Of a stretch of DNA of 64,000 bases, positions 1 to 64,000 are shown in pieces (the stretch's first letter is position 1; each line of letters begins with the position of its first letter). This DNA comes from Chiloscyllium plagiosum (Eukaryota): contig NC_057719.1 in the NCBI RefSeq assembly GCF_004010195.1, positions 17,904,165-17,968,164 on the forward strand, given 5' to 3'. A program made the position numbers and the translations under genes. The notes beneath the pieces are model-generated. The model did no database searches. It was not told the origin of the DNA and worked only from the letters and a program-made list of their open reading frames with translations.

Positions 1-619
1 GCCCAACAGAGACGACCTCTCTTAAAACCGCCATGCTAGTTGCTGCCTAAAAATCATCTTCTCCATTAATCTGTATCAGCTGGTGGAGTTACTGTATTTT
101 CTATTTCTTCCAATTGAGAAGCTATTCCAAAACCATATGGAACTCTCCAACGGATTGTAAATGAGATGCATGATTCAGAGCTCACACTTCTTCCATTGAA
201 CCTCAGGGGAGTCACTCCATCCATCTGCTGCCCAATGCAAGTGATTACCTGAAAGTCTAACCTAACATTTTGAACTTATACTTGTGTTCCCAATAGCAAT
301 GCCCATGTCTACAAGGTGAGAACCATCGCCAGGAGAGATACACAGGTTGCTACTTTTTGCCAGAATAGAATAATTTATAGATTACACACAAATATTCAAT
401 ATAAGATGTCTGATAAAAGTAATCACTTTAATAAAGCACTCGTATTTCTATACGAGTGTCCTGGCGTCGTCACTGCTGTAAGGCAGGAAGTGTGGCCTAT
501 TCTACATTCAGCAAGATTCCACTAAGTAGTAATATGGTAAAGACAAATTTAGTGGTTGAGTGATTCACCAGGGCAGCGGGAAGAATTTCCATTTTGATCT
601 TACCAATATTTTATGTCTA

Positions 620-760
620 TGTGAGATGGCAAAAGCAGCCCAGGTTTAATGGCACCACCCCCCTACAGTGCCGCAACTAGATTTGGTACTCCAGTCTTGG
701 GAGTGAATTTTGACCCTGCAACGTTCTAACTCAGAGATGGAAATGCTAACAGCAAAGGCC
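620..760 (-). mobile_element. Degenerate Deu-domain SINE (SacSINE1/AmnSINE-like) head fragment
   Basis: Reverse complement resembles the tRNA-like head of the Deu-SINE copies at 2531 and 61718 (..agcatttccatctctgagttagaacgttgcagggtcaaaattcactcccaagactggagtaccaaatcta..). Confidence 0.5.
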
Positions 761-2530
761 TAGCTGAAAACCCTTGAAGGGACGTTTGCTTTCTCCTGAC
801 TTTCCGCAAGAAAGGGTTGACTACAAAATTCACTGGAATGTTATCGGAAAAATGTTTCTCTGCTATTCTGGTATTTGAACCAAGGTATTAAATTGTTTAT
901 TATAAAGGAATCAACAAGCTTCTGTTAAAAACTAAACAGTAATTGGATATGAGCAGGATAAGCTCTTCTTCCATAATGGGGCACAATGTCATTCACAGGC
1001 AATATTGCCTGATGTTGGTCCAAACAGTTGAAATGACTGCTACACTGAAAGGAAGTAAATATACATGGAAACTCATATTTATACAAAAAGGTGAACAGAT
1101 CAAATCTTGTTATTTACAAACTGTTGCGACAAACTCCATTATAGTCAACAAAGGAACTCACACTGGATAAGCAGTACAACTCGTCAACCTTGTTAGTTTG
1201 CTGTACTGAGAATGTGTGACTATTGCTTCATATCACAGAGTCAGTTTGTCCTGGGGGTGTGACCAGACTAAGGCCCTCGCTATTTATAAACACCTAAGAG
1301 TTTTCCACGTGCATGATTTTACAGCTACAAAGATATTGTGCAAAGTAACCCGAGGGTTTGCGACAGTGACTGAGACAAATTGACAAATACAGTTAATCGT
1401 AACCTTTCAGCCATTTTGGAAAACACTGCAAAGAGACAATTGCTGAGCACCAATTGTCTGTGTTCCAGTGTTCATCAGCAGAAGGCTCAAACTCACTGAT
1501 GTAAATTGAACATGGATTGCCTGCAATTTCTATCAGGCCAGAAGGTGAAGTCAGGGTTCCTTGTCATTTTTGAGAAGTAGACAAATTTCAGGGAAATCAC
1601 TTAAAGCAGAAAGTTTACTCAAACCCATATCCTTGCAAGATTTTAAAAAGTGCATTTTTTAAACCAAGCTGAATGCCTTGGGTGGTGTTTAAGAAACATT
1701 CACAGGTGACCATCTCTCCTGTCTCTTTTGATTCACACTGCTGGCCAGTTAGCAATTTCATTAACACCCCAGTTGAAAAGGTTCTTCTTTAAAATAAAAA
1801 AGCACACAGTTGCTTCCAAATTGGGCTTGATCCCTTTCTGGTCTGTAGCTGTAGGGTGTTTTATGCAGTGGGAAGGAGAAATAAACAATCTTGTTAAAAT
1901 ACCTCAACATAATGCCAGGGCAGCAGAGACAACACCACTGGTGACACATGACAATCAGCTGGAAATACCAGAAGCAAACCATCCATTGACATTCAATGTT
2001 TAGCCCCAAGTTCATTGGCATTAACTCAGTGAGTTCTGGAGTCTCAGACAGATACAAAACTCCACACCTGCCTGCACAATGAGAGCTGTATCCCTATATC
2101 TCCTCTGTTCACATGTATTCAGTGTTTATTCCAGGCTAATGCAAGGAGTTACAATTCCGATTGGAAGTATCACTAGGATATATTTTGCATGACCTTCCAT
2201 TATCAAGCTTGCCTCTCTATCCACCTGACAAGCTTTTATTTGATCTTTCTATCATTGGCAATAAAAGAATGAAAATTAAAACACCATTAATTTTTTAACT
2301 TTCCACTGGTTTCTCCCTGAGTCACTGAGAGCAATGTTCAGAGATTAATCTTTCTGTCCGGGAGATGCCAAATGCTCAATAATTCTTTAAAGTTGGTGGT
2401 ACCAGTACATAGGGTGGTGTGCAATGTAATGGTGATAGGTAGAAATGATTTGTTGTAAGGTGACAACTCATGGCGTGTTCTGTACTTGCAGCTTGTATTA
2501 TTCAGCTAAAAAAATCATTGTGTATATTGT

Positions 2531-2790
2531 CAGCTGTGGATCAGTTGATAGCACTCTTACCTCTTGGCTTCAAGCCTCACTCCAGGGCTGAAGTACATAA
2601 ACATCAAGACTGAAGAAATACTGTGCTGTTGAGGAAGCTTTATTTCAGATGAGAGCGAAAATCGATATCCCAGATGGTGGCAAAAGCTTCCAAGGCATAA
2701 CTTCAAAGAGCATGGGATTTGTCTCCAGTGTTCTGACAAATATCTATCCCTCAATCCGAAATACCTGGGTATCTGGTTATTATCACATTG
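2531..2790 (+). mobile_element. Deu-domain SINE remnant
   Basis: tRNA-like head (gctgtggatcagttgatagcactcttacctct) followed by Deu-like body (ttcagatgag...tatctatccctcaa...atctggttattatcacattg). Similar to 61718-62425. Confidence 0.6.
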
Positions 2791-2904
2791 GGAACAATCA
2801 TAATTACAAAATAAATTGACAGAATAGATACATAAGTCTGCGATGCTCTTATAGCTGAAACAGAAATGCTCCTAAAAAGCTATTTGCCCTGAAACTTTGT
2901 TGCA

Positions 2905-3835
2905 TTGCAATGGGAATAGGCCATTCAGCCCCTTGATCTTGTCCCACCATTCAACAAGATCATAGCTAATCTGCTCCTTGACTCCATTTGTCCACCTTGC
3001 CTCCATATTACCGCTTTCACTTCAAAAAAATCTGTCAACTCATTCTTGAATGCTACCACCCACAGCTTTTGGGGAAGAGAATTCCAGATTCCTGCTACCC
3101 GCTGAGTAAATAAATATTTTCTGACTTCCTTCCTGGGATCATAGAATTGTTACAGGACAGAAGGCCATTCAATCCATCACATACATTCCAGTCTTCCTTA
3201 GGGAGTAATTCTCATATTGCTACTCCCACACTTGCTACCAATCCTGCCAAAGCGCTCCCCCACACAACCCCAATATATTCCGAATATCCCTGCACATTCC
3301 TCCTTTTCAGGAATTTAGAATATTTAGAAAACAAGAGAAAATGGAGAGTATAGAAGAAATTGATAAAGCGTAGTGCTGGAAAAGGCACAGCAGGTCAGAC
3401 AGCATTTGAGGAGCAAGAGATTGAATGTTTCGGGCAAGACTCCTCTGACTATCCAGCATCGCCAACCCTCACTCTCTCCGAGTTCAGCAGGAGGCCACTC
3501 TACCATCATATCTGTATCAGTCATAAAATAAATAATCCAGCCCAATCCCATTTTCCAGCACTTGATCTGGATCCCTGAAGATTGTTTGATGTGTATACCC
3601 AGATACGTTTTAATTGAGTTGAGGGCCTCAGTTTCTAATACACTTTCTGGCAGTGAGTTCGAGACCCCTATCACCCTCAGGGTGAAATGTCTATTCATCA
3701 TCTTCAAATATTTCCACTGACCTCTTTAAATCTATGCCCCCCATCCCAGTCATTGACAATCTGCTAAGGGAAAGAGGACCTTTACAATCTTGTTCACTAC
3801 AATTCAATCTTCCGTAGGCGTCCTCTGTTCAAAGG
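2905..3835 (-). mobile_element. Old CR1 LINE 3' fragments, interrupted by a PLE fragment at ~3333-3445
   Basis: Antisense CR1 tail motifs (ggccattcagcccctt..., ctttaaatctatgcccc) shared with other CR1 copies in the window. Confidence 0.6.
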
Positions 3836-3840
3836 AAAAT

Positions 3841-4195
3841 GGGCAAGGCAATGGCCAAGTGGTATTATCACTGGATTGATAATCCAGAGACCCAGATGAT
3901 GTTCTGGGTTTGAATCCTGTCTTGGCAGATGGTGGAATTCAAATTCAACAATAATCTGGAAATAAGAGTCTAATGATGACCATGAATCTATTGTCAATTG
4001 TCTGAAAAACCCTTCTAGTTCACTAATGCCCTTTAAGGAAGAAAATGGCTATCCTTACCTGGTCTGGCCTACATGTGACTCCAGCCCCACAGCAATGTGG
4101 TTGACTCTTAACTGACCTCTGGGCGGTTAGGGATGGGCAATAAATGTGGGCCTGACCAGGGACACCCTCATCCCATAAAGAAATATTAAAAAGAA
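3841..4195 (+). mobile_element. Short non-autonomous derivative of LINE-T (tRNA-like head + 5' UTR joined to LINE 3' tail); SINE-like
   Basis: A-box tggccaagtgg (3852-3862) and B-box ggtttgaatcc (3907-3917). Body matches 17090-17290. At ~4121 it switches to the LINE-T tail gggatgggcaataaatg...cccataaagaaatattaaaaa. Confidence 0.8.
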
Positions 4196-4924
4196 GTCCC
4201 ATTTAACCATCCTTTCCTCTTTGTTGCAATTTGCCAGTCCTGGCATCATCCTTGTAAATCTCCTCTCTGCCTTCTTTAACTTGCTTCACTTGTATTTTAA
4301 AACAATGTTCACAATCCCCCATCAGAGAGAATAATAATTTCTCTGCATCAACTCCATTGATTCCTTTAACACATTAAACAATGTTATCACATCACCTCCG
4401 CACCCCCACCTCTATACACAAGGGAATACAAGCCAATATTTTTTAAATAATATGTGGTAATAAATTAACTAATGTTAATCCACAAGTTTACTTTTGTCAT
4501 CTTGATTTAATTGAGCTGGCAGGAATGTCATATTATTGACTTCAAAATCATGAGATGGCAGTAAAAATTAAACACATCTCTCTGATTATTTCAACGAGGC
4601 CTCCATTTCATCCTGTAATTTTTATTAATTCTGACTGCTGAACATTGTCTAACCTTCATAGGTCTTGAGTCTATGTATGTTTAAGAAGGGAGAAACGTTG
4701 CAAGTGCTGTAGATTTGAAATGAAACGAGAAAATACTGCAAATACTTTGCAAGTCAGCTACTGTCTTTAAAAGGATAGGATGTTTCAGAGTGTAATCCTC
4801 ATTGAAATACAAATGAAAAGTGTTTAGTCAGAATATCATTGTTTATCAGTTTTTGGCTGATCCACTTTGAATTTAAATTATAAACAGTAGAGCACAGAAA
4901 GTGGCCATTCAGCCCATTAAATCT

Positions 4925-5040
4925 AGGAGCATCTGTGGAGACAAAGCAGAGTTAATGTTTCGGATCCAGTAACCCTTCTTCAGACCTGCTGAGTTTTTCA
5001 GCAATTTCTGATCTTGTTTCTGAATTCCAGCAGATTTCAG
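4925..5040. mobile_element. PLE pLTR fragments (second family) with an antisense hammerhead core
   Basis: The minus strand at 4953-4983 reads ctgaagaagggttactggatccgaaacatta. It is followed by sense-orientation gacctgctgagtttttcagcaatttctg. Confidence 0.6.
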
Positions 5041-5049
5041 ATTTCCTCT

Positions 5050-6900
5050 CCTCTTAAAAAAACTCTCCCATATCTGAAATCAATCTAGTAAATCTTCTCT
5101 GGACTGTGTCCAATATCAATAAAACTTTCCACAGATAGGGAGGTCAAAACTATTCATACTGTAACTTCTTTAGTTTTAGCAAGATTTTCACACTTCTATA
5201 TTCCATCCCCTTTGAAATAAAGGCCAATAGTCAATTTGTCTGCCATACTTACTGCTGAAATTGTATGTTAGCTTTTTCCTTGCATGCATGAAGACCCCCA
5301 AATCCCTCCGTTCTGCAGCTCTTTGCAGTCTTTCTGCATTTAAATAATTTTTAGCTCTTCTGTTCTTCCTGCCAAAATGCACAACTTCACATTTTCTAAA
5401 ATGATATTCCATCTGGAACTGTTTGCCCACACATGTAAACTGTTTATATTCCTATGCAGACTTTCCATGTCATTCTCTTCACTTGCCTTCCCAACTATTT
5501 TTGTTTCATCTGCAACCTTGGTGATAGTCCATTTACTTCCACTGACCCTGTGGTATTGCCCGAATTATTGGTTGCCATCCTGAAAATGCTCTCTTCATCC
5601 TAACTCTATCTTACATTAGTTAACTAACCGTCTTATTTTATTAATTAGTCTCATATGCTGTGCTTAGCAAATGCCTTTTGGAAATTAAAATAAATTTCAT
5701 CCATAGGTTCCTCTTTATCATTCCTGCTTGTTACCTTCTCAAATATCTGTAATACATATGTAAAGCATGTCCTTTCCCTTGTGAAGCCATGCTGAATTGA
5801 TTATTGAATATTCTTTATATTTCTAAATACTGTATTATTACATTCTTTGTGAGAGACTGTTACATTTTCCGAATGTCAGATGATAAACTACCTGGCCTAT
5901 AGTCTCTCACCATAGATAATTTACCATAGAGTCATACTGCATGGAAACAGACCCTTTGGTCCAACCAGTCTATGTCGAACATAATTCCAAACTAAACTCC
6001 TGCCTGCTCCTGGCCCATATACCTCCAAACCTTTCCTATTCATGTCCTTATCCAAATGTCTTTTAAATGTGCAACTGTACCCGCACCCACCTTTTCCTCA
6101 GGAAGTTCATTTATCAGATTTTTGTCTCCCTCCCTATTTTAATAATGTTACATTTTTAGGACTTTTCCTGAATTTTGAGATTCTTGGAAGATTACTACTT
6201 GGAAGATCATTATCTTTATAGAGACTTGCATTAAAATCCTAAGATGCATCCCATCAGTTTCAGTGGACTTACTGTCTTCAATCCCATTAAAATATTTATT
6301 CAACTCCCCACCATTTGCTGTCTCCCCATTATTATTTCCCCAATTTGTTCTCTCAGGGACTATACTCACTTTGGCTTTTCTCTCCATTTTTATAAATTTA
6401 AAGAAGCTGTTTGCTGTCTGTTTTTATCCTATCGTTGTTTATCTTCATCCACTTTAATTTTTATCAAACATCTTTTGTTGGCTTCTGCAAATTTCCCAAT
6501 CCTCTGGTTTATCACTAATCTTTGACATCTTGTATTTTTTTTTGCCTTTCAATTTGATTCAATCCTTAACTTCTTCAGTTAACAATGGTTGGTTTATTCC
6601 CTACCTACAATCCTTTTTTGTCATTGGGATACACCTTTTCTATTAGTCATTTTCTTAATCAACATGCCTTGTGCCTCAACTGTCTTTACAGCTAAACTCC
6701 ATTCCCAGTAACTTCAGTCAGGTTTACATCACTCATATATAATCACCCGTATTTAAGTTTAGCACAGGTATTCCGATCTACACCTGATCTTTGGTTGGAT
6801 CCAGAACATATGAAATATGTTGTCCACAGGTAATTGTCCTTAATACGTGTATGAATTCTTCCTTGAGGCTACTGTTGCCAATTTGATTATCCCAATCTAT
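5050..6900 (-). mobile_element. Degraded CR1 LINE ORF2 region, with a nested CR1 3' end at ~5925-6110
   Basis: ORF 5188-5430(-) KCEVVHFGRKNRR..YLNAERLQ..RDLGV is the CR1 RT C-terminal region. Multiple stops and frameshifts. Confidence 0.8.
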
Positions 6901-7114
6901 TTTTTTTTACATTAACGTTCCCTTCTAATTTATTTTCTGGCCTATAGAACAGTTTTTGTAGGGGCTTTACAGATTACTTCCCCCACTATCTTCTTCCCCT
7001 CTGTTATTTCTTCCATCCACCCATATGAATTCTATATCATCCTATCAAAGATCATTTCTTGCTATTATGCATATTCACAATATATTCACGCTATTCTCGA
7101 GTACGCAAGAACTC

Positions 7115-7570
7115 TTACTTATTTTTATAGATGCACCATAGAAAGCATTCTCTCTGGTTTGGTTTGGCAACTGTTCTTTCCAAGATGGCAAGACACTACA
7201 GATAGTCGTGCACACAGCACAGTCCATGCAAATCAACCATTGACTCCATCTATAATTCCTGCTGCCTCAGGAAAGCAACCAACATCATCAAAAAAACCCT
7301 CCCACCCCGTTATACTCTCTTCTGCCCTTTTCAGTTCACCAGAAGGTATAAACATTTCTTTACAGATATAGATAAATTCATGAACAGCTTCTACCCCACT
7401 GATGTTAGATCTCTGAATTTTAAAGTCGATGTTGATCTTATTCTCTATGCACTTTCTCTGCAGCCTTCTCTGTTCTATTATGTTATGCATTTTGTATGGT
7501 ACGATCCCGCCTGTAAAACAATATTTTTCACTGTATCTAGGTACATGTGATAATAATAAGTAAAATCAAA
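7115..7570 (+). mobile_element. Rex1/Babar LINE 3' end
   Basis: Encodes degenerate FYRCTIESIL...PSHP...NSFY. The tail tttcactgtatctaggtacatgtgataataataagtaaaatcaaat is Rex1-like. Confidence 0.75.
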
Positions 7571-7574
7571 TATA

Positions 7575-8815
7575 TATTGATGATTTAAGTGAGGGAACTA
7601 AATGTATATCTTGAGGTGTGCAGATTACACAAAGCTGGCTGGGAAGGTGAGCTGTAAAGAACTGCAGAGATGCTTCAATGCAAATAAGACAAGCAGAAGG
7701 AATGGGAAAACATGTGGCAGATAAAGTATAATGTGAATAAATGTGAATTTATCCATTTTGGTAGCCAAAACAGGAAGGCAGATTAATACCTAAAGAGCAA
7801 TAAATTGGGAACAGAGGAGGGCGAATGAGACCTGGGTGTCCTTGTACACCAGACACTGACAGTGAGCAAGCAGGTCCAACAACTGGTGAAGAAAGTATGC
7901 TAGCTTTCATAGTAAGAACATTCACATACGGGAGCAGGGATGTCTTGCTGCAACTGTATTGGGCCTTGGTGAGACCACACCTGGAGTCTTATATGCTGAT
8001 TTGACCTCCTTATCTGAGGAAAGATATTTTGATTGTGGAGAGAATGCGACAAAGCTTTGCCAGGCTGATTCCTCGGAAAGCATGATTGAGGAATGAAGAG
8101 AGATTTGTGTTCAAAAGAAGGAGAGAGAGGGGACATCTCATAGAAACCTATACAATTCTAATAGGACTAGTCAGAATAAATGCAGGAAGGATATTCCCAA
8201 TGGCCAGGTAGTCCAAGGCTCATTTTCGTAAGATACAGAGAAGGCCATTTAGGACTGAATGAGGAGAAATTTCTTCACCCAGAGAATGGAATTCTCTGCC
8301 ACAGAAAAACATTTGAGGTGGAAACATTGAATGTTTTTCGATGGGATTCCCTACAATGTGGAAACAGGCCCATCAGCCCAACCAGTCCACACCGACCCTC
8401 TGAAGAGTAACCCACCCAGACCTATTTCCCTCTGACTAATGCACCTAACACTACGGGCAATTTAGAATGGCCAATTCACCTGACCTGCAAGTCTTTGGAC
8501 TGGGGGAGGAAACCAGAGCACCCAGAGGAAACCCACTCAGACATGGGGAGAATGTGCAAACTCCACACAGACAGTCGCCCAAGGCTAGAATTGAACCTGG
8601 GACCCTGGTGCTGTGAGGCAGCAATGCTGACCACTGAGCCAATGTACCACCCCTTTTTTCAGGACAGAGTTAGATACAACTCTTAGAGCAAAAGGGATCA
8701 ATGTGTATGGTACACAAGAGGAGACAGGTTATTGTGTTGAATGATTAGCCACAAGCATGGAGGAGCAAACCCAAAGAGTCAAATGGCCTAAACCTATTCT
8801 TATTTTCATTGCTTC
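7575..8815 (+). mobile_element. CR1 LINE 3' portion, split by an HE1 insertion
   Basis: Degenerate CR1 motifs (KCE.IHFG, RDLGVLVH, LVRPHLE), then 3' UTR. The sequence resumes after 8653. Confidence 0.8.
8341..8653 (-). mobile_element. HE1 SINE (tRNA-derived head, CR1/HER1-derived tail)
   Basis: Reverse complement matches the 18448 copy over its full length. Confidence 0.9.
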
Positions 8816-8873
8816 TGCGCATTTCAAACTAACAAGCATTCCTAAAAAGCATTCCTGTCTGATAATCACTGAA

Positions 8874-8990
8874 GTCAAAAAGTGTGGTACTGGAAAAGCA
8901 GAACCAGTCATGCAGCATCCAAGGATGAAGAACCTACGTTCGAAACTTTGAATCTCCTGCTCCTGCGTGTGCAGTCCTCACTTCCTCCTT
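8874..8990. mobile_element. PLE mini-insertion (inverted pLTR pieces)
   Basis: TSD ataatc(a/g)ctgaa at 8862-8873 and 8991-9002. pLTR motifs are present in both orientations. Confidence 0.75.
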
Positions 8991-9837
8991 ATAATCGCTG
9001 AAACCGAGGAGACAGGCAGCAGTGTCCTGAATAAGTTCACAATGATACAGTGTGGAGCTTTCGCAACCAGCCACGAGTGATTGATAAGGACCGAGAGGTT
9101 GTTTCAGCAGCATAAGGAGTGAAGTAACATGGTGGGCTGCTTGACAATATGGAGATGGAAGCAGTTGTCACAACCTTCAGGGGACAATAGATCTGGAGCT
9201 CCACTCGGGTGCATGGAGCTTGCAAAAAAGATAAACATCCAACAGATTTTCCTCAATGCAACATGCCAGGACTTATCCTCTGTGGTAGCAGCTATACAAG
9301 AGACTCTGGCTACAAGCATTGGACTGAGCACAGACGAAAGACTCAGTTCAGGACCTTCCTAGTCTACGTTGTTCAGTGTATTGCTTGTTGAGCCATAAGC
9401 CATTTGAGTATACACACGGGATTTAAAATAATCCTAGAATTGTACATTGCAGCAGAGTTACCATTGTTTATATACCTCCCCAAATAACAAAAGGAATTGT
9501 TTAAAGGAAATGGAAAATCCCATCAAAATATTTTTTGTTTAAAATACTCCTGACTTTCTTTTATATAACAAGCTTCAACAAGGATCAACAAAGGTTTCTT
9601 CAGCTATTAAGTGTTAGAAATACAAAACTGCATCCCCTAACTCAATTGTTAGCTTCAGTCTGTTTCTATGTACAGGAGCACAAGTGACTGTCTAACTAAT
9701 GGCCACCATCAACACACAACTGAATACAAGTAATATCAAAATAACACCAGACCGTGAGGTGGGGTGGGAGTGGCTAAGAGATAGTGAGGCTGGTTAACAT
9801 TGCATTGTTAACTAATTCAATAAGCAAAAGAATATTC

Positions 9838-10387
9838 AGAGTCAAAAAGTGTGGTGCTGGAAAAGCACAGCCAGTCAGGCAGCATCTGAGGAGCAGGAGA
9901 ATCAACATTTCAAGCATAACGTCTTCATCAGGAACAAGAGAGTGGCCCAATGTGACTGAGAGATAAATGGAAGGGGAAGGGGCTGAGGGAAGGTAGCCCA
10001 GGATGCGATAGGTAGATGAAGTTGGAGTGAAGGTGATAGGTAGGAAAGAAGATGGACAGGTCAAGAGGGTGGTGCTGAGTTGGAAGATGGATTGGGGATA
10101 AGGGGAATCTTCCAATTCAGCACCACCCTCTTGACCTGTCCTACTTGTCCATCATCCTTCCCACTATCTGCTCCACCCTCCTCGCCAACCTATCATCTTC
10201 TCCCCCACCTCCATCTCCCTTAGCTACCTTCCCCCCCAGCTCCACCCCCTCCCCATTTATTTCTCAGCCCCCCAGCTCACAAACTTCACTGATTCTCCTG
10301 CTCTTCGGATGCTGCCTGACCTGCTGTGCTTTTCCAGCACCACACTCTCGACTCTGACCTCCAGCATCTTCAGTCCTCATTTTCTCA
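9838..10387. mobile_element. PLE insertion with inverted pLTR/3' UTR halves
   Basis: Antisense half ~9838-10106 and sense half ~10107-10387. 35-bp near-perfect inverted arms at 10054-10088 and 10107-10141. Confidence 0.85.
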
Positions 10388-11715
10388 CAATAGGATACTC
10401 AGACTGTACACTGAAATCTTTGGTGATTTCAGATGTTGTGATCCACTGTTCCCCCTGTTTCTTACGCTGGCAGGATGAATAATTTCTTTTAGCTGTTCAC
10501 GTCTTCAAACCAAGGCCCAGAGCAGTCAGAGTGAGAGATTCATCTTACGGTTAAACAAACTGCAGTATTGTTCTTTTTCTCGACATGATGTTGACAGAGG
10601 ATCCCAAAAATTGAGTTGAAAGCAGAAAGGGACAACCACCCCTGAATCCAAAGATGAACTTAGAGCCAATGCAGATAAAATTGCAAATAAATCCCAAAAA
10701 AATCAATCCATCTCAATATCACATGAATTTGGGTTTAGGAAATATTTAGCCCGTGAGGACTATTTTTCTGTACTGTGGTGAGTGCTAACTAACCCTTCAT
10801 TCCTGTGTTACAGGAATGGAGAAGGATAGGAAAAGGTGGGAGAGTGGAGCTGTGATGTTGAAAGGGGTAGAGGTGTAGAGAGCACAGCTGCACAGTGAGC
10901 TGAGGTGCCTGTATGTGAAAACTGAGTGACATCCCTTCGTCAATCAAGCCAATCCAAAATGAGTTAAGCTGCAATCATTCTGTCATCCATCCCAGCACCC
11001 CCCTTACCCTTTAATCCCGCTTCCCAGCAGTAACATCTCCCTCTGATATCTCATCAGATCTATGTCATTACTATTTTTAATTATCACAGAAAACCCCCCA
11101 GCATTAATTCATTGCCTTTAATGTGCCGAGTGGGGCATTGATGTAGAGAACAGAAAACCACCAGAACAATAGTGTCTGGCAACGTGGGGTAAGCATTGGT
11201 GACTGGCGTGCAGTTTTGCTAATGGGATTGCTCACAAAGGTCCAACTTGTTCTGAGATATGAAAGAGAAATGTGATTGCACTGGACTGATGGATTGACTG
11301 AGGAGCTCTTGTCCATTAAGGAGGTTGGTATTTTCACAGTTATAGACTCATAGAGTCATAGAGATGTACAGTATGGAAACAGACCTGTCGGTCCAACTCG
11401 TCCATGCTGACCAGATATCCTAACTTAATCTAGTCCCATTTAGTTTTATTCAATGAATCAAAGAATGATTACAGCACAGAAGGAAGCTTTTCAGGCCATT
11501 GCTAACATGCCAGGTCTCTGCAACAGCAAATCATCAAGCTCTCCTCCTCTTTTTCCTGGTAACCCTGCAACAATCCTTTTCCTCTTCAGATAAAGATCAA
11601 ATTCTCTTCAGACAGCTGTGATTGATTTTTCTTCCCCAACATACTCCTACCCCTAACCACTCGCTGTGCAAAATGCCATCTCCTCATGTTGCCACCGCAT
11701 CTTTTGCCAAAGATC

Positions 11716-12076
11716 TGAGAATCACTACAGTGTGGAAGCAGGCCATTTGGTCCATTGAGTCCACACTGATTCTGTAAAGAACATGCCATGCAGAGCCATG
11801 CCTCGACCCCTTCCCTGTAACCCTGCATTTCCCATGGCTAACCTACCTGCCTTGCACAGCCCTACAGGCAAACTACAGGCAATGTAGTGTGGCTAATCCA
11901 CTTAACCTGCACATCTTTGGATGATGGAAGGAAATTGGAACTCCCAGAGGAAACCCATACAGACACAGGAGAACATGCAAATGCGACACAACTGTGTGGA
12001 AAGTAACCTGGGGTTGGAATTGAACATGGGTCCCTGGTCTGTGAGGCAGCTGTGCTAACCACTGAACCACCATGCG
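11716..12076 (-). mobile_element. HE1 SINE (diverged)
   Basis: Antisense HE1 body (ctaacc..cacatctttgga..aaacccatacagacacaggagaacatgcaaa..gtgaggcagctgtgctaaccactgaaccacc). Confidence 0.85.
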
Positions 12077-12311
12077 TGAGTCAACCGTTCTCAATCCTTC
12101 CACCAACGTTGCAACTATTTCAGCTCCAGGCAGAATGATAGAGATGGGCTAATGGTGTAACAATAGTGTACCTGCCTCCAGGTCCAAAGGGTGTGTGTTC
12201 AAACCATGTCAGTGTTATGGTCTCATTACATGATGGTGTTCCTGCCTCTCTGCCAAAGTCAGAAGTTCTGATTTAAACCCCACAGTAGGACTTGATGAAC
12301 AAGAAAGGTGC

Positions 12312-13094
12312 TGTAGCAGCCTCCTGGCTGCTAAAACCCACTTAGATTGTCAATTTGGCCAAACAGCAAGGAATGCTGGTTACATTGGCCAAGTAAAATC
12401 TGAAATCACAAAACCCACACGCCAGATACAGTGCAAACACAGCAGCCAGGTGCTAATGACCTTGGCATAAAATAAAAGGCAACAGTTATTCTCACCCCCA
12501 ACAACTTCTCCACTCAACAAAAGACAGCCCAGACAGAAAGACACCGGGTCCTGCTAGACAAAGAAGCTGACAGTAGCATGCCATCTCAATGTTTTGACTC
12601 CTGTTTCAAATTCTTAAGTGTATCTCCTGAATGGTCCAAACTATAGAGAGTTCCAGAAAACCATCTAAAAAGTATAAAAACAGAGTTCACCTGCAGACTT
12701 TGCTCTTGGAACTACCTTCAAAATCTCTGGAATTGTCTGAGGCCCTCTGAGGAGATCAGCATGGCAAGAGGCAGAGACCAAGTGACCACGCAGAGAGACA
12801 GAGAGGAAGAAAGCAGTTTCGCAGACACAAAGACAGAGCCACAGAGAACAACTGCATCAATCTACAGGAGACTGGAGAAGTATTGTATCCTAAGGAGTCA
12901 TAGTATTAAAGATTAGTTTCATATTAAAGACTATTATAACTTTGGTCCTAATAAAGTTGGGACTGTCTTGTATTGGTACTGGCTTGTGTTCATATTGATT
13001 TGACCGTTTTGGCATTGTAGGACACCTGGACAAATTCATTCATAACATTCTGGTTGGAGTTGGTTGTAACTTGTTAAAAGAGGAACCAGGAACA
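12312..13094 (+). mobile_element. Solo LTR (783 bp), ERV- or Gypsy-type
   Basis: TGT...ACA termini with a 4-bp TSD gtgc (12308-12311, 13095-13098). TATA box gtataaaaa at ~12672 and AATAAA at ~12950. It interrupts a tRNA-headed SINE that reads through as ..gaaaggtgc|attcataac.. Confidence 0.75.
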
Positions 13095-13289
13095 GTGCAT
13101 TCATAACCCATCTGAGCAGGCTGACAATCAACTTATGGGCCATTTGGTGGAGTGATAGTTCCAGATCTCCAGACCCAGGTACATGTCCCACCTATCCTTC
13201 AAGTGTGTTATAACATGTTTGTGGCAATGTGGCTGAGCACTGTAACTGCTGGATTAAGCTTTTTAACTGCTCTATCAATCACCCCAACA

Positions 13290-13555
13290 ACCACCCCTCG
13301 CGTTCCCTTTGTTCTTGCAGTCCTTTCGGAGGTGAACTCTTTCTTGTACACTGTCTCTCCCCATTTTTCTTAACAAAATATATCACATTACTCTTCACTG
13401 CCATCAATTTTATCTGCCACTCATCCATGAACCTGTCTACACCCTTCTGAAGATTAACAATATCCTCTTCACAGTTCACAAGCCTTTCAAGTTTGGTGTT
13501 ACCTGCAAATTTTGAAATTACATCCAATGCTCCCAAAGTTGAGGTCATTTATACA
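13290..13555 (-). mobile_element. CR1 RT fragment
   Basis: ORF 13279-13548(-) ISKFAGNTKL...NLQKGVDRFMDEWQIK is a degenerate FADD region. Confidence 0.75.
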
Positions 13556-15441
13556 AGTCAAGATGCATTTCTTTCTCCTTTTTTGAATGAATAGCCTTCG
13601 TGGTGGTGGGGTATGGGGGCTGATGGGAGGAGATAGCAAGAATTGGGGTTAGGGTTGATGGTGTTAACAATGACTGTATAGAATAGGTTTGACAGACCAG
13701 TTGAGTTCAAATGTGTCATGTTTGTACATTCCTGTGAATTCCTGAAGGTTTCCTTTGTAGTTTTGCAAGCCAGACTTATCATTACAGATGGATCCTGACT
13801 GGCTGAGAACTTTGTTTAAACAGCAAGAGATCATAACTTGGAATCTGGCATCCAGATTACTTAACTTATAATTTTACTTTTTTTTCTCTCTCTGTAGCTG
13901 TTTGCATTGAAAACCTTGAAGTTGTGAAACTACAGCCAGAAATTGGTAGGAAAGTGAAATGGGTCACTGGTTGACGAAATGGGTTCAGGTTTTATGCTCT
14001 TGAGTCTCCTATTGTCATCACTTGTGCATTTAGTCTCTTTTTTTTTATTGGGGCACAACAAAGGTTTGAGGCTTTCACCACAGCCATTTGAACAGCTGGG
14101 TCCTGCAACGTTTCTTACCCAATTATTGTCCACATCTCCAGAAGATGCTGTGGGTGCGACTCTGGGCTGAACCTGCAACTTCAGCTCAAAAGTAAAAGGC
14201 TTCATTCCCCCTAAAAATGGCTTCCCTTACTAAACTCCTTTATTATGTTTTGCGACAGTTGTTAAAATATTTCATTTAAATTAGAAACTTCAGTGCTTAA
14301 CTGTTTAAAGTATCAGGTTGACTTGATGCGATGGTTCCTTGATTCTGTATTCAGCCAAATGTGGCCTCACTGTTAAGGGCTGTCACTCTCACCTGACCTC
14401 TACAGTTCAGAACCAAAGCTGTAATGACATCCAGCTTTCTGCCAATGGAAATAACGCCTCTTTATTCTAATAATCTAATCCACCATAATTTTGAGCACCT
14501 TTTATGAGATTTACTCCTAACCCTCCACTATCTGAGGAGAGCAATGCCAGTTGCTCTCTGCTCTCCTTGTCATGGGCAAGATGGAATCTATGGGGCAGAC
14601 TGATCCTTCCCCATTGGTCACTGACCCAGATCGAAAACAAAGTAGTGTTGGCAAATCTACCCATCTACAAGAAAAACATACAGATCTAAAGAGGGGAAGA
14701 TGAACAAATGGAAGTATGTGCTCTGAATTCTGGTGGCAGTATAACCTAGCTGAGTGGAAGAACATTATGAAAATAGTTTTGTTAACCTTATCCCACTCAG
14801 CATTCAATTGTGGACGTTCTACCTTTCTCAAGAATGGCTTCATGCAGCTTTCGACATTTTGTTCTCCTTTTCATAGAACAATTACACAAGAACTTAAACA
14901 CCGTGATTAATCGCTTCTGTATTCAAGCTGTGTTTCTGGTATTATCAGAGGAGTCATATCAGGAACACATTTGATTACAGTTGAGAGGTTGAAATATATA
15001 AACTGGACATTTGTTCCCCATCATTTTGTTGAAATGCCAGCCTCTATTCCCACACTCAAACACACTACAAAATATACTTTTGACTCACCAGTATAATTTT
15101 ATGAGAAGGCAGTTGATTAATCTCTCACTAAACATTGCTATCAAAAAATTGTAGCAGTTATGGCTGGGATCAGGACCTATTCTCTGTTGGCTTATCATGA
15201 TTTTTGGCTTGTCTGCTAGAAAAAAAGGTAAGGAACTGCCCACGAAAAGCATCACAAATGAAACATTAATGAATCTTGGGGAGGTGATGGCCTAGTGGTA
15301 TTATCGCTCAGCTATTAATAGACTTATAGTCATAGAGATGTACAGCACGGAAACAGACGCTTTGGTCCAACTCGTCTATGCCAACCAGATATCCTAACCT
15401 AATCTAATCCCATTTGCCAGCACCTTGCCCATATCCCTCTA

Positions 15442-15676
15442 AGGTAAAAACAATGACTGCAGATGCTGGAAACCAGATTCTGGAACAATGGTGCTGGAAG
15501 AGCACAGCAGTTCAGGCAGCATTGAGGAGCTTCAGCAAAATCGACGTTTCGGGCAAAAGCCCTTCATCAGGAATAAAGGCAGAGAGCCTGAAGCGTGGAG
15601 AGATAAGCTAGGGGAGGGTGGGGGTGGGGAGAGAGTACCATAGAGTACAATGGGTGAGTGGGGGAGGAGATGAAGG
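15442..15676 (-). mobile_element. PLE pLTR inserted in the CR1 3' UTR
   Basis: Antisense of 20585-20815. Flanked by duplicated tccctcta. Confidence 0.85.
15543..15570 (-). ncRNA. Minimal hammerhead ribozyme core (PLE-type)
   Basis: The minus strand reads CUGAUGA-A-GGGC-UUUU-GCCC-GAAAC-GUC: conserved core, a 4-bp helix II and a GUC cleavage triplet. Confidence 0.7.
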
Positions 15677-17885
15677 TCCCTCTAAACCCTTCCTATTCAT
15701 ATACTCATCCAGATGCCTTTTAAATGCTGTAATTGTACCAGCGTCCACTATTTCCTCTGGCAGCTCATTCCAAATATGTACCACCCTCTATGTGAAAAGG
15801 TTGCCCCTTAGGTTCCTTTGATACCTTGCCCCTCTCACCCAAAGCTTATGCCTTAGCTCTGCATCTCACCCTGGCAACATCCTTGTAAATCTTTTCTGAA
15901 CCCTTTCAAGTTTCACAACAGCCTTCCGATAGGAAGGAGACCAGAATTGCCGCAATATTCCAACAGTGGCCTAACCAATGTCCTGTACAGCCACAACATG
16001 ACCTCCCAAGCCCTATACTCAATGCTCTGACTAATAAAGGAAAGTATACCAAACGCCTCCTTCACTATCCTATCTACCTGCAACTCCACTTTCAAGGAAT
16101 TGTGAACCTGCACTTCAAGGTCTCTTTGCTCAGCAACACTCCCGAAGACCTTACCATTAAATGTATAAGTCCTGCTCTGATTTGTTTTCGCAAAATACAG
16201 CACATCCCATTTATTTGAATTAAACTCCATCTGCCACTCCTCAGCCCATTGGCTCAATTGATCAAGATCCTGTTGTAATCTGAGGTAAACATGTTCACTG
16301 ACAACTACATCTCCAATTTTGGTGTCATCTGCAAATTTATTAACTATACCTCCTATGTTCACATCCAAATCATTTATGTAAATGATGAAAAGTAGTGGAC
16401 CCAGCACCGATTCTTGTGGCACACGACTGGTCACAGGCCTCCAGTCTGAAAAGCACCACCACCTTTTGTCTTCTACCTTCGAGCTAATTCTGTATCCAAA
16501 TGGCTACTTCTCCCTGTATTCCATGAGATCTAACCTTGCTAACCAGTCTCCCATGGGGTACCTTGTTGAATGCCTTATTGTAAGTCCATATAGATCACAT
16601 CTACTGTGCTGCCCTCTTCAATCCTCTTTGTTACTTCTTCGAAAAACTCAATCAAGTTTGTGAGACATGATTTCCCCGCACAAAGCCATGCTAACTGTCC
16701 CTAATCAGTCCTTGCCTTTCCAAATACATGTAAATCCTGTCCCTCAGGATTCCTTCCAACAACATGCCCACCACTGATAGCAAACTCACTGGTCTATAGT
16801 TCCCTGGTTTTTCCTTACCACCTTTCTTAAAGAGTTGCACCGCATTATCCAATCTCCAGTCTTTTGGCACCTCACTTGTCACTATTGATGATACAAATAT
16901 CTCAGCAAGGGGCCCAGCAATCACTTCCCTAGCTTCCCACAAAGTTCTAGGGTACATTTGATGATGTCCGAGGGATTTCACCTCCTCTTCTATAATATGG
17001 ATATTTTTCAAGATGTCACCATCTACTTCTCCACATTCTATATCTTATCTAGGAGCTCAGGTAATGTTCCAGGCATCCAGGTTCAAATCCCACCCAGATA
17101 ATGGCATTTGAAATCAATTTTTATAAATTTGGAGTTAAGAATCCCACTGATGGCCATGAGTCAATTGTGGATAAAACCCATCTGGTTTACTAATGTCCTT
17201 CAGGGAAGGAAATCCGCCATCCTCACCTGGTCTAGATTTTTTGTGACTCCAGACCCTCAGCAATATGGTTGACTCTTAAGTGCTGTCTGAAACGGCCTAC
17301 ACTCAGTCGTATCAATCACTACAAAGTCGCAAAAAAGAAACAAAACTGGATGGATCACCTGGCATCGATCTGGACACTGGAATAGGCAATAGCAAAACAG
17401 CTCTGTCAACCCTGTAAAGTCCTCCTTACTAATATCTGGGGGCTAGTGCCAAAATTTGGAGAGCTGTCTCACGGACTAGTCAAGCAACAGCCTGACATAG
17501 TCATACTCACAGAATCATCCCAGGCACTACTATCACCATTCTGGATACGTCCTGTCCCACCGGCAGGATAGACCCGGCACAGTGGTATACAGTCAGGAGA
17601 GAGTTGCCCTTGGAGTCCTCAACACCATCTCTGGACCCCCTGAAGTCTCATGGCTTCAGTTTAAAAATGGACAGGAAAACCTCCTGCTTCTTACCATGTA
17701 CCATCTTCCTCCATGTTTTGGATAAAGCACTGAGGATAGCAAGGGTGCAAAATTTACTCTGAGTGGGGGATTTCAGTGTCCACCATCAAGAGTGGTTCAT
17801 CAATAGTACTACTAATCCAACTATTTGGGTCCTAAAGGACAGAGCTGCTAGGCTGGATCGGCTGTAGAATGAAAAACATACTTGA

Positions 17886-18010
17886 AGAAGGGCTTATGCC
17901 CGAAACGTCGATTCTCCTGCTCTTTTGATGCTGCCTGACCTGCTGGGCTTTTCCAGCAACACATTTTTCAGCTCTGATCTCCAGCATCTGCAGTCCTCAC
18001 TTTCTCCTAG
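17886..18010 (+). mobile_element. 5'-truncated PLE pLTR in the LINE-T endonuclease region
   Basis: agaagggcttatgcccgaaacgtcg...cactttctcct, flanked by ttga on both sides. The host LDLILTN motif is restored on removal. Confidence 0.85.
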
Positions 18011-18447
18011 TTGACCTCATCCTTACCAATCTGCTGCCTGCAGATGCAAATGTCCATGACAGTATCACTAAGTGTGGCCACCGCACAGTCCTTGTGGGGA
18101 TGAAGTCCCGTTTGCACATTGAGAATATCCACCATCATTTTGTGTGGTACTATCACTGTGCTAAATGGGACAAGATTTTGAACAGATCTAACAACTCAAG
18201 ACTGGACATCCATGAGATGCTGTGGGCCATCAACAGCAGAGAATTGTACTCCAGCAGAATCTGTCACCTCATGGACCGGTATATCCCCCATTCAATCATT
18301 AGCATCAAGCCAGGGAATAACTCTGGTTCAATGGAGAGTGCAGGAGGACATGGCAGGAGCACATCAGGCGTACCTGAAAATGAGGTGCCAACCTAGTGAA
18401 GCTACCAAACAGGACCATTGCATAAGCAGCAAGTGATAGACAGAGAT

Positions 18448-18768
18448 GGGCGGCACGGTGGCACAGCAGTTAGCACTGCTGCCTCACAGCGCCAGAGACC
18501 CCGGTTCAATTCCTAACATGGGCAACTGTCTGTGTGGAGTCTGCACATTCTTCCTGTGTCTGTGTGGGTTTCCTCCGGGTGCTCCGGTTTCCTCCCACAG
18601 TCCAAAGATGTGCAGGTCAGGTGAATTGGCCATGCTTAATTGCCCATAGTGTTAGGTGAAGGGGTAAATGTAGGGGAATGGGTCTGGGTGGGTTGCGCTT
18701 CAGAGGGTCGATGTGGACTTGTTGGGCCTAAGGGCCTGTTTCCATACTGTAAGTAATCTAATCTAATC
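18448..18768 (+). mobile_element. HE1 SINE (young, full length)
   Basis: gggcggcacggtggcacagcagttagcactgctgcc...ggttcaattcc (A/B boxes), V-type body, CR1-like tail gggcctgtttccatactgta and (aatct)n end. Confidence 0.95.
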
Positions 18769-18781
18769 TAAGCACTCCCAC

Positions 18782-18914
18782 AGGCAGAAGTGGGTACTGC
18801 AGATGCTGGAGATTACAGTCAAGATTAGAGTAGTCCTGGAAAAGCACAGCAGGTCAGGCAGCATCTGGGGAGCAGAAAGATTGATGTTCGGGCAAAAGCC
18901 CTTCATCAGGAATG
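18782..18914 (-). mobile_element. PLE pLTR
   Basis: aggcagaagtgggtactgcagatgctgg...cttcatcagg, flanked by aagcactcccaca and aagcaatctcaca. Confidence 0.8.
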
Positions 18915-20004
18915 AAAGCAATCTCACAACCAACCCATAAGATCTAAGTCTGCAATCCTGCCACATTTAGTCATGAATGGTGGTGGACAATTAAACAACT
19001 CATTGGAGGAAGATGCTCCACAAATATGCCCATCCTCAATGATGGAAGACCCTAACACATCCGTACAAAAGATAAGGCTGAAGCATTTGCAGCAATCTAC
19101 GGCCAGAAGTGCCGAGAGGATGATCCATCTCGGCTTCCTCTAGTGATATCCAGAATTATAGATACCAGTCTTCAGCCAATTCAATTCACTCCACATGATA
19201 TCGAGAAACATTTAGAGACACTGGAGACTGTAAAGGCTTATGGTCCCTGACAACATACCGACAATAGTACTGAAAACTTGTGCTCCAGAATTTTCTGCAC
19301 ATCTAGCCAAGCAATTTCTGTACAGCTAAAAAATTGGCGTCTACCTGACAATGTGGAAAATTGCATCCGTCTACTCTCAATCATCAATATCGTGATGCAA
19401 GGTGTCATCAATAGTGCTATCAAGCAGCATCTGCTCAGCAATGACCTGCTCAGTGACGCCCAGTTTGGGTTCAACCAGGGCCACTCAGTTCCTGACCTCA
19501 TTACAGACTTGGTTCAAACATGGATAAAAGATCTGAATTCCCGAAGTAAGGGGAGAGTGACAGTCCTTGATATAAATGCTGCATTTGACCAAGTGTGGCA
19601 TCAAGGAGCCCTAGCAAAACTGAAATCAATAGGTATCAGTGGCAAACTTCTGTGGTTGGAGTCATACCTGGCACATAGGAAGATGGTAATGGTTATTGGA
19701 AATCAGCCATCTCAGCTCCTGGACATCTCTGCAGAAGATCTTCAGGCTCGTGTCTGAGGCCCAATCATCTTCAGCTGCTTCATCAATGACCTTCCCTCCA
19801 TCATAAGGTCAGAAGTGGAGATGTTTGCTGATGATTGCGCAATGTTCAACATCATTTGTGACTCCTCAAATACTGAAGCAGAACATGTTCAAGTAAACAA
19901 GATTTGGGACATGTCCCACTGCAACAAGATTTGGGCAATATCCAGGCTTGGTCTGACAAATAGCAAGTAACATTTGTGTCACATAAATGCCAGGCAATGA
20001 CCAT

Positions 20005-20815
20005 ACTACCTGCTCAGGTCCACAACCCCTACAACCCACCCTCCCATCCTGGCACCTTCCCCTGCCACCGCAGGAACTGCAAAACCTGCACCCACACCTC
20101 CTCCCTCACCTTCATCCAAGGCCCTAAAGGAGCCTTCCACATCCATCAAAGTTTTACCTGCACATTCATTAATATCATTTATTGTATCCGTTGCTCCCGA
20201 TGCGGTCTCCTCTACACTGGGGAGATTGGACGCCTCCTAGCAGAGCGCTTTAGGGAACATCTCCGGAACACCCGCACCAATCAATCACACTGCCCTATGG
20301 CCCAACATTTCAACTCCCCCTCCCACTCTGCCAAGGACATGGAGGTCCTGGGCCTCCTTCACCGCCGCTCCCTCACACCAGACGCCTGGAGGAAGAACGC
20401 CTCATCTTCCGCCTCGGAACACTTCAACCCCAGGGCATCAATGTGGACTTCAACAGTTTCCTCGTTTTCCCTTCCCCACCTCACCCTAGTTCCAAACTTT
20501 CAGCTCAGCACTGTCCCCATGACTTGTCCTACCTGCCTATCTTCTTTTCCACCTATCCACTCCACCCTCCTCCCTGACCTATCACCTTCATCCCCTCCTC
20601 CACTGACCCATTGTACTCTATGCTACTTTCTCCCCACCTCCACCCTCCTCTAGCTTATCTCTCCACACTTCAGGCTCTCTGCCTTTATTCCTGATGAAGG
20701 GCTTTTGCCCGAAACATCGATTTTGCTGCTCCTTGGATGCTGCCTGAACTGCTGTGCTCTTCCAGCACCACTAATCCAAAATCTGGTTTCCAGCATCTGC
20801 AGTCATTGTTTTTAT
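20005..20815 (+). mobile_element. 5'-truncated Penelope-like element: GIY-YIG endonuclease remnant plus pLTR
   Basis: ORF 19976-20653 contains PGTFPCHRRNCKTC..NIIYCIRCSRCGLLYTGE..RFREHL (GIY-YIG with Cys/His linker), then a frameshift. pLTR with hammerhead at the 3' end. Flanked by ccat on both sides. Confidence 0.92.
20691..20718 (+). ncRNA. Minimal hammerhead ribozyme core (AUC triplet variant)
   Basis: ctgatgaagggcttttgcccgaaacatc. Confidence 0.6.
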
Positions 20816-21436
20816 CCATTTCCAATAACAGACAATCTAATGATAGCCCCTTACCATCACTGAATTCCCCACTATCAATATCCTTGGGGTTATGAGTGAC
20901 CAGAACTCAACTGGACTCATCACATAAACACAGTGGCTAGGAATACTGCAGCAAGTAACTCACCTCCAGAGTCCTCAAAGCCTGTCCATCATCTACAAGG
21001 AATGTGATGAAATCCTCCCCACTTGCCTGGATGGGTGCAGTTTCAACAACATTCAAGAAACTTAACATCATGCAGGAGAAAGCATGAATGGCACCAGTTT
21101 GTCCCCCACCGATGCTCCGTAGCAGCAGTGTGTACTATCTATAAATTGCACTGCAGAAATTCACCCTAGATCTTTAGGTAGCACCTTCTAAACCCACAAC
21201 CACTTCCATCTAGAAGTACAAGGGCAGCAGATACATGGGAACATCACCACTTGCAAGTTCCCCTCCAAGCCATTCATCATCCTGACTTGGAAATGTATTG
21301 CTGCTCCTTCAGTGTTGCTGGGTCAAAATCCTGGAATTCCCTCCCTAAGGGCATTGTGGGTCAAACTATAGCATGTGGACTGCAATGATTCAAGGCGGCA
21401 GCTCATCACCTTCTCAAGGGCAACTAAGTCGGGGGG

Positions 21437-21750
21437 GGGGGGTTGCGGTGCTGAGTATGCACCCTTGGGGGGTTCCGGTGTTGAGTGTTAGTGAGGATGA
21501 AATACTGTCCCCAATCTTCACTGATTGTGGCCGGTGGGTCAGGAAACTAAGGATCCAGTTGCAGAGAGTGGGGCTTAATCCGCGATCACTAAGTTTAGTA
21601 ATCAGTCTCGAGGGGATAATAGTGTTGAAGGCTGAACTCTAGTCAATGAGTAGGATTCTTACATAGCTGTTCTTGGTGTTAAGATGTTCCAGGGAGGAGT
21701 GAGGGGCAAGTGATATGGCATCTGATGTGGATCTGTTGGTCCGATGGACA
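21437..21750 (-). mobile_element. Rex1/Babar RT internal fragment
   Basis: The minus strand translates as [80 protein letters not shown]. Confidence 0.88.
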
Positions 21751-22641
21751 AATCTTTCTCCTTGCTCTTATACTGTTCAATATTTCAATTGCTTTGTGCT
21801 TGATTACATTTGTCCAGCAAATGATCTTCACTTTCTGTGCTTGATTGGTTAAGATAGGATGTTGATTCAGTGCAAACTAAACAGACAAGCCCAAGTTTAA
21901 GTCCCATCTGTCTAGATGTCTGTCATAACATGTCTGATTAGAAATATTGAGAAGCTACTAGAAGCTAAGATGGAAGATGGTTGTATGTCTCTTTGGGGTG
22001 GCCCACTGGATATCAAGCCTTGCTTTCCTGAAATCCTCACATAAGTTTTATAAAATATACAAAGTTTTCCAATTCACCTGAATTTTCAGATGCAGATTGA
22101 TATAAAGTTTCTGTCACTATTTATTAGAAGTAATCAGACTATAGCTACAGATAAACAGTTATAAATTGTTGACATATAATATGACTAACTAAAACTCAGT
22201 CCATATTTTTTAAAAAAACATCAAAAGGTTATATTCTTTCCCATGATATAGACATCTTAATATACTGCATAAAATTCTTAAATAAAGCTTCTGCACACTT
22301 TGAAACTAATGATAACTCTGCATTGCTCTAAAGAAAATTAAATGTATAAAATATTCAACCCTCATCTCATTACTTCTGAGTTACAAGTGAGGAAGTTGTC
22401 AACTGATAGAACACAAATGCAAATGCAAAGGATGTATTAATGCTATCTACAGGATGCAGCAACTCACCAACACTTCTTTAAGAGCACTCCGAACCTAATT
22501 TCTCCATCATCTTAAAGCACTTCCACAAGACCTCCATGTATAATCTCAATTTGGACATTTATCTGCATGGGTTCATTGTTATTGCATTGAAATCCAGGAA
22601 CAGTTGACATAGCATTATTTGTGTACCTTCATCCCACAAAG

Positions 22642-22946
22642 CGGGCAGCATGGTGGCTCAATGGTTAGCACTGCTGCCTCATAGCACCAGGGACCTGGGT
22701 TCAATTCCACTCTCAGGTGACTGCGTGTGGGGAGGTTGCACATTCTCCCCATGTCTGTGTGGGTTTCCTCCAAGTGCTCTGGTTTTCTCCCATGGTCCAA
22801 AGGTGTGCAGGTTAGGTGAATTGGCCATGCTAAATCACCCATAGCATTCAGGGATGTGTAGGTTAGGTGCATTAGTCAGGGGAAAATGTAGGGTAATGGG
22901 CGTGGGTAGGATACTCTTTAGAAGGGTACTGTGGATTTGTTGGGCC
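22642..22946 (+). mobile_element. HE1 SINE
   Basis: tggtggctcaatggttagcactgctgcc..gggttcaattcc head and HE1 body. Confidence 0.9.
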
Positions 22947-23184
22947 TTGAACTGAGTAATGCTCGGCTATTTCAGAGGGTAGTTAAGACCCACCACATTG
23001 CTAGGGGTCTGGAGCCACATGTAGGTCAGACCAGGTAAAGATGGTAGATTTATTTTCCTAAAAGACAGTGGTTAACAAGGTGAGTGTTTGCAATAATTGC
23101 TGATAATTTCATTGTCACTATTATTGAGAGTAGATTTCAATTTCAAATGTTTTCTAATTAATTAGTTCAGAGATTTACTACATA

Positions 23185-23403
23185 CAGTCAGTTCTTCTAT
23201 AACACGATAATTGCGTTCTTGTGGAACCCCGCACGATAGAAAAATTGCGCTTTAGAAACAACACTTAAAATGTTGGTGATGTAATTGCATTACAAGTAAC
23301 ACACGTTTTAAAAGTTGGCGCTTTAGAAACAGTGTTCCCAATTTGTTAATCGCGTTACAGTGAATTCGTGTCGATGAAGCACCCATTATAGCAGAACAAC
23401 CTG
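23185..23403. mobile_element. Tc1/mariner-pogo (Tigger/MER6-like) MITE
   Basis: Imperfect terminal inverted repeats cagtcagttcttctataac and attatagcagaacaacctg. TA TSD at 23183-23184 and 23404-23405. CpG-rich interior with no ORF. Confidence 0.85.
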
Positions 23404-23779
23404 TACCTCTGGAAATGATGGGACTTGAAACCAGACCTCCTGGCTCAGAGCTGGGGACACTAACTCTGCATCACAAGATCCCTTGAATTCAGATCTTCTA
23501 ATCAATCTGTTCAGCGGTGTTATTACTGTCTTTGTCCTGCTGAATGGTAGTAGCCAATGGTTTTGGAAGGTGCTGGCTAAAGAGTCTTGGTAAATTTTTA
23601 TATCTTGTAGATGGGACACAGTCAGCACACAGCACACAGCATAAGCCTTGTTAATTGACATCTTTACTAAATCAGTCACTGGGGATTATGAAACTAATGT
23701 ATTCTATCAATATGAGCCTGAGGTCAAATTCTTCCTTTCCCTTTTCTGGAGTTTAAACTTCATAACCTGAACTATATAA

Positions 23780-24130
23780 AATTCTTGACAGAGTAGATTG
23801 TGCAAGCATATTTCCCCTCAACAGGAGTTAAGAAGTTAGGAGTTACAGTCTGAGAATAAGACAATGGAGACTTAGAACTGAGATCGCTTCACTCAACATG
23901 TTGTGAACATTTGGAATTCTCTATCGCAGCTGCACGAGCATGCTCCATCATTGAATTTATTCACGGCTGAATTTAATTGTTCTTTAGCTACACAGAAAAT
24001 AAAGGGATATGTGACTAATGCAGCAAGGTGGAGTTGAAGGGGAAGATCAGCTCTGATGTTATTGATTAGGAGAGCAGCCACAATGGGTTGAATGGTCTGT
24101 TCCTCCTCCTATATTTTATGCTCTTTTATG
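23780..24130 (+). mobile_element. Old CR1 3' end
   Basis: Degenerate gttgtgaacatttggaattctctatc...gatcagc..aatggtctgttcctcctcct..ttatgttc tail. Confidence 0.65.
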
Positions 24131-24252
24131 TTCATTTTGAAAAAAAAAATGTGGGAATACCTGACAAGGATGCCATTCATTGCTCATGTCTAGATTAGAG
24201 TGGTGCTGGAAAAGCACAGCAGTTCAGGCAGCATCTGAGGAACAGGAAAATT

Positions 24253-24280
24253 GACGTTTCGGGCAAAAGCCCTTCATCAG
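24253..24280 (-). ncRNA. Minimal hammerhead ribozyme core
   Basis: The minus strand reads ctgatgaagggcttttgcccgaaacgtc. Confidence 0.7.
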
Positions 24281-24363
24281 GAATACAGGCAGAGAGCCTG
24301 AAGGGTAGAGAGATAAGTGAGAGGAGGGTGAGGGTGGGGAGAAAGTAGCATAGAGTACAATAG

Positions 24364-25160
24364 NNNNNNNNNNNNNNNNNNNNNNNNNNNNNNNNNNNNN
24401 NNNNNNNNNNNNNNNNNNNNNNNNNNNNNNNNNNNNNNNNNNNNNNNNNNNNNNNNNNNNNNNNNNNNNNNNNNNNNNNNNNNNNNNNNNNNNNNNNNNN
24501 NNNNNNNNNNNNNNNNNNNNNNNNNNNNNNNNNNNNNNNNNNNNNNNNNNNNNNNNNNNNNNNNNNNNNNNNNNNNNNNNNNNNNNNNNNNNNNNNNNNN
24601 NNNNNNNNNNNNNNNNNNNNNNNNNNNNNNNNNNNNNNNNNNNNNNNNNNNNNNNNNNNNNNNNNNNNNNNNNNNNNNNNNNNNNNNNNNNNNNNNNNNN
24701 NNNNNNNNNNNNNNNNNNNNNNNNNNNNNNNNNNNNNNNNNNNNNNNNNNNNNNNNNNNNNNNNNNNNNNNNNNNNNNNNNNNNNNNNNNNNNNNNNNNN
24801 NNNNNNNNNNNNNNNNNNNNNNNNNNNNNNNNNNNNNNNNNNNNNNNNNNNNNNNNNNNNNNNNNNNNNNNNNNNNNNNNNNNNNNNNNNNNNNNNNNNN
24901 NNNNNNNNNNNNNNNNNNNNNNNNNNNNNNNNNNNNNNNNNNNNNNNNNNNNNNNNNNNNNNNNNNNNNNNNNNNNNNNNNNNNNNNNNNNNNNNNNNNN
25001 NNNNNNNNNNNNNNNNNNNNNNNNNNNNNNNNNNNNNNNNNNNNNNNNNNNNNNNNNNNNNNNNNNNNNNNNNNNNNNNNNNNNNNNNNNNNNNNNNNNN
25101 NNNNNNNNNNNNNNNNNNNNNNNNNNNNNNNNNNNNNNNNNNNNNNNNNNNNNNNNNNNN
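24364..25160. other. Assembly gap (797 N)
   Basis: Run of n. Confidence 1.
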
Positions 25161-25467
25161 ATGGAGATGGAGAGGTCCAGGAGGGGGAGGGAGGTGTCAG
25201 AGATGGTCCAGTTAAATTTAAGGTCAGGGTGGAATGTGTTGGTGAAGTTGATGAATTGCTCAACCTCCTTGCGGGAGCACGAGGTGGCGCCAATGCAGTC
25301 ATCAACGTAGCGGAGGAAGAGGTGGGGAGTGGTGCCGGTGTAATTATGGAAGATCGACTGTTCTACGTAGCCAACAAAGGGACAGGCATAGCTCGGGCAC
25401 ATACGGGTGCCCACCCCCACCCTCCTCTCATTTATGTCTCCACCCTTCAGACTCTCTGCCTGTATTC

Positions 25468-25495
25468 CTGATGAAGGGCTTTTGCCCGAAACGTC
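25468..25495 (+). ncRNA. Minimal hammerhead ribozyme core
   Basis: ctgatgaagggcttttgcccgaaacgtc. Confidence 0.7.
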
Positions 25496-25634
25496 GATTT
25501 TACTGCTCCTTGGATGCTGCCTGAACTGCTGTGCTTTTCCAGCACCACTCTAATCTAGACTCTGGTTTCCAGCATCTGCGGTCATTGTTTTTACCTCATT
25601 CATTGCTCATCCCTTGGAAAAGAATGAGATAACA

Positions 25635-25900
25635 ACATAGTGGGAACATCACTGGACTAGTAACCCAGATGTCTAGGTCAGTGTCTGGGAACATAGGTTA
25701 AAGTCTTAACAAAACTGCTGCTGGAAATTAAATCCAATGAATAAAATCTGGAATTAAGATTCTAATGATGATGCTAAATCTACTATAAACTGCTGGAAAA
25801 CCCATCTGGTTCACCAATGCCTTCAGGGAATGAAACTGTTATATTTACTTGGTCTGGCCTACATGTGACTCCAGGCCCACAACAATGTGGTCTGAATCTG
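25635..25900 (+). mobile_element. LINE-T 5' UTR or short-derivative copy
   Basis: aaatctggaattaagattctaatgatg..cccatctggttcaccaatgccttcaggg..tggtctggcctacatgtgactccag matches 3950-4090. Confidence 0.75.
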
Positions 25901-27375
25901 CAATTCATTGAGTGTCCTTCCTCCAGCTTCTGGGTCCCATCCTGTGGCACAGTAGTAGTGTCCCTATCCCTGAGCTGGGATACCCAGGTTCAAATCCAAG
26001 ACGTCAATTAACAATGCTATTGCTGTTTGCTGACTGTGTAACATCTACAAGACGAACTGCAGAAATTTACCAAGATTCCTTAGACAGCACCTTCCAAAAC
26101 CAATGGCTACTTATCATTCAGAAAGACGAAGACAACAAACAAATGGGAACACCATTAGTGCCACTCACCATGCTGACTGAGAAATGTATCACCTTTCACT
26201 CAGTATCACTGGCTCAAAATCCTGGAAGTCCCTCCCAATTGGCAATGTGGGACTGCAGCAGTTCAAGAAGGCAGCTTACCACCACCTTCTCAAGGGCAAC
26301 TAAAGATGAGCAATAAATAATGGTGCAGCCAGTGATGTCCACATTCCCTATTACTGAAATTTTAAAACAAGCTATTTGCTAAGATGGGCACAGATTAATT
26401 CACAAGACAGCAATAGAAAGGATCCTCATTCATGGCTTTCTAACCACTAGCCAGAGAATCCTACAAAATAAAATTTGATTGGCAATGTCCATTTCAATAG
26501 ATCATCAATATTCATCATTTAGGGACAAATTTGAAGGATTGACTGCTTTGATGACATACTTTCAAATCGCCATAAATTTCCAAAGCCATACTTTACTCAA
26601 ATTGACGCTTTTGGGAGAAGTAGGGAGTTGTAGGGGTGGAAACGCATTACATATAAACTTTCAGGTTAATATACATTGTGCCGAAATGTACAACCACACT
26701 TAAATTGCCTGCACAAACACAGTACACTTTGCCGTCCACACAGTACGTGTGGATAACTTACATGTAACCTGTGTAATTAAGCACAATCTGCATTACAAGG
26801 GGTGAATACAATGTAATCTGGGCTTGGTATTGATCTTACAAAAACCCTACTTTTGTCTTTAACATACACCTGTTATTTTTGATTACTTGTCCTCTAGCCT
26901 GGCCACTCACATCCACATATTTCATTTGAGGAAAGGGAGCACACAGGTTGGAAGTTCCAGCTCCTCGCAGCTGCTGATCTGTGCTGCTTTGTACTGAGCT
27001 GAAAGGAGGCAGATTTTGTTGTGCAAAAAGGATAAAGGGCCAATTTTAGCCCCAAGGTAACATATGTCACCAGGCTGCCTGGTCGTATGCATACTATTAA
27101 GGGGAAAGAGCTGGATGAGATTCTACAAAGGTTATGTTCCCCAATATTTCTCGGCAAGATATCCTCCCAATTTTACAAAAACAAAAGAATAATTTTATCC
27201 TGTTAAAGGCAAGAGCTCATCATGTGGACACTGATCATTGTCTAGGTCTGCCATCTTTGTAATGTTTCCTGAGCTTGATAATATTGCCTTGCTTATTCCC
27301 AGCAGTCTCTGCTTCTCGCTACTTTCAGTGCAGCAAATTTCTTCCTTTACTGAGGTGGGTTCTTTCTTTAATTTG

Positions 27376-27706
27376 GAGCGGCACAGTGACCCAGTGGCCC
27401 AGTGGCTCGCACTGCTGCCTCACAGTGCCAGTGACCTGGTTTTGATTCCTGCCTCAGGCAACAGTCTCCTAGACACTGCACATTCTCCCAGTGTCTGTGT
27501 GGGTTTCTATTGGGTGCTCTGGTTTCCTTACATAATCCAAAAATGTGCAGGTCAGATGAATTAGCCATGCTAAATTGCCCATATTGTTAGGTGCATTAGT
27601 CTGGAGTAAATATAGGTTAGGGGAATGGGTCTGGATGGGTTGCTCTTTGGAGGACCAGTGTGGACTTGTTGGGTCAAATGGCCTCTTTCCACAAGGTAGG
27701 GATCTA
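27376..27706 (+). mobile_element. HE1 SINE
   Basis: HE1 head with a short internal duplication (cccagtg x2), body and tail. Confidence 0.88.
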
Positions 27707-27997
27707 ATGTGAGAAAAATTAGGACTGTGCCTCACATTTCAGGACCCAGATTCTGAAGAAAACAACAAAATAGAATTCCAACAATTTGTTAGCAAAAAGA
27801 GAATCTCAAACAAATTATTATAATGGACATGGTTACTTGAGGATAGAGTCACCCTTTTGTCTTATCTTTGAGAAGGTGGTGGGTAAAAATCCTTCCTAAG
27901 GGCATTGTGGGTCTACATAAGCATGAACTGCACTGGTTCAAGATTACAGCTCACCACCACCACCACCTCCTCAAGGACAACTAGGGACAAGCAATAA

Positions 27998-28699
27998 TAG
28001 AACATAGAACATAGAAGAATACAGCGCAGTACAGGCCCTTGGGCCCTCGATGTTGCGCCGATCCAAGCCCACCTAAACTACACTAACCCACTATCCTCCA
28101 TATACCTATCCAATGCCCTCTTAAATGCCCATAAAGAGGGAGAGTCCACCACTGTTACTGGCAGGGCATTCCATGAACTAACGACTCGCTGAGTGAAGAA
28201 CCTACCCCTAACATCAGTCCTATATCTACCCCACCTTAATTTAAAGCTATGCCCCCTTGTAATACCCGACTCAATACGCGGGAAAAGGTTCATACTGTCG
28301 ACCCTATCTAACCCCCTAATCATCTTGTACACCTCAATCAAGTCACCCCTAAACCTTCTTTTCTCTAATGAAAACAGCCCCAAGTGTCTCAGTCTTTCCT
28401 CATACGATCTTCCTTCCATACCAGGCAACATCCTGGTAAACCTCCTCTGCACCCATTCCAGTGCCTCCACATCCTTCCTATAATATGGCGACCAAAACTG
28501 CACACAATATTCCAGATGCGGCCGCACCAGAGTCTTATACAACTGCATCATGACCTCAGGACTCCGGAACTCAATTCCTCTACCAATAAAAGCCAATACG
28601 CCATATGCCTTCCTCACCGCACTATTTACCTGGGTGGCAACTTTCAGAGATCTGTGTACATGGACACCAAGATCCCTCTGCTCATCCACACTACCAAGT
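27998..28699 (-). mobile_element. Young CR1 3' end with an open ORF2 C-terminus (203 aa, 28078-28689) and (gttctat)n tail
   Basis: QRDLGVHVHRSLK..LVRPHLEYCVQFWSP..VQRRFTRMLPG..FFTQRVVSSWNALP without stops. CpGs are retained. Confidence 0.95.
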
Positions 28700-28758
28700 A
28701 TAAGGGCGCAGGCTCAGAGGGCCGATGTGTCTACTCATGCACTGTGTAGATCTTTGTG

Positions 28759-29502
28759 GTAAACCTCCCTCCGACTTTCCACATCAAACACTGGTATGAC
28801 AGGGTTCGTGTATATTTGGATATTAAGTGAGGCTTCTTCGACATGGTCCTCATCAAACTCTCCCAGGACAGTTACGAGATCGTGTTAGATACAGATAATA
28901 CCTTCCTGACACTATCCCCATCAAATAATATGTGATATGAATAAAACGGCGTTGGATACAAAGTAATACACGACTAGAGGTCCCCCACCAAAATTCCCAG
29001 AACAGGGACAGCATTGGGTCAGATATGCATTAAATCTTCTTGTCCACCGTCCCTATCAAATACTCCCAAGGCTGGAACAATATGGGTTTAGATACACAGC
29101 AGAGCTGCCTCTATACTGTTCCCATCTAACAAACCCATTACAGGGTTAGGAGGGGGTTAAAGGCAGAGGAAATCTCTCTCTGTACTGTCCCTCATTCATC
29201 ACTCCAATTACTGGGACAGAATGTGACTACGTACAGAGTAAAAATGTCTCGACACTGTCCTCATCAAACTCTGCGAGAACAGGGAGAGAACGAGGATTGA
29301 TACAGCATAAATAGTGCTCTGCACTGTGCTCAGTAAAAACTCCCAGGATTCATACAGGACCTGGTTAAATACAGAGAAGAGCTCTTTCGACAAGGTCCAC
29401 ATCAAATACTCCAAGGACTGGGACAGTATGACAAGAGATGCAGAGAAAAGTTATTTTAACACTGTCTACATCAAACACTCCAAAGATACGGACAGCACAC
29501 CC
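28759..29502. repeat. Degenerate tandem array: 11 units of ~69 bp
   Basis: catcaaa-like anchors at 28782, 28851, 28919, 28986, 29054, 29123, 29193, 29262, 29331, 29400 and 29469 (spacing 67-70). Approximate consensus acagagtaaagctccctctacactgtccccatcaaacactcccaggacagggacagcacggggttagat. Confidence 0.9.
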
Positions 29503-30300
29503 TAATTTAAGACTGAGTAGAGGAGGAATTTCTTTTCTCACACAGTTTGAGTTCTTTGTACCTCCTTCCAACACAGAACTTGTGTATGTTTAAATCTGAT
29601 ATCGATTCTTGATCCAGTAAGGGAATCCAGTGTGTTGGAAAAAGTGCAAGAAAGTGGGTTTGAGGTCTGTAAAAATAGCCAAGATCCTTTGGAATGGCAC
29701 AACAGGGTCGAGGGGCCAGACCGACTATTCCAGCTCTTATTTTCTTTTTGTTGCCTTATGTACACCTCATAATCATACTGCTCACTATTGGGTATGATGT
29801 GAAAATAGTTGCATCTATCCACTCTACCATGCTGTTTTTCTGAGTCTCCACCTAATAAAGGCACTCCAATCCCACAACACTACTCAGATCACAGTTGCAA
29901 AGCTGTGAACAGTTTTATACCTCTGATATCAGGAAAGGTGTTCTGGCATTCAATGCAGTGCAGTGAGGATTCGCTAGAATGACAGTGGGTGTGGAGGGAC
30001 ACTCTTACGAGGAAAGCTTGAGTAAGTTGTGCTTCTGCTCATTGGCAAATAGAAAGTTTGTTGTTTTTCTTTCCCTGCCTAAGAAATGAAGGACTTGCCA
30101 CAGAGAGAGTGCAGCAGACAGTCACGAGGCTGATGCTAAAGATGTCGAGGATGACGTCTGAGGACAGATTACATCTTTTAGGGAATTGACTGGAATTCAG
30201 AAGAACTCGAAGAGATCTGATTTAAAATAATGCAACTGCAACAGATCTGTACAGAATAGGTGCAAGGAGGATATTCTTCATGCTTGGATACTCCAAATTC
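29503..30300 (+). mobile_element. Three old CR1 fragments within the cargo segment
   Basis: CR1 3' UTR at 29503-29760, and two fragments resembling the VQRRFTR..YEERL region (~29910-30055, ~30070-30300). Confidence 0.65.
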
Positions 30301-30547
30301 ATGGTGAAAGTCGCAAGATGTTGGCCAAGTCACATCGAACACCAGACTCGTTTCTGTTCTCAAGTATATCAATGTTTGATTTGGACAGAACACGAAAGTG
30401 TATTCATTCTTACAGTCCTGCTTTTCATAAATGTTCGTAATTAATCTGAAGATGAAAGTGGCCCATTGGATTATTTATGTCGATCTCAGTAAAGCAGACT
30501 TGGCAATGTGTCCTTGCTCTTCAAAGCCAATGTGCTTGCATCTTCTT

Positions 30548-30609
30548 GGGTGGCACCGTGGCACAGTGGTTAGCACTGCTGCCTCACAGCGCCAGAGATC
30601 TGGGTTCAG
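30548..30609 (+). mobile_element. HE1 head only, cut inside the B-box
   Basis: gggtggcaccgtggcacagtggttagcactgctgcctcacagcgccagagatctgggttca, then an abrupt switch to CR1. Confidence 0.85.
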
Positions 30610-30611
30610 TT

Positions 30612-31007
30612 TTGTAGGCCTGTCTACATACTGTGTCAGGAATCCCTCCTGCACGCACTGGACAAAAACTGACCCATCTATATTACTCGTACTGTAATGA
30701 TCCAAGTCAATATTTGGATAGGTGAGGTCCCCCATGACAACTACCCAGCCTGTCTCACTCCTATCGAGAGCCATGTTTGCTATCCTTTCCTCTGGGATTA
30801 TTCGGAGACCAATAGAAAATTCCCAGCACGGTGACTTCTCCTTTCCTATTCCTAACCTCAGCCCAAACTACCTCAGATGGCAAGTCCTCATCCATCGTCC
30901 TTTCCACCGCTGTAATACTATCTTTGACAAGCAATGCCACACCTCCCCCTCTTTTACCCCCACCTCTAAACCTACTAAAACATTTAAATCCCGGAACCTG
31001 CAACAGC
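30612..31007 (-). mobile_element. Young CR1 endonuclease-domain fragment
   Basis: QVPGFKCFSR..GGGVALLVKD..VVVMGDLTYPNID..EGFLTQYVDRPT (ORFs 30761-31003 and 30475-30774, one frameshift). Confidence 0.92.
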
Positions 31008-31431
31008 CAATAACTGCTTGACCAGCCTCTGACATCAATGTCTCACGCGTGAATTAAACAAAACCTCCAGGATTGTCCAAGAAATCACAGGAATGAAATA
31101 GTAATAACCTGGACTCTGAAATTCTGGGCAATCATTATAAGAACTCTAAAGATCATTGTGTGTTTTCATTTCTTGAGCATTTTTATTCATCAGTTAGAAA
31201 ACATAAGTTAAGCAGAGGTACTAAGGGATATAGGCTGCAGGCAGGTAAATGGAGTTAGGCCACAGATCAGCCATGAGTTCATTGAATGGCGGAACAAGCT
31301 CGAGGGGCTGACTGGCCTCCTGCTGTTCCTATAAATGGACAGTAAAAAAATGCTGTTCAACTGAGTTCCTGATCAACATTACAGGATTAATCCTCCATGA
31401 ACACACTTTACTGGAGTTGACAACCCCAAAG

Positions 31432-31552
31432 ACACTGCAGATGCTGGAGATTATGGTAAAAATTAGAGTGGTGCTGAAAAAGCACAGCAGGTCAGGCAGC
31501 ATCCGAGGAGCAGGAAAACTTGATGAAGGGCTTTTCCAGCACCACTCTAACC
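31432..31552. mobile_element. PLE mini-insertion (inverted)
   Basis: 15-bp TSD ttg(a/g)caaccccaaag at 31417-31431 and 31553-31567. Confidence 0.8.
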
Positions 31553-32197
31553 TTGGCAACCCCAAAGCCATTCGAACCTTATAGGTATGAAACCATGTCA
31601 ATATCAACACTGTCAGCAGACGTTGAGGGACTGGGTGGTGGTGGAGGGAGAAAAAAATATCAAGGGACATTTGGAAGGGGGAAAGACAAATGGTGTGAAG
31701 TTTGGGGGTGGGTGCAGATGGAGGGAGCAAGTGGGTGGGCTAGCAATGAAATTAGCAGAGATAGAGAGCTGGCAAGAAGTCCAGTAGGAGGGAAACACAT
31801 AAAATGCTGAACGAGGACTCGTTGCTAAAGTGTATGTTGGTTCAGATTCATAAGGGGATTAAAAGCTTTTGATATCTTAGGTTCCTCTTCCTTTATAATG
31901 CAAACAGATGTTTCGCGACAAGCTCTGTAATAGTGGATGAGATTTGTGACACGGACACGGAGTGTTGTCCACGTCTCGTTGATTTAATCCCTCATCGGAG
32001 GACAGTAATGGAGCAGCAGCTGTGTGGCTTGTACCTAACTCCTGCCCTTTTGTTATCTTTTTGCCTTCTTGTTTATCTATCGTTTTCAAAAAAAAAAACA
32101 ACAAAGCCTTGTTTTATTTTTCCGCTGTTTGGTGTGAGTGAAGGGAAACAGCAAATCAAGAGCTCGGGGAGTTGGCTGGGTGGGGGGGTGTAGAAAG

Positions 32198-32219
32198 GAG
32201 AGAGAGAGAGAGAGAGAGA
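32198..32219. repeat. (GA)11 microsatellite
   Basis: Read directly from the sequence. Confidence 0.95.
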
Positions 32220-34544
32220 ACTCTGTGGCTGAGACAAATCTCTAGAGCCACGGATAGAGGAGATGGTAATGACAGATTTTTAATGTGGCGGGAGACTGAC
32301 AAGATTTCTGCAAGAGTGTCTTCTGAGCTCTCTCGCACCAGATGGAATGTGAACGACTCATTCGAGTATGGAAAACATCTGATATACACAGTCACTGCGT
32401 TATTGTCTTTTATCCCCCCTTGTCTCTCCTTTCCTCATTTTTTAATATTGCTCACAATATGCTCGCATGGCCCTACGCAACCCCCCACACAATTGCATTT
32501 TTAAAATGTGTGTCCTACCAGTTTAATTGATTGATTATTTTGTTCCAGCTCTGTGAGGCTCCAAATTTGTCTTTAATAGTCAGAGTCAGACCTTGCAGTT
32601 ATTGGGAGTCCCCTGGCATCTATTTGATCTAAACTGGAAAGCCATTACCAGTTAATACATGTATATTCTGTTGAAAGAAAATTATCAGTAATGAAATGAG
32701 GGAAAAATTACTGAATGGTTATGGGCGAAAGCAGATGTTGTGGAGGAATTATGCTAGCATAGCTAATCACCAGTGAAACTTTGTGTGATAGGGTGTTAAA
32801 GAAAGGAGGGGTGAATATCTCACTTTCTGCTCTCGAGTGAAGGAACAAAGAGGCATATAGTGACTAATTACAAATACGGTTCTAATTTACCGTAAGTGGA
32901 TTGTGTTTTAAAGGGGAATTGTCATGAGGTGCCCATGTATCCTGCTCTCTCATTCCTTTATATGCACAGATGCCATTTTAAAATATCAAGCATGGTTTCA
33001 GTCAGACAAACCTAAAGCCCTTGTGACAGAAGAGACCATTTCAAATCATCTTAGTGGATGGGTTCTTTGGAGAAAATCATTTTTGTCAGTGATATTGTCC
33101 CTTTTAAAATCCTCTGGTGAGGTATTTCAGCTAATTTGCGATGGCTTTCCATACATGCATTTGAAGTCTTCAAATTTATTTCATCCAACTGGAACAGACT
33201 TCTGAAGGAGTTTCATTTTTATTTTCAAATTTCATTCATTACACCTTTACAGAAAGGTCTGCTCCTGTGAAATAAAATACGAAAACTATGATATTTCACT
33301 CGAGAATCAGGAAAAATTAGTGAGGGGGTAAGTTATGACTGGGTTTCCCTTCGACTGAAGTCAGGAGTGAGTCCCAAGGGGTGTGCAATAAAATTGCTGT
33401 AGTGAGGTTTAGGCAAAAGTGGTGTGTGAGATCCCAGAGGTTTTTAAGTGACAGGAGATTTGTCCGAGACATTGTAGTGAGGAGGAGTAGTGGAGTGTGA
33501 GTTTCTGGAGTTGCAGTGAGGGGAGAGGAGGAGGTTGGTGTGAAATCTTGGTGTGAAATCAATGAGATGGGTGTTATTGTTTCAGGTAGTGGTTCTGAAA
33601 GATTAATGTTGTATAGCATATTAGGCTCTAACCTATACCTATCATGCTTTATGCTATCATATATCAGATTACATTTTATTAAGACAAAAAGCCTCAACTT
33701 ATTGAGGCTCCCTAGTGGTTGTTCTACTGAGCACCAGATATCCTCCTAGAGCCAGTCAAAGAATGGTGGTAGCATCCTTCCAGCAACAAATAGTGAGTAA
33801 GAAGGAGAGAGTTACTGACTGTGAGGAATTGGAGCTATTGTGACAAGTTGAGTTGAAAAAGTATATAAAATAGAAAATAGGGGCAGGAGTAGGCTGTTTG
33901 GCCCTTTGAGCCTGCTCTGCCATTCAATATGATCATGGTTGATCATCCAACTCAGTCCCCTGTTCCTGCTTTCTCCCCATACGCTATTCTATAGGGGGAA
34001 AGCCCATAGTTGCCCCCACTGGAAGGGAGGGTGGGGTGTGATGGTGTATTGTATTTGTCAAAAACAAAGTTCAAGGGATAAGTGCAGTTGGAGGTAGTGG
34101 AAAGAATGATAAAATGGTCACTTTAGAGCATAGTAACTCCCACTCCCGCACAAACTAGTCCATTGTCTCAATGAGGTGCTTGGGTTGTGGATTGATCTAT
34201 TGTCTCTCTGGTGATATTTTGCTGTGAATTGATTTTTAAAGGAAAAAGCCAGCAGATAATATATTTGTGACCAATTGCATATTAAGCATTGAATGTTGAG
34301 CAAACAGCGATCTACAAAGAATGCTGCAAAGCCATGCTTTCTATCAAAAGCATAATTATTTTAAAACTGATTCAGTTTTAAAAGTTTGAACTGCAACATT
34401 TTTCTCAAAAAAAAAACTTAAAGACAACATCTACTAAGGTGACTACACATTTGCATCACAATACTTTGCAAATTTCAAAGCCATTAAAACTGAGTTCACT
34501 TGTTCAGAAATGTCACCTTGGAAGAATGTGAACAGGATATCTCA

Positions 34545-34625
34545 AGGCTTTTGCCCGAAACGTCGATTTTGCTGAAGCTCCTCGGATGCTGCCTGAACCG
34601 CTGTGCTCTTCCAGCACCATTGATC
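34545..34625 (+). mobile_element. PLE mini-insertion
   Basis: Flanked by caggatatctca at 34533-34544 and 34626-34637. Confidence 0.8.
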
Positions 34626-34659
34626 CAGGATATCTCACTATCTAGTCACAAAATATCCA

Positions 34660-37420
34660 GATAGTAATTTGTAAACTGGATGAGGAACAAGCATTAAATG
34701 GAATCACTTTGGACAATAGTTCTCTTGCTAAGATAGGATTTAATCAAGCCATGGTTAAATCATGCCTAAACCATGGAATTGGAATAAACTTGCTATGTTC
34801 ATGTTTGGAAAATTGATGATTAATGAAAAGGCCTCGCATGATGAGTCAACTAAAATTCCTATTGCACTTAAGAACCTCTCTTTTTTGACACAGAAGAAGG
34901 ACAGATGCCAGAGAAGCACAACTCCTGAATGGGTGTCTTCACCTCTCTGACTCTCCATATCCATTTTGCAAGCTCAAGGCTGGTGTTTGATCATTCATGC
35001 TCTCTGACAAAGTGGGAAATGAGGTAAAGGTGAAGAGATGGGATAGATGGTATGGTGCAAGAATTAAAGATGACCTTTATTTAAAACATCAGGATGTAGA
35101 TGCAGTTTGGATGGAGATGAGGAATGGTAGGAGAAAAATCATAGTAGGGGTGGTCTATAAGGCTAGGAAAAAGTGAAGATTCAGATGCTGGAGATCAGAG
35201 TCGAAAAGTGTGGTGCTGGAAAAGCACAGCAGGTCAGGCAGCATCCGAGGAGCAGGAGAAACAACGTTTCAGGCAAGAGCATTTTACATGGTCTATAAGG
35301 CTGCTTGTAAGTAATCTAGAAGTAATTCAGAGTGGAGGACAAAGTAGGATGAATTAATCTGGATGAGGAGTTCAGAGCATGCTTTTGAGATAGTTCTTAG
35401 AACTGCACATTCTAGAAGCAGCCATTGAGCATGTTATATCAAACTTGGTATTAGGCAATGTGGCAGGATTAACTAACAGTCTCAGAGTAAATGCACTCAT
35501 AGATATCAGTGACTGCAGTGAGATTTATTTACAGGCTCAGTTTGAATGGGAAAAGAGAGTGTTTAAGATAAGTACTTGAAAGACAAGTAGGGGCAACTAT
35601 GTGTGCATGAAATTTCTGCTTGTCAAAGTGAACTGGGATATTATGTTAGGGAATAGCTCAATAGAGTAACACTGATGGACATTTAAATAATTGTTTTCGA
35701 ATATTCAGGATAAATATATTGCGACCATAAAGACGAAATCCATGGGAGGAACCATGACCTGTGATTAACTGAACATGTCAAGAAAGATAGTCATTGTTTA
35801 TCATTGTTCTTTAAATATCACTGGTTCAATATCATAAAACTCTCTCCCTAACAGCATTGCAGATGCAACAATATGCAATGGATTCTCTCCATTCATGAAA
35901 GTGGCTCATATCAACTTTTCAAGGACACTGATGAATGGACAATAAATGTTGGTCCAGTCCATGAATATCACTTCCCATGAATTTTTAAAATAACTCAGGG
36001 CAATTGGGAAGAGTCAGCATGGGTTAATAAAAGAGAAGTCAGGTTTAACACATTTATGGGAGTTCTTTGAAGGTGTCAGATGGGCAGAGACATGGGAAAA
36101 CCTGCAGTTTACTTGAATTTCCAGAAGGCATGTGAGAAACTGTTACATAAAATGTTATTACTTAGGGAATAACATATTGTCATGAAAAGAAGATTGGCTA
36201 GCTAGCAGAAAACAGAGAGTATGTATCAGTAGATCTTCTGTTTGTCGAGGTATAACAAGAGGAATTCTGTAGGAGTCTGTTCAGGTGTCTCGGCTTTGAT
36301 AGTCTATGTCAATGATTTAGATGAGCAGTACAATTGCATGGTAACTAAATTTGCAGATGTCACGAAAATAGGTAGGAAAGTATGCTATGACGACAACTGA
36401 AGGAGGATATAAATTGAAATCGGTTGAATCAGGAGGTAAATATCTGGCAGATGAAGTATCAGATGGGGAAGTATGAAGTTGTTCATTTTGGAAGGAAGGA
36501 TGAAAAAAATGTAACAAACATTTTTTAAAAGTATTGTTTAAATGGAAACAACGACAGAATTCCAAGGTGCAGAGGGCTCTAGGTGTTCTCTCATATGAGT
36601 CATAGGTAGACAGATACAGAAAGTAATTATGAAGGCTAATGGAATGCTATCCTTTCTTACAAGAGGAATTAAGCATAAAAGGTTGGATCTAATGCTTCAG
36701 TTTAACAGCACAATTTAGAGACTACATCTCAATTACTGTGTGCAGTTTTGTTCTCTATATTTAAGGGAAGGATGTAACTTTATCTGATATTTTTCACAGG
36801 AGGTTTAATAGATCAATATTTTGAATGAATGGGGTGTGTTATGAGGAAAGATTTGACAGACTGAGCTTCTCTCTCCTGAATTTTGGCAGAATGAGGAGTG
36901 ACCGAGTTTATGTATATAAGATCCTGAACAGTCTTAACATGATGGACGTGGAAAGGATGTTTCATCTTGTAGGTAGGTCTGAACGAGAGAGCACTGTTCA
37001 AAAATAAGGAGCTGTCTTTTTCGGCCAAAAATGAGGGGAAAGGTTTTCTCTCAGGGGATTGTACAACTGTGGGACTCTGCCTCAGCGGATGGTGGAAGTG
37101 GAGCCATTGTTTACGTCAAAGGTAGATAGATTCTTGTTAGACAGGCCAATCAAACCAGAAGGAAAACCACTGAGATTTGTAAAGTCAACACAATAGTTCA
37201 TCTCACCTTGAAAAAATGGAGGGCCATTATGACCAGTATATTCATTTCCAAGTATTCCCGATTTTTACTTTTTTTTTCCTCTGAAGAAGTTAATTGTAAG
37301 GTATATGGGAAGCTGGAATTTGAAACACTGGCAGATCAGCCAGAAACATATTGAATGGTGTGTACTCTCAAAGAGCCAAATAGTCTACTTACTGCTCCTG
37401 ATTTATATGTCTGTGTTCAT
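34660..37420 (+). mobile_element. Heavily degraded CR1 ORF2 region(s) with nested PLE and LINE-T tail
   Basis: Remnants of SQHGL.K.KS, KFADVTKIG, YCVQF, YEERFDRL and the 3' UTR, in order. Confidence 0.75.
35165..35288 (-). mobile_element. PLE pLTR insertion
   Basis: 14-bp TSD tggtctataaggct at 35151-35164 and 35289-35302. Confidence 0.85.
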
Positions 37421-38654
37421 ATGTTTGTCCCTATTCCCATAAAGTCATTGAGTTGTACAGCATGGAAACTGCCTCTTCTGTTCAACTCCTCCAATAAAAA
37501 AAATTGTGAAGGTTAGCTTCTAGAGGAACTCATAATGTGAGCATGTTTTAAAGGGCTTTGTTCTGCTAGCATTCATTGATGATTTGGGGTTGGATTATGT
37601 TGAGAGATCATTTAAATTTTGTGATGATATATGGAAAGCACAGCATTCAAACATGCATTAAGTGACTAAGTGAAAAAGAAAACAGAGCAAGGAAATTGAC
37701 CTTCCCAACAAATTGACATTTAAAGCAAAAACTTCTACACGGAGACAGAAAATATCTCAAACCTAAGGAAGGTCTTCCTCTTTGTCTTCATTTAATTATG
37801 GTCATTTTTTTTTACGGCTCTTATAATCTGACCTACAATAATCTTTTCAGATTTGTACAATGTATCTTTCAATTTGATATTTCCCTTAACTTCCTTATTT
37901 AGCCAGGGATGATGCATCCTATTAAACGTGTTTATCTTTGTCACTGGGATAAACCTTTGCTGTACCATCTTAGTTCAAACACAATTGCCAGCATGATATG
38001 GCCTGAGTGTTGACCTACATATTCACTTACATAACATACATCACAAAAATTGGGTTCTTGTTGAAACAGAACAACAGTCACAACACTAGTTATTTACATT
38101 GCTAACATCACAGACTTGTACATAGCCTAGGTTCTGTGCCTAATGATTTTACTGTACACCACGTACACTAAGACATAACTGACTGACTGAACACACTTCA
38201 CTCCATTGTACTGTGGATTTAGTGTAGCTACCCAAAAATATTTCCCAGTTGCTTTATATTTGACTATCATAGATTTAACAGTACAATGTATACTGTGAGA
38301 CCGTAATGCTGAGAGTATTGAGGAGCAGAGGTAAGTTTTGCACAACCCATTTCTAGTATGTCTTGGAAAAGTGCACTGTTGATCTGCAGACCATTGTCAG
38401 GAACAATTTGCGAAAGGAGACCAAAATTCTTTACTTGATTTTGGAGTTTCCTCCTTAACCAGCACAATCTCTAGACATTTCTCTCTTCCCTGAATTTGTT
38501 TCTCAAAGGCCAGAGTCACTTGACATAATATTGGCTTATCTGTCTCCAGTCAGATTTTGTTCAATAATTACTCATCAGAAATGACCAGTAGGTTAGTGAG
38601 GCAGGAGTGCGTGCACTTAAGTCCACATTTAATTGAGTATAACATCTGTGAGCC

Positions 38655-39825
38655 TTAGCTAAACAATGTCAATGGGAATCAAGGGGAAAACTCTGTTGGA
38701 TTGGAGTCATAGCTGGCACACAAGAAGGTGGCTGTGGATGTTTGAGGTCAGTCATCTTAGCTCCAGGACATTTTTGCAGGAGTTCCTCAGTGTAGTGTCA
38801 AAGGCAAAGTCATTTAAACAATTTCAGCAACAAGCTTCCTTCCATCATAATGTCATAAATGGGGAAGTACACTGATGATTTCACAATATTCAGATGTTGG
38901 TTAGGCTTGACAGTGTTATGAACAAATTGTGTCTTTGAAGATTTGAAAGAAACATGATTAGCAATGTTTGGCTGTAGATATCATGATTTGGTAATTTAAT
39001 CATTCACAACTCCTCAGATGCTGAAGCAGTATAGATCCAAATGCACTATAACCCTGACAATGTTCAGGCTTGGGCTGAAAATGTTGAAAATAAAATTCAT
39101 GCTGCATAAATGCCAGGCAGTGATCATCTTCAATTGGATACAACCTAATCATCGACCCTCAACAGTCAATAGTGTTACCATCACTGAATCTCCCACTATC
39201 AACATTCTAGGGGTTGCCATTTATCAGAATCTGAGCTGAACTAGCCATATAAATACAGTGACTTCAGGAGCATGTCAGAAGCTAGCAATCCTGCAGCAAA
39301 TAATTCACCTCCTGACTCTGCAAAGCCTGTCCACCATCTATATGATACAAGTCAGAAGTGTGATGGTATATTCCCCATATGCCTAAATGAATGCAGCTTC
39401 AACGGCACTCAATAAGTTTGACACAACCTAATACAAAGCAGTCTGCTTGATTCATACCACATCCACAAACATCCAATCTCTCCACCACCAATGCTCAGTG
39501 TGTACTATCTACCAGATGCACTGCAGATATTCACAAAAAGCTCCGTACTGTGCACCTTCTAAACCTACAACCACTTGAAGGGCAGGGATAGAAAATTCCC
39601 TTCAAACCACTTACTTTCCTGATTGAGAAATGTATTGAGTTCCTTCATTGTCACTAGGTCAAAGTCCTAGAACTTCCTCCCTAATGGAATTGTGGGTATA
39701 CCTACAGAAATGGACTGGAGCAGTTCCAGAAGGAGCTCACCACCACCTTCTCAGAGCCAACTAGGAACAGGCAATAAATGCTGACCCAGCCAAAGACACC
39801 CACATCCCCCCGAGTGACAAGAAAT
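38655..39825 (+). mobile_element. 5'-truncated LINE-T (RT C-terminal part and tail)
   Basis: Collinear with 19610-21430. Complete tail ggcaataaatgctgacccagccaaagacacccacatccc. Confidence 0.85.
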
Positions 39826-41629
39826 GACTACATTATAAATGGATGCTGTTGTTGCATTTGTAAATTATGTGAAACAAGAAAGGAACATTCAGAGGGACAA
39901 TTGTCACATCTGAGGCTGAAGAAACACACTTGAAGTTGTAGATTTAACTTAAACAAAGATGAATAAAGCTTCAATAGAGACCATTTAGCACTGCTTTTAT
40001 GTATTCTATCTGGATTGTCTGTGTGGAACCAGAGTATTTTCAATTTTTGTTCAAGTTTTAGTGTCTAATACTCAGGCCATCACCCTAACAGCAGTGACCG
40101 CAGTATCAGCAAGGCTCTTCATGGGTTCTGACAGGAAGGAATGATTGAACTCTTGAGATAGTTGAAGAATGGACTTCTGTTATACCGTCCTCGAGCATAA
40201 GTGAGCTTCTCAGGACAGGCAGCATTCACATTTCAGATGAACCTGGATGTTAGAGAAGATGAAATACAGTTAACTGAATAAGAAGTGACAATGATAAAAG
40301 AAGCTGGGTGTCTTGAAGGCAGTTTCAACAATGAAGGAGACGAAGAAAACTATTTAAATTCAGATAAAATAATGAGGTCAAGAATATCACCAGATTATTA
40401 GGATGGAAATGTGTTCTATTAAAATCAAAGCTAAGAGCTGGGAGATGTTGGTTAGGCTTGTCAGTGTTATGAACAAATTGTGTCTTTGAAGATTTGAAAG
40501 AAACATGATTAGCATTGTGTTGTTGAAGATATCATGATTTAGTAATTTAATCATTGCATTATGAGAGAGTTGTCTGCATTGAGGATGTGCACTCTGAGTA
40601 TGATCAGTAATAAGTAAATGGATAGGGTTAAATGATGTATGAAAGAGTCATTAAAATGAAGCAGGAACAGGTTGTTTACCTTTTCTATTTACCCAGTGTA
40701 TGAATGGAGTAATGCCTCCACTTGGAAAAATGCTGTATGCACTGAGGTGAACATGATTGTCTCAGTCTCAGGTCAAGCTTGTGAATATACCTGAAAAAAA
40801 TAAATGTAATATTGTTTGGGCAGTATTAGAATCTAATGAATTAAGTCTGAGAATATACAATGGTGAGGCTGTACAGTGCTAAATGTAGGTGAATGGTTGG
40901 CTCCATAACATGTTGCCAGTGTTCAAACCAAGGGAGTAATTAACTTTCCCTGTGGTTTAAAAGAATCTGCATTTGTTTATGCTTAAGCACAGCTCAACTG
41001 TATTCCATGCCATTCAAATTTAATAAAGAGGGGGGAGCAGGATGTTCACAAAGATGCATTGTCTAAGTAAAATCTAGGCTGAACTATAGAGAGATCCCAT
41101 TGAATGTGTTGTATGATGCACATGTGTGTGAGAGTTGTTATGTCTGCCTCGTACTGGAAATAACTAATGATCCATATTTGTTTTCTCCAATGAAACCAGA
41201 TATGTATCCTCTGCAGTTGTTGTACCCACAAGAGGAATTTTATTGCACTGTCCGGAAACCTGGACACTGTAAAATCATTAATAAGTGCATAAATTTACTG
41301 CTTCCTTCAGGCCCCCATAGGGAGTTTAAAGAACTGTAGCATTGGAGAATTCATTTCATACTTACTTGAACACAATTAGGTACTTTGAAGTCAACTGGCG
41401 TCTAGTTTTCAGATTAAATTCCTCTCACCTCTAGGATCTGTTTCCCAATGCAGCCCTGAGTGATTGATTCATTTCTCACTGCTGACTGTAAGAGCCAAAA
41501 TTTAGTCAGCATGTGGCCATGGAACATAACAGCTGATAATTCAGCACCAACGTTTTGAAATTGGTAGCTCTACGCAAAGCAACCTCAAGAGTGACTGCTT
41601 AGGGAATGAAAACATCAACATGGCATAGT

Positions 41630-44600
41630 GTTCTTTCCAGCCAGGGATGTGGGCTTTTCTGACTGGACCTAATTGTTCTTGAGAAGGTGGTAGTGAGCTG
41701 CCTTCTTGGCAGATACAAAATGACATTAGGGAGTCTGGATGGTGAATGGCTTGAAGGGGAGCATGCAGGTGCTGGGTTCCCATGTATTTGCTGTCCCTGT
41801 TATTCTAGAAGGAAGCGATCATGGTGTTGGAAGGTGCTCTGTAAGGATCTTTAGTGAATTTCTGCAGTGCATCGTGTAGGTGGTATACATTGCTGTTACT
41901 GAGCATCAGCAATGGAAGGAATGAATGTTTACAGATGTGGTACTGGTCAAATCAGCTGGATTGTTCTGTATGGTTACAAATTTCTTGAATATGTTGTTAC
42001 TGTACTCATACAGGCTATCTAGTCAATGGCAACTCCAAGGACACTGATGGCAGAAGTTTCAATGATGGTCATACCATTTAATATCAAGGGCAATGGTTAG
42101 ATTCTCTTGTTGAAGATAATCATTGCCTGATTCCAGTTTTGCTAGGTCTCCTTGATACCACATTCAGTCAAATGCTGCTTGGATGTCAAGGGCAGTCACG
42201 CTGACAAAATTAGTGAGTTTTGAGAAGATTTGTAGCTCGGGTTGAGGTTCTGAATGTAAGTTTGCTTGCTGAGCTAGAAGGTTCATTTTCAAATGTTTCA
42301 TCACCATATTAGGTAACATCATCCTCGAACAAACCAAACAGAGACATGTGCGAGTATTCCTAGAAGCATGGCACTCCAACTGGAACTCTATCAAGAAATA
42401 CATCGACTTGGATTCCATTTACCACTCCCAAGAAAAAGAACAGGAAATGTCATCACCATATGAAATGACATCATCATCCCAAGGAAATGTAAACACATAA
42501 ATAAAAAGCAGGCCATACCACCAGTGCTTCTCTGGAGGCTCATTGATGATGTTATTTAGTATGGTAATGAAACATCTGAAAATGAACCTTTTAGCTCAGT
42601 GAGCAAACTTACATCCATGCTGACAAACTCTCCATAGTTTACCTCTTTTTTTCCATTTTGTGTCAATGGGGTCAAAGGCTCAGTGGCTGTTGCAGAACCC
42701 AGACCGGGCATTACCGACCAGGTTATTGCTAAGCAAGTACTGTTTGATGGCATTGTGGATTTTATGTCCTGTTATTTTGTTGATGATTGAGAGTAGACTT
42801 GTGATGTGGGAATTAGGTGTGTTAGATTTGTCTGACTCTTGTTTACAGGACACACATGGGAAATGTTCCACATTGTTGGGTAGATGTTTTGGAACAGCTT
42901 GGCTACAAGTGTGGCTAATTCTGGAGCACAGTCTTCAGTATGATTGTCAGAATATTGTCAAGATCCATAGCCTTGACAGTATCCAGTGATAGCCATTTTT
43001 GAGACACCTTCCAGCTCACTGAGCTAACTTATATACTTAGTATCCAGTGACTCCAATCATTTCTTAATGTCACATGGAGTGAATCAAATTGACTGAGAAC
43101 TGGCATTTATGATGCTAGCAACCTCTGAGGAGGCCAAGTTGGATTGTCTACTTGGCATTTCTAGCTGAAGATGTTTGCAAATCATTCAACCTTATCTTTT
43201 GCACTGATGAGCTGGGCTTCCCACTTTTTAAGAATGGGGATATTTCTGGAACTTCCTCTTCTTCCTCTTCCACCTCCAGTGAGTTGAGTGATTGTCCACC
43301 ACCATTCACAACTGGATGTAGCAGGATTTCAAAGCTTAGATCTGATCTTTTGGGTTGTGGGATCTCTTGGCTCTGTCTATTCCTTTCTGCTTATGCTGTT
43401 AGATGTGCACTGTATTGTACCTTCACCAGGTTGGTACTTAATTTTAAGTTGGCCTTATTCTGCTCTTGGCATATCTTCCTACACACTTCATTGAACCAGG
43501 TTGATGCCCTGGGTACTTGGCAATGGTAGAGCGGGGATATGCCAGGCCATGAGGTTGCAAATTGTGTTGGATTCTGCTGCTACTGCTGATGGTCCACAGC
43601 ATCTCATGATTCCCTGTCTTCGATTGCTAGATCTCATTCAGCCAATATTAGTGTTGTACAATATGATGGGCCTATTCTCGATTTGAAAATGGATATTGTC
43701 TCCAACATTAATGCATGGTGATCATTATTACTGATACTGTCATGGTCATACATCTATAGCAAGCAGATTGGGGAGGATTAAATCCTTCTTGTTGATTTCC
43801 CCCAGCACCTGCTGTAGACCCATTCTGGCAAGAATGTCGTTTAGGACTTGACCAGCTCTATTAAAAATGGTGATGGACATTAAGATCTCTCACTCAGCGT
43901 ATATTTTGCACCCTTGCCATCTTCAGTGCTTTCTGCAAGTGCTGTTCAACATGAAGGAGAACTGATTGAGTGTGTTATAAAATAATCAGCAGGAGATTTC
44001 TTTACTCATTTTTGACTTGATGCCATGCAGAGTCAAGTTTCTCAAGGCAACCGCCTCCTGACTGTATACTCAGTGGTATACACAGTGCCAACACCTCTGA
44101 TAGTTCTGTCCTGCCTGTCAATGAGGACATACTGAGGGATGTTGTTGTTGTTGTTTGAGACATGTTCTGTAATGTACAATTTCATGAGAATGACTATGAT
44201 TTTCCAATATCAGCATCTACCCCCCACATGTTAGTGAGGAGGTCTTTGCAGGTTTGACAGGGCTGTGTTTACCTATTGTTGTTTCTGGTCCCCTGGTCGA
44301 TGCTAGGTGATCCAAATAGTTACATTCCATTTGGAGACTTTTTTAATGGTTTGGAACAACTGAGCACCTTATAAGACTATTTCAGAGGGAGGTTGAGAGT
44401 CAACCACAATGCTGCGGTTTGGTATCACATGCAGGTCAAGCCAGGTAAGCGAGGCAGTTTTTAGATTTTCTTCTCTAAAGGGCATTCGGTTTTATGGCAA
44501 TGGACAGTAGTGAAATAGTCATCATGTGACTTCTAATTCTGATTATTTTAAAATCTGGATTAAAGTTTCACCATCTGTCAAGGTCAGATTTGATCATATC

Positions 44601-44660
44601 CCCAGAGTATCACCTGGGTCACCACCCGAGAGAGGTTGCCACAACATCATTGCACTGTTG
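41630..44660 (-). mobile_element. Second long LINE-T copy (older, internally deleted), retaining 5' UTR/head and 3' tail
   Basis: Reverse complement is collinear with 17049-21430: head/UTR ~44380-44660, endonuclease ~43700-44260, RT ~42150-42960, tail ~41630-41720. Confidence 0.8.
42209..42615. mobile_element. PLE of a third family: inverted pLTR + GIY-YIG C-terminus + pLTR
   Basis: KQRHVRVFLEAWHSNWNSIKKYIDLDSIYH at ~42335-42425. Degenerate hammerhead ttgatgatgttatttagtatggtaatgaaacatc. TSD ca(c/t)gctgacaaa at 42197-42208 and 42616-42627. Confidence 0.8.
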
Positions 44661-44998
44661 AGGAACAACACAAACCAGTTTTCACACCACATATTGTACT
44701 TGACCTAAAAGTATGTTCTACTCCTCAGCACTGATCTCAAATGCTGCAATGTCTTCACATTCCCTATTTACTCAGAAGTCTACTTTCAACACCCAATTAT
44801 GTTTGATTTGTTTTGTTAATTCAGAGTGAAGTCTTGAGAACCATTTTCAAGATAGATCCTGCCCACCCTCAAGTCTGTTCTTGAAACTTCGCAAGACTTT
44901 GCACCAGTCACAAAATAATAATTGACAAGTGAAACCAGGACCAATTCTGAAGTAGTGAGAATATGGAACACACTGCTGTTGGTGGTTAAAGAGAGTAG

Positions 44999-47755
44999 TG
45001 TTGTGTCTCACTCATTGTATCATCGTGTGAGATCCAGGAGTATAACCTTCTCTGACTCCATTTTAACAGGGGCCACTTGAATCTTGATACACAGGTGAAA
45101 GCGTGTCTCTGTTTGCAATTGAATAGCATAATATTAGTCTGGTCACTCTAGTGGCAGTGACTGCAACAATATAATATCAATATAGTGTAAATACACAAGC
45201 TGTAATAAACATCTTTTGAATTCTTTAGCACTATGTTATTCATATCTACTTCTTAGGTTTTGGGAGCTCATTGCTCATCAGATTCAAATATCCTGTTGGA
45301 GCCAAAGCCTACATCACAGTGGCAGTTCATGGTAAGCAGCAGTGGCCATTTATAATGGAGTCAAATTTCTCAGTGGAAGACGCTCCATGAGGAACCTCAT
45401 TTACCGTAGCTAGATTACAGCTCTTAACTTCAAAGCATTCGGAAAACTAACAACGTCAATTTCCTTGAGTAGGGATCTTTGAATTGAACCAACTAGAAAT
45501 CAGAGCTACTTTATTTCTGTTCAAAATGCAAGTTCCGTCAAGCTCAAAGATCTGGTTCCCTTTTAAAGTTTTTTTCACCAAAAGACTTCCAGTATAGATG
45601 CAGACCTCTTCAAGATGAAATACAGCATTTAAAATATTAAGAAGCAGTTTTCTAAACTAACAAGGCTTGTTCAAATGCAGAGGTTGGTTAGTCCTAATGT
45701 GTTGTCTCTCCACTTCACTCCAAGCAGAGGAAATACCCCATGGCATCAGCATTCCATACTTGATACAAACATCATCTCATGGCAGTAACCTGTTACTAAA
45801 ACATGTATACATTAAAGGGAAATCTAAAGAAAGTAAATCCTAGTAAAGGAGAATCAACAAGATAAATAAAGTGAAGCAGAATAGAAAAGGGAGAAGTAAA
45901 TTCGAAGAATACAAGTAAAAGAAAGAAACATTGCACTCTAATTTTAAATAAAAGTTAAGATTGTCAATGAGAAATGGAAGGAAAACACTTAATTATGGAT
46001 TGGGCATGATATCATTACAAGTTACAGTTATTTGAGCAATCTGTGGAGCTCTCCTTTTTAGTGATTGTCAGATAAATGATCCTGAGAAGAGATCACAGAA
46101 TCACAGAATTGTTATGGTGCAGAAGGAGGCCATTCAGCCCATATTGTCTATACTGTTCTATTACCTAGGACCAATCTTCTGCCTTTTGCTTATATTCCTG
46201 TCCATCATCACTACCTCAGTAATCCTACAATATCCTCTTGATAACCCCAATTGAACCTGCTTCCACTACACTTCCTGACAATGCATTCCATACCCTATTT
46301 ACTTGCCTTGTGAAAAAATACTCACATCACTCTTGCTTTGTTTGCACATCACTTTAAATCTATGCCCCCTCATTCTTATATCTTTTATAGATAGTGGGAA
46401 CAACAGCAGATCTTTGAAAATCTTGCTTGCCATTGGCAAGGAGGGGCTATGCAGAATTAATGCATCAATTATTTCTGTGGAAGATTCAGAAAAGGTTTGG
46501 AAGCTAACAAAAGACAAGTTCAAAAATTAACACTAGGATTTACAGATGTGTCATACGGCAGAAATCCTAAGCATCTATTGGTGAGTTTGTTGCAAGATGC
46601 TGCAGAAAAGGGCATGAGTGTGATTTTTTCCAAAGAAGATTTCTTAGAGAAGCTTATTGAATTGGTCACCACCACTATATCAACTGAAGCCTGCTGGAAG
46701 GATCATCTGGGCAAAGAAATCATATTATTGATGCATTGCTTGAAGTGGGACACAAGTATGAACCTATAGTTGCAGGCAACAACAATTACATGCTTTAGAT
46801 GCAAGCAACATGTTTGTTAGAGTTAGCAAAGTGTATCAGATGAACAACGTTTGCATGTACTCAAAAGGTTGTTTCACTTTTCTTCGCTTCCAGAATGCAC
46901 GTGGCAGCAAAAGTCAAGCAAATCTGGTTTCGAAAGCCACACCAGACCCGAGACCAAAACACAACCAGCCAACAAGATGGTGCAACCACATTGGCAACAA
47001 GAAAAGTGTTAAGAACATACAGCAGTGAGATGAACTGGACAGCGAAAGGAAAATTTCAGAAGATGACAAAGCTTTCCCTATTGTTAACCTCATATAATGT
47101 ATGGCAATCTGAAGCTTTTATAGCCATCAACATCACATGTCTTGACAAGGCAGAACGACACATGTTAAAATTGACACAGACAACATATTACCATATCCTA
47201 AAGCATTTGTATCTCACTAAGTATGCTCAATATTACAAATTGTGAAAGATCATCTCTCAGTGAATAATGGATCACCAATTCCATGCATTGGCAGAATTAC
47301 ATAACACTGCCATTACACAAGTTCATCAAGGCTTCCTGCAATCATTGGTACATACCATGGTCCATTTGTGGCAAGACCACAAGGACGCCTATGTATAACT
47401 AGCTGTCTTTATTTGAGAACATTTTTACCTTTGGTCAAAGAGGAACATTGTATTATGTCCCTCAGTTACTATGCAATATGCCTGAAAGAGACATGCTCAT
47501 GACATCACTATATCATAGAATAGGACATAAGGATATAATAGTCTCAGACTCCGTCTTAACTGGGGCCACTTGAAGCATGACACACTGATGGAAGTATGTT
47601 ACTGTTGGTAAAAGAATAGCTTGGTATTAGCATGGATACTGAAGTGCTTGTAACTGTAGTTTATGTATTTTATATTAGGGGAGCAAACATAAGCATTGCT
47701 GAATCAGGTAGAAATAAACTACTGGAGATAAAGTCCACAACGTGGTGGTAGATGA
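44999..47755 (+). mobile_element. Ancient internally deleted Gypsy-type LTR retrotransposon (gag remnant only)
   Basis: Diverged direct repeats at ~44999-45329 and ~47449-47755 (ttaacwggggccacttgaa; tggag..aaag..c.aca..gtgg.ag). Primer-binding-site-like tggtaagcagcagtgg at 45330 and purine tract aaagaggaa before the 3' LTR. Gag-like KILLAIGKEGL..RQKS*ASIGEFVARCCRKGHECDF..EKLIELV at 46410-46700. A CR1 tail is nested at ~46090-46405. Confidence 0.65.
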
Positions 47756-50700
47756 TGCATTTAGACATTTGAGGCAGAAAAGAATAAATGTTTGCAATGT
47801 TGGATTTAGATGAGGGAAGATATGGGGAGGCAGGAGTGGAGCATAAACACTGACATGGACTTAGTTGGTTAGAATGTGCTGTATATCTGATGTAACACTA
47901 TCATGTAATCTTGTGGCTTTCCCCGATGGCTTTCCTGGCTGAGTTGAGCACAATAAAGGATTGACCCTGAACCTTTCCTGATCTGGTGCAATTTTCTTTA
48001 CTTTTAATTTTGCCCTGAATTTGGGCCTTTTGTTCAGTCCTGGGGCCAGAGTCAGCAGCAGTTAGGCACCTTGCCAAACTCATCATTAACATGAAAACAT
48101 CCCGTCCAGAAGTGTCATGATGTAATTGGTGATTTGGTGATCTTAACCAAAGAAAATCCTGTACGCAAATCCAGAATTCCCTAGGGATCAGCAGTCAACA
48201 ATTAGAAGAGAGAACTCTGACTGAACTTTGTCTTCTCAACCAATGGAACGTCAGGTAAAATTGCAGATGTCAGCTGGCCCCTATCTTTGCACATGGAGAA
48301 AGGGGACAATTCTGTGTGACCATCACCTCTGTCACTGACTTATCCACAATCACTGGGGAAATACGGGGAAAGACTGAATAATATTACAACAATTGCATTT
48401 ATATAGTACCTTTAATATGGTGTTGAACAGCACAGAAGAAGCTTATTGACCTATTGGGTCTGCGCCAACCTACCTGCACTAATCTCACTGATGTAGTATA
48501 AAACAGGACAAAACTGTTGCTTAATTCTCAGAGTTTTATGATTCACTGTCTGTCACGACTCAAGACGGCACACTTTAGCATTAAGGACATATTTCCCCTT
48601 AGCAGGTCAGACTTGGGTACACTGTCAAATATACCCTCTGGACTCCTAAAGTAGATCAGCATTGATGGGAAACCATGCACAGTCTGGACATCCGGATCTC
48701 GCCTCTCAGCTGGAGGATGCGGGATGAGTGATGATGAATCATTTGTCGAGAAAATGAGAGAAAACAGCAAGAATAAAGAGCCCTGACCTTCATGCTAAGT
48801 GGCCTTTCAACTCTCCCATAATTATATTTGGACATCAGTTTGCCTTCTGAATGAGACACAGATGTTTGAAGCAACCTCTGAGTTAATTAGTGCCATGGAA
48901 TTTATTTTTAAACATTTCCCTTTTAATTCCTTCCCCTCTTCACAACACAATTTTTCTTCCAAGTATAAATTCCTGGCAATGCATTGTTGATGGCGTTAGA
49001 TGGGTGCTGAACAATCCTGCAAAATCACATTCACACTACAGTGATGAGCAGCTGAAATTCAATAACGATGCCTCTACTGCACTACATTATGTAAAAAAGG
49101 CTTCTGTTCATTTTTTCCTGCCTTTGTGCATTTCCTTCTGCATCGAGCAATTCATTTGTTCAGAGTCCTTAACTGTGTTAGCATTGGGTGGTTGCTAGAA
49201 ACATATTCTGATTTATTTATACTTACCCTCTTCAAACCTTTCCCCTCTTTGAAAAAAAAACACATTCTTTATAGAACCTGCAAGAACACTGGGTTCTCAA
49301 CCTTGTGAGTCTTCAGCACAAATGATCAGAAATTACTGAAGATGTAGAGTTGAAATTCCATCTTGTTTGACCCTTTTCATCATGAAAAGGAAAAGGATGC
49401 AATAAGCAGTGGTTTTGGTAATAGAAGTTCTAAACCACAATGAAGTTTCAGAGGATTGAAATAAATCCAACCAGAAACTGATTTAACTAGTTACTTTTCT
49501 ATCACCCGTTGTGCTGCTTAATATAGATGTCATCTCTGGCCGCCTTCTATTTCACGGGACAATGGTCTGCCCTGTGGTGGTCAACTCTGTACAACATCAC
49601 CATGTCTGGCTCAGAGTCCTCACTCTGTTGAAGGCACTGGGCTGCGAAGGTGCAGAATTCCCTGGTCTCATTTTCTCTGGGCTCCCTTCTTGTCAAATAG
49701 AGGTTTGTACTTTCCCTGGTCTATTTTACCACCCCTCTGAATAGTGTCCAGAGATCAGGGCTACTGTTGCCTGTTTCCCCTTGTCCCTGTTAATATGCGC
49801 CATTTACGTATCTCGCTGGCTCATGTCCTTGCTGTGGAGGGATGTGTTCTCAGCAGGTCCTCACCAAAGACCAGGTTAAATGTGTAACTGGCTGTCATTC
49901 ACCAGACCAACATGGCTGAGAGATTACAGTCCTCATTAGCTTAGTGATCAGTACATGCAAATAGAATCAGAATAGCTCAGGAATTCTGAATTTGTGGCCT
50001 TGCCCTAAAAGATGCTAAAGGTATGTCTGAGGCAGGCATTAGCCAACTTCCATACATAAGCGAGAGGCGTAGTGTGTGGATTAGGTTCCCTCACAGTAAG
50101 TAGCCTGCAATGATCAGAGCTCTGATCTATCCTTTAGGATACTTCAGCAGTTACTGTGGTCTCAGCAGCATCTGCTGCAAATAAATTGCTATTAAAAAGA
50201 AATGTTAGTAAACGACCTATTGTGGAGGACCAAGGATAGATGCAAAAGAGCAAGCTGCCTGTGGCTACAATGGAAACAGCAGTAGTTCTGCAAGTTTAAC
50301 TTAACACATTGACTTCATAGACCAGATAGAGAGCCAAAGCCTTTGTACCTGTGACACCTCTCTCACTTCCTATATCTGCTCACCTATCAACTTCAGTTTG
50401 AAACACTCCAACACAGTGACTTGGCAAGGCTGCTCCAACAGCACCATCTAAAGCCTCGACCACTACATCCTGGAAAGAGAACGGAAGCAGATTCATGAGG
50501 ATACCATCACATGCACCTCCCCTCCAGCCACACTCCTTTGCTGTTGTTGGGTCAAAACCATGGAACTCCCTTTCGATCAGCATTGTGGTAGTCCTCAGCA
50601 TTTCAGCAGTTCAAGAAGTGAAACTCACCACCACTTTCTCCAGGGTAATTAGGGATGGATGATAAATACTGACCTAGTTAAAGTTCAATACTATAAATGA

Positions 50701-50805
50701 AAAGAAATAAAAAAAGCTTGCTTACATATGCAGACATTCTCATGTACAGAGATATACACATATACTGAAAGGTGTGAACTGTCCTGGTTATGATTGACTC
50801 AGACT

Positions 50806-51073
50806 AGGAGAAAGTGAGGACTGCAGATGCTGGAGACCAGAGTTGAAAAGTGTGGTGCTGGAAAAACACAGCAGGCCAGGCAGCATCCGAGGAGCAGGAG
50901 AATCGATGTTTCGGGCATAAGCTACTGCAAATCCTCTTGCAAGGATGCCTACCTTGAAGAAGCTCTCCTCCTCCCTCATTCCCGAAGAAGGGCTTATGCC
51001 CGAAATGTCGATTCTCCTGCTCCTCAGATGCTGCCTGGCCTGCTGTGGTTTTCCAGCGCCACATTTTTCAACT
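50806..51073. mobile_element. PLE mini-insertion with inverted pLTRs
   Basis: 13-bp TSD attgactcagact (50793-50805, 51074-51086). Arms at ~50840-50925 and ~50985-51073. Confidence 0.88.
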
Positions 51074-52679
51074 ATTGACTCAGACTACAAGAGAAAATCC
51101 CATCCACCATTCTCAGTCCAAACAGACCTCATGCCTCGTATCACTTTAGTTAATCCAGTTGGCTCTAACAACCCTGTGGTGTAGAGGAAATAAATGACCA
51201 GCATTCCTTGTTCCACCTGTTGGGAATTCATGTTTGTGCACCCGTACAATTGTGGGAGAGCACAAAGTTGTACTATAGGGAATCCTCCTCCTTCTAGGAT
51301 TAGTCAGGAAGAATTGTTACTTGTATGAGGTGGTAAACAGCAGTCATATGGAAACATCTTCACAAGGTAAAGGGAAACAATTGAAAAGATAAAGGCATTG
51401 AAGTTGTGTTTAAAGACATTATCTGCAAGGCAGTAACACTCCTTTACTGAGAGTGAAAGGGGCAAAGGTTTCAAATAGACAACATAATGCACTTTGTGAC
51501 ATGGCTAACATTGGCCCTTATTGTAGAGTGGTGCACAAATTGTCATCTGTGATTCATTTAACAATAAATGTCCCCAGCCTTGGAACAGTCATACAGGGTG
51601 ATATAATGAGTGAAGTACAGTGCTCCCATATCAGGGAGGAAGAGGTGGGGAAGAGGAAAATTACAGCATGAATTGATTTTGACCTTCCTCATGCATTATA
51701 TTGCTTGGATGTTGACAGGGAACCTATGACAGAGGTCTGGGAGTCGGTTTCTGACCTGACCCATAAGCTGAGGAGAAGTTCTCATGAAAAGGAGAACAAA
51801 AAGTTATGGGCGTGTGGAATTTGGCTGAAACACAGGCCTACAAATATTCTTATTTACTTTAAATTAATTGGTTGATTGGCTTATGACCGCAGAGTGGTGA
51901 AAGACACACTGTTATGACTGCCAAGCAAGAATAACTAGAGTGTTTTTAACTGCTGTGAGGTGTACCATCAATTTTAATGTCAGCCTCACTGAGCTCTCAT
52001 ACTCATTAAAACAAGCTGATTATTTCCACTCCCTGTCATAATACACTAGCCCCTCACCTTAACACAATCTGATGTACTGCTATCCCTGATAAAACACACA
52101 TTATTTATGGCTGCATTACTAATAGACAAACCTTATGAAACTCCTTGTCTATGACATGTCCCTCACGATAACGTGCATTTTTCATGGCTCTCGGTGACAG
52201 CAGTATAGAGAGGGTCTAGCACAATATTTATTTACTTCTACAAACTACTGCATTAAAGTGGGGATCCTAGTTACAGGGGGCATTCTCTATCTTCTGGCAC
52301 TTCTAACTTAGAGACTGTTGTCACAGTTTGGGCCACAAATAAAATTTAGGGATGGCACTTATGAAATTCTGCCTCACAACTGTGTGTCAGTCATCAAACC
52401 TTCATAGAACAGACAAACAGCTGAACAGCAGCATAATGATGGCCCCAGTTACAGATCCATTATCAGCGATTATGAGATCACCTGTCAATATGCTTTTGAA
52501 ATAAACTGCAGTGGCATGCTGAGGTCGTAACACATGGTCTAACATCCACTGGCATCCACCATGACACCCAGTGCCCACCAAAGTAACAAATATCCTGACT
52601 ATACATGCTACATAAAACAAACTCCAAATATTGGAGAACGTACTGCATTTTGGAGGGTAGGTGACAATATTTCAATTCT

Positions 52680-53230
52680 TTTCATGGGCTGTTAGTTACT
52701 GGCAAAGTCCACATTTGTTGCCCATCCATTATTGCCCCTTGAAACATTGGAAATCAGCCATCTTTAAATTGAAAGGCCTACTAGGCCATTTTAGACAACA
52801 GCTAAAATTCAGCCACATTCTTGAGAGTCTAGAATCCCATATGTAGGCAGAAGTGGGTACTGAAGATGCTGGAGATTAGAGTCAACATTAGAGTGGTCCT
52901 GGAAAAGCACAAGGAATTCCTGATGAAGGGTTTTTGCCTGAAACATCGATTTTCCTGCTTCTCGGATGTTGCCTGACCTGCTGTGCTTTTCCAGCACCAC
53001 TCTAATCTCATATGTAGGCCAGATGGGGTAAAAGGTAAACTGTAGATCTCCTTCCTTAAGGCATGAACTAGATGGCATTTATAACAATTTTCACAATCAC
53101 CATTACTGAAACAATATCTTCATTTCAGATTGATTAATTAATTGAATTTAAAATTCTACCAGGTACTAAAGTCGAAGACGAACTTGCATCCCCAAGGAAA
53201 GCACATCTGGACATTGTCACTACGCTCCCT
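52680..53230 (-). mobile_element. Short LINE-T derivative with a nested inverted PLE (~52845-53008)
   Basis: Antisense tail (catttgttgcccatcc) joined to the antisense 5' UTR. The PLE is flanked by catatgt and has a hammerhead core at 52920-52947. Confidence 0.7.
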
Positions 53231-56200
53231 CAAGACAGTAGATTGGGTAAATAGATAATCTATAAAGTCTATAGATAGATAGACTTCCCTCTGTTCCTAC
53301 TTACCAGCATTCAGTTTGACAAATGCTTACCATCCTTCAGTCCACTATTCATTTAATCCAATATTCAAGCAGTCATTCGTGTATGATCCCAGAATAATGT
53401 AGCTCATCAACTGTAAGTAGCATCACAGCTGTAGCATCACAGCCAAGGCCTAACAGCCATATGTATGTGTCTTTCATTTTGCTGCATCAGAAATTACAGG
53501 GAGTCACTGATCAGCCTTTTTTCACCTTATGCTAGGCAGGCTAGGGCTACATGTAGCAACTATTGATCTGTTGTCACACATCTCATTTGAATGATCTTAT
53601 CAAAGAAAGTAATAGAATTTCTCAACAGTTCTGTGTGAGGAAAGGGTTAACCAGCGCAGCATGCAGGAGAGTTGTGGCCACTTCACTGAGATTTGAGGAG
53701 ATTAATTGTGGTAGAAGTGGAGAAGTGACCTGTGGGTCTGTTTCATAACTGCAGATTGTGAAGCAAAATGCCTTCAGTGCAGCATGAGCCCACATATAGG
53801 CTGTGTTGAATAAAATAGCAGTTTGTGTGGGATTGTCTTGACACTTAATGCAGAACACATGAAACAGATGCAAAACTTACTGTGAGGAAACAAAAAGACT
53901 TAATAATAAAGGCACTTGGACTCCTTTTACAAAAATGAATTTGGACCAGTCCTGAAGCAAAAAGGGTCTATTCCCATCACAAACACATCCAGGCTTTGCC
54001 AACTCTCTTCAACCAACTGCTGGTGGGACAAATCCACCCATGGTTAATAATTTGGCTTGGGTGGGGCAGAGGTATGCATCAGTTGTCATGGCCACCCCCA
54101 CCATGACAGGATCAACTGAGTGGATTTCCCTTAAAGCTATTCTTTTGATAGAGGTGGGTGACATGATAAAGGGGAAGATGAACGAAGCCTCCCTACCCCA
54201 CAACCCCACAGTGAAAGACCTGGAGCTGATATTGTGGAGACTCAATGTTTGAGATGTAAGATTGGATTGGGAGTGCCTGTGGATGTGGACCCCTTCAGCA
54301 GAAGTGGGGAAGGGAACAAGTTACAATCATAAAACATAGTGTGACATCACTATGAAACACTATTTGTGGAAAAGGTGAAGCTGTTCTCCTTCCCAAAGTG
54401 GAGCTGTTTGTTTTTTTGGGGTGGGGTGGGGGCATTGGTGGTGGAGGTGGGAGGATGGAGGTGGCACTTTGTTGAGAGAGAGAAGGGCACACTCTGTAGC
54501 TGTGCTGTGTGAAACTTTCCATGGGATTTTGTCTCATTAAATATATAAGGCATGAATTATTTATGGAACCAAATTCTGCTGCACTGCTAATGGCCACTTT
54601 CCTTGGGGGTCAGTGACAAAGACATCCCAATGTGGGTGAGTGACAGAGGAACAGTCTTTATGATGAAAGTGTGCAGCAAGGACAGCATGATGTGACAGTG
54701 AGAAAAACTAAGACAGAGATTATTTTTTCTCCCCTAGCATGTTATGAGGAAATGTATATTATGAAGCACTCTCAAGCTCATGTTTAATACAAGTGTTTTA
54801 TACAGCTATACATATATATATGATATACACAATGAAGCAGTGAGTTATTCGCCACCTTGTATATTTTATAAGAGCTTTCCAGTAAACACACTGATATATT
54901 GTAGGGGGTTAACAACGACATGTGAGACTGGTGTCACTGTTCTCAAAATGATTGAGTTTACACAAAGAATGCTGTCTGTAATGAACTCTTGCAAATGCGC
55001 TTTTGCAGGCAAAAAGAGAGAGAAAAAAAACATACCTCCAACTACTTCCTGTAATTGCGCATTATTATAAAGGAAGCAGGAGGAAAAGATTTTGAAATTA
55101 CGATCCATTATGCTCAAGAGGGAAAAAAGCATCACCCTCGTGAAGCACAGCTGACAAGCTTGACTAAATTAGCCCAGGACCATTACCAAAAAAAAATCTC
55201 TTAATTGCCAACCATTTTGTTAGGTCAATTGACTCTAATTGAAAAAATAACAAAAAGCTTATTATGCTGCAAATGCAGCCAGAAATGAGGCATATGCTAT
55301 GGAGGAAACAATCATTCTAAATTTCTTTTGCCACTACAGTAGTGGCAAAGTTCATTATATGTCTGAGCATATAATTTTTTAAATGAAATTGTGTTCAATG
55401 GATTTTGTTTTGTGTGGGGAGGGAGTGTGAGAGGGAAAGAATTGCTTCTGTTGCCTTTTGTTTTAACATATTTGTCCTAATTTTCTCAGATATATTTTCT
55501 GGTTACCCGTCTTCGCTTTAAATTACAGATCATTGAAATGTATATAACAGCTGAAGCAGATAGAATGATCAAACCCTGGAAGCACGACAGAACACCAGCA
55601 ATTTAAAAATCACTGAAGCAAATATCAGACCAATTTGGACAACAGTTGAAATGAGAGGCCAGCTTTAATAGCTGGAATAGGTAAATTGCCATCCTAAACA
55701 CTTAGCCAAATAAATTTTTGATGATTAACAGCAGGCGTTGTCTCTCTTTTTAACCTTGAGAAAGTTGATGTGAAATTGTTGAATGTTTACAGTGAGTTAG
55801 GAAAGATTTAGCTTGATCTGTTATGGATCCAATTGCAGGAGCGCGTGTGATCTCCCAGCTCTCATCTCTCGTGGGGAATGTCTCAGATGTCTCGTGGGTC
55901 CTGAGAGTTGCTCATTGATTGGAATGATCCGGTCATTCTAGAAAAAGGTGTCATTCCCACTGTACCCCGTGTGTGAAATGGAGTCATTGCATCCTGTCTT
56001 TCTTGCTTCTACATTTTTACATATTTTGCAGTCAGAGCACTCCTTGCAACCAGGGAATGAAATTTCGCGTAATTTAGAGAATCCTGCAGAGGAATATCTC
56101 CTACCTGGGCATCACAAACACAGAAGGGAGAGATCACTTGTACCATATAGCTCATCTTTCTATACAATACATCATCTCACCTCCCTGTTCCTCCCTCCCA

Positions 56201-57259
56201 CATACTCTTTTTATTACCATATCATTATACATCCTTTTAACGAGTGATATAGGGCTACAACTACACTATCTTCAAAACTGGTCCAGGTTAATCCTCACTC
56301 AATGTGCAAAAGTGCATCCAGGTATCAGATCTGGATGTATTTTGTCCCAGTTTACACCCATTCCCCCTGTGTTTTTAAATTAGTTTTCGAGATTAATCAT
56401 TGCGATTCTGTTTGATCTCTTATACACATTTTGTCTGGTTGCTGTTGTAAATTGCTTTTCTATGCTGAATAGTTTGAGTCTTTTGACCTCATTAGAAGAC
56501 ATATCCCTGGTGATGATTCCCATATTTGAGAGATTGTTATCAATGTTCATCATGGAGGAAAGGAATGGGTGCATCTTTTGATTTACCCTTTATGATAAGC
56601 CTGGTTTTGAAGTGCCTCAAGTACAACAGTTCCAGTCGATCCCCTTTCCTGTACTTTTCTACATTATAGAAGGGCATAGTACGACCAAGCTCACTAATCA
56701 CAACAGATTGAGAAACTCAGAATTGGTATTTCTTTAAAGCAATATCATACAATCCAAGGAATCATCCATTCTCTGATTAAGTTCCCTTAACCATAATTAA
56801 TTGTCCAGCAGCTACATTGCTCCAGTGCTTTTATCAGCTCTCTTTATAACAAGGATTAGGATGTTTATAGCAGTCCAGAGTAACTTACTAAGATACCTCC
56901 AGAAACAATATAACACAAAAGGAGCTGATCTCTGCTCACGAGGTCCAGTTGATAACTTTTCTGGGGTCAGAGACTTGACCTTTGTGTAGCCGGAGTTATG
57001 CACAAACCCAAAGTAAATGTCCACTCTCAATCATTCAGAAATTCAGGTCAAAATGTAACAATTTGATGTGTGTGAGGAGTTTAGCAAGGACAGATGGAGA
57101 CAGTTGTCGGGAAGACTATTAGAGTAAATCAATCAATGCCCAAGTTTTGACACCCACCATTCAGTGTACAAATACCACAAATAAAAGTAACAAACTACCA
57201 AAAAGCAGTTGGAAGAAGGCACAATGTTTTTTTTTTCTGTCCTAGAACTGAACATTATG

Positions 57260-57518
57260 GGGAAAAGCAAAACTTGCAAATACTGGAAACCTGAAAAGAA
57301 ACCAAAAAAAATGCTGGAGAAACTCAGCAGGACTGGCAGCATCTGTGGAGTTGCACAGATTTAATGCTTCAAGTCCAGAATAAACTTTATGCAAAACTCC
57401 TTCAGGATTGCTTCACAACGCTAAAGAGTCATCCTGGACTTGAAATGTTAACTCCTGTTCCTCGCTGCGCAGATGCTGTCAGACCTGCTGAGTTTCTTCA
57501 ACATTCTCTCTGTTTATT
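57260..57518. mobile_element. PLE (second family) inverted pLTR pair
   Basis: aaactcagcaggactggcagcatctg versus cagatgctgtcagacctgctgagttt. Related sense copies at 58445-58545 and 62278-62345. Confidence 0.7.
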
Positions 57519-59014
57519 GAGGTTGAGAATTAATATTTTCTTTTTTTGTCCTGAGTTAAGAAAAACAAATAAATCCACAAAAGTTTGAATTTGAGTTTAA
57601 CAGAGAACTCACAATTACCAAGGGAATGCTAATTGGTCAACACTGCAAAATATTGAAGTGAAATGGAATGCAACTTACTACTTTTGATGTTGCAAAAATT
57701 GTGAAGAAATAGACATTTGCTTTTATGAAATAAATCAGTTTGTTGGCTTGTAAAGTCCTTTACTCTCATGGGTGTTCATGACTCCTTCCGTAAGAAAGGA
57801 GAAATGTATATGATGCTTCTGAAAGATTATAGTTTTAGTTCACATATTATGGAGGTCTATTCTGATCATCCTAGTCATGCTAGTAGCCTGATGGAGCATT
57901 GAGTAGGCAATGAGGCAATCTTTTGAATTTGGGTGCCTGAAAGCTTTGAGGCTACAATAGAGAACAAGAATCTTTTCTAACCTTTTGAAAGGTTAAAATA
58001 ATCATTGAATTTTATTTCATTTGTCAACTTTACCAAAGGTGTTATGGCATTTTATGTAGGCAGTGTAAGTGGGTGAGGTAAGTCTGTTGATGCATGAGGA
58101 GAATTTGAACTGTTTAAGAGTCCAAGTCATCATCGCCACATACTGCACTGTGTCTGACAGAGGTAGCAATCAGGTTCAATGCTACATAAGTAACCCGTAT
58201 GATCTAGAGCCAGATCAGGGAAAGAAAGGAAATTTTAAGGAACCAGAAGAAGATAAGACAACTCAACTCAACAGTTTCACGTTCTCCCTACTCTACTTTC
58301 TACAAAATGTTACTTCTTGACCTTTTTTGACAATTATGTATATCCCAAACCAACTAACACCCCTCGACACTTTTCCTTATGTCTGCGCACAATCTCGCAG
58401 CTCTAATGCTGCATCTCATTCCCATTTTACATGCTACAAATTATGTTCTGAAGAAGACTCATGCAGGACTCAAAACCTTAACTTTTTGTCTGTCTCCTCA
58501 GATGCTGCCAGACCTGCTGAGTTTCCTCCAGCATTCTCTGTGCTTGCTACATATTGAAAGCCTTGTCATATCCTCATAATAAGCAGAGTTACACATAATA
58601 AGCATTGTAAGATGAACCATAATCACCAGGATGTACTCCATCTTGGATATATTGCAATAAATAGTAATTCTTTGCATTCTGGGCAATGCATCAACATAGT
58701 AATGTTCGGCAGCAATATCATGCTTGTCAGTGGAAAGAAACTTGAAATGTTTACACTGCTTAAAAGGACTAAGATCAATGCTTTCCACTGTTACTCCAAA
58801 CCTTTGTCCCATAATTATCTGCTCCCCTGGGCAACAATCTGAAAAGCAACCAATCTGTTCACTTTTAATCACAAAATGAGCCTCTGACTTCAGATTTGTG
58901 CCATCATGAAACCAATTTTTTCCTATCCACTGCAACAGTGCCTTATTTTGTGTCTGTCCCAGCTCATCTGCTGCTGAAATACTCATCTAAATCTTTGTTA
59001 CCTCTGCATGTGAA

Positions 59015-59506
59015 ACTTGAAAGGGTTCAGCAAAGATTTACAAGGATGTTGCCAGGGTTGGAGGATTTGAGCTATAGGGAGAGGCTGAACAGGCTGGGGC
59101 TGTTTTCCCTGGAGCTTCGGAGGCTGAGGGGTGACCTTGTAGAGATTAATAAAGTTATGAGGGGCATGGATAGGATAAATAGATGAAGTCTTTTCCCTGG
59201 GGTGGGGGAGTCCAAAATGAGCAGGCATAGGGTTAGGGTGAGAGGGGAAAGATATAAAAGAGACCTAAGGGGCAACTTTTTCATGCAGAGGATGGTACAT
59301 GTGTGGAATGAGCTGCCAGAGGAAGTGGTGGAGGCTAGTACAATTGCAACATTTAAAAGGCATCTGGATGGTATATGAGTAGAAAGAGTTTGGAGGGATA
59401 TGGACTGGGTGCTGGCAGGTGGGACTAGATTAGGTTGGGATATCTGGTATGGACGAGTTGGACCGAAGGGTCTGTTATTGTGCTGTACATCTCTATGACT
59501 CTGTGA
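59015..59506 (+). mobile_element. CR1 3' end
   Basis: KLERVQQRFTRMLPGLEDLSYRERLNRLGLFSLE..LRGDL, with tail catctctatgactctgtgac. Confidence 0.93.
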
Positions 59507-59599
59507 CTTTTCCAACATGTTTGGGCTGGTTGCCCTCTACCCTCTGTAAACTTGAAGACCTCCTCAACTGCTATTTACGGCTTAGCTTGCAGCAAGTAC

Positions 59600-59910
59600 C
59601 AATCCCCTGTCACCATTGTGTTCATTGGTCTATCTTGACTTTTGGTCAAACACCATCTTTACTTGAAAATTTTCAAATCCCTCCATGGGCTTCCCCTTCC
59701 TCTATCTCTGTAATCGCCCCCATATTCACAACTCTTCAAGGTGACCATGTTCCTCTAATTCTGGAGTCTTATGCATTCTCCACTGGAGGCCACGTCTCTC
59801 TTGCCTAGATCCCAAGCCCTGGAATAACCCCTTTTACCCTCTCAGCTCCCTACCTACTTTTGCTACTTTAATATACCCCTTAAAAATACATCTTTGAGCA
59901 AGGTTTTTAT
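59600..59910 (+). mobile_element. Old L2 LINE 3' fragment
   Basis: ttcaaatccctccatggg..ctatctctgtaatc..ctggaat..ccttaaaaatacatctttga resembles the L2 ORF2 end. Confidence 0.55.
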
Positions 59911-59934
59911 GATCAGACCTGTTTTGTTTTGTCT

Positions 59935-60810
59935 TTTTTCATTGGTTGTGGGCATCAGTGGTTAGATCAGCATTTATTGCCCCTCCCCAATAGTTCTGAA
60001 ACCGGTGAACTACCTTCTTGAAAAGCTGCAGCTCTTGTGGTATCGGGACAGTCAGAAGGGAGTTCCAGATTTTTGACCCAGCAACTGTGAATGACTGCTG
60101 ATATATTTCCAAGTCAGGATGATGTGTATCTTCGGGGTGAATTTGCAGGTAGTGATATCATCATGCAGGATTGATAGGTGATGTTGAAGGAGTCTTGGTG
60201 AGTTTCTGCAGCGTAGCTGGTAGATCGTACATACTATTATCATTGCACATTGGTGATGAAGGGAATGAATGTTGAATATTGTGAATGTAGTACCAATTAA
60301 GCAGGCTGCTTAGTCCTGAACAGTGTCAAGCTTTTGATTATTGTTTAAGCTGCACCCAATTGCTGCAAGAGAGATTTGTTCCTGACTTGAGCCTTGGAGA
60401 TAGTGAACAGGCACTGGGGAAACATGAAGTGAGCTACTTGCTGAAGAATTCTTGGCTTTTGACCTGTTCTTCTGGATGCAGTGTTTGTATGGCTGTTCCA
60501 GTTCAGTTTCTGGTCATTGGCAACCCCTGGGATGTTGATAATGAGAGATTCAGTTATGGTAATGCCATTAAATATTGAGGGGCAATGGTTAGACTTTTTT
60601 TTATTTGTTGTGGTCATTGCCTGGTGTTTGTGTGGCTTGCTGCTTACCAACCCAATCCTGGATATTATCCAGGTTTTGTTGCATTTGGACATAGACTACT
60701 CCAGCATCTGAGGAGCATGAATGGTGCTGTACTTGTATGATCATCGATGAACGATCCCACTTCTAGCCAAATGATGGAGGGAAGGTCATTGGTGAAGCAA
60801 CTGAAGATTG
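59935..60810 (-). mobile_element. 5'-truncated LINE-T
   Basis: ORF 60345-60692(-) HKHQAMT..SNHCP.IFNGITITES..INIPGV..DQKLNW matches the other copies. Antisense tail at ~59940-60030. Confidence 0.85.
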
Positions 60811-60867
60811 CTTTATGTCACCATTTGTTTTATAATGCTTCAGTGAGAAAACATGGGGTATTTCAGC

Positions 60868-61258
60868 ATAGAATCATAGAATAGAATTATAGAATCCTTA
60901 CACTGTAGAAACAGGCCCTTTGGCACTACAGGTCTACATTGATCCTCCAAAGAGTAACTCAGCCAACCCATTTGCTTTTATCTTTCAACCCATTTCCCTA
61001 CCCTGTTACTCTACATTTACCCCGGTGAATGCACCTAACCTACACATCCCTGAATACAATGGGCAATTCAGCATGGCCAATTCACCTAACCTGCACATCT
61101 TTGGATTGTGGGGAGAAACCGGAGTACACAGAGCAAACCCACACAGACAAGGGGAGAATGTGCAAACTCCACACAGACAGATGCCCAAGGCTGGAATTGA
61201 ACACACATCCTTGGCGCTGTAAGGTAGCAGTGATAACCACTGAGCCACCATGCTGCCT
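60868..61258 (-). mobile_element. HE1 SINE
   Basis: Antisense HE1 with a (atagaatc)n end. Confidence 0.9.
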
Positions 61259-61717
61259 CAAAGCATATTAAAGGGATTATAGAAATATAGATTGTTGTTA
61301 TTAATAATACAGCATGCACCTGGAAATGGGCCATAGATGGAATGGTCACGGGCAAATTAACCTCCTGTTTTTATGTTGCAATTGTGGGCAACTCTTTTTA
61401 CTGATGTGCAAAATCTTAACAATCCACTCCTTGACCCAGAGTAAGTACTTGCAGAAATAATCTGCTTTCTAGACTAATTTCTCATCAACTGCAGTGCCCA
61501 CACATACTATGAATATTGTGCAGTCAGGATAATACGATTGTTTTGTGTAATTTCTTTTAATAACTACCTTTAGCTCATCATAAAGCAGCTGTCATTGAAC
61601 AACCTTTAGCGCCAGAGGTGCCATATAATTAAAATAAACTTTTTTGAAGTAGTTTGATCCATTTTCCTTTCCAGAATGAATCAAATCTTTTTCTGAAGGC
61701 ATATGCCCACAGCGTCA

Positions 61718-62425
61718 ACAGTCATTCAGTTGGCAGCACTCTCACTTTTCAATCTGAAGATCATGGGTCCATGTCCCAGTTCAGAGACTTGAGTATAGAA
61801 TCTAGACTGACACTGCAGTGCAGTACTGAGAGAGTGCTGTGTTGTTAGACAATCCCCGCTTTTCAGATGAGCCATTCAGGCAAAACGTCTCAGATGGATC
61901 CAACAATGCAGATTGAAAAAGTACAAGGGAACTCTTCCCAGTGACTTTTGCAACATTCTCTTCTCAAGCAGGTACAAAATAAATTATCATGTAGTCATTG
62001 TATCACACTGCTACTTGTGCAAGCTGGCAGAATGTCAGGCAGCATCCAGGGAACAGGAGAATCGACTTTTCGGGCATAAGCCCTTCTTCAGGAATATGAA
62101 GGGCTTATGCCCGAAACGTCGATTCTCCTGTTCCCTGGATGCTGCCTGACCTGCTGCGCTTTTCCAGCAACACATTTTCAGCTCTGATCTCCAGCATCTG
62201 CAGACCTCACTTTCTCCTCCAAGCTGGCAGAATGCCCCTTAGTTGCTGTTTTTCTTTTATTAAACTTTAAAAGTATCCTGTTTCCTTCTTCACAGAAGCT
62301 GCCAGACCTACAGAATATTTCCAACACTTTCTATTTTTATTTCAGAAAAGCCGAGTGGATATAAAGCAGATTAGGGTCATCTTTGGTTGAGGAAAGGCAC
62401 TGTATAAATGAAAGTCATGCCTTCT
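61718..62425 (+). mobile_element. Deu-domain SINE with nested PLE insertions
   Basis: Head, then cagtgcagtactgagagagtgctg..ttcagatgag (Deu body), and end aaaggcactgtataaatgaaagtc. Confidence 0.7.
62035..62219. mobile_element. Young PLE mini-insertion with inverted pLTRs
   Basis: 15-bp TSD caagctggcagaatg (62020-62034, 62220-62234). Near-perfect arms at ~62035-62086 and ~62098-62149. Confidence 0.9.
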
Positions 62426-63489
62426 CTATGATCCAATAGGGAGATTTCTGTGCATCAATACCCTGGGGAATTTAACTAGTCAATGTGTGTTAAGGAAGCT
62501 GCCAGATCGTCACCTTTTTAAAGAAATGAAAGAAAATTATGGTGTGTCTTCTTTTCAGGCTAACAGTTTGACTTGCCTGATATTCTGATATTGGCTATGT
62601 CCAGGTGATGGATTGCACATGAGCAGAACTCTCACCTGCTGTATTCATTTAAAAAAGAATGATATTTGATGTTAACATTTGGTGACATAAGGGGATCGAG
62701 AATTCTACGTTCATTGACATTTTTGAATGTGATTTCTAAAAGGAAGGAAAAATGCTGTTGTAAGGTCTTTAGCCCACTGCTGCAGAGAAGTCAGCACATT
62801 TAATGATGTAATGAAGAACGTGGAACATCAAACATTATTATCCGAACATTTTTTTTTCTCTGTTGTAATGTATCAAATGGAGTCACTGTTAAAATGATAG
62901 TCCTAATGGAATTTGTCCACCATTTCCTCATAAATTTCTTCATCTCTTTTAAAAAAAAGTTACTGTAACATATCTGGGGACCCTTGCCTTTATTTCAAAT
63001 GCCCAATAACTTCAAATGCACACAGATATCTAATGCATAACCCCAGCATGGAAATAAATAAAGATGCAGTTTCTGTGGGTACCATCATCATCTCCTTGAT
63101 TGCATTATTCCCTGTGAGATGTCTGCCAGCTGAAACTGCAGTCCAATGCTCTTCTGTCTCTGTTTAACTGGCTTATGGGAGAAGTTTTATATCTATTCGA
63201 TACCGTGATCTAGCCCAAACCCAAAGAAAATAATGCAGTTTGGAAGCAGTGAGAGCATTAATTATTTCCATTCATGGAGCAATTGGATATTTATGCAAAT
63301 ATCTTCACTTTTAACAAAATCATAGAGCAGGGAGTCGTCTGGTCCAAGCTGATTTCTACACTGTCCTCTGGGATCTTGTGGTCTGATTCAAAACTGAACT
63401 GATTCAGGGAAGCATCTGACCTCATGCTTCACCTCCACATCCAAACCGCCACCCAATTGCTTCACTCTGTGAACCTCTAAGCTTGATTG

Positions 63490-63870
63490 TGAGGGAGTAC
63501 AGTAGCATGTTGGCAAGTAGTAGTTAAGCGATCTGGAGCCATGAGTTCAATTCTCACTCTGGAGGCTGAGCAATCTAAATTAAATTAGTTGAATACATCA
63601 GGAATACAAATCTAGCCTTCTGGTAAGATCTATGCAACTACTGGATCTGCATTTAAAAAAAAACCTGGTTCATTATTTTCCTTTTGGGAAAGGGTATTTA
63701 ATGCTCTTACCCAATGTGACATAAATGTAACTCCATGTTAATTGTCCTTTTTAAATGACCCAGCATGCTGTTCATTTTGACTAAGAAGGTGGCTCAACAC
63801 CACCAAGTTGGGATGGACAATAAATACCAGCCTTGCCAGTGATGCCCATGTTCCATGAATGAATAAAAGA
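63490..63870 (+). mobile_element. Old short LINE-T derivative (head + UTR + tail)
   Basis: Degenerate head/UTR followed by gggatggacaataaataccagccttgccagtgatgcccatgttccatgaatgaataaaa. Confidence 0.7.
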
Positions 63871-64000
63871 ACTCGGTTTTTTCCAGTTGGTCATGAAATC
63901 AAATTGGCAATTTCGTCATAGAGGTCATAACTGTAACTGCTGTGGAAAATGAAGAAATTAGTTCAGAGTATATTTCATGATCTGACAAAAGGGTGTTATA

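Follow-up and report, generated by a model that had tools for sequence, protein, structure and literature searches.

LINEs are usually transcribed by Pol II and SINEs by Pol III. An element at positions 15278..21430 (plus strand) of the window, by which we mean the whole 64,000-nucleotide stretch analysed here, raises the question of which polymerase serves a LINE whose own 5′ end looks like a tRNA. Judged by its sequence, this element (copy A) is a decayed, dead copy of Zenon-1, an elasmobranch LINE whose full-length form measures about 3.3 kb. We are nearly certain of the anatomy laid out below, in which a tRNA-derived head comes first, followed by a single APE-RT frame and no ORF1.

Anatomy and family of the element

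The head of copy A is split in two. Its 5′ half (15278..15319, plus strand), recognised by box match and by eye against the consensus, contains the element start and the A-box TGGCCTAGTGG at 15288-15298, and its 3′ half (17049..17115, plus strand) contains an extra arm and the B-box GGTTCAAATCC at 17080-17090. Between them sits a canonical, 5′-truncated CR1 that is foreign to the Zenon copy (15320..17048, minus strand, identified by an RT match) and that itself carries a Penelope-like piece (15445-15677). Removal of the CR1 unites the two boxes, as an earlier sequence-only reading of this DNA had claimed, and leaves them 52 nt apart. The head is followed on the same strand by a 5′ UTR ‘body’ (17125..17300) that is also present in short SINE-like copies, and by the LINE-only remainder of the 5′ region (17301..17415), which is too short for an ORF1. 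The first endonuclease motif lies 338 nt past the B-box and the longest stop-free run between them is 56 codons, in agreement with the earlier description of about 350 bp of UTR running directly into APE and RT.

The coding region, all on the plus strand, comprises a decayed APE endonuclease and linker (17416..18445; profile positions 2-305) split by a Penelope-like piece (17886-18011), a decayed reverse transcriptase region (18916..20003; RVT_1 E 2e-11; profile 355-712) and a C-terminal part reaching the ORF end (20816..21430; profile 763-932). Taken in order, the pieces of copy A cover positions 2 to 932 of the 937 in a profile of full-length relatives. They are interrupted by an insertion at 18448..18915 (plus strand), made up of a SINE that we take to be HE1-like (18448-18770) and a Penelope-like piece (18782-18915), and by a Penelope-like piece with a GIY-YIG match below the cut-off (20004..20815, plus strand; E 0.003); both are foreign to the Zenon copy, which carries four nested pieces besides the CR1, none of them mentioned in the earlier reading. 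The empty-site joint 20004-20851 was represented by 18, 16, 0 and 4 records in four read runs. The last ∼60 nt of the 3′ tail are gone, with a G-run and another CR1 piece coming next, and because of this loss the target site duplication (TSD) is unreadable.

Copy A shows two of the traits expected of a Zenon, APE and RT in a single ORF and the absence of ORF1. A canonical vertebrate CR1 would have an esterase ORF1 or belong to a lineage with one, and copy A is ORF1-less; its RT could be aligned to the nested CR1 row over 38 residues only. In a quick RT tree, built with no named Zenon and with a CR1 row that was in part out of frame, copy A was sister to a whale-shark protein (99), and the two fell within a group of 20 rows (94) to which an amphioxus protein also belongs. 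The Pfam endonuclease domain spans residues 29-224 of one relative (P0031).

By eye, copy A matches a named Zenon over the first 400 nt of the whale-shark consensus RhiTyp_Zenon-1, position 1 of which corresponds to 15278; 37 of the first 42 nt are identical. All seven elasmobranch Zenon consensuses, from five species, start with the head, compared with none of three from hagfish and coelacanth (PMC13343379 supplement, first 400 nt). On this point the consensuses side with the earlier reading. Its suspicion that the family might already be catalogued was also borne out, since the family consensus is in print and absence of ORF1 is a published, general Zenon trait (PMC13343379). The words ‘tRNA’ and ‘promoter’ do not occur in the main text or preprint of that study, and the part of it available to us describes no short derivatives of Zenon. 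What the present analysis adds are short derivatives with differing junctions, a comparison of T4 runs, and the missing in-frame AUG.

The head and the other copies in the window

The two boxes stand near the 5′ end at a workable spacing, with the A-box at +11 from the element start, as judged against what we take to be the A/B-box consensus of a type 2 Pol III head. The spacing in RhiTyp_Zenon-1 is likewise 52 nt by eye, and a strict A-to-B pair arose by chance in none of 20000 random 60+60 nt joins from the 64-kb window. The head may resemble tRNAs with a long variable arm. The most tRNA-like example was that of a short copy, S (3853-3928), which had tRNA as its top Rfam match, below the cut-off (20.6 bits, E 0.027; cut-off 29), and folds in a cloverleaf-like manner (z −3.17). 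The heads of copies B and C folded no better than shuffles, Rfam found no tRNA in four other head-bearing stretches including C (searched with a relaxed threshold or as part of the whole window), and across the whole window neither Rfam nor ARAGORN reported a tRNA.

A second long copy (B; 41630..44660, minus strand) is older and, in spite of deletions and insertions, retains head, body, UTR, APE, RT and 3′ end. It is ∼70% identical to copy A over 2258 aligned columns. The earlier reading had cited it as an independent copy with a degenerate head, and its head was indeed found at E 4e-9 by a head profile made without B; its boxes have decayed so far that a scan allowing one mismatch misses them. 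Copies A and B are 3 kb in length and encode APE-RT, and hence are neither short nor non-coding, as SINEs are.

Short copies also occur: S (3842..4192, plus strand), with head and body fused to the LINE 3′ tail; H (52677..53231, minus strand), with a decayed head, body and tail and a nested Penelope-like piece; and I (63490..63866, plus strand), with a decayed head and body joined to the last codons and tail. These copies, at least three in number and with differing junctions, fit the description of SINEs or SIDEs (several non-coding copies, each with a head and a LINE-derived tail), and they look like deletion products of the Zenon LINE. The remaining copies are C (25626..25885, plus strand), a head and body with its downstream part cut off; C′ (26035..26358, plus strand), the final ∼320 nt of the LINE; and two 5′-truncated LINE copies, E with its tail present (38650..39830, plus strand) and F with an A-rich tail (59926..60810, minus strand). 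A Zenon would be expected to end in poly-A; copy A has lost its tail, and the 3′ ends of S, F and I are short A-rich tracts rather than clean poly-A.

The sequences 500 nt upstream of six heads have nothing in common except for one opposite-strand repeat match between S and C. A full-length insertion reaches as far as the start of its RNA template, which would place the RNA start at the first base of the head. The two long copies and the seven consensuses support a head that belongs natively to the 5′ end of a family of autonomous type, rather than the chance neighbor that the sequence-only reading had argued against. Its proposal of a SINE-LINE chimera is plausible, yet the short copies have the appearance of LINE deletion products and the events may have taken place in either order.

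Which polymerase reads the long form

The favored reading is that the head is an internal type 2 Pol III promoter that serves the LINE itself. TFIIIC would bind to both boxes, Pol III would initiate 10 nt ahead of the A-box and read through a body held nearly free of T4 terminators, and the uncapped RNA would be translated without an in-frame AUG and then reverse transcribed in a target-primed reaction that begins at its own 3′ tail. Internal deletions sparing head, body and tail, a structure seen in the short copies, would yield ready-made SINEs that the LINE's enzyme could mobilise. On the sequence evidence, we judge the head's role as putative Pol III promoter of the long Zenon form to be evenly balanced. 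The account as a whole (a LINE transcribed over its whole 3.3 kb by Pol III from a captured tRNA promoter, with a T4-purged frame and translation lacking an in-frame AUG, retained across sharks and rays and the source of SINEs via internal deletion) we rate at slightly under an even chance. Pol III can yield translatable RNA, and removal of TTTT doubled the output of a Pol III reporter, according to the available part of PMC8223928.

The T4 runs bear directly on this reading. Among six window copies (sense strand, from 17150 on) there are 11 runs of four or more T, none of which is shared, compared with four shared C4, two shared G4 and seven shared A4 runs (base fractions: T 0.243, C 0.246, G 0.193, A 0.318). 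The simulated probability of finding no shared T4 was 0.005, 0.058 or 0.138 under three ancestors in which T4 was allowed, and 0.50-0.75 under T4-free ancestors. None of 45 other LINE frames has two or fewer T4 runs, and by eye TTTT is absent from the first 400 nt in all seven elasmobranch consensuses and present in all three others. Counted against Pol III are the P of 0.14 under the mildest T4-allowed null; the compatibility of the data with one or two ancestral runs (P 0.26 and 0.16, versus 0.53 for none); the raw T4 count in the decayed copies, which is not under that of a dinucleotide model (13 observed, 13.7 expected); and a T4-5 run right behind the head in both A (17118) and B (44553). 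A candidate shared T4 at 17716 appeared only when gap columns were dropped and was discarded, being gone when they were kept. The earlier caveat that T-runs would terminate Pol III appears to carry less weight than it first did, as the T4+ runs look peculiar to individual copies.

The consensuses also speak for both sides. Six B-box 10-mers occur in six of ∼1003 consensus rows, each of them an elasmobranch Zenon, in favor of Pol III; against it, the B-box of the stingray consensus is broken, and the many SINE copies could have skewed how the published consensuses begin. A 3 kb RNA that has no cap and carries upstream AUGs would furthermore be expected to translate poorly.

It is possible, although rather unlikely, that the long RNA is instead a Pol II product, started in the body, in the head or by read-through from the host, and that Pol III is relevant for the short copies only. 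The tRNA-like fold, for which the cloverleaf of S is suggestive, would then define where the RNA begins, through cleavage of the RNase P type, or act as a structural or translation element, comparable to the ribozymes in other single-ORF LINEs. AATAAA, found by eye in five of eight tail matches with E < 0.001, fits Pol II polyadenylation, and the three consensuses checked by eye all lack an in-frame AUG ahead of the endonuclease. In its available portion, Kojima 2018 holds bipartite LINE derivatives to be likely Pol II transcribed and names 5′ ribozymes in six LINE clades; Rfam found no ribozyme family in 17030-17450 of the decayed copy A. Pol II transcription leaves the missing shared T4 runs unexplained, however, and by eye the promoter boxes look better preserved among the consensuses than the acceptor stem does. 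Read mapping cannot tell the polymerases apart, and among the runs listed as carrying the element none is recorded as RNA.

We regard it as quite improbable that the head is a passenger, that is, a SINE head and body gained by template switch and kept by exchange with commoner SINEs, with no role in the LINE. Copy D (22945..23478, minus strand; 5 nt of tail visible, then an HE1-like SINE) bears the same body beneath another tRNA-like head, and heads therefore appear to have been swapped. The body is also far deeper in reads than the next LINE-only bin (17x, 13x, 40x and 26x in four runs, values that are not copy numbers); the mapping reference excluded the first 42 nt of the head and so is uninformative on starts, and no pile-ups of starts or ends are listed. 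Yet the long forms of sharks and of a ray, as well as the two copies here, which differ in age, open with one and the same head, and a head that had no function would not pin the element's start to its own first base. That LINE pieces in or beside SINE copies were merged by consensus building is very improbable: a body and tail common to SINE and LINE can mislead consensuses, and TSDs are unreadable for A and B (none is evident by eye around B or S), but the order head-body-UTR-APE recurs independently in A and B and all seven consensuses pass from body to LINE-only UTR at the same point.

If the Pol III reading is true, nature would have a 3.3 kb messenger made by Pol III, in breach of the LINE/Pol II versus SINE/Pol III split, SINEs could be born in one step by deleting the middle of a LINE already headed, and Zenon would be a compact, self-promoting single-ORF element.

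Comparison with known systems

The body motif had no matches in viral, metagenome and genome collections, and protein-based locus searches found no shark-type copy; 80 distant loci from the protein-based search gave no blastn match to A or S. Across 54 loci, ARAGORN reported a single tRNA, which lies within a frame and on the minus strand. A relaxed A-to-B scan upstream of 33 distant LINE frames gave one match (shuffle mean 0.07), at L037, which was rejected as a headed relative because it belongs to a different clade and no known 5′ end coincides with the match. Locus L001, the nearest of full length, is headless and has an in-frame Met and 17 T4 runs.

Copy A is most like the elasmobranch Zenon-1 elements (RhiTyp, CarCar, ScyCan, HypSab and SquAca; PMC13343379), which are ∼3.3 kb, ORF1-less and have a single APE-RT frame. 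The short copies resemble the Persaeus SIDE, assembled from the 5′ and 3′ ends of a lepidopteran Zenon that is likewise ∼3.3 kb with a single ORF (PMC6740152); Persaeus lacks both a Pol III promoter and any homology to tRNA, whereas here the parent LINE owns the head. The HE1 SINE and HER1 LINE of sharks and rays also pair a tRNA-headed SINE with a CR1-group partner (table in the available part of PMC3747384). They have the 3′ tail alone in common, however, and the HE1-like copies in the window are unlike the Zenon head or body. SacSINE1, CmiSINE and NSRE1/2 were set apart from the short family by their descriptions, which do not fit.

Parallels in layout are Bov-tA and SINE2_Gav, bipartite SINEs derived from RTE and Vingi that, like the short copies, join a tRNA head to a LINE 5′ UTR and LINE 3′ tail. 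In the available part of their description (PMC5786205), RTE and Vingi are the only suppliers of 5′ parts, and a one-sentence mention is made of a LINE holding tRNA-like sequence (RTE-1_DAn and relatives), which belongs to the RTE clade, unlike Zenon. In those bipartite SINEs the head is on the short form only; here the supplier is a CR1-group LINE, and the LINE has the head too.

Anatomy and family of the element

Within the head (the apparently tRNA-derived 5' start) of the long Zenon LINE copy A (15278..21430, plus strand), a CR1 on the minus strand occupies 15320-17048. We found the A-box and B-box where the sequence-only reading had placed them (15288-15298 and 17080-17090) and, as it had also claimed, removal of the nested CR1 brings them together, with the A-box at +11, the B-box 52 nt further on, and the endonuclease starting 338 nt from the B-box. 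When window sequence was joined at random 20000 times, no strict A..B box pair arose. Four more nested pieces break up copy A, and the empty site of the largest of these was seen in 18, 16, 0 and 4 records across four sequence runs. The pieces of copy A tile, in order, positions 2 to 932 of a 937-position profile built from 14 long relatives; upstream of the head there was no scoring match to that profile (best iE 0.61). The older long copy B (41630..44660, minus strand), approximately 70% identical to copy A in alignment, likewise carries the head (E 4e-9 with a profile built without copy B).

The nearest proteins, at 62-74% identity, are from the whale shark and one other shark (nine of ten looked up), and full-length relatives, amphioxus among them, are found at 36-46% identity. 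A quick tree, which contained no named Zenon rows, adds little to this identification. In the portions of PMC13343379 that we drew on, Zenon is described from sharks, rays, coelacanth and hagfish, with ORF1 universally missing and a poly-A tail present, and its elasmobranch elements as not deposited in repeat databases; the family and its missing ORF1 are already known. Other LINE families have left old RT-like fragments at 5192-5451, 7673-7894, 13297-13521 and 36284-36739, and inverted repeat pieces form near-perfect hairpins with sub-threshold microRNA matches at 62054-62130 and 10018-10193.

The head in published consensuses and its likeness to tRNA

Table S2 of PMC13343379 displays every consensus up to nucleotide 400; comparison with these 5' stretches indicated that the head opens all seven Zenon consensuses from elasmobranchs (2886-3314 nt, five species) and is missing at the start of all three hagfish and coelacanth consensuses. 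Position 1 of the whale-shark consensus corresponds by eye to window position 15278 (37 of 42 nt equal). Six B-box 10-mers searched against about 1003 consensus rows gave six matches, all to elasmobranch Zenon; the B-box is broken in the stingray consensus. The proposal that the head is the native start of an ORF1-less LINE therefore holds, since the elasmobranch consensuses begin with the head, none reaching upstream of it or lacking it, and Zenon is without ORF1. Literature searches, like the available main text and preprint of PMC13343379, yielded no mention of a head of tRNA type on Zenon or of a promoter for Pol III, nor did the accessible parts of PMC3747384, PMC1513397, PMC11481361, 10.1101/443036, PMC7245038 and PMC5499810 (subscription papers, Repbase and Dfam lie outside this scope).

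The best Rfam match of the contiguous short copy S (3842..4192, plus strand) is tRNA (20.6 bits, E 0.027, below the cut-off of 29), a match in which the anticodon arm and the T arm both pair; the head of S adopts a cloverleaf fold that includes a long extra arm (z -3.17). Folding of the heads of copies B and C and of the 3' half of that of copy A was no better than shuffles, and ARAGORN identified no tRNA gene in the window. Because of the Rfam and folding signal in S and the empty ARAGORN result, the head appears, as judged by sequence and fold, to be tRNA-derived in the manner of a SINE head and not to be a tRNA gene. In the supplement of PMC13343379, the dogfish head has an extra arm that looks by eye like a second copy of its anticodon arm; on both sides, the stem of this extra arm departs from that of three other sharks, with pairing kept.

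Separately, the nearest full-length invertebrate-type relative (L001) contains a motif repeated twice in its 5' region (120-480), which has no Rfam match; by eye, the hagfish Zenon-2 consensus seems to contain this motif too. A LINE of another clade (L037) has a relaxed A..B pair at 370-428, ~100 nt ahead of its endonuclease.

Short derivatives and exchange of heads

Six elements in the window have this head: the long copies A and B, the short copies S, H (52677..53231, minus strand) and I (63490..63866, plus strand), and copy C (25626..25885, plus strand). S, H and I are arranged as head, body (the shared 5' UTR stretch) and LINE tail; copy C ends abruptly after the body. The body-to-tail junctions differ among the three, and copy I retains the last ORF codons, which together suit repeated internal deletion of the LINE. 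A seventh element, copy D (22945..23478, minus strand), has the same body beneath a different tRNA-like head, which shows that heads also get exchanged.

A MITE-like stretch of ~200 nt with inverted ends (23190-23400, minus strand) lies, by eye, between the head and body of D. At 25940-26358, a second tRNA-like head, with no tRNA match in Rfam, stands ~35 nt ahead of the LINE's final ~320 nt, and represents either another SINE with a Zenon tail or chance adjacency. Positions 24363-25160 are an assembly gap (N).

Terminators, translation and the transcribing polymerase

Runs of four or more T (T4+, potential Pol III terminators) were compared on the sense strand of six aligned copies, from 17150 onward. 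None of the 11 runs was shared, in an alignment in which about two thirds of the multi-copy columns hold two copies only; C4, G4 and A4 runs were shared at 4, 2 and 7 sites, and T and C are equally frequent. In simulations with the same divergences and coverage (400 runs each, under a substitution model devised for this analysis), the probability of no shared T4 was 0.005 when ancestors were drawn from six control frames with comparable T content (0.59 with T4 removed), 0.058 for random ancestors at T 0.22 (0.50) and 0.138 for a dinucleotide model of the copies (0.75). With exactly 0, 1, 2, 3 or 4 ancestral T4 runs, the probability of the data was 0.53, 0.26, 0.16, 0.09 and 0.01. Speaking against a loss of terminators, raw T4 counts match dinucleotide expectation (13 observed versus 13.7), and copies A and B have a common T4-5 run directly after the head. 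By eye, TTTT is absent from the visible 400 nt of the seven elasmobranch consensuses; none of 45 other LINE frames, most of them T-richer, had two or fewer T4 runs. This test lends moderate, not decisive, support to a putatively terminator-poor element.

Inspection by eye of the whale-shark, white-shark and stingray consensuses revealed no AUG in the APE frame back to the preceding stop (the APE link of the first two depends on copy A) and a conserved out-of-frame AUG; in L001, by comparison, a Met is present in frame. Of 17 bins specific to the element, 15 were deeper on the sense strand in a raw poly-A RNA run, as set by the poly-A ends of a nested SINE, with reads that come from many copies, are possibly intronic and reveal neither polymerase nor start. 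Hundreds of reads in RNA run X21 have poly-A loose ends at the 3' end of the nested HE1-like SINE family (18752-18771).

For this element, whose anatomy, family, native head and short derivatives are established here, we infer that the RNA would begin at the head, and we give even chances to its being made by Pol III. Transcription by Pol II, with the head serving in processing or structurally, is a less probable but plausible explanation; that the head is a passenger is doubtful, and an artefactual union of head and LINE is very improbable. For transcription of the LINE by Pol III, a precedent for translatable Pol III RNA is cited in the portion of PMC8223928 available to us.
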